Source of the DNA: Candidatus Uzinura diaspidicola str. ASNER
GTDB taxonomy: Bacteria > Bacteroidota > Bacteroidia > Flavobacteriales > Blattabacteriaceae
Assembly (NCBI GenBank): GCA_000331975.1
Contig: CP003263.1
Span: 30,001 to 62,000, forward strand
Reading direction: 5' to 3'
Length of the DNA stretch: 32,000 bases
Shown: positions 1-32,000 of the stretch, one piece after another
How the letters are laid out: each line of letters opens with the position of its first letter
Position numbering within the stretch: the first letter of the stretch is position 1
The notes under the pieces: generated by a model
What the model was told of the DNA's origin: nothing
Database searches by the model: none
The model's input: the letters and a program-made list of their open reading frames with translations, nothing else
Translations under genes and position numbers: made by a program

Positions 1-136
1 TGCAAAAGGTTTTAACTGCTTTAAATTTCTCTAAATCTAATGAATCCATAGATAAACTCCTGAAGAGGCTATAGATTATACGTGTAGTCTATGTACAAAA
101 TTAAATCATGAAGAAAGTAGAAATAGTGTCTTCGGG

Positions 137-1375
137 ATGAGATATGAGCAAAATCTTCAATGGTTATTTGATAAATTACCCATTTACAATAAGATCATAA
201 AAAGATCATCTAAATCTAGATTAGATAAAATAATTAAATTTTGTGAGGCTTTAAAAAGTCCGGAAATTACTTTTACCAGTATACATTTAACTGGAACAAA
301 TGGTAAGGGATCGACTGGCCATTTGATTGCTTCCATTTTACAAGAAGCTGGTTATCGTACTGGCATATTTTCTTCTCCTCATCTTGTAGATTTTAGAGAA
401 CGCATAAAATGTAACGGAAATCTGATTTCTAAAGAGTTTATTACTACGTTTGTAGAAAGTCATCGTAGAATGATAGAGCATTATTCACTTTCTTTTTTTG
501 AAATAATTACAATTATGTCTTTTAGTTTTTTTTATGATAAATTAGTAGATATTGCTATAGTAGAGACTGGCTTAGGAGGTCGTTTAGATTCTACTAATAT
601 TATTTTCCCCATACTTTCTATTATTACTAATGTAAACTTTGATCATATAGATATACTTGGTAAGACTCTTAGGAAGATATCTATAGAAAAGGCTGGAATT
701 ATAAAAAATAGAATTCCAGTAATCATAGGAAGTTTTTCCTATGAAACCATATCAATTTTTAAGAAAGTATCTAAAGAGAAATGTTCCTCCATTTATTTTA
801 TTCCTTATTTTTTTAATAAACTTCTATATGAAAGTCCTTTAAAAGCTGATTACCAGCGTTATAATCAACAAATTGTTCTTCAAACTATAAAATTTTTACG
901 AACAAAATTATGGAAGATATCATCAAAAAATTTACTGGATGGCTTTAAGAATATTATTTTCAATACAGGATTTAAAGGACGCTGGGAAATATTAAGTAGA
1001 AACCCTCTCATTATTTGTGATACAGCCCATAACGAAGATGGTATTAGTCTAATAGTTGAACAACTATCTAAAGAACCAGCAAACTCTTTACGTTTAGTAT
1101 TGGGGTTCGTAAAAGGAAAAGATATTACAAAAATGTTGTCATATTTTCCCCAATATGCAATATACTATTTCTGTCAGCCTCATTTAGAAAAGGCTCTTTC
1201 AATTGAAACACTTAAGGAAATTACCAAAAATTTATTTACAAAATCTTCTTATTTTAGAAGTTTAACTAATGCATTCTCTCAAGCAAAACAGGATGCTGAT
1301 ATAAAAGATGTAACATTCGTTGGAGGAAGTACTTTTGTAGTTTCTGAAATTCTTGTTGATGGGCGATTAGTTTAG
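137..1375 (+). CDS. folC: Folylpolyglutamate synthase / dihydrofolate synthase (Mur-ligase family)
   Basis: 412-aa ORF with Mur-ligase ATP-binding loop HLTGTNGKGST and FolC-like downstream blocks (VNFDHIDILG, ICDTAHNEDG). The last 5 codons and the TAG stop lie inside tRNA-Val. Confidence 0.88.
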   Translation: MRYEQNLQWLFDKLPIYNKIIKRSSKSRLDKIIKFCEALKSPEITFTSIHLTGTNGKGSTGHLIASILQEAGYRTGIFSSPHLVDFRERIKCNGNLISKEFITTFVESHRRMIEHYSLSFFEIITIMSFSFFYDKLVDIAIVETGLGGRLDSTNIIFPILSIITNVNFDHIDILGKTLRKISIEKAGIIKNRIPVIIGSFSYETISIFKKVSKEKCSSIYFIPYFFNKLLYESPLKADYQRYNQQIVLQTIKFLRTKLWKISSKNLLDGFKNIIFNTGFKGRWEILSRNPLIICDTAHNEDGISLIVEQLSKEPANSLRLVLGFVKGKDITKMLSYFPQYAIYYFCQPHLEKALSIETLKEITKNLFTKSSYFRSLTNAFSQAKQDADIKDVTFVGGSTFVVSEILVDGRLV

Positions 1376-1435
1376 TTGGTTTAGAACATCTGCTTTACAC
1401 GCAGAAGGTCACTGGTTCGAGCCCGGTATCGCCCA
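1361..1435 (+). tRNA. tRNA-Val (anticodon UAC)
   Basis: Hand-folded 75-nt cloverleaf. Acceptor GGGCGAT/ATCGCCC, anticodon arm TCTGC-TTTACAC-GCAGA, T-arm ACTGG-TTCGAGC-CCGGT. No encoded CCA. Confidence 0.9.
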
Positions 1436-1502
1436 CTTTTATAAGCTGGTGAAAGTATAAAACGTTCCTTCTTCTTCACTTTAAAAGTAATTTAAGTTAC
1501 GC

Positions 1503-2426
1503 ATGCAGAAAATAATACAAAACTTTCATAAACCAGTTTTCCTAAGAGAAGTGGTCGAGGGTATAGTTACTACATCTCGACAAGATGTATATGTAGACGT
1601 TACATATGGAGGGGGAGGTCATAGTGCTGGATTACTAAAAAAGCTTGCCCCTGAAGCTACTCTTTTAGCTTTTGACTTAGATCAGTCATCTATTGCAAAC
1701 AACCCATTACAAGATAACCGTCTTAAAATATTCAATAGAAATTTTAGATATATAGAAAATATTCTCAGAATACAGGGAATTTTTAAGATTTCAGGAATCA
1801 TTGCTGATTTAGGCGTTTCTTCTCATCAACTTGATACTCCTGATAGAGGGTTTTCCATTCGTTATAATCAACCCTTAGATATGCGAATGGATAAACGTGT
1901 TAAAAAATATGCTAAGGCTATAATAAATTCTTATTCACAAGAATCTCTTGCAAAAATTTTTTTTTATTATGGAGAATTAAGAAATTCTAGAAAATTAGCG
2001 AAAACTATTGTTTTTAGGCGTAAAGAAAAGACCATAGAAAATACATTTGAATTAATAGAAATTATAAAAAATGATATTGAAGGTAGAAATAAACAAAAGT
2101 TTTTTGCTAAAGTATTTCAATCTTTGCGAATAGAGGTTAATGAGGAATTAAGTTCCCTTAAATATTTATTAAAATCCGTTATTAATATTATTAGAAAAGA
2201 AGGTAGAATAGCAATAATCTCCTATCACTCCTTAGAAGACAGAATAGTTAAACAATTTCTTAGAAACGGGCGCTTTGAAAATATACCACTTGAAGATACC
2301 TTCGGTAAAAAAAAAATTCCTTTCCTCCTTCTTCATAGAAAAGCAATCTCTCCTGGAAAAGAAGAAATACAAAAAAATCCTCGTTCCAGAAGTGCCAGTT
2401 TGAGAATTGCTAAAAAAAACAGGTAA
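1503..2426 (+). CDS. rsmH: 16S rRNA (cytosine1402-N4)-methyltransferase RsmH/MraW
   Basis: 307-aa ORF with HKPVFLREV and the SAM-binding block YVDVTYGGGGHS, plus C-terminal NPRSRSASLRIA, all typical of RsmH. Confidence 0.9.
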   Translation: MQKIIQNFHKPVFLREVVEGIVTTSRQDVYVDVTYGGGGHSAGLLKKLAPEATLLAFDLDQSSIANNPLQDNRLKIFNRNFRYIENILRIQGIFKISGIIADLGVSSHQLDTPDRGFSIRYNQPLDMRMDKRVKKYAKAIINSYSQESLAKIFFYYGELRNSRKLAKTIVFRRKEKTIENTFELIEIIKNDIEGRNKQKFFAKVFQSLRIEVNEELSSLKYLLKSVINIIRKEGRIAIISYHSLEDRIVKQFLRNGRFENIPLEDTFGKKKIPFLLLHRKAISPGKEEIQKNPRSRSASLRIAKKNR

Positions 2427-2789
2427 ATATCAATGTGAGTAAAAAAAAATAACAAGAATAGCCTGTAAAAGAATCTTGTAAATGGAAAGAGCTAAAGTTT
2501 CACCATCTAAGTATTAGGGATTCATAGTAGATATGAAAGCAAATTTTAGTAAAGTAAATTGTAAAATAAATTCTATCAGTAGTTGCTATATATCTTTCAA
2601 TAAATATTATTGAACTTAATGCCTTTTGGAGGCAATTTTTCTATTATGGCTAATGTAAAGAAAAAAAAAAAGAAAGATATCCTTACATAAAAGAAAAAAA
2701 GAAGTAGACAAGACAGACATAAAAAGAAATAAAAATTTAACCATACCATTTTCTGATTTCTGGTTGGTGGTTGGTTCTTTATATGATCT

Positions 2790-4304
2790 ATGAATAGATA
2801 TTTAGTTATACAAACTAATAAAAAAGAAAGAATTATTGCAATGTATAAAAAAAGAAACTTATCTGAAATATATTTTCATTGCAATGATGCAAATCCAATG
2901 ATAGGAGATATTTACTTAGGACTAATTAAAAATACAGATGATAATATAAAGGCTGCTTTTATTAATATTGGATCAGTTAAAGATGCTTTTCTACACTATT
3001 ATGATTTAGGATTGCAGTTCAAGTGCTTATTAGAATTTTCATATGAAGAAAACTTCAACTATCTTTCACAAGTTTACTCTCATTTAGAAGAGTTGCCAAT
3101 CACAGAAAAGTTTGATTTTAAAACCAAACTACAGATTGAGACAAAAATATTAGTCCAGATTACAAAAGAGTCTATCTCTAACAAAGGCCCAAAACTAACC
3201 ACAGAAATTTCTTTATCTGGAAGATTTCTTATCCTTTTTCCTTATGTAGAAAAAATTTATGTTTCCCAAAAAATAAGAGACTATAAGAAAAGAAAACGAT
3301 TGATTTCTTTCTTTAAAACCATTCAACCTACTAATTTCGGAATTCTTGTAAGAAGAGTAGCGTTAAATCAAAAAGATGAAGTCTTAACGGCAGATTTGAT
3401 TTTTTTGACAAAAAAATGGAGAAGTTTACTTACAAAAGTTAAAACAAATAACTACCCGGCTCGATTAATGAGAAATATGGATCCATATTACTATATTTTG
3501 AGAAATTTATACAATGTAACTTCTATTATTTGTGATAATCAAGATCTATGTGAAGAAATAATAGTTTATTTATCCACTATAAAACAAAATAATATTGATC
3601 TAATCAAATATTATTCGGATGAAATAGTACCTATATTTGAGAAATATGGAATAGAAAAATATATAAAAATGTTTCTTGGAAATAATATTTCTCTCCTATA
3701 TGGTGCCTATTTGGTTATTGATCATACTGAAGCATTACATGTTATAGATGTGAATAGTGGAACAGTAGAGGAAAAAAAATTATTAGAGATAAATATTATA
3801 GCAGCTACAGAGATTTCCAGGCAAATTAAATTAAGGGACATTGGAGGAATTATTGTGATAGATTTTATTGATATGTTAGAACTTGAACAGAGTAAAGATC
3901 TCTACTATCACTTTAGTGAAGTAATGAAAAATGACACTGCAAAATATAAGATATTACCAACTAATAAGTTCGGGCTTATTCAGTTAACCAGAGAAAGAGT
4001 AAGGCACGAATTTAACTTTCAAAGTTCAGAAAAAAACCCTAATAACTCTAAATATAAAAAAGTTGAATCGCCTATTGAACATATCTATAGGATAGAATCG
4101 GTTTTCCAAAAGGGAAAAAATTTTATTTTACATACACATCCTTTTATAGCTGCTTATATTAAAAAAGGTTTTCCTTCCTTACAACAAAAATGGTTTATTA
4201 AATTTAAAAAGTGGATAAAGATCATTCCTAGATATTCATTTAAATATCTTGAGTATCAAATAATTGACAAAGAAAATAATATTTTATATCTTTATAAAAA
4301 CTAA
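2790..4304 (+). CDS. rng: Ribonuclease G/E family endoribonuclease
   Basis: 504-aa ORF with an S1-like N-terminus (IGDIYLGLIKN...AAFINIG..KDAFLHYYDLG) and catalytic-core blocks HVIDVNSG and GGIIVIDFIDM. Confidence 0.85.
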   Translation: MNRYLVIQTNKKERIIAMYKKRNLSEIYFHCNDANPMIGDIYLGLIKNTDDNIKAAFINIGSVKDAFLHYYDLGLQFKCLLEFSYEENFNYLSQVYSHLEELPITEKFDFKTKLQIETKILVQITKESISNKGPKLTTEISLSGRFLILFPYVEKIYVSQKIRDYKKRKRLISFFKTIQPTNFGILVRRVALNQKDEVLTADLIFLTKKWRSLLTKVKTNNYPARLMRNMDPYYYILRNLYNVTSIICDNQDLCEEIIVYLSTIKQNNIDLIKYYSDEIVPIFEKYGIEKYIKMFLGNNISLLYGAYLVIDHTEALHVIDVNSGTVEEKKLLEINIIAATEISRQIKLRDIGGIIVIDFIDMLELEQSKDLYYHFSEVMKNDTAKYKILPTNKFGLIQLTRERVRHEFNFQSSEKNPNNSKYKKVESPIEHIYRIESVFQKGKNFILHTHPFIAAYIKKGFPSLQQKWFIKFKKWIKIIPRYSFKYLEYQIIDKENNILYLYKN

Positions 4305-4305
4305 T

Positions 4306-4386
4306 GCGAGTGTGGTGAAATTGGTAAACACGCCAGATTTAGGCTCTGGAGCTTTAAGCATAAGGGTTCAAATCCCTTCACCCGTA
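4306..4386 (+). tRNA. tRNA-Leu (anticodon UAG), type II with long variable arm
   Basis: 81 nt. Anticodon arm CCAGA-TTTAGGC-TCTGG, variable hairpin GCT-TTA-AGC, T-arm AAGGG-TTCAAAT-CCCTT. The acceptor stem has one A-C mismatch and a G-U pair. Confidence 0.8.
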
Positions 4387-4429
4387 CATAGTATAAATAA
4401 AAAAAATCAGTATTAAAAATTAAGGACCA

Positions 4430-5269
4430 ATGAAAATAGCTTTGCAAAAAAAAGGACGCCTTCATGAAGAATCTATTAATCTTCTTAAAGCTTGCGGGAT
4501 TAATTTCCCCTTAGATTTAAGTAAAGACAAACTTAAAATATCAACATATAATTTAGATATATTTTTTCTACGTGATGATGATATACCTAGCTATATTCAA
4601 GAAGGAGTAGCTGATATAGGTATAGTAGGAAAAAACGTTGTTTTTGAACAAGAAAAGAGCTTCTTAATAAAAAAACATCTAGGGTTTGGTTATTGTAGGC
4701 TTTCTTTCGCAGTTCCTAAAGAAAGCCTATATAAATCTTCGAAAGATTTTTCCGGAAAATGTATTGCAACCAGTTATCCTAACATTCTATTTAAGTTTTT
4801 AAAGGAACAGAACATCTGCTCTTATATTCACAAAATAAGCGGCTCTGTAGAGATAGCTCCAAATATCGGTGTTGCCGATGCAATTTGTGATTTAGTTAGT
4901 AGTGGAAGTACATTAGATTCTAATGATTTAAAAGAGATAGAAACTATTTTTTCTTCAGAAGCAGTACTTATTTGTCATCCTAAATCTAGTAGATTAGCAA
5001 AGAAACTTATTTTTCGTCTTCAAGCATTTAAAAGAGCCAGAGATAATAAATACCTCTTACTATTATTTAATGCTCCTAATAAAAAATTAGAAAAGATTAT
5101 TTCTTTTCTACATAAATCATGTAAAAGACTTCATAGAATTCCCAAAGCTGCTTTATGGACTTATATTCAAGTAATCGTACCAGCTTTTATTATCTGGAAT
5201 ATCCTAGACGAATTAAAAAGAAACAGTGTAAAAGATTTGGTGGTTCTTGAGAAAATGAGGGTTTTTTAA
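4430..5269 (+). CDS. hisG: ATP phosphoribosyltransferase, long form
   Basis: 279-aa ORF with N-terminus MKIALQKKGRLHEES, the DLVSSGSTL block and a C-terminal regulatory domain ending VVLEKM. Confidence 0.9.
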   Translation: MKIALQKKGRLHEESINLLKACGINFPLDLSKDKLKISTYNLDIFFLRDDDIPSYIQEGVADIGIVGKNVVFEQEKSFLIKKHLGFGYCRLSFAVPKESLYKSSKDFSGKCIATSYPNILFKFLKEQNICSYIHKISGSVEIAPNIGVADAICDLVSSGSTLDSNDLKEIETIFSSEAVLICHPKSSRLAKKLIFRLQAFKRARDNKYLLLLFNAPNKKLEKIISFLHKSCKRLHRIPKAALWTYIQVIVPAFIIWNILDELKRNSVKDLVVLEKMRVF

Positions 5270-5308
5270 AGGTAGAAAAAAAACAAGAGGTAAAAACAGC
5301 TTCCAAAA

Positions 5309-6316
5309 TTGAGAACAAAAGTTTTATTCATAAATAGTAACGAAACATTCGTTGATAAAGTTATTTTTTATCCCGGGATAATTACTTATCTCGGACGCAT
5401 AGTTTCTGAACTTGACTATGAATTAGTATTGGTTAGCAACCAAGTTAATTTAGGAACAGAAAGTTTTCCAAGAGTTCTTTTTCATGCAGAACATGACTCC
5501 ATCTTAAAAAGATTTGAAGGCGAAGGTATCCATTTATCTTCTATAGATTTCTATAAAGAAAACCATAATTCGGTAACCGAAATGTTACCGAGCTACTTTT
5601 CAAAAACTTATGATCGTTCTCAATCTTTTGTTATAGGTGATAGCATTATTCTGTTACCTCTAGATGGTAGTTATACTACAGAAGAAATAGCGTTACATCC
5701 TTCTTGGAAAAAAATTTACAATTTGCTTAAATTTGGTTTTAGTGAATTCTCTTCTAGACGAATAAGCAAAGAAACAGAGATACAAATATCTATTAAAATA
5801 AATGGCAAAGGAATTTCTGACATTCATACTGGGTATGGTTTTTTAGATCATATTCTTGATCAAATTTGCATCCATGCCAACATAGATTTAGGTATAAAAG
5901 TAAAAGGAGACGTTCATGTAGATGAACATCATTCTATTGAAGATACGGCTATTGCCCTTGGCATAGCCTTGTCAAAATCTTTGAAAGATAAGAGAGGTAT
6001 GGCACGATACGGATTTTTATTACCAATGGATGACATTTTAGTACAGGTAGCTCTAGATTTAGGAGGAAGAAGTAATTTAATTTGGAAAGCAGATTTTGAA
6101 AGAGAAAAAATAGGAGATATTCCTACAGAAATGTTTGCGCATTTTTTTAAATCTTTTTCTGATGTTGCCTATTGTAATCTTCATTTTCAGACAGAAGGCA
6201 ACAATGAACATCATAAAATAGAAGCTATATTTAAGGCTTTCGCCTATGTACTTAAAATAGCATTGACCCGTAATCATAATAACGAGCTATTACCTAGCAC
6301 CAAAGAAATACTATGA
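5309..6316 (+). CDS. hisB: Bifunctional HisB. The imidazoleglycerol-phosphate dehydratase domain is intact. The N-terminal histidinol-phosphatase (HAD) domain has degenerate catalytic motifs.
   Basis: 335-aa ORF with a TTG start. IGPD blocks are present: GYGFLDHILDQ, VDEHHSIEDTAIALG, ARYGFLLPMDD, NEHHKIEAIFKAFA. The HAD motif I DxDGT reads NSNET. Confidence 0.9.
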   Translation: MRTKVLFINSNETFVDKVIFYPGIITYLGRIVSELDYELVLVSNQVNLGTESFPRVLFHAEHDSILKRFEGEGIHLSSIDFYKENHNSVTEMLPSYFSKTYDRSQSFVIGDSIILLPLDGSYTTEEIALHPSWKKIYNLLKFGFSEFSSRRISKETEIQISIKINGKGISDIHTGYGFLDHILDQICIHANIDLGIKVKGDVHVDEHHSIEDTAIALGIALSKSLKDKRGMARYGFLLPMDDILVQVALDLGGRSNLIWKADFEREKIGDIPTEMFAHFFKSFSDVAYCNLHFQTEGNNEHHKIEAIFKAFAYVLKIALTRNHNNELLPSTKEIL

Positions 6317-6897
6317 CAGTAGTTATTATAAAATATCCCGCTGGAAATGTACAATCAGTAATTCTTGCTCTAAAACGTTTAGGAGTCCATCCATTACTTA
6401 GTGATCAAAAGGAAGTAATTAAAAGTGCAGATAAAATTATTCTACCAGGAGTAGGAGAAGCAAAATCCGCAATGAGATATTTGCGAAAAAAAGGCTTACA
6501 CGAAATTCTACCTTCTCTTAAACAACCTATATTAGGAATATGTCTTGGAATGCAATTACTTTGTAATTTTTCAGAAGAAAACGATACTATTTGTTTAGGT
6601 GTATTTGATATCAATGTAAAAAAATTCAACACCTTTATATACAAAGTCCCTCAAATTGGATGGAATACACTTTTTAATCTAAAAGGAAAGCTTTTTGAAG
6701 AAATGGGGGAAAACCCATTTCAATACTTTGTGCATAGTTATTATGTTCCTAATAGTTTATATACAATAGCCTGTTCAAGATATACATGTATTTTTAGTGC
6801 TGCTTTACAGAAGTACAATTTTTATGCAACACAATTCCATCCAGAAAAATCTTCTTTTGAAGGACAAAAAATTCTAAAAAATTTTATAAAACTTTGA
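6313..6897 (+). CDS. hisH: Imidazole glycerol phosphate synthase, glutamine amidotransferase subunit
   Basis: 194-aa ORF with the catalytic Cys block GICLGMQLL and the His/Glu block QFHPEKS. There is an ATGA overlap with the hisB stop. Confidence 0.92.
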   Translation: MTVVIIKYPAGNVQSVILALKRLGVHPLLSDQKEVIKSADKIILPGVGEAKSAMRYLRKKGLHEILPSLKQPILGICLGMQLLCNFSEENDTICLGVFDINVKKFNTFIYKVPQIGWNTLFNLKGKLFEEMGENPFQYFVHSYYVPNSLYTIACSRYTCIFSAALQKYNFYATQFHPEKSSFEGQKILKNFIKL

Positions 6898-7634
6898 AGG
6901 ACAAAAAATTTAAAATCATACCATCGATAGATTTAATAGATGGGATATGTGTAAGACTGACTCAAGGAGATTATTTACGCAAGGATCATTACAACAAAGA
7001 TCCACTAAAGGTCTCCTTATATTTCCAAGATATTGGAATTTCTAGATTGCATTTGGTAGATTTAGATGGAGCTAAATCTGGAAAAATTTCTCATTGGAGA
7101 GTTTTGGAAAAAATATCAAAAAATACTGATATCACTATAGATTTTGGAGGTGGAATTAAAAGGGACCAAGATATAAGAGTTGTTTTTGAATGTGGCGCTA
7201 CCATAGCAACAATAGGAAGTATTGCGGTAAAAAACCTTCAACTTATGAAAAAATGGATTAAGTTTTATGGTAGTAATAAAATATTTATAGGAATGGATGT
7301 AAACAACAAAAAAATTGCTATAAATGGATGGAAAAAAATGACAGATATTTACTACTGTCATTTTTTAAAAGAAACAATAAGTTCTGGAGTAGAAAATTAT
7401 TTTTGCACAGATATTTCTAAAGACGGCCTTTTATCTGGCTCCTCTTTGGAACTATATGAACTTATAATTACTACATATCCAAAAACAAAAATTGTTGCTA
7501 GTGGTGGAATAAGTAATTTTACAGAGATACAATATCTAAAAGATATTGGTTGCTACGGAATAATTCTAGGAAAGGCTCTTTATGAAAATAAAATCACTAT
7601 TTCAACCCTTAGAGAAATAATGAAAAAATGTTAA
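6894..7634 (+). CDS. hisA: ProFAR isomerase (1-(5-phosphoribosyl)-5-[(5-phosphoribosylamino)methylideneamino]imidazole-4-carboxamide isomerase)
   Basis: 246-aa ORF with a TTG start overlapping the hisH stop. It has IIPSIDLIDG, LHLVDLDGA and GGGI blocks and a (beta/alpha)8 HisA/HisF pattern. Confidence 0.9.
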   Translation: MKDKKFKIIPSIDLIDGICVRLTQGDYLRKDHYNKDPLKVSLYFQDIGISRLHLVDLDGAKSGKISHWRVLEKISKNTDITIDFGGGIKRDQDIRVVFECGATIATIGSIAVKNLQLMKKWIKFYGSNKIFIGMDVNNKKIAINGWKKMTDIYYCHFLKETISSGVENYFCTDISKDGLLSGSSLELYELIITTYPKTKIVASGGISNFTEIQYLKDIGCYGIILGKALYENKITISTLREIMKKC

Positions 7635-8380
7635 CGAAACGTATTATTCCTTGTTTAGATATAAAAGATGGAAAAACAGTAAAAGGCATTCGTTTTCAAC
7701 ATTTAAAGGAAGCAGGAGATCCTGTAAAATTGGCAATGTTTTATGCTAAAGAAGGTGCTGATGAACTTATATTTCTAGACATAAGTGCAACACAAGAAAA
7801 TCGTAAAACTTTAATTTCACTTGTACACAAAATTGCTCGTTATCTTTATATTCCTTTTACTATTGGAGGGGGTGTTACATCTTTAGATGATGTAGAAAGA
7901 TTGCTAAATGCAGGTGCTGATAAAATTTCTGTAAATACAGAAGCCTTTAAAAGACCTCAATTGCTCAATGAACTGGTAGAAAGATTTGGAAGCCAATGTA
8001 TAGTATTAGCGATAGATATTCAAATTCATAAAAATGAATGGTGGGTATATATTAATGGAGGACGGATAAAAACATCATACAAAGCATTAGACTGGGCAAA
8101 AGAAGCTGTTGAACGAGGTATTGGTGAAATTCTACTTACTTCAATGAATAACGACGGAACTAAGAAAGGATTTTCTATTGGAATAACTAGGACATTTTCA
8201 GAGAAACTTTCTATCCCTATAATAGCCTCCGGCGGAGCCGGAAATATGGAAGACTTTTACGAAGTCTTTAAAGTTGGTAAAGCAGATGCTGCACTAGCTG
8301 CTAGTATTCTTCATTCAGAGGTAATATCTATACGGCAAATCAAAAATTACTTGTCCAGTAATAAAATATCCATTAGATGA
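7628..8380 (+). CDS. hisF: Imidazole glycerol phosphate synthase, cyclase subunit
   Basis: 250-aa ORF with RIIPCLDIKDG, DELIFLDISAT, TIGGGV, LLTSMNNDGTKKG and ASGGAG blocks. It overlaps hisA by 7 nt. Confidence 0.95.
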   Translation: MLTKRIIPCLDIKDGKTVKGIRFQHLKEAGDPVKLAMFYAKEGADELIFLDISATQENRKTLISLVHKIARYLYIPFTIGGGVTSLDDVERLLNAGADKISVNTEAFKRPQLLNELVERFGSQCIVLAIDIQIHKNEWWVYINGGRIKTSYKALDWAKEAVERGIGEILLTSMNNDGTKKGFSIGITRTFSEKLSIPIIASGGAGNMEDFYEVFKVGKADAALAASILHSEVISIRQIKNYLSSNKISIR

Positions 8381-9039
8381 AAGCACCGTCTATAGACTCT
8401 ATTAATTTTAATAAGTCTCTTGATGGCTTAGTTCCAGCCATTATTCAAGACTCTGATACACTAAAAGTATTGATGTTGGGGTATATGAATGAGGAAACTT
8501 ATTTAAGGAGTTTACAAAGTAAAAAAGTTATTTTTTACAGTAGATCTAAAAAAAGAGAGTGGATAAAAGGTGAAGAAACTTCTCATTCTTTAGTCATTAA
8601 AGAAATTTTTATAGACTGTGATAAAGATACTTTGTTAATTAAAGTAATTCCTTTGGGGCCTACTTGTCATCTAGGTACAAATAATTGTTGGGGAGACATG
8701 AATGAGGAATGCTATAGTTTTTTTAGAACCCTTGAGAAAATTATTTTTTTAAGAAGAAAAATAGAAGTAGGTATTCATAAGTCTTATATTAGAGATCTCT
8801 TTGAAAGGAGTATGAATAAAATTCTCCAAAAAGTTGGAGAAGAAGCTGTTGAACTTATTTTAGAAGCTAAAGAGAATAACAAAGAACGCTTTCTTAATGA
8901 AGCAGCTGATCTATTATTTCATTATTTAGTATTGCTTCAAGCTAAAAATTATAATTTAAAAGATATTCTAGATATTCTAAAAAAAAGAAAAAAACTTAAA
9001 ACCCTATTTTTTTTTAAGAGACCAAAGTCTATTTTTTAA
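8377..9039 (+). CDS. hisI: Bifunctional phosphoribosyl-AMP cyclohydrolase / phosphoribosyl-ATP pyrophosphatase
   Basis: 220-aa ORF. The HisI part has GLVPAIIQD, FYSRSKK..W.KGE, DCDKD and GPTCHLG..NCW. The HisE part has KVGEEAVE and EAADLLFHYLVLL. There is an ATGA overlap with hisF. Confidence 0.9.
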   Translation: MKAPSIDSINFNKSLDGLVPAIIQDSDTLKVLMLGYMNEETYLRSLQSKKVIFYSRSKKREWIKGEETSHSLVIKEIFIDCDKDTLLIKVIPLGPTCHLGTNNCWGDMNEECYSFFRTLEKIIFLRRKIEVGIHKSYIRDLFERSMNKILQKVGEEAVELILEAKENNKERFLNEAADLLFHYLVLLQAKNYNLKDILDILKKRKKLKTLFFFKRPKSIF

Positions 9040-9634
9040 TAGCATAGCTAGTGTAAGAGGCCCAACTTACCAAAAATACTTTTAAAGTATACATCTCCAA
9101 CTAAATTACACCCAGAATCATCTTCCAACTTAATAATTACCCCAACAATAACAAATAACAACAGTTCCTTTAGAAATCATATCCGCTTTTAAAAATCTTG
9201 GTGTATAACTATGATAACTATGTGTTAGTGTGCTATTTCTAGGATTAGATTTACGGTACATAAGCAATACTTAGATTCTTACCTAGAATTACTGTATGTT
9301 TTCCTTTTGGATGGATAGAAAGCTTCTATACTCAAAGCCATTTTTACTATATTTAAAGTATGAATATCATCTATAGAATCACCTTCATTGAGAAATGCTA
9401 GGAGGTAAACCAACACTTTGACAGTCTTTTATTTTTACATATAGTATTATTTCCTACTAATACAGCTACTAAATACGGAGAACGAAATCCTACTATTTTT
9501 ATTTTATCTACTTCCCTAGCAATTTCTTCCCTCATATTTAACGCTAGTGTCTTACCATAAAGAATCTTTGTCATCCTGCTTGTCATCCTGCTTGTCATCC
9601 TGCTTGTCATCCTGCTTGTCATCCTGCTTGTCAT
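9040..9634 (-). pseudogene. folD: Decayed methylenetetrahydrofolate dehydrogenase/cyclohydrolase (folD) remnant
   Basis: The N-terminal 78-aa ORF reads ...MTKILYGKTLALNMREEIAREVDKIKIVGFRSPYLVAVLVGNN (FolD-like). Downstream minus-strand frames give LLAFLNEGDSIDDIH, VNLILEIAH*HIVIIVIHQDF and KLEDDSGCNLVGDVYFKSIF, interrupted by several stops and frameshifts. Only about 595 nt remain, against about 880 nt expected. Confidence 0.75.
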
Positions 9635-9648
9635 CCTGCTTGCCTGCT
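9569..9648. repeat. Perfect 12-nt tandem repeat TGTCATCCTGCT x6, followed by a degenerate 8-nt copy
   Basis: Read directly from the sequence. The copies are at 9569, 9581, 9593, 9605, 9617 and 9629. On the minus strand the unit is AGCAGGATGACA, which contains an ATGA start/stop overlap. Confidence 0.97.
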
Positions 9649-10386
9649 TAAATGTATAAATTGTTGTACAGAAAGTTGCTCAGCTCTTTTATCAAGAATT
9701 GGTATTTTATAAAAAGATTCAGAGAAATTCAAAGATTTCAGCGTATTGCGTAGTTTCTTTCGTCGTTGATTAAAGGATACTTTTACTATTTTAAACAATA
9801 CTGCATCATCCACCTTTTTGGTAACACCTGATTTTCTATGAAGACGAATTACAGAAGATTTTACTTTTGGATGAGGAAAAAAATAATTGTTGGGAACAGT
9901 AAAAATAGATTCTACTTCATAAAAAGCTTGTATAAGAACAGAGAGAATACCGTAAGTTTTGCTTCCAGCAGCAGAACGAATTCGTTCTGCGACTTCTGTT
10001 TGAAACATCCCAATTACTTCAGGGATAAATTTCCTATATTTCAGTAAATAAAATAAAATATTTGAAGAAATATTGTAGGGAAAATTGCCAATTAATGCAA
10101 AAGAAGATAACATAGGATTACATTGAAGAAAATCCATGTTAATGATACTATTTTTTAATGTAGGAAAGACTTTATGTAGATATTTTACTGATTCTGTGTC
10201 TATTTCAATAACAAAAAGATCATTAGTTCTATCTATAAGATATTGGGACATCATTCCCATTCCTGGTCCTAATTCAACTATAGAAGAATACCCTATAAAA
10301 GATAGGGTTTGAACAATTTTCTTAGCTATTTTTTCATCATGTAAAAAATGTTGACCTAAATATTTCTTTGGAAAAACTGTTAACAT
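9631..10386 (-). CDS. rsmA: 16S rRNA (adenine1518/1519-N6)-dimethyltransferase RsmA/KsgA
   Basis: 251-aa ORF with KKYLGQHFL, VELGPGMG and GNFPYNIS blocks. Its TGA stop lies in the repeat copy nearest the gene. Confidence 0.9.
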   Translation of the reverse strand: MLTVFPKKYLGQHFLHDEKIAKKIVQTLSFIGYSSIVELGPGMGMMSQYLIDRTNDLFVIEIDTESVKYLHKVFPTLKNSIINMDFLQCNPMLSSFALIGNFPYNISSNILFYLLKYRKFIPEVIGMFQTEVAERIRSAAGSKTYGILSVLIQAFYEVESIFTVPNNYFFPHPKVKSSVIRLHRKSGVTKKVDDAVLFKIVKVSFNQRRKKLRNTLKSLNFSESFYKIPILDKRAEQLSVQQFIHLSRQAG

Positions 10387-10484
10387 AATAAATCTTACAG
10401 AGAGATATGATTATTTTCATAAGTTTAATTGATCATTAATTATAGGGTTTTTAATTTTATCAAAAAGGAATATACTGTATTCAC

Positions 10485-12080
10485 CTAATGAATCATTAGG
10501 TAGGAGTAATTCTTTTTTTTTAAAAGCTTCCAAGGAAGAGCTTTTATTCTAAGCATTTTCATCATTCTTTCAGAAGTTCTAGGTAAAAAAGGCCCAGATA
10601 ATTGAGTAAGCATTCCAGATATTTGTAAAGAGATATATAATATGGTTTTTGTTCGCATGTAATCATGTTTATGTCTTTTCCATGGAGCTTCTTCCGAAAT
10701 ATATTTATTTCCCATTCTAGCAATTTTCATGAATTCGTTCAAGGCTTGTTTAAAGTGATAGTTTTCTATGAGTGACCCAATATTATCAGGTATTAATTGA
10801 AGAGTTTTAATAACTTTTCTATCTTTTTCTCTTAAAGTTGAAGGTGAAGGTACTATACCAAAAAAAAACTTTTTCGTAAGAATTAATGTACGATGTATAA
10901 AATTTCCTAATATTCCGACCAGCTCTGAATTATTTTGTATTTGAAAATCTTTCCAATTAAAGTTATTATCTTTATTTTCTGGCATTTTAGTTATTAGAAT
11001 ATATCTAAGTACGTCTTGTTGATTAGGAAATTCTTCTAAATATGCATGTAACCATACAGCCCAATTTCTAGAGGTAGATATTTTTTTGTTTTCTAGATTT
11101 AGAAACTCATTAGCATGAATATTTCTTGGTAGAATATAATCACCGTGTGCAATTAGCATTACAGGAAAAATAATACAATGAAATACAATATTATCTTTAC
11201 CAATAAAATTTATCAAAGAAGTACACTTATTCTTCCAAAAAATTTTCCAATTTTTTTTATTATTTATTGCCCATTCAATAGTAGATGATATATAGCCGAT
11301 AGGAGCATCGAACCAGACATAAAGAACCTTATTTTCTATCTCTTTGATTGGAACTGGTATTCCCCAATTTAGATCTCTAGTTATTGAGCGTGGCTTTAAT
11401 CCTCCTTCAATCCATGATTTATATTGGCTATATACATTGGTTTTCCAAAATTTTTTGGAAATACATTGTTTAAGAAATGCTTCATAATTTGGTAAGGGCA
11501 AGAACCAATGAAAAGTTTCTTTAAGAATTGGAGAGATTCCACTTAATGCAGACCTAGGAGAGATTAGCTCATTGGGACTAAGATAGATTCCGCATCTTTC
11601 GCATTGATCTCCAAAAGCTTTAGTATTTTTACAATAGGGACAAACCCCTAAAATATAACGATCAGCTAAAAACTGTCCTTCTTTCTCGTCATAAAATTGC
11701 TTAGATTCTTCTTCAATAATAAGATCTTTATGATAAAGCTCTTTAAAAAAAGAGCTAACTGTTTTATGATGTATCGATGAAGACGTTCTTGAAAAGTGAT
11801 CAAAAGAAATATTAAATTTTTCTAAACATTCCTTTATAATAGAATGATATTTATCTACAACTTCTTGCGTGCTTATACATTCTTTTTTAGATCGTAGTGT
11901 AATAGGGACTCCATGTTCATCAGATCCGCAAATAAAAATTACATCTTTCTCTTTTCGCCTAAGATAGCGAACATAGATATCAGTAGGGATGTAAACACCT
12001 CCTAAATGTCCTATATGAAGAGGACCGTTAGCGTATGGTAGTGCTGCTGTAATTGTATTATAATGATATTTTTCAGACAT
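10485..12080 (-). CDS. metG: Methionine--tRNA ligase, short form lacking a C-terminal tRNA-binding domain
   Basis: 531-aa ORF with the HIGH motif PYANGPLHIGH, zinc knuckle CPYC...CERCG and the KMSKS-equivalent KISTSRN. Confidence 0.95.
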   Translation of the reverse strand: MSEKYHYNTITAALPYANGPLHIGHLGGVYIPTDIYVRYLRRKEKDVIFICGSDEHGVPITLRSKKECISTQEVVDKYHSIIKECLEKFNISFDHFSRTSSSIHHKTVSSFFKELYHKDLIIEEESKQFYDEKEGQFLADRYILGVCPYCKNTKAFGDQCERCGIYLSPNELISPRSALSGISPILKETFHWFLPLPNYEAFLKQCISKKFWKTNVYSQYKSWIEGGLKPRSITRDLNWGIPVPIKEIENKVLYVWFDAPIGYISSTIEWAINNKKNWKIFWKNKCTSLINFIGKDNIVFHCIIFPVMLIAHGDYILPRNIHANEFLNLENKKISTSRNWAVWLHAYLEEFPNQQDVLRYILITKMPENKDNNFNWKDFQIQNNSELVGILGNFIHRTLILTKKFFFGIVPSPSTLREKDRKVIKTLQLIPDNIGSLIENYHFKQALNEFMKIARMGNKYISEEAPWKRHKHDYMRTKTILYISLQISGMLTQLSGPFLPRTSERMMKMLRIKALPWKLLKKKNYSYLMIH

Positions 12081-12142
12081 TTAACTATAAACTTACAAAC
12101 ATTTTTAGTGAAAATGATGATGAGTGAAGTCTTCTAATAGAA

Positions 12143-12255
12143 ATTGGGCAACTACTTACTCTCCCAGGGTTTACCAAGTACCATCAGCGCTAACGGACTT
12201 AACTTCTCTGTTCGGAATGGAAAGAGGTGATCCCCGCCGCATCACGCCACCCAAT
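12143..12255 (-). rRNA. rrf: 5S ribosomal RNA
   Basis: The reverse complement reads ATTGGGTGGCG...CCATTCCGAACAGAGAAGTTAAG...GGTACTTGG...GGGAGAGTAAGTAGTTGCCCAAT. Conserved 5S loop sequences are present and the terminal helix is complementary. Confidence 0.85.
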
Positions 12256-12299
12256 GACATTAATTTCTCCTATAGGAGTTTTAAAATATCTATCAATTA

Positions 12300-15195
<2,896 letters not shown>

Positions 15196-15218
15196 TTAAT
15201 AGATCTTATTTTAATAAG

Positions 15219-15292
15219 TGGAGAATACCGGGCTCGAACCAGCGACCTTCTGCGTGCAAGGCAGACGCTCTAACCAATTAAGCTAATCCCCC
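15219..15292 (-). tRNA. tRNA-Ala (anticodon UGC) in the rRNA spacer
   Basis: 74-nt cloverleaf. Sense strand GGGGGATTAGCTTAATTGGTTAGAGCGTCTGCCTTGCACGCAGAAGGTCGCTGGTTCGAGCCCGGTATTCTCCA. The G3:U70 identity pair is present. Confidence 0.95.
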
Positions 15293-15302
15293 GTTATTCA
15301 TG

Positions 15303-15375
15303 TAGTCCCGCGTGGAGTCGAACCACGGACAACTACATTATCAGTGTAGTGCTCTTACCACTGAGCTACGAGACT
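15303..15375 (-). tRNA. tRNA-Ile (anticodon GAU) in the rRNA spacer
   Basis: 73-nt cloverleaf. Sense strand AGTCTCGTAGCTCAGTGGTAAGAGCACTACACTGATAATGTAGTTGTCCGTGGTTCGACTCCACGCGGGACTA. Confidence 0.95.
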
Positions 15376-15422
15376 TCTAAACCTTATACTTTCCTTTGAA
15401 AAGAGAAAAAAACTTCTCTGAA

Positions 15423-16952
<1,530 letters not shown>

Positions 16953-17141
16953 AGTTTTAAAGTTTACCTATTTCAAAAGAAAATATAAGGCTTTTATAAG
17001 AATGTATAAATTAACTATTTACATATTAAAGATATGATTCTCTCTTCTAGAGAAGAGATAATTATAAATTATTTTTTTTTACCAAATTAAAATAATTAAA
17101 GATTCATTAAATTCATTTAATGAGAATAATTTTTAATAAAA

Positions 17142-18229
17142 ATGAATTGTTTTGAACAAATAGAAATAAAAACTTCAGATTTGAACTTTAAAATTCCATC
17201 AAAACTTATTGTTGAATACCCATCAAAAGAAAGAGATGAATCTCGTCTTATGGTTATTCATAGAAAAACAGGGAAGATAGAACATAAATTGTTTAAAGAC
17301 CTAATAAATTATTTTGATAAAGAAGATGTAATTATTTTAAATAATACAAAAGTTTTTCCTGCTATTTTGTACGGTTATAAAGAGCAAACAAAAGCTAAAA
17401 TAAAAGTATTTTTACTTAGAGTATTAGATAAAAAAAATAAGATTTTAGATGTCTTAGTAGAGCCAGCTAGAAAAATCCGTATTGGGAATAAAATTTTCTT
17501 CAGGAAAAAAACTCATAAATATAACTATAATTTAGTAGCTGAAGTCATTGATAATACAACTTCAAGAGGAAGAATATTACGTTTTCTTTCAGATCTTTCT
17601 TATGAAGAATTTCAAAAACAACTCTATGCTATTGGAAAAACACCACTTCCTAAATATATAAAAAGAGAAGTAGATAAAAAAGATATGGAACGTTATCAAA
17701 CTATCTATGCAAAAGAAGAAGGTTCTATTGTAGCTCCAGCAGCTGGGTTACATTTTTCTAAACATTTGTTAAAAAAATTAGAAATTAAAGGTATTTCACT
17801 AGCAGAAATTACTTTACATATTGGTTTAAGTGCATTTTCTTCAATAGAAGTAGAAGATTTATCTAAACATAAAATGGACTCGGAAAAAGCAAATATTAAA
17901 AATAATATTTGCAAAATAATTAATACAGCTATTGATAAAAAAAAGCGTATTTGTGCAGTAGGAAATAGTGTTATGCGTACACTTGAAACTACAGTTTCTG
18001 TAAGTAAGCATTTAAATCCTTTTGATGGGTGGACAAATAAATTTATATATCCACCTTATAATTTTAGTATTGCTAACTCTCTTATTTCTAACTTACATAT
18101 GCCTAAATCTACATCATTTATAATGGTCGCGGCTTTTATGGGTTATGACTTAACTATAAAAGCCTATCAAAATGCAGTAAAAGAAAATACAGGTTTTATT
18201 CCTATGGAGATGCTATGCTTATATTATAA
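17142..18229 (+). CDS. queA: S-adenosylmethionine:tRNA ribosyltransferase-isomerase, with a 1-nt frameshift 14 codons before the native stop (possible recent pseudogene)
   Basis: QueA blocks are present: [38 protein letters not shown] and [10 protein letters not shown]. The conserved C-terminus [14 protein letters not shown] is read in a different frame from 18185, with its stop at 18227-18229. The annotated ORF frame runs on to 18401. Confidence 0.8.
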
Positions 18230-18230
18230 A

Positions 18231-18960
18231 ATGATGAATGCAATTGAATACAAGACATTACATCAATATAAAATCTATGAAGAAATATGTAGTTCTATTT
18301 ATGATAGAAATGAAATTAAAGTAATACCTAAATGTTATTCATTATATAATGAAACGAAAAGGAAAACAAATACGTCCAATATTAATATTTCTTATTGCTA
18401 AAATGCTTGGAAAAATTACAGATAAAACATATAATACTGCCTATTTGATATAATTAATCTGCAACATTACTTCATGATGATATAGTAGATAATAGCCATA
18501 TACGACGTGGAAATTTATCAATCAATGCTCTATTGAAAAATAAAATAGCAGTTTTAGTAGGAGACTATCTTTTTCTACAAGTATGATAATTACTATAAAA
18601 TTGTGTTAAAAACTATAGTAAAAATGAGTTAAGGGGATTTACTTGAAATAGAGCAATACAAAAACATATTAAATATTACTGATAAACAGATAGTATTATC
18701 AGGAGGAGCGCATTCAATAGAAGCAAATAAGCATCTTTTTGGATTAGCATTTAAAAAAAAAGATGCTGACTATGAATATTATAATATTGGGAACCCATTA
18801 TCCCTTGATATTAGAAACTTTACCACTAATTATTACAAAACCCTGATTATTGATTCCATTAAAATCACAAAGATGATAAAAATAGAATACAAGAAATTAT
18901 AAATCTTACAAAAAATCTTTAAAACTAATGGTTGCCGTAAAATATAGATGATAGAAAAAA
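18231..18960 (+). pseudogene. ispB: Decayed polyprenyl (octaprenyl-type) diphosphate synthase
   Basis: [33 protein letters not shown] runs from 18349 and is followed by an in-frame TAA at 18451. After a frameshift comes LLHDDIVDNSHIRRGNLSINALLKNKIAVLVGDYL, the first Asp-rich motif, from 18467. Further downstream is FGLAFKKKDADYEYYNIGNPLSLDI, a degenerate second Asp-rich motif, at about 18737. There are multiple stops. The 3' boundary is uncertain and converges with the ccsA remnant. Confidence 0.8.
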
Positions 18961-19930
18961 AAATAATATTTAGATAGAACATACATAAAATAATATGAAT
19001 AGGATCATCTTTTGCCTGACACCTTAATAAATCATTAAGATAGATGAAAGAGCATTTAGCTATTATACTAATCAATGCCCATGTTTCTTTTAGATCCCAA
19101 CTTTGCCCTTTTTCCTCCTAAATAAGGACCGATAGTAAGAAAAAATAACCATAATAAAAGATCCTTTCCCTGATTGAAAAAACCTATGCCTTATAATCAA
19201 GAATATTATTCATGTATACACGTATTTTTTTTTCTATATTTCTATCGACAACTGTCAATTCACTAGAAAAGAGGAGGGAAGATAAGATCCAGGAAATGTA
19301 AGAAAAAAGGAATATTAAAAAACTGGACCATATGCAATAGTAACAGGTTCATTTACAAATTGCTCCAATCCGATAGATTGGGCTCTAATATGTACTTTTG
19401 AGGTATACCATTATAAATAGAACCATTTTTTACTGAAGACAAAATAGTATACTTTACTTTTTATTAGTAAGTACATATAATATATGTTATTTTTAGATTA
19501 TCTTTGTTTAATATAATTTTCTATATTTCCATGTGAACCTATAGGAACTATTTTAATAAACTGTTTACCATTAGAGTTCTCTATAAAATAGTTTTTAGCA
19601 TCCTTGTACTTTAATACATGCATCTTTAAATTGTTATGTAAAGGGTAAATAAGAACTTTTATATTTCCATCATCCATTTGAAGAAATATAAAAGTAAATC
19701 TCTTCTTTAATAGACATTATACCCTCAAACCCCGTTCCACCAATAAAAAGTAATATAAAAGAAAAATAAAATATAAGTAAAGGGAATTTTTCTTTTTAAG
19801 AAGACGATAGCCATAGCCTCCTATATTTTAAAAATAGACTCATAAACTAAATATTTAGCTATGTCGGTAGTGTAAATTATTCTCAATAAAAATACCAACT
19901 ACACCTTCTTTTCTATTAGTTATTCTCCAT
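18930..19930 (-). pseudogene. ccsA: Heavily deleted cytochrome c biogenesis protein (ResB/CcsA fusion type) remnant
   Basis: Minus-strand frames give TDIAKYLVYES (N-terminal ResB-like), GGTGFEGIMSIKEE (19700-19741) and the near-canonical CcsA Trp-rich motif GQSWDLKETWALI (19070-19108; consensus WG.YWSWDPKE.WAL). There are many stops and frameshifts. About 1 kb is left of a gene normally about 3 kb long. Confidence 0.6.
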
Positions 19931-19935
19931 TTACT

Positions 19936-20277
19936 TTAAAAAGGTAAATCATCATAGATTACATTAGAAGAATAGGTAGGCATAGAAGATATTGGGACTT
20001 TACTTTTTATTTTTTCTATTTGCCAACCTTGTATATAATTAAAATATTTTCTGATTCCTTCAGAATTTATCCATTCCCTTCCCCTAATATTTATAGATAT
20101 TTTTATATAATCGTTGATTTTTAAACCATTTAAAAGATAAATTTTCTCTTGTAAAAACTCAATCAATAAATGTTGAGGATATAAGTCATCAGTAAGAATC
20201 ACTAATTCTCTTTTTCTAAAACCACTAGAAAAAGTTTGAGTATCAAGAATTTTTTTTATTTTTCCTGAAATTTTCAT
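19936..20277 (-). CDS. DUF3127-like small OB-fold protein with an SSB-type C-terminal DDLPF tip
   Basis: Intact 113-aa ORF: MKISGKIKKILDTQTFSSGFRKRELVILTDDLYPQHLLIEF...NIRGREW...YFNYIQGWQIEK, ending ...YDDLPF. The pattern matches my recollection of Bacteroidetes DUF3127 proteins. Confidence 0.7.
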   Translation of the reverse strand: MKISGKIKKILDTQTFSSGFRKRELVILTDDLYPQHLLIEFLQEKIYLLNGLKINDYIKISINIRGREWINSEGIRKYFNYIQGWQIEKIKSKVPISSMPTYSSNVIYDDLPF

Positions 20278-20318
20278 AATAATAAAATATACTTCTTTTT
20301 TTAGATAATAATTTCTTA

Positions 20319-20645
20319 TTATTCTAGTTCTAGTTGAAAACTAGCTTCTTCACTTAACATATCAGTCCTCCAAATAGGATCAAAAGTCAATATAATATCT
20401 ATAGATTTAACCTTATCTATAGTTTGTATTTTTTGTTTTACTTCTTTAATAAAATTATCTGCAACAGGACAATTAGGTGTAGTAAGTGTCATGGTTACTT
20501 TTATATGGGCCTGTTGACTGATTTGAATATCATATATCAGTCCTAATTCATAAATATTTACTTCTATCTCGGGGTCATAAATAGATTTGAGAAGTTCTAT
20601 TACTTTCTCAATTAAGTTTTGTTTTTTAATTTTTACAGAAACCAT
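20319..20645 (-). CDS. sufT: Fe-S cluster assembly protein SufT (DUF59/MIP18 family)
   Basis: Intact 108-aa ORF with the DUF59 signature IYDPEI.VNIYELGLIY...TMTLTTPNCPVA. Confidence 0.75.
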   Translation of the reverse strand: MVSVKIKKQNLIEKVIELLKSIYDPEIEVNIYELGLIYDIQISQQAHIKVTMTLTTPNCPVADNFIKEVKQKIQTIDKVKSIDIILTFDPIWRTDMLSEEASFQLELE

Positions 20646-20785
20646 TTCTATATGAATTCTTTTAAAGTTAAGAATATTTTTCTTACATATCCTATTAATT
20701 TTACCATTGCACGCATAAATTTTATATAACTAATTATCAATGAAGTTCAGTACTTAACCTTGTTTTAATAACTTTTCTATAGAAG

Positions 20786-21340
20786 ATGAATAAAAAAATA
20801 AAATTATTTGTAAGGTTTTTTTTCCTTATTTCAACTTTTCTATATTTTTATAGCACAGGAAGGAAATATAGAAAATGGTTCTCTTTTATTTAAAAGAAAT
20901 TGTACTTCTTATCATTCTATTGACTATTGATCTTACTAAGAAACTAATTGGACCTCCTCTTTCTGAATTACAGAGAAAAGAAATATAAATTGGCTTCATA
21001 AAGATATTAAAGAAAAATAGAAACAACAGAAAAATTACTTGAAAAAGATTTTATAAAGTTCATTATTATTGGTTTTTCGATTCGAACCTATTGATAGATG
21101 GGATATACCTTATCCTTTTATACATAATTGAATTGCCCTTTAAGTATGATGGAAGGAAAATATATTGAAGATGGAAAAAACAAATATAAAGCCTTTAATG
21201 TAGGTTGCAATTTAAATATACGTCATTATTCAACGTATACTTTATCTATAGAGCTTATCATGGAGATATTAAAAAAATGGATAAATGGGTATAAATTATA
21301 TAGAGAATTCAGTGTTTCTAAAATGTAATTAAACTTGAAA
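20786..21340 (+). pseudogene. actA: Alternative complex III cytochrome c subunit (ActA-like) remnant
   Basis: A signal-peptide-like MNKKIKLFVRFFFLISTF is in one frame. The cytochrome c domain AQEGNIENGSLLFKRNCTSYHSIDY* is in another, with CxxCH mutated to CTSYH and a stop at 20928. A multihaem remnant FIYRAYHGDIKKMDKWV (CxxCHG changed to YRAYHG) lies at 21247-21264. Confidence 0.65.
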
Positions 21341-21469
21341 AAGTAAATAATATACATGAATTTGCGTGTATTACTATAGAAATTTATTTAAATATACCAA
21401 AGAAATATGAAATGAAGAAGAACAAATTGAGACATATAAAGGAAAGAACGTGATAGATCAAAAGGTCAT

Positions 21470-21990
21470 CATTTTAATTTGATAATTGTTTTCCTGTATT
21501 GGCTGTGGCAAAATTGCATGTTTTTGTAGTTGGAAAGAATGAAGAGTTGATCGTTATTAATATTAGCTAAACATGGTTTTTCTCAACATAGAATGTTCTA
21601 TGACACCTGAAATGTATTTTAATCCAATAGTTATTTTTCAGCCTGTGTCAACATTGTTCCAATGCTCCATGCGAAACAATATGTCCGGTAGGTGCAATAT
21701 CTCATGGAGGACACAATACGAGATGCTAATAACTGTCCTTATAAAGTTCGTAGTTTTAATTGGTTTAAGAAATAATGATATTGAAAGAATGATATATAGT
21801 CCTGATGTTGTATTAAGAAGTAGGGGTGTAATGGAAAAATGATTTAAAAGAAGGAAGAAAATTAAAAGATGAAGAATTTCAGCCTTCTTGTACTAAGGCA
21901 ATAATTTTTGGAGATATTAACGATAATGAAAGTAAAATTTACGAGAAGATTAAAGAGAATAGAAGTTATAACCTTCTAAATTTTCTTCTT
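21470..21990 (+). pseudogene. actB: ACIII Fe-S subunit (ActB) remnant. Only the ferredoxin-like C-terminal domain is recognisable.
   Basis: Recognisable blocks are CIGCGKIACFCSWKE (21495), CQHCSNAPCETICPVGAISH (21646), NNCPYKVRSFNWF (21728), SPDVVLRSRGVMEK (about 21798) and IIFGDINDNESKIYEKIKENRSYNLL (21901). They are spread over three reading frames with stops. The roughly 700-aa molybdopterin-like N-terminal domain is essentially absent. Confidence 0.75.
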
Positions 21991-21992
21991 TT

Positions 21993-22745
21993 ATGAAGAC
22001 CCTTTCAGCATTTTTATGGGGTTCTATAATAACTGGAATAGGTGTTTGGGGGGTAAATAGAACTATAAATTGGGCATGGGATATTACTAATTTTGTATGA
22101 TGGGTTGGAATTGTTCATATTGTTCAGGAATATTGATTTATGCAGTACTTTTAGCGTCTCTCAGCAGAGGGACAATTTTTTCTGTGATTCAGGCCTTATT
22201 ATGTCCTCTTTTATGTTATTGCGATAAGATACTTCTTTTTCAATATCTACTGTCTTTTGATTCCTTGGCAATTATTTGAAGAATTATCTCTTGTATTAGC
22301 AGGATTATGCGCTCCTTTTTGTTTCTTTTGATTTTGCAACTTCAATTATTAAACTCTCCTTATTTTGTAGATGGAGCGGCACAGGGGTTGCATCTTTTAG
22401 ATGTCGTTAGGAAAGTTCTTAGAAGATTAGTTCCTGGTATTCATGTAGCCCCTTTGAAGATTTTACTTATTTTTCTACAGGGCCTTTTTGGTGGGCTTCA
22501 TTATTTGTAATGTACTTATTCCTCAATTGTTTAAGAAGGTCATATTATTTTATTAATTTTGGAATGTGGTTTAAACGTTTTGATATTATTGTTATAAATC
22601 TAAGTCATGATTATGCCATATTGTACTGAATTTTTACCTTCTTTTATAGATATAGGAATTTTTATAGGTAGTTTTTTCTTTGTACTATATCTTATTTATG
22701 CCCGTACTTTTCCTGTAATTGCTCAATCATAGTTAAAAACTATAG
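21993..22745 (+). pseudogene. actC: ACIII NrfD-like membrane subunit (ActC) remnant
   Basis: MKTLSAFLWGSIITGIGVWGVNRTINWAWDITNFV is followed by TGA at 22098-22100, where homologues have Trp, and then WVGIVH. Later blocks are GLCAPF...FDFATS-like, GPFWWASLF and FGMWFKRFDIIVINLSHDY (22561-22620). There are several frameshifts. Confidence 0.75.
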
Positions 22746-22762
22746 TAAAATAACAAAAAAAG

Positions 22763-23100
22763 ATGAGAAAGAAGACTACTACAGTGATTTATAGAAAATC
22801 CCGGTTCCATTATTTGGAACTGCTTTAGTATATATTACTTGATTGGCCTCAAGATATTGGTGGAAAAATATTGGTGGAAAAAGCCTGCCTTAATCTTAAT
22901 TTCCCATCCTTTATTCCTATTATATTTTAACTCACTATATTTTTTTTTATGTGTATAACCTACTTGATAATCTTCTCCAAGGAGCCAAATCCTCGAAGAT
23001 TAAAAAGTTTGTGAATAAAGATAAGGTGCCAAAGAAGTGATTATAAAAGAGTTTCCTTCATGAATATTATATATATTATAGTGATTTATAAGAAATTATA
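22763..23100 (+). pseudogene. actD: ACIII DUF3341 subunit (ActD) remnant
   Basis: MRKKTTTVIY... is followed by LDWPQDIGGK (22841-22867) and, after a frameshifting 14-nt tandem duplication, NFPSFIPIIF (consensus DWP.NIGGKP...PAFIPVTFE). The remnant is truncated. Confidence 0.55.
22854..22881. repeat. Perfect 14-nt tandem duplication ATATTGGTGGAAAA x2
   Basis: Read directly. Copy 1 is 22854-22867 and copy 2 is 22868-22881. It sits inside the actD remnant, and its length is not a multiple of 3. Confidence 0.95.
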
Positions 23101-23470
23101 TACGAGAAGAGTTTATATGACAGAGATATATTATTCTATTCAGATACGTCCTTTTGGATATTTCACGTACGGAAAACCAAATACTTACCTATACTTTACC
23201 TAATTTTAATAAAGGATTAGGTTGCATCATTAAAAATTACTGAATCACCTTTAGATTACTTTGATATTGAAAGAGGAAAATCCATGTATAAAATAAATTG
23301 CGCTATTTGTCATGGAGATAATGGACAAGGAGAATTAGTTAATACTGAAAAAATTCTTGGTGTTCTAGACTATAGGCAGTGTATGGGAAAAAGGGGATAT
23401 ATGGTTCAGAACTAATACAAGAATACCTATGGTAAATAGCAGAATATGTAGATTAAAAAATATGTTCCTA
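23100..23470 (+). pseudogene. actE: ACIII monohaem cytochrome c subunit (ActE) remnant
   Basis: SPLDYFDIERGKSMYKINCAICHGDNGQGELVNTEKILGV has an intact CxxCH at 23299-23313, but it is flanked by stops and frameshifts. No full-length ORF is present. Confidence 0.6.
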
Positions 23471-24144
23471 AATAATCATAGGGCTTTTCTCCAATAGTTA
23501 TTGGACAAACAGTTTATTTTCACCCTTCATATCATCAAACTTTTTTAGATAAAGCACATAATCGTCCCGCTAGGATAGCGTTTTATATGGGTAAAATATT
23601 ATTTCACTGGGATTTCTTTAGGCGCATTCTAGTAATTCAATATATAGGGGAATTATAGTAAGTAATGTGATAGAAGGGATTATCACTTTTCCTTATTTTC
23701 TTAATATTTCTTATACCTTCTTACCTCTTCTATATATTACTGTATGGACATTTTTTATGTTGTGGATGAGTACTATATCAGTATTATTTATTTCTTTTTT
23801 TTCTATTAGGTGGAAGTGGGGAATGAGTCTAGAATCTTTTGGATGGTATGTATTAGTAAGTTATTGGGTGTGTTTTTGCTCTTAACAAAGTCATAGTATT
23901 TACTACTAGTTTATGTAATGGATATATTTGTGGTTTTCACAATTATTACTTTATTGGTATGGAAATATTCCTGAAGAAAGGTCCTATTTTATTAAACGTG
24001 CATTTAATCTTTGATGATTCCTATGATTTTAGGAATTCCATTTTTAGGACACATGATAGATATATATTTTTGGCGTTTACTATTGTAGGCAGCTTATTTA
24101 TTTTTATTGTCTATAGGAGTATTAGAAGCTTTCAACTGCCCTAA
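23470..24144 (+). pseudogene. actF: ACIII membrane subunit (ActF) remnant
   Basis: The fragments are FGWYVLVSYWVCF (consensus FGWYVFSGMW) and WIYLWFSQLLLYWYGNIPEERSYFIKR (23919-24000; consensus YLWFSQFMLIWYSNIPEE.TYF). They are in different frames with stops. ORFs 23667..23885 and 23959..24144 are pieces of it. Confidence 0.7.
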
Positions 24145-24190
24145 CGACTAAAGAAACCCACTATGTAATGAAAGTGCAATTGTATATTTT

Positions 24191-24601
24191 TTATTGAAAA
24201 TAAATAGCGTACTTTTTTATAGCTCTAAACATAGCCTCAATTCCATTAGCTCTATTAGAAGTAAGAAAAGAAGAAAACCCAATTTTCTCTATAAAAAGAG
24301 GAGTGTTATGAATGATTTCATAAGGAAATTGTCCAGAATATATACGTAACATTAAAGCAGCAATCCCTTTAGGGACGAGAGCATCACTATCAGCATGGAA
24401 AAATATTTTATTAAATTTTATATAAGCACGCAACCAAACTTTAGATTGACAACCAATAATAATATTATTATTAGTTCTTAAATTCTTAGACCTTTTAGGA
24501 AGTTTTTTCCCTAAAAAAATAAGATATTCATAACGCTCTTCCCAACTTTCGATGAATAAAAACTCATCAATAACTTTTTGTATATTTTCTTTTATACACA
24601 T
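24191..24601 (-). CDS. sufE: Cysteine desulfuration (sulfur acceptor) protein SufE
   Basis: 136-aa ORF with the SufE active-site block IIGCQSKVWL and the DSDALVPKGIAAL block. Confidence 0.85.
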   Translation of the reverse strand: MCIKENIQKVIDEFLFIESWEERYEYLIFLGKKLPKRSKNLRTNNNIIIGCQSKVWLRAYIKFNKIFFHADSDALVPKGIAALMLRIYSGQFPYEIIHNTPLFIEKIGFSSFLTSNRANGIEAMFRAIKKYAIYFQ

Positions 24602-24636
24602 TTCTCTACCGAATCTAATAATCTAATGATAGTTAG

Positions 24637-26457
24637 TCACGTTATCGTTAATAGCCTATAAACCTCAGTAATAATTTCACTAGTAGTAAACGGTCTTCCT
24701 TGTATTTTATAAAAAGATACTACATCTACAAGAAATTTATCACGAATAATATGAATTAGTTGACCGCCATTAAGTTCAAATACTATAACTTTTTTATAAT
24801 CTTGAAACAAGGTTTCAAGGCCTTGAGGCAGAGGAGATAGGTAGTCTATATGGGAATGTGCAACTCTTTTTTTTTCCTTGATAAGGGTTTTCATAGTCCC
24901 TCTAATGATTCCGTAAGTTGAGCCCCAACTTAATAACAATATTTTTCCAGGTCTTACTCCTGAATCAATGGTTTGTAACGGTAATCTATCTTGAATAAAA
25001 TCCATTTTTATTTTTCTTAAGGAAATCATTTTTTCATGATTTTTAGGGTCGTAAGAGACATTCCCTGTTTTATTTTCCTTTTCAAGCCCTCCAATACAAT
25101 GTTCAGAAAAAGCCATTCCAGGGAATCCCCAATTTCTTACCGCCCTTTCATTTCTTTCATAAGGTAAAAAGTTTTTTTTGTTAGCAAAAGGGGGATAAAT
25201 TGAATCTAGCTGAGATAGATTTGGAAAACGCCATATTTCAGAACCATTAGCTATATATATGTCACTTAACAATATAACGGGGGTCATATGTTCTATAGAA
25301 ATTTTAGCTGCTTGGAAAGCCATCTCAAATGCATGAGAAGGGGAATGAGGAGCTAACACTGGCATAGGAGTTTCACCATTCCGTCCATAAATTGATTGAA
25401 AAAGATCGCTTTGTTCAATTTTTGTTGGTAAGCCTGTTGAAGGACCTCCCCGTTGTACATTAATTATTACTAGAGGTAATTCTAACATAAAAGCTAGTCC
25501 TATCCCCTCTTGTTTAAGAGCCATGCCTGGTCCGGAAGTTCCGCTAACGCCTAATGATCCTGCAAAAGATGCACCAATAGCAGAAGTAATTGCAGCAATT
25601 TCATCTTCCGCTTGAAAACTCTTAACACCTAAATTTTTATATTTAGAAAAATGATGTAAGATATCTGAAGCCGGTGTAATAGGATATCCAGCATAGAAGA
25701 GCCCAATCTGTGCTTGAACAGATGCTGCCGACAATCCAAGAACAATAGCTTGATTTCCTTTTATATTTCTATAATTTCCTGAAGGGAATATAGCTGATTT
25801 TATTTTTAATATTTTTGTAGAACTTTTTTTTCCAAAGTTAAATCCTGCTCTTAAGACGATTAAATTAGCTTTTAAGAGCGTTGGATTCTTTTTAAGATTT
25901 TTTTTTAAAAAACATTCTGTATATACAAGAGTGCGTTTGAAAAGCCAATAAACAAAACCCAATGCAAACATATTTTTAGTAATATTCTTATATTTTCCAA
26001 TATTAGTATTTTCAGTATGCATTAATATATCTATTGGATATAAAGTATAAGCTGATATCTCTTTTAAAAGATTAAAACTATCTTGATAACCTGCCTTTTT
26101 TAAATTATTTAGAGAAAATCCAGAAGTATTTATAATAATAATACCTTTTTTTTTAAAAATGGAATATATTTTTTTTAATGCTGATGCATTCAAGACTACT
26201 AATACATCATAACAATCTCCGGGAAAAGAGATTTCTACACTACCAAAATTAATTTGAAACCCGGAGATTCCTGAAAGGAATCCAGTGGGAGCACGAATTT
26301 CTGCTGGAAATTCTGTAAACGTACTTACATCATTACCAATAAAAGAAGAAGTCTTAGTAAATTGACTTCCAACAAGTTGCATACCATCTCCAGAGTCTCC
26401 TGCAAATAATATCGTTATTTCTTCAAGGGGTTCAAAAGTTTTACTTAATTTTTTCAA
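24637..26457 (-). CDS. korA: 2-oxoglutarate/2-oxoacid:ferredoxin oxidoreductase, alpha subunit
   Basis: 606-aa ORF with N-terminus ILFAGDSGDGMQLVGSQFT and TEFPAEIRAP, then GYPITPASDI, GTSGPGMALK and QRGGPSTGLPTK blocks. Confidence 0.9.
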   Translation of the reverse strand: MKKLSKTFEPLEEITILFAGDSGDGMQLVGSQFTKTSSFIGNDVSTFTEFPAEIRAPTGFLSGISGFQINFGSVEISFPGDCYDVLVVLNASALKKIYSIFKKKGIIIINTSGFSLNNLKKAGYQDSFNLLKEISAYTLYPIDILMHTENTNIGKYKNITKNMFALGFVYWLFKRTLVYTECFLKKNLKKNPTLLKANLIVLRAGFNFGKKSSTKILKIKSAIFPSGNYRNIKGNQAIVLGLSAASVQAQIGLFYAGYPITPASDILHHFSKYKNLGVKSFQAEDEIAAITSAIGASFAGSLGVSGTSGPGMALKQEGIGLAFMLELPLVIINVQRGGPSTGLPTKIEQSDLFQSIYGRNGETPMPVLAPHSPSHAFEMAFQAAKISIEHMTPVILLSDIYIANGSEIWRFPNLSQLDSIYPPFANKKNFLPYERNERAVRNWGFPGMAFSEHCIGGLEKENKTGNVSYDPKNHEKMISLRKIKMDFIQDRLPLQTIDSGVRPGKILLLSWGSTYGIIRGTMKTLIKEKKRVAHSHIDYLSPLPQGLETLFQDYKKVIVFELNGGQLIHIIRDKFLVDVVSFYKIQGRPFTTSEIITEVYRLLTIT

Positions 26458-26525
26458 AATTAAAGTGTTTTAACCATACTAGCCAAAACAATCGCTAAAG
26501 TATATTTCCCTTTTCCCACCTTAAT

Positions 26526-27935
26526 TTATATTACTTTTCTAGTTATAGGAGAAAGAGTATATATTTTATTAGATGCTTCTCTAATGGCTTCTGAGAAAGT
26601 AGGATGAGGATGTGAAATATGTGCGATTTCTTCAGATGTTGCTCCAAATTCCATAGCTACTGCTACTTCCATTATCATGTCAGATGCACGCGAACTTATA
26701 ATATGACATCCTAATATTTCGTCTGTATTTTTATCAGATAGAATTATAACAAATCCATCTAGATCGCCACTGACTCTACTCCGACCAAGAGATCGCATAG
26801 GAAATTTACCAATATTGTACGATCTCCCTTCATCTCTTAGTTGTTCTTGATTTTTTCCTACAGAAGCTACTTCTGGTCCTGTATATACAACAGAAGGAAT
26901 GAGAGAATAATTTATATATGGTTTATGTCCTGCTATATGTTCAACGACAAAGAGTCCCTCTTTTTCCGATTTATGCGCTAACATTTGGCCTCCAATTACA
27001 TCTCCTATTGCATAAATATTGTTAGAAACAGTCTGTAACTTTTCGTTTACTGGAATAAAATCATTCGTTTTAAGAAAAACGCCAATATTTTCTAACCCAA
27101 GATCTTTAGTATAGGGCATTCTTCCTATAGCAACTAAAACGTAATCACCAATCAATGTATTAACTTCAGATAAGTTATTTTTTATACAAACTACTACTTC
27201 TTTTATATTGACTTTGACACTTTTAACTGTAGAAGAAAGGTAAAAATCTATTCCCAATAGATAGAGAATCTTATGTATTTCTTTACAGACATAAATATCC
27301 ATAGAAGACAGAATTTGATCACAAAACTCAATAAGACTTATTTTACTACCTAGACGACAGTACACTGAAGCAATTTCTACTCCTGTTACGCCACCTCCAA
27401 TGATAATAAGGTGATTAGGAATCTCTTTCAGAGATAGAGCTTCAGTAGAACTAATAATTCTTTGTTTATCTATCCTAAAAATAGGACTATCAACAGCCTT
27501 AGATCCAGTAGCAATAATGGCATTATTAAAAATAACTGATTGTAATTTTTCTTTTTCTAAAGTAAATAAATAGAGTGTGTTAGAATTTTTAAAAGTAGCT
27601 AATCCTTGAAATATGTCAACTTTATTTCTATTCAGTAGATATTTTATTTCTTTAGAAATACTATGTATTATTTTATTTTTTCTATGAATCATTTGATAAA
27701 AATCAAGTATAACATCACTTACAAAAATTCCATGTTTTGAAAATTTTTTATCAAGCTTATAATAATAGTATGAAGATTCTAATAAAGCTTTTGTGGGTAT
27801 ACAGCCCCAATTTAAACAAATACCTCCTAATTTTTCTTTTTCTATTATAGCAGTTTTAAATCCTAGCTGCGCTGCTCTTATAGCAGCGACATAACCTCCA
27901 GGACCAGAGCCTATAATTACTAAATCAAAATCCAT
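26526..27935 (-). CDS. lpdA: Dihydrolipoyl dehydrogenase (E3)
   Basis: 469-aa ORF with FAD-binding DLVIIGSGPGGY, redox disulfide GGICLNWGCIPTK, NAD-binding IIGGGVTGVE and the C-terminal HPHPTFSE interface motif. Confidence 0.95.
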   Translation of the reverse strand: MDFDLVIIGSGPGGYVAAIRAAQLGFKTAIIEKEKLGGICLNWGCIPTKALLESSYYYYKLDKKFSKHGIFVSDVILDFYQMIHRKNKIIHSISKEIKYLLNRNKVDIFQGLATFKNSNTLYLFTLEKEKLQSVIFNNAIIATGSKAVDSPIFRIDKQRIISSTEALSLKEIPNHLIIIGGGVTGVEIASVYCRLGSKISLIEFCDQILSSMDIYVCKEIHKILYLLGIDFYLSSTVKSVKVNIKEVVVCIKNNLSEVNTLIGDYVLVAIGRMPYTKDLGLENIGVFLKTNDFIPVNEKLQTVSNNIYAIGDVIGGQMLAHKSEKEGLFVVEHIAGHKPYINYSLIPSVVYTGPEVASVGKNQEQLRDEGRSYNIGKFPMRSLGRSRVSGDLDGFVIILSDKNTDEILGCHIISSRASDMIMEVAVAMEFGATSEEIAHISHPHPTFSEAIREASNKIYTLSPITRKVI

Positions 27936-28017
27936 AAAAAAAATTATTTTATTTTAATAATTAAAATTCTTGTACATTTTCAATGAAAAAAAAATGCTAC
28001 TTAAATAAAACTTCAAT

Positions 28018-28917
28018 ATGAAAAGAATTTTTGGCACAGGGGCTGCACTTATTACGCCTTTTAATGAGAAAAACAAAATAGACTATAAAAGTCTTGAAAA
28101 ATTAGTAACTCATATAAATATAGGTTCTGTAGATTATCTAGTATTATTAGGTAGTACCTCAGAACCAAGTTCTTTAAAAAGCAAAGAAAAAAACAATATT
28201 ATTGATTTTATACAATCAATAAATCATCATGATCTACCTATTATTTTAAGTATAGGTGGAAATAATACAGAATGTATTATTGAACAAATAAAAAACATAA
28301 AAGATTCTAATTTTGAGGCTATACTTTCTGTTTCTCCTTATTATAATCGTCCTTCTCAAGAAGGAATTTATCAACATTTCAAAAAAATAGCAGAAAGTAT
28401 ACAAAAAAACATTGTATTATATAATGTTCCATCTAGGACTGGATCAAATATTTTACCTGAAACTGTACTTAGATTAGCTCAAGAATATGGTAATATAATT
28501 GGAATTAAAGAGGCATCTGGAAGATTATTCCAAAGTTATGAACTTATTAATAATAAACCTAAAGAATTCAGTGTTATTTCTGGAGATGATGCCTTAGCAT
28601 TACCAATAACTTTAAGTGGAGGAGAAGGTGTAATTTCAGTACTTGCGCAAGCAATTCCACAAATATTTTCCAATATGATTGATAATTCTTATGATAATAA
28701 AATTAATAAAGTCTTTGAATCTTATTATCATATTTATAATTTAATAAATTCTTTGTCTAAAGAGGTAAATCCAACAGGAATTAAATATTTTTTAAAATTA
28801 CTAACAATTTGTAAACTATATGTACGATTACCTCTTATAAAAGCTTCCAAAGAATTAAAAGTTAAAATAAAAACTCTATATAACAGATATATAGAAATAA
28901 CCTCTATATTATATTAA
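28018..28917 (+). CDS. dapA: 4-hydroxy-tetrahydrodipicolinate synthase
   Basis: 299-aa ORF with GTGAALITPF, LYNVPSRTG and the Schiff-base lysine block IGIKEASG. Confidence 0.9.
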   Translation: MKRIFGTGAALITPFNEKNKIDYKSLEKLVTHINIGSVDYLVLLGSTSEPSSLKSKEKNNIIDFIQSINHHDLPIILSIGGNNTECIIEQIKNIKDSNFEAILSVSPYYNRPSQEGIYQHFKKIAESIQKNIVLYNVPSRTGSNILPETVLRLAQEYGNIIGIKEASGRLFQSYELINNKPKEFSVISGDDALALPITLSGGEGVISVLAQAIPQIFSNMIDNSYDNKINKVFESYYHIYNLINSLSKEVNPTGIKYFLKLLTICKLYVRLPLIKASKELKVKIKTLYNRYIEITSILY

Positions 28918-28921
28918 TAAC

Positions 28922-29227
28922 ATGAATTTTGCGAATTTTCAAATATCTTTTTCTACAGAAACTATTGATAGAAAAGAATTAGAAAAATATGAAAATAATA
29001 TTTATGCTATTATAAATATTTTAGGTAAGAGAAGTATTCAAATAAACAGTGCAATTAAGGCGGAGTTAGATAAAAAACTGGAAGAATTTTATCTCTATAA
29101 TGATTCTTTATATGATAATTTAGAAAATAAAGAACAAATAACAATAGCAAAATTTTATGAATCTCTTCCTAAACCTACTGCTATAGCTATTCAAGAATTT
29201 CTTGATGGTAATATTATGTATAGATAA
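28922..29227 (+). CDS. rpoZ: Probable Bacteroidetes-type RNA polymerase omega subunit (small conserved protein)
   Basis: 101-aa ORF. NIYAIINILGKRSIQINSAIKAELDKKLEEF...ENKEQITIAKFYESLPKPTAIAIQEFLDG resembles my recollection of flavobacterial RpoZ (N.YE....SKRA.QIN...ENKEQIE.SKFYE.LPKP). Not verified by search. Confidence 0.55.
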   Translation: MNFANFQISFSTETIDRKELEKYENNIYAIINILGKRSIQINSAIKAELDKKLEEFYLYNDSLYDNLENKEQITIAKFYESLPKPTAIAIQEFLDGNIMYR

Positions 29228-29239
29228 CAACTTAAAAAG

Positions 29240-29313
29240 TAGCGTGAGGGAGATTCGAACCCCCAACCTTCGAATTATGAAGCCGATGCTCTAACCAACT
29301 AAGCTATCACGCC
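29240..29313 (-). tRNA. tRNA with anticodon CAU (elongator Met or lysidine-modified Ile2; not initiator-like)
   Basis: Sense strand GGCGTGATAGCTTAGTTGGTTAGAGCATCGGCTTCATAATTCGAAGGTTGGGGGTTCGAATCTCCCTCACGCTA. It folds into a cloverleaf with a TTCATAA loop. It lacks the three G:C pairs in the anticodon stem and the 1:72 mismatch typical of initiators. Confidence 0.85.
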
Positions 29314-30229
29314 TAATTTGTTTTTGCCAAAAAGGCTTTAGTTTCCCTTCTAACTGGCATTCTAAAATTAATAAATATCCTTCCTTAATAAAAATTTTAT
29401 TTTCTTCTACGGTTCCAATATTTTTTGGATGGTGTTCAAAACTATAATACGCACGATAAATTTTAAATTCTTTTTTTTTAAACATATTCTCTTCTAATAT
29501 CGACAAAGAACCAGGGAATGGACTAAGTCCTCGAATCTTATTATAGATCTCTTTAAGAGTTGCTTTCCAGTTTATTTTAGTATCAACCCTTAATAACTTA
29601 GGTGCAAGATTAAAATTTGTAGTTTGTTCTTTAGGTGCTATACAATTATAAAAAATACATTTAATAGTATTAACTATTAGATAAGCTCCTATTTCCGATA
29701 ATCTTATCGACAAAGAACCAGCATTTTCTGCCATTTCAATACTTATTTTCTTTTGTAAGAGCATCCTTCCCGTATCTATTTTTTCATCTACTCTAAAAAT
29801 AGATATACCTGTTTTAGTATCGCCATTCATAATCACCCAATGGATAGGTGCAGCTCCTCTATAATTTGGTAATAAAGAAGGATGTAAATTAAAGCTACCA
29901 AATATTGGTATATTCCAAACAATTTTAGGTAACATACGAAAAGCTACGATAATGCATATTTCAGTATGCCATTTTTGTAACGTTTCTAAAAAAAGATAAT
30001 TTTTCAAATCATCAGATTGTAAAATAGGCAATGCATGAAGTCTAGAATATTTTTTTATAGCTGATTCTACAAAAAGCTTTTTGTTCCTGACAGAAAATCT
30101 GTCAGTAGTAGTTACTACACCTAATACGTTATATTTATATTTCAATAAATTTTCAATACTTAAAACAGAAAAATATGAAGTTCCCATAAATATTATTCTT
30201 CCATCATTAATATTATTAACATTTAACAT
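29291..30229 (-). CDS. fmt: Methionyl-tRNA formyltransferase
   Basis: 312-aa ORF with IIFMGTSYFS, the catalytic block NLHPSLLPNYRGAAPI and a C-terminal Fmt_C-like domain. The last 7 codons and the stop overlap the tRNA-CAU gene. Confidence 0.9.
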   Translation of the reverse strand: MLNVNNINDGRIIFMGTSYFSVLSIENLLKYKYNVLGVVTTTDRFSVRNKKLFVESAIKKYSRLHALPILQSDDLKNYLFLETLQKWHTEICIIVAFRMLPKIVWNIPIFGSFNLHPSLLPNYRGAAPIHWVIMNGDTKTGISIFRVDEKIDTGRMLLQKKISIEMAENAGSLSIRLSEIGAYLIVNTIKCIFYNCIAPKEQTTNFNLAPKLLRVDTKINWKATLKEIYNKIRGLSPFPGSLSILEENMFKKKEFKIYRAYYSFEHHPKNIGTVEENKIFIKEGYLLILECQLEGKLKPFWQKQIRRDSLVG

Positions 30230-30282
30230 ATGTATTTCATATATGAAATTAGCATTTTTAAATATATATTTTTATCATTTAT

Positions 30283-32000
30283 ATGATAACACATAATTTA
30301 GGTTATCCTAGAATAGGAATAAATCGTGAACTTAAAAAAGTTACAGAACAATATTTGTCTGGACAAATAACTATAGACCTTCTATCTCAAGAAACACGAA
30401 AACTTCGTGAGAACCATTGGAAATTACAATCATTCCTTGATCTGATCCCGTGTAATGATTTTAGTTATTATGATCAAGTACTTGATATGTCTTTTTTACT
30501 TGGTGCTATTCCTAAAAGATATAGTCCATTAGTTTCTTCTGTTAATCCTATTGACTTATATTTTGCAATGGCACGAGGTTATCAGTACGAAAATATTGAC
30601 ATTCCAGCTATGGAGATGACTAAATGGTTTGATACAAATTATCATTATATTGTTCCAGAATTCTCATATGATCAAACTTTTTATTTATATTCACAAAAAA
30701 TATTTGAAGATTTTGAAGAAGCGAAAAAAGTCTTAAACAAAATCCCTAAACCTGTACTTATTGGGCCAGTTTCTTATCTTCTTCTAGGAAAAGAAAAAGA
30801 TAAGGGTTTTCACCGTATCAATCTACTTGACCGTCTATTACCAGTATACACAGAAATTATAAATAATTTATTGCAGAAAGGTGCTGAATGGATCCAACTA
30901 GATGAACCTTTTCTTGTGCTTAAACTTAAAGAAGAAGAAAAAAAAGCATTTTTAAATGCTTATTCATATATAGAAAAATATTGTCCTAATATTAAAATTT
31001 TAATTGCTACTTATTTTGAAGGACTTGATGAAAATTATTCTATGGCTCTTTCTTTGCCAGTTTCTGCATTGCATATTGATTTAGTAAAAAGACCTGATCA
31101 ACTTAATAATATTTTAATAAACTTTCCTAAAGGACGTATACTATCTTTAGGTTTGATTGATGGAAGGAATATTTGGAAAAATGATTTTAAAAATTCTTTG
31201 AATCTTATTAAGAAGGCAATTACTTTTTTAGGAGAAAGGAATTTAATGATAGCTCCAAGCTGTTCACTTTTACATGTTCCTTTTGATAAAAATATTGAAG
31301 AAAATATTGCTACCTATCTAAAAGATAGATTGGCTTTTGCCAATCAAAAACTTCAAGAAATTCAATATTTAAAGAATATCTTGGAAGGAAATAAAATGTT
31401 ATTTATAAATAATCTTCGTTCACAAGAATTTTTCTCTACTTCAAAACTCATTCATAATCTTAACGTAAAGAACCGTATTTTTTCTACTAAAGAAAAAGAT
31501 ATACATAGAACTTCTACATTTGTAGTTCGTAAAGAACTTCAAAATAAACATTTTCAATGGCCTTTATTTCCTACTACAACTATAGGTTCTTTTCCACAAA
31601 CAAAAAAAATTCGTAAATTACGATCAAATTTAAAAAAAGGAAAAATAACTTTAGAAGAGTATGAAAAAGAAATTAAAAATAACATTATAAAAATTATAAA
31701 TTTTCAAGAAGAAATAGGTATAGATGTTTTGGTACATGGAGAACTAGAGAGAAATGATATGGTAGAATTTTTTGGTGAACAACTTAATGGTTTTTTTCAT
31801 ACTAAAAATGCTTGGGTCCAAAGTTATGGCTACCGCTGTGTTAAGCCTCCTATCATTTATGGAGATGTTAGTAGGGCTAAAGCTATGACAGTAAATTGGA
31901 GTTCTTTTGCTCAAGAAAAAACAATAAAACCAATGAAAGGTATGCTAACTGGACCTTTAACTATTTTACAGTGGTCCTTTGTCAGAGATGATCAAGATAG
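30283..32000 (+). CDS. metE: Cobalamin-independent methionine synthase (5-methyltetrahydropteroyltriglutamate--homocysteine methyltransferase), 3'-partial at window end
   Basis: I translated this manually, as it is not in the ORF track because no stop is reached. It reads MITHNLGYPRIGINRELKK...MEMTKWFDTNYHYIVPEF...WIQLDEPFLV...IAPSCSLLHVP...TTIGSFPQT...DVLVHGELERNDMVEFFGEQL...TGPLTILQWSF. I saw no in-frame stop through 32000. Confidence 0.9.
   Translation, partial: MITHNLGYPRIGINRELKKVTEQYLSGQITIDLLSQETRKLRENHWKLQSFLDLIPCNDFSYYDQVLDMSFLLGAIPKRYSPLVSSVNPIDLYFAMARGYQYENIDIPAMEMTKWFDTNYHYIVPEFSYDQTFYLYSQKIFEDFEEAKKVLNKIPKPVLIGPVSYLLLGKEKDKGFHRINLLDRLLPVYTEIINNLLQKGAEWIQLDEPFLVLKLKEEEKKAFLNAYSYIEKYCPNIKILIATYFEGLDENYSMALSLPVSALHIDLVKRPDQLNNILINFPKGRILSLGLIDGRNIWKNDFKNSLNLIKKAITFLGERNLMIAPSCSLLHVPFDKNIEENIATYLKDRLAFANQKLQEIQYLKNILEGNKMLFINNLRSQEFFSTSKLIHNLNVKNRIFSTKEKDIHRTSTFVVRKELQNKHFQWPLFPTTTIGSFPQTKKIRKLRSNLKKGKITLEEYEKEIKNNIIKIINFQEEIGIDVLVHGELERNDMVEFFGEQLNGFFHTKNAWVQSYGYRCVKPPIIYGDVSRAKAMTVNWSSFAQEKTIKPMKGMLTGPLTILQWSFVRDDQD

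Follow-up and report, generated by a model that had tools for sequence, protein, structure and literature searches.

The histidine operon of Candidatus Uzinura diaspidicola: hisD and hisC lost, genes for the earlier steps retained

Several insect endosymbionts are known in which the terminal steps of histidine synthesis are missing while the upstream genes are conserved, as in Uzinura. Walczuchella genomes lack hisCD (PMC12188211). A comparative study scored both hisC and hisD as absent from Uzinura, from Walczuchella and from Tremblaya; it rates histidine synthesis as "incomplete but assumed functional" in Uzinura (Table 1) and puts Walczuchella, Tremblaya and Portiera in that class with it (PMC9603385). 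Portiera lacks hisD and, according to some sources, EC 3.1.3.15 too (PMC4438442; PMC13637331), but differs from Uzinura in keeping hisC. In the Portiera systems hisD is supplied neither by the host nor by secondary symbionts (PMC13637331; PMC4438442). Where the symbiont is Walczuchella or Tremblaya princeps, the steps can come from a partner bacterium, whereas Uzinura is regarded as a lone symbiont, and its last three activities are therefore without a known provider. Terminal loss with upstream retention is also found in the transaminations completed by insect hosts, where symbiont ilvE and tyrB/aspC are lost and host BCAT and GOT2 act; the histidine gap of Uzinura differs from these in that a four-electron oxidation, that of HisD, is part of it. 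Blattabacterium and the Geopemphigus endosymbiont, unlike Uzinura, have the canonical operon with HisD kept.

The portion of the Uzinura genome (263,431 bp) analysed here is a window of 32 kb, which contains the histidine genes listed in Table 1; its HisB is 100% identical to the NCBI protein of Uzinura. The hisG stop codon (TAA, 5267-5269) and the hisB start codon (TTG, 5309) leave the two genes adjoining, with the short gap that the sequence-only reading had described. The TTG was taken as the hisB start because the resulting N-terminus, M-RTKVLFI, is conserved in 14 homologues. That reading had also held the remaining six genes to be intact and translationally coupled, and Pfam matches, start/stop overlaps and catalytic motifs all agree with it. 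HisG, HisE, HisI, HisA, HisH/HisF and IGP dehydratase each score above the Pfam gathering score, and four overlaps link the genes (ATGA for hisB/hisH, TTGA for hisH/hisA, ATGTTAA for hisA/hisF and ATGA for hisF/hisIE). Kept motifs are the GICLGMQ cysteine and the QFHPEKS His/Glu in hisH, IDLIDG and TDISKDGLL in hisA, and CLDIKDG, NNDGTKKG and SGGAG in hisF. A promoter scan performed at chance (25 found vs 26.4 expected) and was uninformative; it showed no terminator in the spacer. At its other end the operon closes with a C-terminal extension of hisIE by 13 aa, reaching into a folD relic. In this genome the neighbouring folD and a respiratory operon of 3.5 kb survive only as decayed sequence; region 20650-24189 was inspected as X-masked translation frames.

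Table 1. Features of the Uzinura histidine operon, in positions of the window
Feature	Positions	Strand	Description
hisG	4430-5269	+	ATP phosphoribosyltransferase, long form; Pfam HisG 1.4e-49
hisG-hisB spacer	5270-5308	+	39 nt; place of the hisD-hisC deletion
hisB 5' part	5309-5752	+	relic of HAD-type histidinol-phosphate phosphatase, catalytically dead as judged from the alignment
hisB 3' part	5753-6316	+	imidazoleglycerol-phosphate dehydratase, intact; Pfam IGPD 1.2e-54
hisH	6313-6897	+	glutamine amidotransferase subunit; Pfam
hisA	6894-7634	+	ProFAR isomerase, TTG start; Pfam His_biosynth 6.4e-65
hisF	7628-8380	+	cyclase subunit of IGP synthase; Pfam 2.9e-79
hisIE	8377-9039	+	PR-AMP cyclohydrolase / PR-ATP pyrophosphatase; Pfam PRA-CH 2.4e-26, PRA-PH 1.1e-14

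The canonical Bacteroidota operon is found in a less reduced relative (L009), where hisG-hisD-hisC-hisB-hisH-hisA-hisF-hisIE is complete, with a hisD of 430 aa and a hisC of 353 aa; this is the ancestral order, and the one that had been given for related Bacteroidota. Gene order, the fused hisB and hisIE, and coupling by overlaps are alike in the two operons. Uzinura differs in having only its spacer where L009 has 2386 nt between hisG and hisB (39 nt for the ~2.4 kb of hisD-hisC), in a HAD half of HisB whose catalytic residues are lost and in an apparently relaxed HisG regulatory domain. Downstream of hisIE, L009 has folD and ksgA, matching in order and strand the folD relic and ksgA of Uzinura. 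As the full operon stands in the same neighbourhood, hisD and hisC were deleted in place.

Neither HisD nor HisC is among the 14 other ORFs scanned in the 32-kb window, and tblastn of the intact L009 HisD and HisC against the same 32 kb returned nothing below E = 0.5. As a positive control, the same method picked up the decayed folD relic (9016-9574) at E = 1e-16. Within the window, the ORF scan and tblastn thus bear out the claim that both genes are missing between hisG and hisB. Beyond the window, their absence rests on one published table and a protein search. In the table, which covers the whole genome, Uzinura_ASNER (CP003263.1) has zero entries for EC 2.6.1.9/COG0079 and zero for EC 1.1.1.23/COG0141 (PMC9603385 supplement). 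The search took the clade's only HisD relic, that of a relative described below (L001), against 5.8 billion proteins; no clade relative was among the best 120 matches, and the next match was 54% identical. HisB proteins from the Uzinura clade number at least 28 in the same database. Intact hisD or hisC elsewhere in the genome, for which the sequence-only reading had left room, thus does not appear in that table, nor does hisD among those 120 matches. A contig scan with lineage-specific 8-mers of the L001 relic found only Puia and a Thiohalomonadaceae MAG, and has no bearing on the Uzinura genome. From the nine activities of a complete histidine pathway, HisC (TIGR01141/COG0079) and HisD (PF00815/COG0141) are missing.

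It had further been claimed that no remnant of either gene lies in the spacer. At the level of genes this stands; at the level of bases, a few from the 3' end of hisC perhaps remain. The ~20 nt directly 5' of hisB, together with the TTGA start/stop overlap, look like the last trace of that end. The 3' 18 nt of the spacer (TAAAAACAGCTTCCAAAA) are identical in L006 and can be aligned with the hisC-derived spacer of L001.

The phosphatase domain of HisB is degenerate, as previously proposed. In alignment A1, HAD motif I has changed from DRDGT (DxDGT) to NSNET, the motif III lysine is lost (TRKPG to ENHNS), and motif IV reads GDSI-- for GDRITD, its second aspartate gone; the relic also has a deletion of 20-30 aa. 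Pfam finds the IGPD domain only, with no HAD match to the 5' part. HisB scores 50.2 bits against TIGR01261 hisB_Nterm (cutoff 140) and 336.9 bits against the bifunctional model NF003937 (cutoff 443). Compared with E. coli HisB-N (2FPR), the N-terminal part reaches 40 bits, the L009 domain 111, and the alignment begins past motif I. Judged by its sequence, the domain is catalytically dead. In the other half of the protein, the IGPD metal-binding motifs DEHHSIED and GNNEHHKIEA (patterns D(E)HHxxED and GxNEHHKIEA) occupy invariant A1 columns. Gene content and the degenerate phosphatase together place the end of the encoded steps at imidazole-acetol phosphate, with the last three steps absent, which is where the earlier reading had put it. 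HisG has changed as well. Conservation is good in its catalytic part (aa 1-181), and its C-terminal regulatory domain (aa ~187-274) is divergent, the usual VLPIxK end having gone via a 21-nt deletion relative to L006. The protein scores 186 bits against TIGR00070 (cutoff 76). The regulatory domain, its length kept, scores 25.7 bits against TIGR03455 (cutoff 40) with no Pfam HisG_C match, whereas HisG_C is detected in the HisG of relatives.

Direct joining of hisG to hisB is common to six other lineages of the clade (L002/L003, L004/L005, L006, L007 and L008), with junction gaps of -4 to 61 nt. In L001, hisG is followed by a 313-aa hisD relic and hisB. Missing from this relic are the GP of AGPSE, the GDYASGTNHxLPT motif and the final ~85 aa; the spacer of 95 nt, translated as ..ANFFLVKS..GIL..LKQIQNYYNI, is colinear with the C-terminus of HisC; and motif I of HisB, DRDGT, is still intact. 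In an NJ tree built on 7 proteins (1698 columns, one outgroup), L001 is sister to all hisDC-less lineages with a bootstrap of 0.99, a basal position that could partly stem from long-branch effects, L001 having the shortest branch. Because hisD is still there in shortened form in L001, along with fragments of hisC and an unaltered DRDGT, the order of events inferred from this single intermediate lineage suggests that the loss ran as a domino series beginning with hisC. Repeated independent deletions of hisD-hisC were considered and rejected: the tree groups all hisDC-less lineages in one clade, and a single origin is therefore simpler. Spacer lengths differ among these lineages, and the spacers have eroded further. 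L001 itself is probably not Walczuchella, because it retains aroE and a folC-like gene and W. monophlebidarum has neither.

Median dN/dS (NG86, custom routine) was 0.22 for hisH, 0.19 for hisA, 0.16 for hisF, 0.21 for hisIE and 0.21 for the IGPD part of hisB, compared with 0.32 for the neighbouring ksgA and 0.24 for metG, 0.51 for the HAD relic of hisB, and 0.39 and 0.61 for the catalytic and C-terminal parts of HisG; as dS under NG86 is probably underestimated at 30% GC, the absolute values are unreliable and the ranking of genes alone is informative. By this ranking the five segments at 0.16-0.22 change no faster than the housekeeping genes next to them, and the stump is therefore in use. 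In seven or more divergent lineages, every one of the six his ORFs is intact and the coupling is preserved. Uzinura shows the pattern looked for in a collaborative pathway, with terminal genes missing and purifying selection acting on the upstream ones.

On balance we think it probable that an old in-place deletion of hisD-hisC, running as a domino loss, left a selected stump, and that histidine is completed outside the canonical pathway of the symbiont. Under this model, hisC would have been lost first from the ancestral hisG-D-C-B-H-A-F-IE operon, leaving the HisB phosphatase domain and HisD without substrate. We propose that hisD eroded and the phosphatase domain shed its catalytic residues because that substrate was gone, the dead domain perhaps persisting merely as a stretch joined to the N-terminus of the dehydratase. 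The six retained genes, coupled and under purifying selection, would then make imidazole-acetol phosphate with AICAR as by-product. We infer that this intermediate is handed over and that enzymes not orthologous to HisC, HisB-N and HisD would convert it to histidine. The likeliest finishers would be a general aminotransferase, either an AspC-type enzyme of Uzinura or one of the host, together with host phosphatase and host dehydrogenase activities. To our knowledge there is no animal histidinol dehydrogenase, and for the HisD oxidation simple host substitution is therefore not established. For the transamination, a candidate substitute is the AspC-type aminotransferase kept by Uzinura (COG0436/COG1448 scored 2); an AspC-type gene is present at clade locus L007, and aspC is listed in PMC3971599.

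The missing activities may instead come from bacterial genes acquired by another genome. That the host, or an undetected co-resident microbe, holds horizontally acquired hisC and hisD and so completes the canonical route is possible but unlikely, and it counts against it that Uzinura is not known to have an obligate partner symbiont. Purifying selection on the stump speaks for such a source, since something must therefore finish the pathway, as does the finding that Walczuchella co-symbionts keep some or most of the missing genes and that host HGTs (dapEF) occur in giant scales (PMC12188211). Against it, a survey of five scale-insect genomes, none of them diaspidid, mentions no his transfer (PMC12510726), and whitefly hosts are without any his gene although Portiera is without hisD (PMC4438442; PMC13637331). 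The literature on other scale insects and whiteflies contains no host his-related gene (PMC12510726; PMC13637331). In mealybugs and whiteflies, transferred genes complete other steps of amino-acid synthesis in this way. Relocation of hisD and hisC to another part of the Uzinura chromosome we regard as extremely unlikely. Histidine genes are dispersed in some bacteria, and this analysis looks at just 32 kb of a 263-kb chromosome, but the published whole-genome COG/EC mapping gives zero for both genes, no Uzinura-clade HisD is among the best 120 database matches, and L001 displays hisD and hisC decaying in situ.

The retained genes might also serve no purpose in histidine supply. It is improbable that all six are a non-functional leftover on its way to being lost, with histidine drawn from the parenchyma diet of the insect. 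Dietary histidine has been proposed for Bemisia, where hisB-N and hisD are missing in all partners (PMC4438442), relaxed selection acts on hisI in Walczuchella (PMC12188211), and hisH is split in one assembly of the clade (L003). The coupled, intact ORFs of the divergent lineages count against a leftover, having survived though the neighbouring folD and the respiratory operon decayed, as do invariant catalytic motifs and dN/dS values at or below those of ksgA and metG. Still more doubtful, and in our view highly improbable, is retention for another product, whether AICAR (ZMP) from HisHF for purine metabolism in host or symbiont, or imidazole-acetol phosphate itself. A metabolic model of Portiera did propose AICAR export to the host (bioRxiv 10.1101/043349), but AICAR as the goal would make IGP dehydratase dispensable, whereas the IGPD half ranks among the best conserved segments and its metal ligands are all invariant.

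Completion outside the canonical symbiont pathway, the reading that we prefer, could take a form in which histidinol is skipped altogether. Imidazole-acetol (phosphate), once exported, would be oxidised to imidazole-pyruvate or imidazole-lactate through general enzymes of the host, with transamination to histidine as the closing step. The chemistry and old rat-feeding results underlie this idea. It arises from the joint loss of HisC, the phosphatase and HisD, set against a strongly constrained IGP dehydratase, and we judge it an unlikely route. If true, the symbioses of the Uzinura clade, Walczuchella and Tremblaya would share an ending of histidine synthesis that departs from the canonical one, and the lack of HisD in Portiera systems might be accounted for as well.

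The loss of his genes in Uzinura is real and is ordinary reductive evolution, a textbook outcome of genome reduction in symbionts. Since published genome comparisons already record the gap in Uzinura, Walczuchella, Tremblaya and, for hisD only, Portiera, the finding is correct rather than new; the literature covered contains no mention of the dead HisB phosphatase domain or of the intermediate state in L001. The recognised puzzle concerns several symbionts that are sole nutritional partners: selection maintains most of their histidine pathway, yet its end is missing. The Uzinura clade is the cleanest case of this terminal loss, because all three terminal activities are gone and the dehydratase is conserved, and the newly seen intermediate L001 suggests an order of events. 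Once traced, the route from imidazole-acetol phosphate to histidine in armoured scales would settle the puzzle for several insect groups.

The window has a G+C content of ~31%, five tRNAs and, at 12143-16952 on the minus strand, the single rRNA operon; strain ASNER has a genome of 263,431 bp (PMC3971599 Table 1). The gene layout at the his locus was taken from the ORF listing and Pfam.

Features at the his locus of the window
Feature	Position	Strand
RNase G	2790-4304	+
tRNA-Leu	4306-4387	+
hisG	4430-5269	+
hisB	5309-6316	+
hisH	6313-6897	+
hisA	6894-7634	+
hisF	7628-8380	+
hisIE	8377-9039	+
ksgA	3' of hisIE	minus
metG	3' of hisIE, after ksgA	minus

The hisG stop (TAA, 5267-5269) is separated by a 39-nt spacer from the TTG start of hisB at 5309, a start backed by the common N-terminus M-RTKVLFI in an alignment of 15 HisB proteins. 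The sequence-only reading had hisD and hisC absent from this gap without remnant, and at gene level both points were borne out. Pfam found no histidinol dehydrogenase or class-II aminotransferase among the other ORFs of the 32-kb window, and tblastn with intact HisD and HisC of L009, a less reduced relative, gave no match to the window below E = 0.5. Because tblastn readily recovered the broken-up remains of folD (9016-9574; E = 1e-16 and 2e-10, different frames), which served as positive control, gene relics are detectable in the Uzinura genome when present. This folD (methylene-THF dehydrogenase/cyclohydrolase) pseudogene lies on the minus strand between hisIE and ksgA in several frames, and a 13-aa C-terminal extension of hisIE reaches into it; folD is intact at the equivalent place in L009 and in the intermediate relative L001.

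The ancestral order hisG-hisD-hisC-hisB-hisH-hisA-hisF-hisIE, previously noted for related Bacteroidota, is present in L009 (HisB ~50% identical by BLASTP; HisD 430 aa, HisC 353 aa), where folD and ksgA follow hisIE in the same order and strand as in the window, whose folD is a relic. As judged from the sequences, hisD and hisC were deleted in place, since the hisG-hisB distance is 2386 nt in L009 versus 39 nt in the window and the flanking order is kept. The arrangement RNase G-hisG-hisB-hisH-hisA-hisF-hisIE-ksgA-metG, with neither gene, recurs in six further Uzinura-clade lineages (contigs of at most 235 kb), where hisG-hisB gaps of -4, 10, 40, 55 and 61 nt occur. The related locus L006 and the window have homologous junctions, as TAAAAACAGCTTCCAAAA directly 5' of the hisB TTG start is identical in both. 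In locus L004, hisG is extended and its stop is now the TGA of the hisB TTGA; the hisG-hisB coupling was rebuilt there, given that this stop sits at the position equivalent to the hisC stop (ATGA) of L009. The window hisG (5207-5269 versus 9900-9960 in L006) has lost 21 nt, including the ancestral stop and conserved VLPIxK end, and now stops inside a stretch that is spacer in L006 (ending ..VVLEKMRVF versus ..VVLPIKKFV).

Gene content varies within the clade. A folC-like Mur-ligase gene is found in the window (137-1375) and L001 and is missing in L002, L004 and L006, where 388-866 nt separate Lyase_1 from mraW; L002 lacks aroE as well. RNase G is in small fragments in locus L007 (3083-4231) and intact 5' of hisG in the window and five other lineages. 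Of the near-identical JGI assemblies L002 and L003, the latter has hisH split into ORFs of 58 and 139 aa (10999-11587, versus 10999-11586 in L002), the result of a frameshift or of faulty assembly.

The HisB phosphatase domain had been called degenerate, and alignment agrees. The HAD motifs FIDRDGTL, VTNQDGLGT, TRKPG and GDRITD of free-living relatives correspond to FINSNETF, VSNQVNLGT, ENHNS and GDSI-- in the window, together with a 20-30 residue deletion. Pfam detects IGPD, the dehydratase, as the sole domain; NCBIfam gives 50 bits for hisB_Nterm (cutoff 140) and 337 bits for the bifunctional HisB model (cutoff 443). The score against the E. coli HisB-N structure 2FPR falls from 111 bits for L009 to 40 bits for the window, whose match starts after motif I. 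As the aspartate nucleophile is gone, phosphatase activity would not be expected. NCBI names the Candidatus Uzinura diaspidicola protein that is 100% identical to the window's HisB imidazole glycerol-phosphate dehydratase/histidinol phosphatase. Both metal-binding motifs of the IGPD half lie in invariant columns.

L001 (321-kb contig) has a HisB that is 69% identical to the window's by BLASTP and 75% over aligned columns. Between hisG and hisB it carries a 313-aa ORF matching HisD (TIGR00069, profile positions 81-321 of 393). This ORF is a relic: compared with intact HisD, ~45 residues are gone from the N-terminus and the last ~85 from the other end, along with an internal block of 17 residues, the GP of AGPSE and the GDYASGTNHxLPT motif. 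The translation of the 95 nt between it and hisB, ..ANFFLVKS..GIL..LKQIQNYYNI, runs colinear with the C-terminal end of HisC, ..ANFLLVKT..GIIL..LKAIESYRQL; thus hisC is reduced to scraps. In L001 HisB, motif I (DRDGT) is kept and the motif III lysine is already gone. In a neighbour-joining tree built from seven proteins (1698 gap-free columns) with L009 as root, L001 branches as sister to the whole set of lineages without hisD and hisC (bootstrap 0.99), which form two groups, window-L004-L006 and L002-L007-L008 (bootstrap 1.0 each). L001 suggests the order hisC, hisD, phosphatase, and the simplest reading, with a single outgroup and a short L001 branch, is one old loss beginning with hisC, then decay of the two enzymes thereby starved.

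The six remaining genes were said to be intact and translationally coupled, and they are: the four junctions downstream of hisB are, in order, ATGA, TTGA, ATGTTAA and ATGA overlaps, and catalytic signatures are kept in HisH (GICLGMQ, QFHPEKS), HisA, HisF and HisIE. Median pairwise dN/dS (NG86, 21 pairs from seven clade lineages) was 0.16 for hisF, 0.19 for hisA, 0.21 for hisIE and the IGPD half of hisB, 0.22 for hisH, 0.24 and 0.32 for the neighbours metG and ksgA, 0.39 for the HisG catalytic part, 0.51 for the HAD relic and 0.61 for the HisG C-terminal regulatory domain, values of which only the ranking is trustworthy, as dS is probably underestimated at Uzinura base composition. Relaxation of the HisG allosteric domain would fit an end product that is now formed away from HisG. 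Within the window, decay has made folD and a 3.5-kb respiratory operon unrecognisable; that six coupled frames have stayed open in at least seven lineages therefore argues for selection. The operon region (~20650-24190, plus strand) has no ORF >90 aa, at a genome coding density of ~89%. Its X-masked frames give weak colinear Pfam matches, to Fer4_11 near 21640, to ActD near 22830-22980 (E = 6e-5) and to a CxxCH cytochrome c near 23265. The region looks like what is left of an eroded alternative complex III (act) operon, which agrees with reports that Uzinura lacks cytochromes. Downstream of queA (17142-18401), ~1.5 kb (18400-19936) holds no convincing gene, its sole ORF (18833-19075, minus strand) having no Pfam match.

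The symbiont would run steps 1-6 to imidazole-acetol phosphate, leaving transamination, dephosphorylation and oxidation to non-orthologous enzymes. That the pathway is instead decaying, with histidine supplied by the diet, is improbable given the selection pattern on the his genes, and retention of the six genes for AICAR is more doubtful still, since the conservation of the dehydratase contradicts it. Relocation of hisC and hisD within the genome is hardly credible. For the complete CP003263.1, a published table scores zero for EC 2.6.1.9/COG0079 and EC 1.1.1.23/COG0141, one for IGPD and two for EC 3.1.3.15, the last of which we take to reflect a match to HisB at COG level (Kinjo et al. 2022, PMC9603385); the relic in situ in L001 also speaks against relocation. 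Searched against 5.8 billion proteins, that relic found no clade relative besides itself among the matches listed, the next being at most 54% identical (Geopemphigus endosymbiont, Blattabacterium, free-living Bacteroidota); clade HisB has at least 28 relatives at 56-81% identity in the same database.

Similar gaps occur in other symbionts. The same table gives zeros for hisC and hisD in Walczuchella and three Tremblaya genomes, and for hisD in six Portiera genomes (PMC9603385); hisCD is absent from seven Walczuchella genomes (Choi et al. 2025, PMC12188211), and Walczuchella and Uzinura have essentially equal amino-acid potential (Rosas-Perez et al. 2014, PMC3971599). Whiteflies show the gap at the HisD step as well, with his genes absent from host and secondary symbionts (PMC4438442, PMC13637331). 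Horizontal acquisition of hisC and hisD by the host, or by an undetected partner, is an unlikely alternative, though less so than the others; a horizontal-transfer survey of five scale-insect genomes, no diaspidid among them, mentions no his gene (PMC12510726). For completion by non-orthologous enzymes, a candidate for the transamination of imidazole-acetol phosphate is an AspC-type aminotransferase, which Uzinura keeps (PMC3971599) and of which one is seen in L007. Alternatively, aminotransferases and phosphatases of the host may serve. No animal enzyme is known for the HisD step.

That Uzinura lacks hisC and hisD is already known, as it is tabulated in the literature. In the literature examined we did not meet the relaxation of the HisG regulatory domain, the L001 intermediate with its suggested loss order, the hisG-hisB coupling rebuilt in some lineages or the death of the phosphatase domain seen at residue level throughout the clade; all four refine a picture of ordinary reductive evolution. 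Compared with a complete his operon, the Uzinura locus fails on three features (HisC, HisD and the phosphatase motifs), and in its working it resembles the collaborative amino-acid pathways known from sap-feeder symbioses.

Follow-up and report, generated by a model that had tools for sequence, protein, structure and literature searches.

Imidazoleglycerol-phosphate dehydratase (IGPD) is a monofunctional enzyme in Mycobacterium, Staphylococcus, and archaea (HisB) and in plants (HISN5). For the histidinol-phosphatase domain (HisB-N) of bifunctional HisB, a phospho-aspartate mechanism and the same four HAD catalytic elements that we evaluate here have been described, and functional HisB-N of Bacteroidota is missing the Zn/Cys-rich cap (CxH...CxC) (PMC9798254). 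Symbionts with reduced genomes deviate from the complete histidine pathway. Portiera aleyrodidarum keeps the early his genes and lacks histidinol-phosphatase activity and hisD, and the host or the diet has been suggested as the source of the last histidine step (PMC4438442; bioRxiv 10.1101/043349). Walczuchella is without hisC and hisD (PMC12188211; PMC11064573), and the amino acid potential of Uzinura has been called "essentially the same" as that of Walczuchella (PMC3971599). Proteins that retain the fold of an enzyme family after the loss of catalytic residues are known as pseudoenzymes or, for cases such as the STYX-type dead phosphatases, as pseudophosphatases (PMC8907265).

We analyzed a window of 32,000 nucleotides from the genome of Candidatus Uzinura diaspidicola str. 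ASNER (contig CP003263.1, positions 30,001 to 62,000 of the forward strand), which contains a his operon with a fused hisB gene (Table 1). The hisB product (AGC66823.1, 100% identity) is named imidazole glycerol-phosphate dehydratase/histidinol phosphatase in GenBank and is 47 to 51% identical to HisB of free-living Bacteroidota. The TTG start was found in 13 of 13 clade hisB genes, and the hisH start overlaps the hisB stop codon, with IGPD fused in one polypeptide within the operon. Judging from its sequence, ASNER HisB is likely now a single-function enzyme, composed of a functional C-terminal IGPD and a catalytically dead HAD relic.

Table 1. Features of the his operon in the window (positions are those of the window)
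Feature	Position	Strand	Basis or remark
hisG (ATP phosphoribosyltransferase)	4430..5269	+	C-terminal regulatory domain below family cut-offs
hisG-hisB spacer, 39 bp	5270..5308		Clade and free-living loci compared
hisB ORF	5309..6316	+	335 aa, TTG start
Degenerate HAD (HisB-N) domain	5309..5755	+	aa 1-149; core aa 1-129; conserved C-terminal helix/linker aa 130-149
Motif I remnant FINSNET	5327..5347	+	Alignments and sequence
Motif II region VLVSNQVNLGT	5426..5458	+	Alignments
Motif III remnant ENHNS	5558..5572	+	Alignments
Motif IV remnant GDSIIL	5636..5653	+	Alignments
Intact imidazoleglycerol-phosphate dehydratase (IGPD) domain	5756..6313	+	aa 150-335; eight of eight His/Glu metal ligands present
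hisH	6313-6897	+	Retained upstream pathway
hisA	6894-7634	+	Retained upstream pathway
hisF	7628-8380	+	Retained upstream pathway
hisIE	8377-9039	+	Retained upstream pathway

The HAD motifs were placed using MAFFT alignments with E. coli HisB-N and free-living Bacteroidota HisB. Motif I (F-I-D-R-D-G-T) corresponds to F7-I8-N9-S10-N11-E12-T13 in ASNER (NSNET encoded at 5333-5347), with N9 (5333-5335, AAT) in place of the Asp nucleophile and N11 (5339-5341, AAC) in place of the second DxD Asp. Each of the two codons is one G-to-A change away from an Asp codon. Both residues are in register with E. coli D9 and D11, in a DxD column that is 100% conserved in 82 free-living sequences, and the register is secure because the flanks (L-F-I before the motif and the motif II strand after it) align without gaps. 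A preliminary description of this DNA had read both Asp residues as replaced by Asn and had named misalignment as what would overturn that reading; the alignment bears the reading out. The approximately 10 residues that it had reported missing after motif I correspond to a gap after V15, which is 13 columns long when measured against the relative P0013 and 9 columns long against the closest relatives.

Of the remaining motifs, only motif II keeps its Thr/Ser element (S43); the D-G of N-Q-D-G, invariant in free-living sequences, became V46-N47, and L-G-T was kept. Motif III (T-R-K-P) corresponds to N85-H86-N87-S88 (5561-5572), with N87 at the position of the catalytic Lys, and a deletion of 4 to 7 residues immediately upstream is common to 29 of 29 clade members. 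In motif IV, G-D-R-I-T-D corresponds to G110-D111-S112-I113-I114-L115: the first Asp (D111) was kept and the second was replaced by L115. Past this motif, about 30 to 45 residues are deleted in ASNER, including a strand and a helix of active enzymes and a variable linker. Three of the four HAD elements are thus lost in register: DxD, the catalytic Lys, and one Asp (the second) of DxxxD. This agrees with the earlier readings of a missing Lys (RKP aligned with H86-N87-S88) and of GDSIIL at motif IV. The Zn/Cys-rich segment is absent from ASNER, as had also been described; however, this absence is not diagnostic, because functional Bacteroidota HisB-N, including the free-living sequences in our alignments, lacks the cap as well. 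The phosphatase activity of the N domain has presumably been lost.

Family scores placed the two halves differently. The match to TIGR01261 (the HisB-N/HAD-IIIA histidinol-phosphatase family), which the preliminary description had proposed for checking the motifs, reached 50.2 bits (E = 1.9e-13) against a cut-off of 140, with motif II present and motifs I, III, and IV lost; the N domain is therefore homologous to this family but is not a member by score. The whole protein scored 336.9 bits against the cut-off of 443 for bifunctional HisB (NF003937). Homology to HisB-N was also clear from a match to 2FPR (E = 4.5e-9). In the AlphaFold2 (AF2) model, the N domain (block-mean pLDDT 49-88) retained a HAD-like core matching E. 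coli HisB-N, and a Foldseek search matched it to 2FPS/2FPR (E = 8e-6; target-normalised TM 0.58 for 2FPS); the underlying alignment of 120 sequences includes free-living sequences that partly drive the predicted fold. A model from the 29 clade sequences only was uninformative (mean pLDDT 38.8, low even in IGPD).

The IGPD half of ASNER HisB is intact. It gave the only Pfam match in the protein, placing it within PF00475 (184.7 bits against a gathering threshold of 27; aa 174-314). Across 120 sequences, its metal ligands (H181, H207, H208, E211, H278, H301, H302, and E305) do not vary; they form the IGPD signature of two HHxxE motifs and two further His ligands, so the His/Glu blocks are kept as first described. 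The modeled domain matched IGPD structures at E = 1e-19, with a target-normalised TM of up to 0.93 (plant IGPD).

In free-living Bacteroidota (locus L008), the gene order is hisG-hisD-hisC-hisB, and hisD and hisC (~2.3 kb) fill the position of the 39-bp spacer. All fetched clade loci reaching upstream of hisB showed the order RNaseG-hisG-hisB-hisH-hisA-hisF-hisIE. Neither hisD nor hisC was found at the ASNER operon or in any of these clade loci, the exception being a truncated hisD kept in a 320-kb relative (L001). This relative combines an intact DRDGT with a 313-aa hisD stump (profile positions 81-321 of 393) and is an intermediate stage of decay. With the stump as a query against 5.8 billion proteins, no other clade HisD was among the 120 matches listed, below which a diverged hisD could rank; the same database contains 28 clade HisB proteins and ASNER HisB. 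For hisC, absence beyond the ASNER operon is based on the literature and on the lack of any clade homologue found, and a scan of genome contigs covered 79 free-living Bacteroidota and, within the clade, a single genome (L002). An aminotransferase gene near the operon in relatives was considered as a HisC surrogate and rejected, as it is of the AspC type. In one clade locus (L090), hisG is broken into fragments. The retained hisH, hisA, hisF, and hisIE are under purifying selection (dN/dS 0.02-0.32). With hisC, hisD, and the phosphatase residues gone, the symbiont's pathway therefore appears to be three enzymes short of histidine. The preliminary description had overlooked the two missing genes.

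Selection on the N domain is relaxed, yet its dN/dS is below the neutral expectation, i.e., residual purifying selection acts on it. Of the columns invariant in free-living sequences, ASNER kept 29 of 52 (56%) in the N domain and 83 of 92 (90%) in IGPD, and clade alignment columns mixing gaps and residues numbered 111 and 1, respectively. The N domain comprises 147 to 177 residues in the clade versus 191 in free-living HisB. When the two halves were compared as the preliminary description had suggested, N-domain dN/dS was 0.45 (95% CI, 0.32-0.67) for three independent close pairs and 0.56 (0.41-0.78) within the subclade inheriting the dead motif, 3 to 4 times higher than that of IGPD (0.13-0.18). 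No bootstrap replicate of the pooled pair sets reached 1 for the N domain. A neutral null of 150 frame-preserving simulations (empirical 4-fold-site substitution matrix, stop codons rejected) averaged 1.05-1.12 and went no lower than 0.59; both point estimates fell below all 150 replicates, and the upper confidence limit for the subclade (0.78) touches the lower tail of the null. The early impression that purifying selection acts on just one half of HisB was thus borne out as to relaxation of the N domain and overstated in treating that domain as unconstrained. As proof of relaxation, the contrast between the halves is tempered by a roughly 2-fold N/C divergence ratio that is also seen in functional HisB (2.0-2.4 in 82 free-living Bacteroidota; 1.95-2.2 in the Uzinura clade). 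The ancestral site-by-site pattern of constraint has nevertheless dissolved in the N domain: the Spearman correlation of per-site variability with the free-living pattern was 0.13, versus 0.53 in IGPD.

Motif losses differ between the 29 lineages (i.e., mosaic decay). Relative P0013 was placed either at the base of the tree (61%) or with the P19 group (39%), and how many times motif I was lost independently depends on this placement.

We propose that the ancestor of the symbiont clade lost hisC and, probably later, hisD. The phosphatase would have become dispensable because these neighboring genes were missing: conversion of histidinol-phosphate to histidinol would have been pointless, and selection on the active site would have lapsed. 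The catalytic motifs would then have been lost differently in each lineage through ordinary point mutations with an AT bias and through short deletions that preserved the frame. The HAD relic may persist because it is translated first and shares a reading frame with the essential IGPD, such that stops and frameshifts in the N domain would be lethal to IGPD. A badly misfolding N terminus would probably harm the fusion protein as well, and the relic would accordingly stay translated and foldable. About half of the amino acid changes would still be purged and only in-frame trimming would pass, the domain shrinking slowly. The symbiont's own pathway would end at imidazole-acetol phosphate, and the aminotransferase, phosphatase, and dehydrogenase steps might be performed by host enzymes, by a promiscuous AspC-type aminotransferase of the symbiont, by another partner, or not at all.

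It is conceivable, although unlikely, that the dead HAD domain has acquired a noncatalytic job, such as folding or assembly of the IGPD 24-mer, binding of an intermediate for hand-off or export, or regulation of IGPD. The dN/dS clearly below 1 after inactivation speaks for such a role. The N/C divergence ratio, about equal to that of functional enzymes, agrees equally well with a domain still in use and with a passenger. Several residues are conserved in the clade and unconserved in free-living HisB (T3, K4, E51, R55, V56, F97, K141, F142, and E146), and G49-T50-E51 is invariant in 29 of 29 clade sequences. However, many lineage-specific in-frame deletions, one of them 13 residues long and confined to ASNER, trim the domain, and strands are barely more conserved than loops (entropy, 1.11 versus 1.31). 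Moreover, hisG, presumably an ordinary operon gene, has a similar dN/dS (NG86, 0.37-0.54 for most pairs), and no binding partner or ligand suggests itself. The joint scenario of a split pathway and a re-used domain, in which Uzinura exports imidazole-acetol phosphate (or a derivative) and the host or an unrecognised partner performs the last three steps, appears slightly more doubtful still. If it were true, the host may use hisC-, hisD-, or phosphatase-like genes obtained by horizontal transfer, and the dead HAD domain might, for example, bind the phosphorylated intermediate, pass it on, or stabilise the IGPD particle.

We regard as improbable the opposite reading, that the N domain decays neutrally, held only by the open frame of IGPD, with dN/dS below 1 arising artefactually from short sequences with an extreme AT bias. 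In its favor, the confidence intervals of single pairs often span 1, the family's site-specific constraints are gone, and identity is flat across codon positions in close pairs (e.g., 0.935/0.935/0.929 for P16-P21). In the closest pairs, for which intergenic DNA is an ambiguous yardstick of neutrality, nucleotide conservation of the N domain was no higher than that of one intergenic spacer, and the nearly flat codon-position profile means that recent evolution may be nearer neutral than the pooled dN/dS suggests. At the win-P04 distance, where this yardstick is informative, the nucleotide identity of the N domain was 83%, versus 62 to 76% for intergenic DNA. Neutral decay is contradicted by the simulations described above, by the still lower estimates from maximum likelihood and YN00 (0.31-0.34), by the 49 to 52% amino acid identity kept over the deepest splits, and by an excess of near-invariant columns (at most one change; 15 observed versus 3.5 expected). 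That the phosphatase works through noncanonical residues, or that its losses reflect misalignment or sequencing error, is hardly credible: D111, an Mg-binding Asp in motif IV, and S43 of motif II are kept and GenBank still names a histidinol phosphatase, but the motif I flanks align gap-free, 28 independent assemblies show the same state, the phospho-aspartate intermediate of HAD chemistry needs an Asp nucleophile (PMC9798254), and both the substrate supplier (HisC) and the product consumer (HisD) are missing.

Under our preferred reading of a relic carried by the fusion, Uzinura is almost certainly unable to perform the histidinol-phosphatase step, with which metabolic reconstructions that trust the bifunctional GenBank name would therefore credit it. 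The retained genes down to imidazole-acetol phosphate are under clear purifying selection despite the lack of hisC and hisD, and the question sharpens to which partner completes histidine synthesis or what purpose the shortened pathway serves. No co-symbiont is known from armoured scales. The 29 lineages also represent a clean, replicated natural experiment on domain decay within a fusion protein whose other domain is essential, with mosaic motif loss, dissolving site constraints, accumulating in-frame deletions, and about half of the amino acid changes purged.

Uzinura HisB is a fresh example of an already known kind of phenomenon. It shares with the bifunctional HisB of E. coli and free-living Bacteroidota (NF003937; 2FPR-2FPX) a HAD N domain fused to IGPD directly before hisH; unlike these proteins, it has lost the DxD, the Lys, and the second DxxxD Asp, scores below the curated cut-offs, has no hisC ahead of its gene, and carries an N domain that falls 42 residues short of the free-living median. 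Functionally, it probably amounts to a monofunctional IGPD, given the conserved fold and metal ligands, but it keeps a translated 149-residue N-terminal relic. Portiera, a whitefly symbiont, likewise has a tiny genome and early his genes; there, however, the phosphatase is reported absent and hisC is not among the listed missing genes (PMC4438442), whereas in Uzinura a dead copy survives inside the fusion gene and hisC appears to be missing. Walczuchella monophlebidarum, the giant-scale symbiont, is a related flavobacterial symbiont of scale insects and is also reported to lack hisC and hisD, but its enterobacterial co-symbionts are said to supply the missing genes. The N domain fits the concept of a pseudoenzyme domain, i.e., a homologue of an active family that lost its catalytic residues and was retained with dN/dS below both 1 and the neutral null. 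In this it resembles STYX-type pseudophosphatases, which differ in being free-standing regulators of another fold family with demonstrated noncatalytic roles, whereas fusion alone can explain the retention of the Uzinura domain.

The hisB gene of Candidatus Uzinura diaspidicola str. ASNER, a 263-kb flavobacterial symbiont of armored scale insects, encodes a protein with an intact dehydratase half (IGPD) and a phosphatase half (N domain) that has lost its catalytic motifs. The record (AGC66823.1) is named [quoted passage not shown] Pfam matched the IGPD alone (residues 174 to 314, 184.7 bits), and the NCBIfam models for HisB-N (TIGR01261) and the bifunctional protein (NF003937) scored 50.2 and 336.9 bits versus thresholds of 140 and 443, respectively. 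The N-terminal 151 residues matched Escherichia coli HisB-N (2FPR; E = 4.5e-9), so this half is a diverged homolog and not unrelated sequence. The TTG start is followed by (R/I/K)-T-K-V-L-F-I in all 13 clade hisB genes with DNA fetched (window, L001, L002, and L082 to L091); the non-ATG start is thus conserved clade-wide in this comparison.

Coordinates of the features discussed (window positions unless a relative's locus is named).
Feature	Location	Strand	Details
hisG	4430-5269	+	39 bp ahead of hisB
hisG, C-terminal (histidine-feedback) domain	~4990-5266		PF08029 18.2 (cutoff 23.5); TIGR03455 25.7 (cutoff 40)
hisB	5309-6316	+	TTG start (5309-5311); 335 aa; 100% identity to AGC66823.1
hisIE	8377-9039		220 aa
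folD pseudogene, fragmented	9016-9574	-	within 591-bp "spacer" (9040-9630) between hisIE and ksgA
FolD aa 1-67	9574-9383		54% identity, E = 2e-17
FolD aa 153-167	9319-9275		
FolD aa 176-288	9267-9016		
ORF-poor region	20646-24190		3.5 kb
Cytochrome-c CxxCH fragment	23221-23412	+	PF13442 23.8 bits; PF00034 22.4 bits
hisD stump	L001 8964-9905	+	313 aa; between hisG and hisB
folD, intact	L001 13782-14666	-	query for the window remnant
hisG, broken	L090 5099-5945		ORFs of 52 and 98 aa
AspC-type aminotransferase	L084 13356-14540	-	
AspC-type aminotransferase	L090 13723-14907	-	

The window HisB was aligned with E. coli HisB-N, 5 free-living Bacteroidota HisB proteins, and 28 close relatives, and then within 120 sequences, 82 of them free-living HisB. 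The motif register is secure because no gaps interrupt the alignment of the L-F-I strand ahead of motif I or of the motif II strand. As the preliminary description proposed, both motif I Asp residues are Asn: N9-S10-N11-E12-T13 (bases 5333 to 5347) replaces D-R-D-G-T, which is 100% conserved in the 82 free-living sequences, and the codons AAT (N9) and AAC (N11) are each a single G-to-A step from an Asp codon. Its readings of motif III (Lys lost; H86-N87-S88 at the R-K-P position) and motif IV (G-D-S-I-I-L at G-D-R-x-T-D) also held, and the residues it found missing past motif I correspond to a 13-column gap directly after V15. A strand and a helix past motif IV are deleted, and a short deletion ahead of motif III is common to all 29 clade members. 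Three of the four catalytic HAD elements (DxD, DxxxD, Lys, and Thr/Ser), which act via a phospho-aspartate (PMC9798254), are lost. The missing Zn/Cys-rich segment, also taken as a mark of a dead phosphatase, is not diagnostic because the CxH/CxC zinc cap is naturally absent from HisB-N of Bacteroidetes (PMC9798254). The IGPD metal-binding residues were correctly described as kept (H181, H207, H208, E211, H278, H301, H302, and E305, invariant across the 120 sequences). Free-living HisB has 52 N-domain columns and 92 IGPD columns that reach at least 95% conservation; the window matches 29 and 83 of these, respectively. From sequence, the N domain is probably catalytically dead.

The preliminary description, right about the motifs, overlooked the absence of the neighboring hisD and hisC. 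The window order is hisG, hisB, hisH, hisA, hisF, and hisIE, whereas that of free-living Bacteroidota is hisG-hisD-hisC-hisB (e.g., L008). The collapsed order occurs in every fetched symbiont locus reaching upstream of hisB except L001, a 320-kb relative with a hisD stump and no hisC. The stump covers only positions 81 to 321 of the 393 in TIGR00069, so its C-terminal part is gone. The L001 HisB (P0013) is the sole relative still carrying FIDRDGT; it nevertheless lacks the Lys of motif III and the first of the two Asp residues of motif IV, and L001 looks like an intermediate stage in the same hisB/hisD/hisC decay. A search of the stump against 5.8 billion proteins, a set containing the ASNER HisB and 28 other clade HisB sequences, gave no further clade HisD among the matches listed; the next matches were from a Geopemphigus symbiont and Blattabacterium (52 to 54% identity). 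Walczuchella lacks hisC and hisD (PMC12188211; PMC11064573), and the amino acid gene set of Uzinura is described as essentially equal to that of Walczuchella (PMC3971599). The phosphatase step is therefore flanked by two steps gone from the symbiont, whose own pathway would end at imidazole-acetol phosphate; loss of hisC and hisD would have made the phosphatase domain dispensable. An AspC-type aminotransferase lies a few kilobases from the his operon in two relatives (L084 and L090). Its best models are aspartate aminotransferases (~350 bits, under equivalog cutoffs), and we rejected it as a HisB-linked HisC; as a promiscuous enzyme it would be a candidate for covering the missing step.

Combinations of motif loss differ among the 29 lineages. 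Motif I is N/K-x-N-E in the window's subclade and Y/F-x-Y/S/I-G-T in another; the R-K of motif III, lost in the window, is kept in several close relatives, and some lineages keep the G-D-R of motif IV. A concatenated tree (1,265 residues) gave 100% support to the clade and both subclades, with P0013 either basal (61%) or sister to the second subclade (39%). This mosaic fits an early lapse of active-site selection followed by independent random hits, although the order of events is our inference. Indels are restricted to the N domain (111 mixed gap columns versus 1 in the IGPD), whose length fell from a free-living median of 191 residues to 147 to 177.

The N domain is relaxed yet evolves nonneutrally. 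Pooling three independent close pairs, NG86 dN/dS was 0.45 (0.32 to 0.67) for the N domain and 0.13 (0.09 to 0.19) for the IGPD (0.31 and 0.083 under a maximum likelihood codon model); in the subclade with an inherited dead motif, the NG86 values were 0.56 (0.41 to 0.78) and 0.18 (0.13 to 0.25). We simulated neutral evolution of the actual N-domain sequences, with a matrix from 1,754 operon 4-fold sites and only stop codons rejected. The simulated dN/dS averaged 1.05 to 1.12, and none of 150 replicates fell below 0.59. Constraint therefore exceeds mere frame preservation, and the earlier claim that only half of HisB is under purifying selection was not upheld. Across the deepest splits the N domain is still 49 to 52% identical, with 15 near-invariant columns versus 3.5 expected, and at the window-P04 distance its nucleotide identity is 83% versus 62 to 76% for intergenic DNA.

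Faster N-domain change alone is no evidence of decay, since in the 82 free-living HisB proteins with intact motifs this domain diverges 2.0 to 2.4 times faster than the IGPD at matched IGPD identity (1.95 to 2.2 in the clade). The difference lies in where constraint falls: per-site variability follows the free-living pattern in the IGPD (Spearman 0.53, p = 4e-15) and not in the N domain (0.13, p = 0.14), where the positions that free-living enzymes hold invariant vary almost as much as the rest (entropy, 1.04 versus 1.27). In the closest pairs the N-domain codon-position profile is almost flat. A new noncatalytic role would suit a dN/dS clearly below 1; with lineage-specific in-frame deletions trimming the domain, we consider it unlikely. 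Purely neutral decay would suit that flat profile and is very improbable against the simulated null. Residual activity, or an artifactual loss, is hardly credible with the motifs lost in a secure register. We favor persistence of the N domain by position: it shares a reading frame with the essential IGPD and is translated first, so selection would purge stops and frameshifts, changes that misfold the fusion protein would still be disfavored, and in-frame trimming would be the sole route of decay.

Retention of the N-domain fold is plausible. AlphaFold with the 120-sequence alignment (mean pLDDT, 81.3; IGPD mostly >90; N-domain block means, 49 to 88) modeled a core of alternating strands and helices, which Foldseek matched to E. 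coli HisB-N (2FPS/2FPR; E = 8e-6, ~128 aligned positions, target-normalized TM 0.58) and also to GmhB. This falls short of proof because the free-living sequences aid the model and a clade-only alignment gave no usable one.

Several further features stand out in the window and its relatives. The window holds a fragmented folD, and its HisG feedback domain scores below cutoffs. For most pairs hisG has the highest dN/dS of the operon (0.37 to 0.54; 0.18 in one pair), near that of the putatively dead N domain; other his genes range from 0.02 to 0.32. In the P0021 lineage (L090) hisG is broken and hisB to hisIE are intact, reflecting either a pseudogene, with the whole pathway beginning to go, or a Logan contig assembly error. 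HisIE, called at 207 to 211 aa in every relative, is longer in ASNER by a lysine- and phenylalanine-rich C terminus, as though the stop codon had shifted. Within the ORF-poor region, where GC skew turns positive, no stop-free run exceeds 94 codons on either strand, Rfam gave no match, and the cytochrome-c fragment is the sole protein signal. In a genome reported to be 86.5% coding (PMC4438442), this region probably consists of the remains of decayed genes.

These results correct an annotation that names a phosphatase whose motifs are lost, and they sharpen the question of the histidine source of armored scales. Tiny symbiont genomes are well known for losing genes and domains, and dead-enzyme domains are likewise familiar; we found no description in the literature of a dead HisB-N within an otherwise functional HisB. 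The window protein shares the architecture of functional bifunctional HisB, but its phosphatase half falls outside that group in the motif and model comparisons, and it now amounts to a monofunctional IGPD. The other close systems are Portiera, where histidinol-phosphatase and hisD are absent (PMC4438442), Walczuchella, with its missing hisC and hisD (PMC12188211; PMC11064573), and pseudophosphatases generally.

Follow-up and report, generated by a model that had tools for sequence, protein, structure and literature searches.

The window, a 32,000-nucleotide stretch of the genome of Candidatus Uzinura diaspidicola str. [quoted passage not shown] The block, 18234–24187, is composed of frameshifted, truncated remnants of ispB, ccsBA and actA–F in colinear order, and two intact genes, sufT and a gene for a DUF3127 protein, lie within it (Table 1). 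The remnants were mapped by tblastn, with proteins of the intact relatives L005, L009 and L013 as queries and the window as the target. Their strand and order are as expected throughout, and each is broken by frameshifts and deletions. The coding density is 11% in 18227–24190, compared with 91% in 1–18226 and 97% in 24191–30229. The initial annotation had described the flanks as nearly free of non-coding DNA and about 85 percent of the block as non-functional; both descriptions hold, the latter figure being slightly low if anything. The identities it gave to the pseudogenes are also borne out, with one refinement: the gene called ccsA is a fused ResB+CcsA gene, ccsBA, encoding about 1045 residues in relatives.

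Table 1. Genes and gene remnants at the locus, with positions in the window.
Feature	Position	Strand	Evidence
queA, tRNA preQ1(34) S-adenosylmethionine ribosyltransferase-isomerase	17142..18226	+	NCBIfam NF001140, E 7.5e-110
ispB (polyprenyl diphosphate synthase) pseudogene	18234..18933	+	tblastn best E 5e-54, frames 3/1/2/3/1
ccsBA (fused ResB/CcsA, System II cytochrome c biogenesis) pseudogene	18863..19877	-	tblastn, three frames
DUF3127, putative SSB-like OB-fold protein, C-terminal DDLPF tip, intact	19936..20277	-	PF11325, 88 bits
sufT-type Fe-S cluster assembly gene (DUF59/FeS_assembly_P), intact	20319..20645	-	PF01883, 61 bits (cut-off 23.5); TIGR02945
actA (multihaem cytochrome c subunit, alternative complex III) pseudogene	20783..21285	+	tblastn, frames 2/3/1/2/1
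actB (Fe-S/molybdopterin-like subunit) pseudogene	21281..21987	+	tblastn, residues ~584–923 of 942
actC (NrfD-like membrane subunit) pseudogene	21990..22750	+	7 tblastn fragments, all three frames, E 1e-24 to 1e-35
actD pseudogene	22832..23060	+	tblastn E 3e-12 to 4e-13, three frames
actE (monohaem cytochrome c subunit) pseudogene	23015..23450	+	tblastn E 1e-29 with L009 ActE, frames 2/3/1/3
actF (second NrfD-like subunit) pseudogene	23530..24187	+	tblastn E 8e-25 with L005 ActF
sufE, flanking gene, intact	24191..24601	-	NF006792, E 2.6e-28

The ispB remnant retains about 700 bp of a gene of about 1000 bp, with at least four frame changes and 71–84% of the residues alignable. Its DNA alignment reveals a +1 insertion at nt 77 together with about 14 deletions, and the stops in the reference frame number three to five, depending on the alignment. 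The region of the first aspartate-rich motif is still readable as LLHDDIVDN, and the FQIKDD region now reads FKKKDAD; the ORF of about 330 residues with both aspartate-rich motifs that characterizes the intact enzyme is gone. The ccsBA remnant is reduced to about 1 kb of 3.1 kb. Only residues ~55–414 and ~911–1044 are matched, and residues ~415–918 have been lost. In the relatives, ccsBA is a single ORF of 1037–1049 residues with PF05140 and PF01578; the System II combination of ResB and CcsA (Cytochrom_C_asm) domains in one intact ORF is absent from the window.

The act remnants preserve the gene set and order of alternative complex III (actA, actB, actC, actD, actE, actF), and the act genes of the relatives carry the Pfam domains Cytochrom_C/C7, Fer4_x, NrfD, ActD and Cytochrome_CBB3. 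None of the six remnants has an uninterrupted frame. Each occupies two or three different frames, with 31–85% of the residues alignable, and the operon measures 3545 bp instead of ~8200 bp, a loss of 57%. The operon alignment shows about 75 deletion runs in the window versus 13 insertion runs. About 55% of the ActA residues are alignable, in 503 bp compared with 1.3 kb in the intact gene. A deletion of about 2.1 kb removed the N-terminal part of actB (~580 residues), leaving about the C-terminal third, while ActF of L013 aligns across 23530–24187 in three frames. The act genes of the window are pseudogenes and encode no functional alternative complex III. No repeat element was found in the block; its tandem repeats are limited to short duplications of 8–14 bp, which are consistent with slippage.

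The gene adjoining the block, queA, encodes a protein 84–88% identical to those of relatives (tblastn). As stated in the initial annotation, its 3′ end is frameshifted, by a 1-bp deletion near 18185. Alignment with the 3′ ends of six relatives shows that the gene is intact over 352 codons, after which the deletion (~18183–18188) shifts the last 14 codons. A conserved C-terminal stretch of 13 residues is thereby displaced, and the called ORF runs on to 18401. Because the DNA past the deletion still codes in the shifted frame, for a stretch of 11 residues, the lesion is either very recent or a sequencing error. The lesion is a single base pair in an A-rich run, followed by perfectly conserved coding sequence, so that error or rescue by slippage is possible for queA. 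To explain the whole block in this manner, by sequencing or assembly errors or by expression through an alternative code, programmed frameshifting or transcriptional slippage, is scarcely credible. Of the ancestral 12.5 kb, over half has physically disappeared, including the ActB N terminus and the central part of CcsBA; each remnant contains several frame changes; and three independently assembled relatives, from other samples, are decayed alike. In addition, the flanking genes read normally under table 11.

The two genes within the block and the flanking sufE are full-length ORFs that are 65–87% identical to their orthologues (79–84% for sufE), in agreement with their initial description as intact. 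The dN/dS ratio is 0.13–0.24 for sufT, 0.3–0.63 for DUF3127 and 0.27–0.37 for sufE. SufT contains an intact PF01883 domain and is under purifying selection; its TIGR02945 score of 124 lies below the equivalog cut-off of 143, so that its assignment to a subfamily is tentative. A search of species-representative genome contigs with sufT, among which the source genome is not represented, recovered only a distant Cytophagales locus (L001, 46% identity), and an exact-match query with the sufT of the window yielded no entry.

The DUF3127 protein looks like an SSB-type single-stranded-DNA-binding protein. It matches PHROG 4932, 'single strand DNA binding protein', with an E value of 5.6e-32. Its AF2 model (pLDDT 82) is composed of five strands and one helix, with a disordered linker at residues 97–108. 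The top 50 Foldseek matches in the PDB are nearly all bacterial SSBs, together with PriB and mitochondrial SSB, with E values of 1e-5 to 7e-4 and a TM score of ~0.5, at a sequence identity to solved SSBs of only 10–16%. Among 23 homologues, the C-terminal tip invariably includes LPF, and the longer DDLPF is almost invariant. The protein thus appears to combine, as far as the model indicates, the OB fold, the disordered linker and the acidic C-terminal tip ending in (I/L)PF that are typical of SSBs.

The locus was compared among nine Uzinura-like lineages, five intact (L002/L005/L006, L009, L011, L012 and L013) and four degraded (the window, L017, L007 and L014). The intact lineages contain all genes at full length in the ancestral order korA–sufE–actFEDCBA–sufT–DUF3127–ccsBA–ispB–queA. 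The clustering of the pseudogenes therefore represents inherited synteny and calls for no special process, since the eight genes were already adjacent, in the same order, in the intact relatives. The interval between sufE and sufT spans 8171–8609 bp in the intact lineages, but 3545 bp in the window, 2441 bp in L007 and 1648 bp in L014. The interval between DUF3127 and queA spans 4112–4423 bp in the intact lineages, versus 1709, 2172 and 241 bp, respectively. The ORFs of sufT and DUF3127 are intact in all nine lineages. Selection gene by gene, as proposed in the initial annotation, is evident from the four separately eroding lineages, which keep these two genes and erase different parts of the pseudogenes.

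Intact copies elsewhere, or a similar pseudogene density throughout the genome, would speak against the initial account of the block. No ASNER ActB is present among the best 120 matches to an intact relative's ActB, all of which are at least 51% identical. The ASNER genome (263,431 bp, GC ~30%) is reported to be 89.3% coding with seven annotated pseudogenes (Sabree et al. 2013, as cited in PMC3971599, Table 1 of that paper), and outside the block the coding density of the window is 91–97%. The initial account thus withstands both tests.

In neighbor-joining trees, built from at most 729 amino-acid columns and midpoint-rooted, the four degraded lineages form one clade with 88% bootstrap. Within it the window pairs with L017 at 100%, and L007 with L014 at only 56%. 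The evolution of the act remnants is almost neutral. Their codons display pN/pS values of 0.72 between the window and L007, 0.83 between the window and L014, and 1.03 between L007 and L014, compared with 0.23–0.39 among the intact lineages. For ispB, pN/pS is 0.585 between the window and the other degraded lineages, as opposed to 0.14–0.28 among the intact ones. The values below 1 that involve the window may reflect a part of its history under constraint, or the fact that only conserved codons can be aligned.

These data bear on whether the genes were inactivated once, in a common ancestor, or separately in each of the four lineages after they diverged. The large deletions are entirely different among the window, L007 and L014: actA, actB and the greater part of actC have gone from L007, some of each of the six act genes survives in the window, and in L014 ccsBA and ispB are almost entirely gone. 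The window and L017 are 92% identical at the nucleotide level in sufT–DUF3127, yet can be aligned for only ~250 bp past sufT. Such differences, and the pN/pS values below 1 for the window, are what parallel inactivation of act, ccsBA and ispB would produce. Nevertheless, parallel inactivation is unlikely. The degraded lineages are monophyletic, the L007–L014 remnants have reached a pN/pS of 1.03, and four losses of the same eight genes within one clade, with none outside, would be unparsimonious. A +1 insertion at ispB nt 77 is common to the window and L007, and deletion boundaries in actA, among them deletion starts, are common to L007 and L014. Almost all lesions are lineage-specific, and the few shared ones coincide with A/T-rich runs or with positions where the alignment is ambiguous, and may have arisen by homoplasy. 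Two further candidates for shared act lesions, -6 at reference nt 5717 and -1 at nt 6234, were dropped, as they are insertions specific to the reference L013.

A new function of the retained non-coding DNA, for example in regulatory RNA, in promoters or in signals for replication or segregation, could in principle account for its persistence in place of slow deletion. The window and L017 share a well-conserved stretch of ~150–250 bp that adjoins sufT (around 20646–20900) and is compatible with a retained promoter or 5′ region of sufT–DUF3127. Beyond this stretch even the closest relative cannot be aligned, forced alignments of the window with L017 giving 53–68% identity, and the subset of remnants that is kept differs by lineage. 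The only Rfam matches in the window are rRNA and tRNA genes, with none inside 18227–24190. Nor has the base composition of the dead DNA shifted: its GC content is 0.26–0.28, compared with 0.24–0.29 in the intact orthologues. Retention for a new function is thus very improbable.

Each act remnant has its orthologue in the act operons of Blattabacterium, Karelsulcia (Sulcia) and Bostrichicola, with the gene order preserved; the ActB proteins of these three are 56–63% identical to that of an intact relative. These Bacteroidota endosymbionts retain alternative complex III, whereas all its subunit genes are broken in the window and over half of the operon has been deleted. ActB persists even in Karelsulcia genomes of 245 kb, whereas the 263-kb genome of ASNER has lost it. 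Candidatus Walczuchella, from giant scale insects, is the sister symbiont among the flavobacteria of scale insects. Its genome is likewise tiny and contains energy-metabolism pseudogenes, atpABG being pseudogenes in the genome of 2014 (PMC3971599, PMC12188211). Decay was first reported there in the ATP synthase, with the electron transport chain present; in the window, the quinol:cytochrome c segment is in mid-decay and the rest is gone. In two Walczuchella loci (L003 and L004), the cbb3 oxidase domains beside korA are confined to short ORFs, and the loci are not syntenic on the relevant side.

For the other respiratory genes of ASNER, the published table was relied on, in which cytochrome c, cbb3 oxidase, NADH dehydrogenase and ATP synthase are listed as lacking (PMC3971599, Table 3). 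The accessible accounts of the ASNER genome call these functions 'absent', and in those accounts the pseudogene cluster, its synteny and the intact Uzinura-like lineages do not appear. No comparison of Uzinura genomes for respiration was found in the accessible literature.

The genes of the block encode steps of one module, as the initial annotation recognized: the quinone tail, cytochrome c maturation and quinol:cytochrome c oxidoreduction. The block is very probably the decaying remnant of an ancestrally contiguous cluster, eroding after the loss of respiration through small deletions that are limited by the needed genes embedded in it. The ancestor of one Uzinura sub-clade would have lost aerobic respiration as a whole, so that selection on ispB (quinone side chain), ccsBA and actA–F was relaxed more or less simultaneously. 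Erosion would since have proceeded independently in each descendant lineage, mostly by many small deletions, with a few large ones and occasional slippage duplications. Only deletions lying wholly within dead DNA would persist, the embedded essential genes presumably capping their size. The block would have escaped removal in a single step because genes still under purifying selection, namely sufT, the SSB-like DUF3127 gene, sufE and queA, interrupt or bound it. More broadly, Uzinura is probably polymorphic for aerobic respiration, a sub-clade of the window and at least three other lineages having lost the chain once and at least five lineages keeping alternative complex III, CcsBA and IspB.

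The block is real but represents ordinary genome decay, and the loss of respiration in Uzinura is already published, so that the window alone adds little. The series of decay stages contributes modestly, and the comparison with relatives suggests that only one sub-clade of Uzinura suffered the loss. If so, pseudogene decay in the four degraded lineages could be read as a natural time series, with 43%, 30%, 20% and almost 0% of the DNA remaining, in which deletion rates and spectra could be measured in a genome of ~260 kb. Several independent snapshots of one decaying locus could calibrate the half-life of pseudogenes and the deletion spectra of tiny genomes. Close relatives with and without respiration could likewise be compared on how such symbionts obtain energy. 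The block illustrates gene loss in extremely reduced symbionts, where a module becomes dispensable and decays slowly in place, with the indispensable genes left as islands.

The block at 18227–24190 holds the wreckage of eight genes around two that survive. When proteins of intact orthologues from related contigs were searched against the window by tblastn, every gene named in the initial annotation (ispB, ccsA, here the fused ccsBA, and actA–F) was found as a broken remnant, colinear with the others and on the expected strand. The ORF listing of the window contains no ORF of at least 114 aa between 18402 and 24190, and the only two above 100 aa are DUF3127 and sufT. Both of these and sufE are full length, as had been proposed. 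The block had also been described as mostly non-functional between dense flanks, and its coding density is indeed 11%, against 91% upstream and 97% downstream. The window has a GC content of about 28–30% outside the rRNA operon.

Features of the block and its surroundings in the window
Feature	Position	Strand	State
rRNA operon	12143–16952		
ispB	18234–18933	+	five frame segments, E 5e-54
ccsBA	18863–19877	−	residues ~55–414 and ~911–1044 only
DUF3127	19936–20277	−	full length
sufT	20319–20645		full length
actA	20783–21285	+	broken
actB	21281–21987	+	residues ~584–923 of 942 only
actC	21990–22750	+	seven fragments, three frames
actD	22832–23060	+	broken
actE	23015–23450	+	broken
actF	23530–24187	+	broken
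korA	24637–26457	−	

The 3′ frameshift noted earlier in queA is present as well. The gene is in frame for 352 codons and then carries a 1-bp deletion in GTAAAAGAA(A)AATAC, at about 18183–18188. The conserved QueA C terminus and the stop are still encoded beyond the deletion in the shifted frame, so either the lesion arose very recently or the sequence is in error, and queA is therefore not confidently counted as a pseudogene. Sequencing artefact is possible for this frameshift only. As an account of the block itself, artefact or recoding is excluded, since the block has lost over half of its ancestral DNA and relatives assembled independently show comparable decay.

Uzinura ASNER is a flavobacterial endosymbiont of the armoured scale Aspidiotus nerii (PMC3971599). 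Table 1 of that paper gives a genome of 263,431 bp with 30.2% GC, 227 CDS, 7 pseudogenes, and 89.3% coding sequence. Outside the block, the other 26 kb of the window are 91–97% coding, and both this and the published figures argue against a uniform pseudogene density. The window has just one further candidate remnant, a folD-like fragment in a 591-bp gap (9040–9630) between hisIE and rsmA. A 78-aa ORF there (9398–9634, −) weakly matches the N-terminal ~40 residues of FolD (E 6.7e-6) and is probably another eroded pseudogene. A 363-bp gap without ORFs separates rsmH from the RNase E/G gene (2427–2789) and is unusually long for the flanks of the block. Following dapA, a 101-aa ORF (28922–29227, +) has a sub-threshold match to Rpb6/omega (PF01192, E 5e-5) and may be rpoZ.

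A search for an intact actB elsewhere was negative. ActB of an intact relative, searched against 5.8 billion proteins, retrieves orthologues from Uzinura-like lineages, Blattabacterium, Karelsulcia, and Bostrichicola, and the best 120 matches include no second copy from the ASNER genome. According to Table 3 of PMC3971599, Uzinura lacks cytochrome c, cbb3 oxidase, NADH dehydrogenase, and ATP synthase.

Contigs of relatives were fetched through homologues of korA and DUF3127. The KorA homologues are metagenomic proteins of 78–90% identity, followed by those of Candidatus Walczuchella at 62–64%. Five Uzinura-like lineages (L002/L005/L006, L009, L011, L012, and L013) share the order korA–sufE–actF–actE–actD–actC–actB–actA–sufT–DUF3127–ccsBA–ispB–queA–16S rRNA; their ORFs are full length and carry the Pfam domains expected of them. 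Because this order is intact in five lineages, the ancestor already had the eight dead genes side by side, and sufT–DUF3127 lay within the group. That the pseudogenes cluster is due to inherited synteny and does not count as evidence for a localised destructive process. In two Walczuchella contigs, the region beside korA (L003 4293–8987 and L004 870–3526) contains no more than short ORFs, whose domains are E1-E2 ATPase, COX1, FixO, FixP_N, and cytochrome c. The cbb3 oxidase region thus seems to be breaking up in these strains; the oxidase was given as present in the 2014 Walczuchella paper.

Besides the window, three lineages carry the same locus in a degraded state, each differently. In L007/L008, actF, actE, and actD are largely preserved, as is the end of actC, and actA, actB, and the greater part of actC are gone; ccsBA is down to about 1 kb, ispB is nearly full length but broken, and korA is missing. 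L014/L015 retains 1.6 kb of act debris, and L016/L017 short remnants of actA and ccsBA. The sufE–sufT distance is 8171–8609 bp in the intact lineages, 3545 bp in the window, 2441 bp in L007, and 1648 bp in L014. The corresponding DUF3127–queA distances are 4112–4423, 1709, 2172, and just 241 bp. In L016 (1043–2401) and L017 (1807–2121), mnmE rather than ispB or queA lies beyond DUF3127 and the ccsBA remnant. This suggests that the junction was rearranged, or lost a large segment, in the closest relative of the window. Outside the block, a ParA/Mrp-type gene (PF10609) stands between lpd and korA in the intact locus L002 (9304–9987), and its counterpart in the window is a 68-bp spacer (26458–26525). 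L007 has neither this gene nor korA in the 710-bp gap from lpd to sufE (6084–6793). Gene loss around the block is thus also lineage-dependent.

In a neighbor-joining tree of concatenated QueA, SufE, SufT, and DUF3127, the four degraded lineages cluster with 88% bootstrap support, and the window pairs with L017 at 100%. An earlier seven-taxon tree grouped the window and L007 at 99.5%. Over the codons still alignable, act pN/pS is 0.23–0.39 among intact lineages, and 0.72, 0.83, and 1.03 for window–L007, window–L014, and L007–L014, respectively. For ispB, pN/pS is 0.585 between the window and L007, versus 0.14–0.28 for intact pairs. A +1 insertion at ispB nucleotide 77 is common to the window and L007, actA deletion starts are common to L007 and L014, and two deletion starts are common to the window and L014. 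Two further lesions that seemed shared were dropped, being insertions unique to the reference sequence. Most lesions are private to one lineage. The window and L017 are 92% identical in nucleotide sequence across sufT–DUF3127, yet can be aligned for only ~250 bp past sufT. One relaxation of selection followed by independent erosion explains the data most economically; inactivation of the block fully independently in each degraded lineage is less parsimonious. Selection would have been relaxed once, at or near the base of the degraded sub-clade, and erosion would have proceeded separately in each lineage and would still be continuing.

Alignment of the act remnant of the window to four intact operons gives ~75 deletion runs versus ~13 insertion runs, counts that are approximate because such alignments fragment. 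One deletion of ~2.1 kb removed most of actB. The window remnants also contain short tandem duplications, 8–14 bp long and perfect, and actA a 7-nt duplication. Perfect or near-perfect examples lie at 22854–22882 and 21769–21795 in the window (14 bp ×2), and the ispB remnant of L007 has three copies of TATTAGAA. Such duplications in dead DNA are consistent with replication slippage. Base composition shows no shift between remnants and intact orthologues. Nothing supports a new function for the retained DNA: Rfam has no match in the block, and conservation with the closest relative is limited to the short stretch next to sufT, which may hold the sufT–DUF3127 promoter.

The ORFs of sufT, sufE, and DUF3127 are uninterrupted in all lineages sampled. 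Their dN/dS values are 0.13–0.24, 0.27–0.37, and 0.3–0.63, respectively, and that of queA is 0.13–0.21. The family of DUF3127 is listed in Pfam as of unknown function. For the protein, AlphaFold2 predicts an OB-like barrel of five strands plus one helix and a disordered tail (pLDDT 82). Nearly all of its top 50 Foldseek hits in the PDB are bacterial SSBs, and the remainder are PriB and a mitochondrial SSB (E 1e-5 to 7e-4, TM ~0.5). The protein also matches PHROG 4932, "single strand DNA binding protein", over its full length (E 5.6e-32). Its acidic C-terminal tip, DDLPF, resembles that of SSB, which is DDDIPF in Escherichia coli; LPF is invariant among 23 homologues and the second Asp is conserved in >90%. 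The protein thus looks like a predicted single-stranded-DNA-binding protein of the SSB type, and a putative role in replication or repair would explain its retention. A role in Fe–S assembly would explain the retention of sufT and sufE, which fits because korA and other Fe–S enzymes remain in the genome.

That Uzinura ASNER has lost respiration is already published. A literature search outside the original genome paper found no report of an intact module in other Uzinura-like lineages, of a single clade of degraded lineages, or of a graded decay series around two conserved islands. The block is a textbook case of an obligate endosymbiont undergoing reductive evolution, and the intact relatives, the degraded clade, and the graded series are a useful, unsurprising addition to the known gene loss.

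Follow-up and report, generated by a model that had tools for sequence, protein, structure and literature searches.

The region analysed here, a window of 32 kb, belongs to the 263-kb genome of the scale-insect symbiont Candidatus Uzinura diaspidicola ASNER. At positions 20783-24184 of its plus strand, between the genes sufT and sufE, lie collinear remnants of actA, actB, actC, actD, actE and actF, which specify the six subunits of alternative complex III (ACIII). Both bordering genes are intact and serve as synteny anchors, with a sufT-like Fe-S assembly gene on the left (ASNER_055, AGC66832.1; 20319..20645, minus strand; NCBIfam TIGR02945) and sufE on the right (24191..24601, minus strand; NCBIfam SufE), which are 87% and 84% identical, respectively, to their L001 orthologues (E = 9e-76 for sufE). 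A contig search with SufT listed only one match, to an unrelated Cytophagales MAG. The reading frames of the act remnants are broken by stops, frameshifts and deletions, as seen in three-frame translations and alignments, and the longest ORF within 20646-24190 is 89 aa, with none of 90 aa or more. QueA, DUF3127 and SufT of the window are deposited as AGC66830-66832, and its KorA is 100% identical to the ASNER protein at NCBI; no deposited protein corresponds to any of the small fossil ORFs.

When the six intact proteins of one related symbiont were compared with the 32-kb window by tblastn, all of them matched, in the order A to F and on the plus strand. The E values were 1e-14 (ActA), 4e-21 (ActB), 3e-31 (ActC), 1e-6 (ActD; 3e-12 without composition correction), 5e-23 (ActE) and 3.5e-19 (ActF). 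At the nucleotide level, blastn of a relative against the window returned 14 collinear segments of 62-95% identity, while the flanks were 80-85% identical. Collinear matches of this kind are far beyond chance. Two further results are independent of the close relatives: the Pfam ActD model matched the translated window (E = 6e-5), and ActC of Flavobacterium johnsoniae (6btm_C) matched it by phmmer (E = 3.5e-7). The initial annotation, made from the sequence and its ORFs, had proposed six ACIII remnants in canonical order, and the collinearity bears this out; the possibility it had allowed for, that the region might bear no significant similarity to ACIII subunits, can be set aside, as every subunit was matched at E ≤1e-6.

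The state of the individual genes varies. The actA remnant (20783..21285, plus strand), from the multihaem cytochrome c subunit, was delimited by tblastn and blastn segments; it spans three frames with stops, and ~39% of the gene can still be aligned. Compared with the intact protein, the haem motif CTSCH has become CTSYH, CMNCH has become LNCP, and CKACHG has become YRAYHG, while the others have been deleted; in the alignment, the haem-ligand cysteines were lost by substitution, not by indels. Of actB (21304..21969, plus strand; tblastn, a blastn jump and a weak Pfam Fer4_11 match), nothing is left but the Fe-S (ferredoxin-like) part at the C-terminus, approximately residues 592-917 of 942, with the blocks CIGCG.., CQHCSNAPCETICP, NCPYKVRSFNWF, RSRGVMEK and FGDINDNES. 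A deletion of ~2.1 kb, visible as a blastn jump from 9685 to 11751 of the intact locus L009, has taken the 3' end of actA, the spacer and about the first 585-590 residues of ActB, and so removed the N-terminal molybdopterin-like domain, in agreement with the earlier remark that this large domain is gone (~590 residues are missing). The remnant of actC (21990..22750, plus strand; tblastn, and phmmer to 6btm_C), a NrfD-like quinol-binding membrane subunit, shows at least seven frame changes and reads GIGVWGVNRTINWAWDITNFV-stop-WVGI, the stop in ...NFV*WVGI having arisen by a change of TGG to TGA; a second surviving block is GMWFKRFDIIVINLSHDY. The actD remnant (22832..23060, plus strand) is supported by tblastn and by the Pfam match given above (PF11821). 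It retains the blocks DWPQDIGGK...PSFIPIIF, and a 14-nt tandem duplication (22854-22882) changes the frame directly past DWPQDIGGK. In the monohaem cytochrome c gene actE (23099..23450, plus strand; tblastn and weak Pfam Cytochrome_CBB3/Cytochrom_C matches), the haem motif CAICHG is unmutated, as had been noted and as alignment confirmed, but it lies in an ORF of 43 aa, the other parts of actE being out of frame. Lastly, actF (23515..24184, plus strand; tblastn), a second NrfD-like membrane subunit, keeps the block YLWFSQLLLYWYGNIPEE. Signature blocks of all six subunits thus remain recognisable, and every motif quoted in the initial annotation was found in the three-frame translations and aligned to the expected residue of the intact orthologue.

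Intact versions of the operon are present at the same position in four Uzinura-like symbionts (L001/L009/L010, L004, L005 and L007), which share the gene order korA-sufE-actF..A-sufT-DUF3127-ccsBA. The data sets of the lineages with intact ACIII are ERR7747426/ERZ27287398, SRR12131187, SRR14141929 and ERR12726211. Because NCBIfam has no ACIII-specific models, and gave only related Qrc/Dsr matches, membership of ACIII was judged by PDB sequence matches: the ActA-F proteins of these relatives have chains A-F of the F. johnsoniae complex (6BTM) as their best matches, with E values of 2e-32 to 6e-271, and the window itself matches 6btm_C, as the initial annotation had suggested be checked. It is unlikely that the intact operons come from unrelated co-resident bacteria and not from Uzinura relatives, since KorA identity is 78-84% and the synteny is identical. 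The order actA-B-C-D-E-F on one strand, seen in the window, in L009 and in the other relatives, is also that of the characterised complexes of F. johnsoniae (6BTM), Rhodothermus marinus (6F0K) and Roseiflexus castenholzii (6LOD). Among reduced flavobacterial insect symbionts, annotated ActB homologues show 55-86% identity, and Blattabacterium, Karelsulcia/Sulcia, Bostrichicola and the Uzinura-like lineages all have an intact actABCDEF that shares common ancestry with the ASNER relic; the Uzinura-like lineages also have it at the same place on the chromosome.

In L009 the intact operon measures 8,192 nt, close to the 8-9 kb anticipated for it, whereas the ASNER locus has been compressed to ~3.4 kb (~41% kept), much as first described except that the remnants end slightly farther on, at 24184. 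About 4.8 of 8.2 kb has been lost, the ~2.1-kb block included. Every act gene has been affected, with 25-57% of each still alignable, 43-75% gone, and two to three frames in use; at least 20 frame changes have accumulated, and all three kinds of stop codon occur. The indel counts were taken from blastn segments, and identical settings place a few spurious gaps in intact genes too. A global alignment was dropped for this purpose, since making gap extension very cheap had led to over-fitting, with 88% identity in 155 blocks. Compared with the characterised complexes, the window has no translatable subunit, let alone a full-length ORF. Mutation or deletion has affected every haem site of its ActA, leaving the CAICH of ActE, within its 43-aa ORF, as the surviving CXXCH site; ActB lacks one of its two domains; and the cytochrome c maturation gene adjacent to the locus, ccsBA, is itself a fossil. 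Quinol:cytochrome c oxidoreductase activity is, on these features, implausible, although a residual transcript or small peptide may exist, the 43-aa ActE fragment with CAICH being one candidate.

The pattern of substitution also sets the remnants apart. The ratio of differences at codon positions 1/2 to those at position 3 (p12/p3, from uncorrected distances and covering the alignable 25-57% of each act gene) was 0.68 for the act remnants; at the same 2,988 sites, three relatives with intact genes gave 0.30, 0.33 and 0.35. In the flanking genes it was 0.37 for ASNER and 0.36-0.42 for the relatives. Relaxation of constraint is thus specific to the remnants, and the flanks are still constrained; for actF, the codon-position table gave a ratio of 1.14, which means that no residual constraint is left. 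The comparison with ACIII-retaining relatives that had been proposed at the outset therefore provided both intact syntenic orthologues and a signature of relaxed selection, relative to orthologues and neighbours alike.

Could the organism carry an intact operon, with the lesions produced by homopolymer errors or misassembly? The genome dates from ~2012, and the neighbouring queA lacks a single base close to the 3' end, which could be a sequencing error. Such errors do not explain some 5 kb of missing sequence, including the 2.1-kb block, the relaxed-constraint pattern of substitution, haem-ligand cysteines replaced by substitution and not by indels, or the intact genes on both flanks. Two independent assemblies of related lineages are also decayed, with the same fossils but different deletions, which excludes assembly error, so that an artefact, likewise considered in the initial annotation, is left with next to no probability. 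Equally improbable is a working complex of reduced or recoded form that depends on UGA read as Trp, on programmed frameshifting or on split mini-subunits. One TGA stop at a conserved Trp codon of ActC and the intact CXXCH motif of ActE would suit it, but it would have to contend with all three stop kinds and the many frame changes, with the loss of 43-75% of every subunit, with the destroyed haem motifs of ActA, and with the fossil state of ccsBA, the maturase needed for haem attachment. The intact genes of the window read normally under the standard table, and Uzinura has been reported to lack UGA reassignment (PMC3787670). The region 20783-24184 is best regarded, with a probability of about 0.95, as a non-functional and eroding relic of the ASNER actABCDEF operon.

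The zone of decay is wider than first noted. Beyond sufT lie an intact DUF3127 gene (ASNER_054, AGC66831.1; 19936..20277, minus strand; tblastn E = 2e-50) and then a remnant of ccsBA (19061..19877, minus strand), a ResB-CcsA fusion for system II cytochrome c maturation, of which ~0.8 kb is left from 3.1 kb, as fragments covering residues 21-381 and 934-947. It was detected by tblastn with the CcsBA N-termini of three relatives, at E values of 1e-10 to 1e-14, and also with the full-length protein from L009, a locus centred on ActB; the identity of the intact relatives' ccsBA is given by Pfam ResB and Cytochrom_C_asm and by TIGR03144. When the N-terminal 220 aa of the L007 CcsBA were used as a protein query, the full-length Uzinura proteins were not among the matches. 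Next to it is a remnant of ispB (18301..18875, plus strand), the gene for a long-chain polyprenyl diphosphate synthase of quinone side chain formation (tblastn summed E = 5e-48, the reference having been identified by NCBIfam). About 79% of it can be aligned, and the nucleotide alignment shows three frames, stops and deletions. Translation of the ccsBA/ispB fossil in three frames gave no Pfam match, so the evidence for these two consists of the sequences of close relatives. On the other side, in the korA-lpd interval, gene maps and blastn reveal the site (26458..26525) of a deleted Fe-S carrier gene, mrp/apbC, which has 741 nt in L009 (NCBIfam ApbC; blastn jump from 18880 to 19809 of L009). 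The proposal that selection had been relaxed on the quinol:cytochrome c branch of respiration is upheld as to the relaxation itself, but with ispB and ccsBA also fossilised, it was not confined to that branch.

Decayed counterparts of these loci were found in independent assemblies, namely SRR30758779 (contig L012), and ERZ761561 with two JGI metagenomes (L014-L016), so the pseudogenes are not peculiar to one assembly. They represent the two lineages nearest to ASNER among those sampled, carrying the same fossil loci with different deletions, and distances give the arrangement ((ASNER, SRR30758779), L014), nested among intact lineages. The intact Uzinura-like act genes are under purifying selection (p12/p3 0.30-0.35), but those of ASNER and its two nearest relatives are not. 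Loss of ACIII falls inside the Uzinura clade, since four relatives are intact. The fossils differ from each other by 0.10-0.145 over all sites, with 14-89 gap events, while intact genes differ by 0.15-0.20 at position 3 and by 0.01-0.10 at positions 1/2, so that the divergence between fossils is near the former and above the latter.

The most parsimonious explanation is that inactivation predates the split of ASNER and its two nearest relatives, as one ancestral event. This is most likely, but is an argument from parsimony and not proof, because the 0.5-2 kb available for comparison revealed no unambiguous inactivating lesion common to the three fossil lineages. A ccsBA deletion in ASNER and L014, with right breakpoints no more than ~15 nt apart, was considered as a shared ancestral lesion and rejected, since the closer relative L012 keeps sequence inside it. 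Alternatively, the last ancestor shared by the ASNER, SRR30758779 and ERZ761561 symbionts may still have had intact act, ccsBA and ispB genes, which were then inactivated separately in each lineage, after prior loss of another component, such as the oxidase, or after conditions changed; this bears on the timing only, and not on the identity of the region. Largely lineage-specific deletions, without a clear common frameshift or stop, would fit such parallel decay, as would the complete loss of actA-actC in L014, where actD-F is nevertheless better kept than in ASNER, and the retention by L012 and ASNER of ccsBA segments missing from the other. It is rather unlikely, however, given that all comparable fossils are present throughout the sub-clade, in three of three members, while the genes are intact in every outgroup sampled, and that the divergence between fossils approaches that of intact position 3, as expected if they had evolved without constraint during most of the period after the splits. 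A single ancestral inactivation would make the description of the relaxation as recent only partly right: it is so when set against how old the symbiosis is, but the two closest relatives already carry eroded fossils. These have eroded independently, which implies near-neutral drift through at least two lineage splits.

Large alignable pseudogenes are uncommon at a genome size of ~0.26 Mb, which makes the locus a useful marker but not a new mechanism. In flavobacteria, the aerobic chain runs from menaquinol via ACIII and cytochrome c to a terminal oxidase. The ancestral actABCDEF would have encoded the quinol:cytochrome c oxidoreductase of such a chain. In the ASNER sub-clade, the respiratory chain was presumably no longer needed, and selection on its parts would have been lifted together. 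The genes actA-F, ccsBA and ispB then gained stops and frameshifts and steadily shed DNA by small and large deletions, while the interleaved non-respiratory genes (DUF3127, sufT, sufE, korA and lpd) were kept under purifying selection. The trigger may have been the loss of the whole chain, presumably as the host cell supplies energy, with a single inactivation in the ancestor that the three lineages with fossils have in common. According to published tables, ASNER lacks cytochrome c, cbb3 oxidase, NADH dehydrogenase and ATP synthase (PMC3971599, Table 3) and has seven pseudogenes (PMC3971599, Tables 1 and 3); the absence of oxidase, complex I and ATP synthase is taken from that source, since the present analysis covered the 32-kb window.

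This is ordinary gene decay, a known and well-documented process, in a bacterium already known to lack respiration, and the published picture of ASNER without a respiratory chain is unchanged. What the relic adds is that the ancestor of ASNER respired via ACIII, that the loss of respiration dates to within the Uzinura radiation, and that act, ccsBA, ispB and mrp are indicated as jointly dispensable. On balance, the Uzinura clade appears to be polymorphic for aerobic respiration, with the ASNER/SRR30758779/ERZ761561 sub-clade having abandoned it, selection maintaining ACIII, quinone synthesis and the maturation of cytochrome c in sister lineages of other hosts, and the relics outlasting at least two splits while eroding independently. 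If so, the clade offers a natural replicated experiment that could measure how fast and with what spectrum DNA is lost at ~0.26 Mb, and in what order an energy system is dismantled as a mutualist comes to depend fully on host energy. Fossils in two sister lineages and intact copies in four could be used to calibrate deletion bias and pseudogene half-life. For annotators, the 1.5-kb and 3.5-kb "intergenic" gaps of ASNER are the remains of genes.

The same process has been described in Walczuchella (PMC3971599, PMC12188211), where energy genes are decaying in a flavobacterial symbiont of ~0.3 Mb and alignable fragments are left. The lineage and the genes are different: in Walczuchella, electron-transport genes are reported to be kept while ATP synthase is decaying (PMC3971599), whereas ASNER is reported to lack the whole chain, with relics of ACIII, ccsBA and ispB remaining. 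In a Walczuchella MAG, the cbb3 oxidase genes are fragmented and adjoin korA.

The interval between sufT (20319-20645, minus strand; ASNER_055, GenBank AGC66832.1) and sufE (24191-24601, minus strand) holds a real and well-preserved fossil of the known operon for alternative complex III (ACIII), in the genome of an armoured-scale symbiont already established as non-respiring. The initial annotation had read six consecutive remnants here in the order actA-actF, and this was borne out: all of the peptide blocks it cited were recovered in a three-frame translation, and tblastn with reference proteins from an intact operon matched all six, ordered and on the plus strand, namely ActA at 20783-21285 (E = 1e-14), ActB at 21304-21969 (4e-21), ActC at 21990-22750 (3e-31), ActD at 22832-23060 (1e-6), ActE at 23099-23450 (5e-23), and ActF at 23515-24184 (3.5e-19). 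The remnants contain at least 20 frame changes, every subunit being split among two or three frames. Pfam matches to the translated frames were weak and in the correct order (Fer4_11, then ActD (PF11821, E = 6e-5), then Cytochrome_CBB3/Cytochrom_C at the CAICH motif), and one frame matched Flavobacterium johnsoniae ActC (6btm_C; E = 3.5e-7). ORFs between sufT and sufE are at most 89 aa long, and Rfam gave no RNA family in the remnant region. The window is AT-rich (GC 24-33% outside the rRNA operon), and carries his genes, rsmA, metG, one rRNA operon, queA, suf genes, korA, lpd, dapA, fmt, and metE.

Intact counterparts were reached via relatives of KorA (78-84% identical) on contigs of Uzinura-like symbionts, in ERR7747426 (L001), SRR12131187 (L004), SRR14141929 (L005), and ERR12726211 (L007). 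These share the map korA-sufE-[actF, E, D, C, B, A on the opposite strand]-sufT-DUF3127-ccsBA, and encode ActA of ~430 aa, ActB of 942-1020 aa, ActC of 450 aa, ActD of 175-179 aa, ActE of 197-199 aa, and ActF of 428-432 aa. A 320,859-bp ENA contig of the L001 organism (L009), oriented as the window, served as the full reference map, with the order queA, ispB, ccsBA (1045 aa), DUF3127, sufT, actA-F, sufE, korA, mrp/apbC, lpd, and an act operon of 8,192 nt (8435-16626). The best PDB matches of its six Act proteins were chains A-F of the solved F. johnsoniae ACIII (6BTM; E 2e-32 to 6e-271), ahead of those in the Rhodothermus and Roseiflexus complexes, and the genomes of Blattabacterium, Karelsulcia, and Bostrichicola have annotated homologues of ActB. 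Together, the intact loci, 6BTM matches and annotated homologues show that the presence of ACIII is the normal condition in this symbiont group. The ActB call in L001/L009 (L009 10001-12829) is 942 aa long, whereas those in L004, L005, and L007 have 1007-1020 aa, and a 267-nt gap lies downstream of actA in L009 (9734-10000); either the start has been mis-called, or the N-terminal (Tat-signal) region was lost in that lineage.

Against L009, blastn gave 14 collinear segments of 62-95% identity, with flanks at 80-85.5%, and the alignable share of each reference gene was 39% for actA, 25% for actB, 49% for actC, 46% for actD, 57% for actE, and 40% for actF. The biggest deletion, of ~2.1 kb (L009 9685 to 11751), took out the actA 3' end together with the spacer and the first ~585 residues of ActB. 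Three haem motifs of ActA were lost by substitution (CTSCH to CTSYH, CMNCH to LNCP, and CKACH to YRAYH) and the rest by deletion, a conserved Trp codon of ActC has become TGA (from TGG), and CAICH of ActE is kept, inside a 43-aa ORF. UGA reassignment is reported to be absent from Uzinura (PMC3787670). Deletions dominate the locus, whereas the actD remnant carries a frameshifting insertion, a perfect 14-nt tandem duplication at 22854-22882 (ATATTGGTGGAAAA, 2.1 copies). Gap events within alignable segments numbered ~34/kb in the act remnants and ~4/kb in intact korA under the same settings, absolute values varying with the aligner.

Selection was examined by dividing the differences at codon positions 1+2 by those at position 3, over 2,988 L009 coding positions aligned in every comparison. 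At act sites, this ratio, which uses uncorrected distances and surviving segments only, was 0.68 for the window versus 0.30 (L004), 0.33 (L005), and 0.35 (L007), while for the flanking genes (korA, sufE, sufT, DUF3127) it was 0.37 versus 0.36-0.42 in the same three. Relaxed constraint is, on this crude estimate, restricted to the fossils and to the ASNER lineage.

The decay extends beyond the act locus. The interval between queA and the DUF3127 gene (ASNER_054, GenBank AGC66831.1), which spans 4.4 kb in L009 and holds ispB and ccsBA, is reduced to 1.7 kb in the window, where no ORF reaches 90 aa. Both genes are fossils. The remnant of ispB (polyprenyl diphosphate synthase; 18301-18875, plus strand) lies in three frames (summed E = 5e-48), is ~79% alignable, and contains stops and numerous deletions, while that of ccsBA (cytochrome c maturation; 19061-19877, minus strand) was matched by N-termini from three relatives (E 1e-10 to 1e-14), and a full-length CcsBA query uncovered additional fragments. 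In L009, korA and lpd are separated by the Fe-S carrier gene mrp/apbC (18902-19642); this gene is wholly deleted from the window, where a 68-nt spacer (26458-26525) is left. Decay has spared the suf, DUF3127, and kor genes interleaved with these loci. The three functions that have decayed side by side, namely quinone side-chain synthesis, haem attachment to cytochromes c, and quinol:cytochrome c electron transfer, are meaningful only in combination.

Contigs of closer relatives, reached via exact-sequence clusters of the window SufT and QueA, carry the same fossils with deletions of their own. The SRR30758779 symbiont, the closest relative of ASNER sampled (KorA 88.5% identical; sister of ASNER in an NJ tree), has the layout [ccsBA remnants, ~360 nt]-DUF3127-sufT-[actA remnants] on contig L012, and in a three-way alignment its deletions were mostly unlike those of ASNER. 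Past the ccsBA fossil, mnmE/trmE (L012 1807-2121) stands in place of ispB/queA, implying a rearrangement or deletion junction; queA of this symbiont is on a separate contig, L013, where a shortened 5' end of ispB comes next. The ERZ761561 symbiont, also found in JGI metagenomes 3300030504 and 3300003845 (L014-L016), has the gene order of the window from hisA to lpd, and ispB and ccsBA are again fossils. Its sufT-sufE gap is 2.4 kb; actA through most of actC are missing, yet more of actD-F is kept than in ASNER. Its korA has decayed to fragments (L014 16808-17517, the same in L015), with ~0.7 kb aligning to the window korA at 65-76%. Gene loss is still proceeding in the sister lineages, differently in each.

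The occurrence of decayed loci in independent samples and assemblies rules out the assembly errors that the initial annotation had named as a possible refutation, and the fossils are genuine. Nucleotide distances over five intact genes gave ((ASNER, SRR30758779), L014) and placed L009 and the remaining intact lineages outside this group. Fossils diverged from one another by 0.10-0.145 over all sites, with 14-89 gap events; intact genes differed by 0.15-0.20 at third positions and 0.01-0.10 at first and second positions. The most parsimonious explanation is that the ancestor shared by the ASNER, SRR30758779, and ERZ761561 lineages had already lost the function, after which the relics would have eroded separately in each. 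Parallel inactivation in separate lineages is a live alternative as to timing, because no unambiguous shared lesion was found among the ASNER, L012, and L014 remnants compared, and the one large ccsBA deletion with a similar right-hand breakpoint in ASNER and L014 cannot be ancestral, since L012 retains sequence within it. The 'recent' relaxation of selection proposed at the outset holds relative to the Uzinura radiation, the act fossil placing the loss of respiration within and not before it, but does not hold as a fresh event, given that the relics are eroding independently in three lineages.

Loss of respiration in ASNER is already published: ATP synthase, cytochrome c, cbb3-type oxidase, and NADH dehydrogenase were all listed as absent from the genome, to which 7 pseudogenes and a coding density of 89.3% were assigned (Rosas-Perez et al. 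2014, PMC3971599). The literature searched yielded no study comparing several Uzinura genomes. Searches also found no description of the ACIII, ccsBA, and ispB relics, of the intact act copies in sister lineages, or of the replicated erosion, although pseudogene features of the record may cover them. The act decay is a clean instance of ordinary reductive evolution, and the value it adds lies in recording DNA loss in replicate.

Other lesions were seen. Compared with its closest relative, queA (17142-18401, plus strand; deposited as AGC66830.1) has one G missing near 18186 (AAAGAAAGATAC to AAAGAAAATAC), a frameshift that alters the last ~11 codons and lengthens the ORF to 419 aa, versus 362-366 aa elsewhere; the usual C-terminus (11 residues and stop) remains conserved in the alternative frame. 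The missing base reflects a sequencing error, a lesion of very recent origin, or one that slippage makes tolerable. A probable folD fossil lies at 9040-9640 (minus strand), with N-terminal KILYGKTLALNMREEIAREVDKIKIVGFRSPYLVAVLVGNN and C-terminal VGPLTLAMLLKN in different frames and a Pfam THF_DHG_CYH match of only E = 0.025; its start carries a perfect 12-nt tandem repeat (9568-9642; TTGTCATCCTGC, 6.2 copies) that overlaps the rsmA 3' end. In a Walczuchella MAG (CP170567; L002 4293-9841) and a Logan contig (L003 870-3526), the cbb3 oxidase genes adjoining korA are represented by short fragments alone (COX1 116 aa, FixO 97 aa, FixP_N 72 aa, cytochrome c 104 aa), which suggests that the terminal oxidase is decaying in parallel in a giant-scale symbiont.
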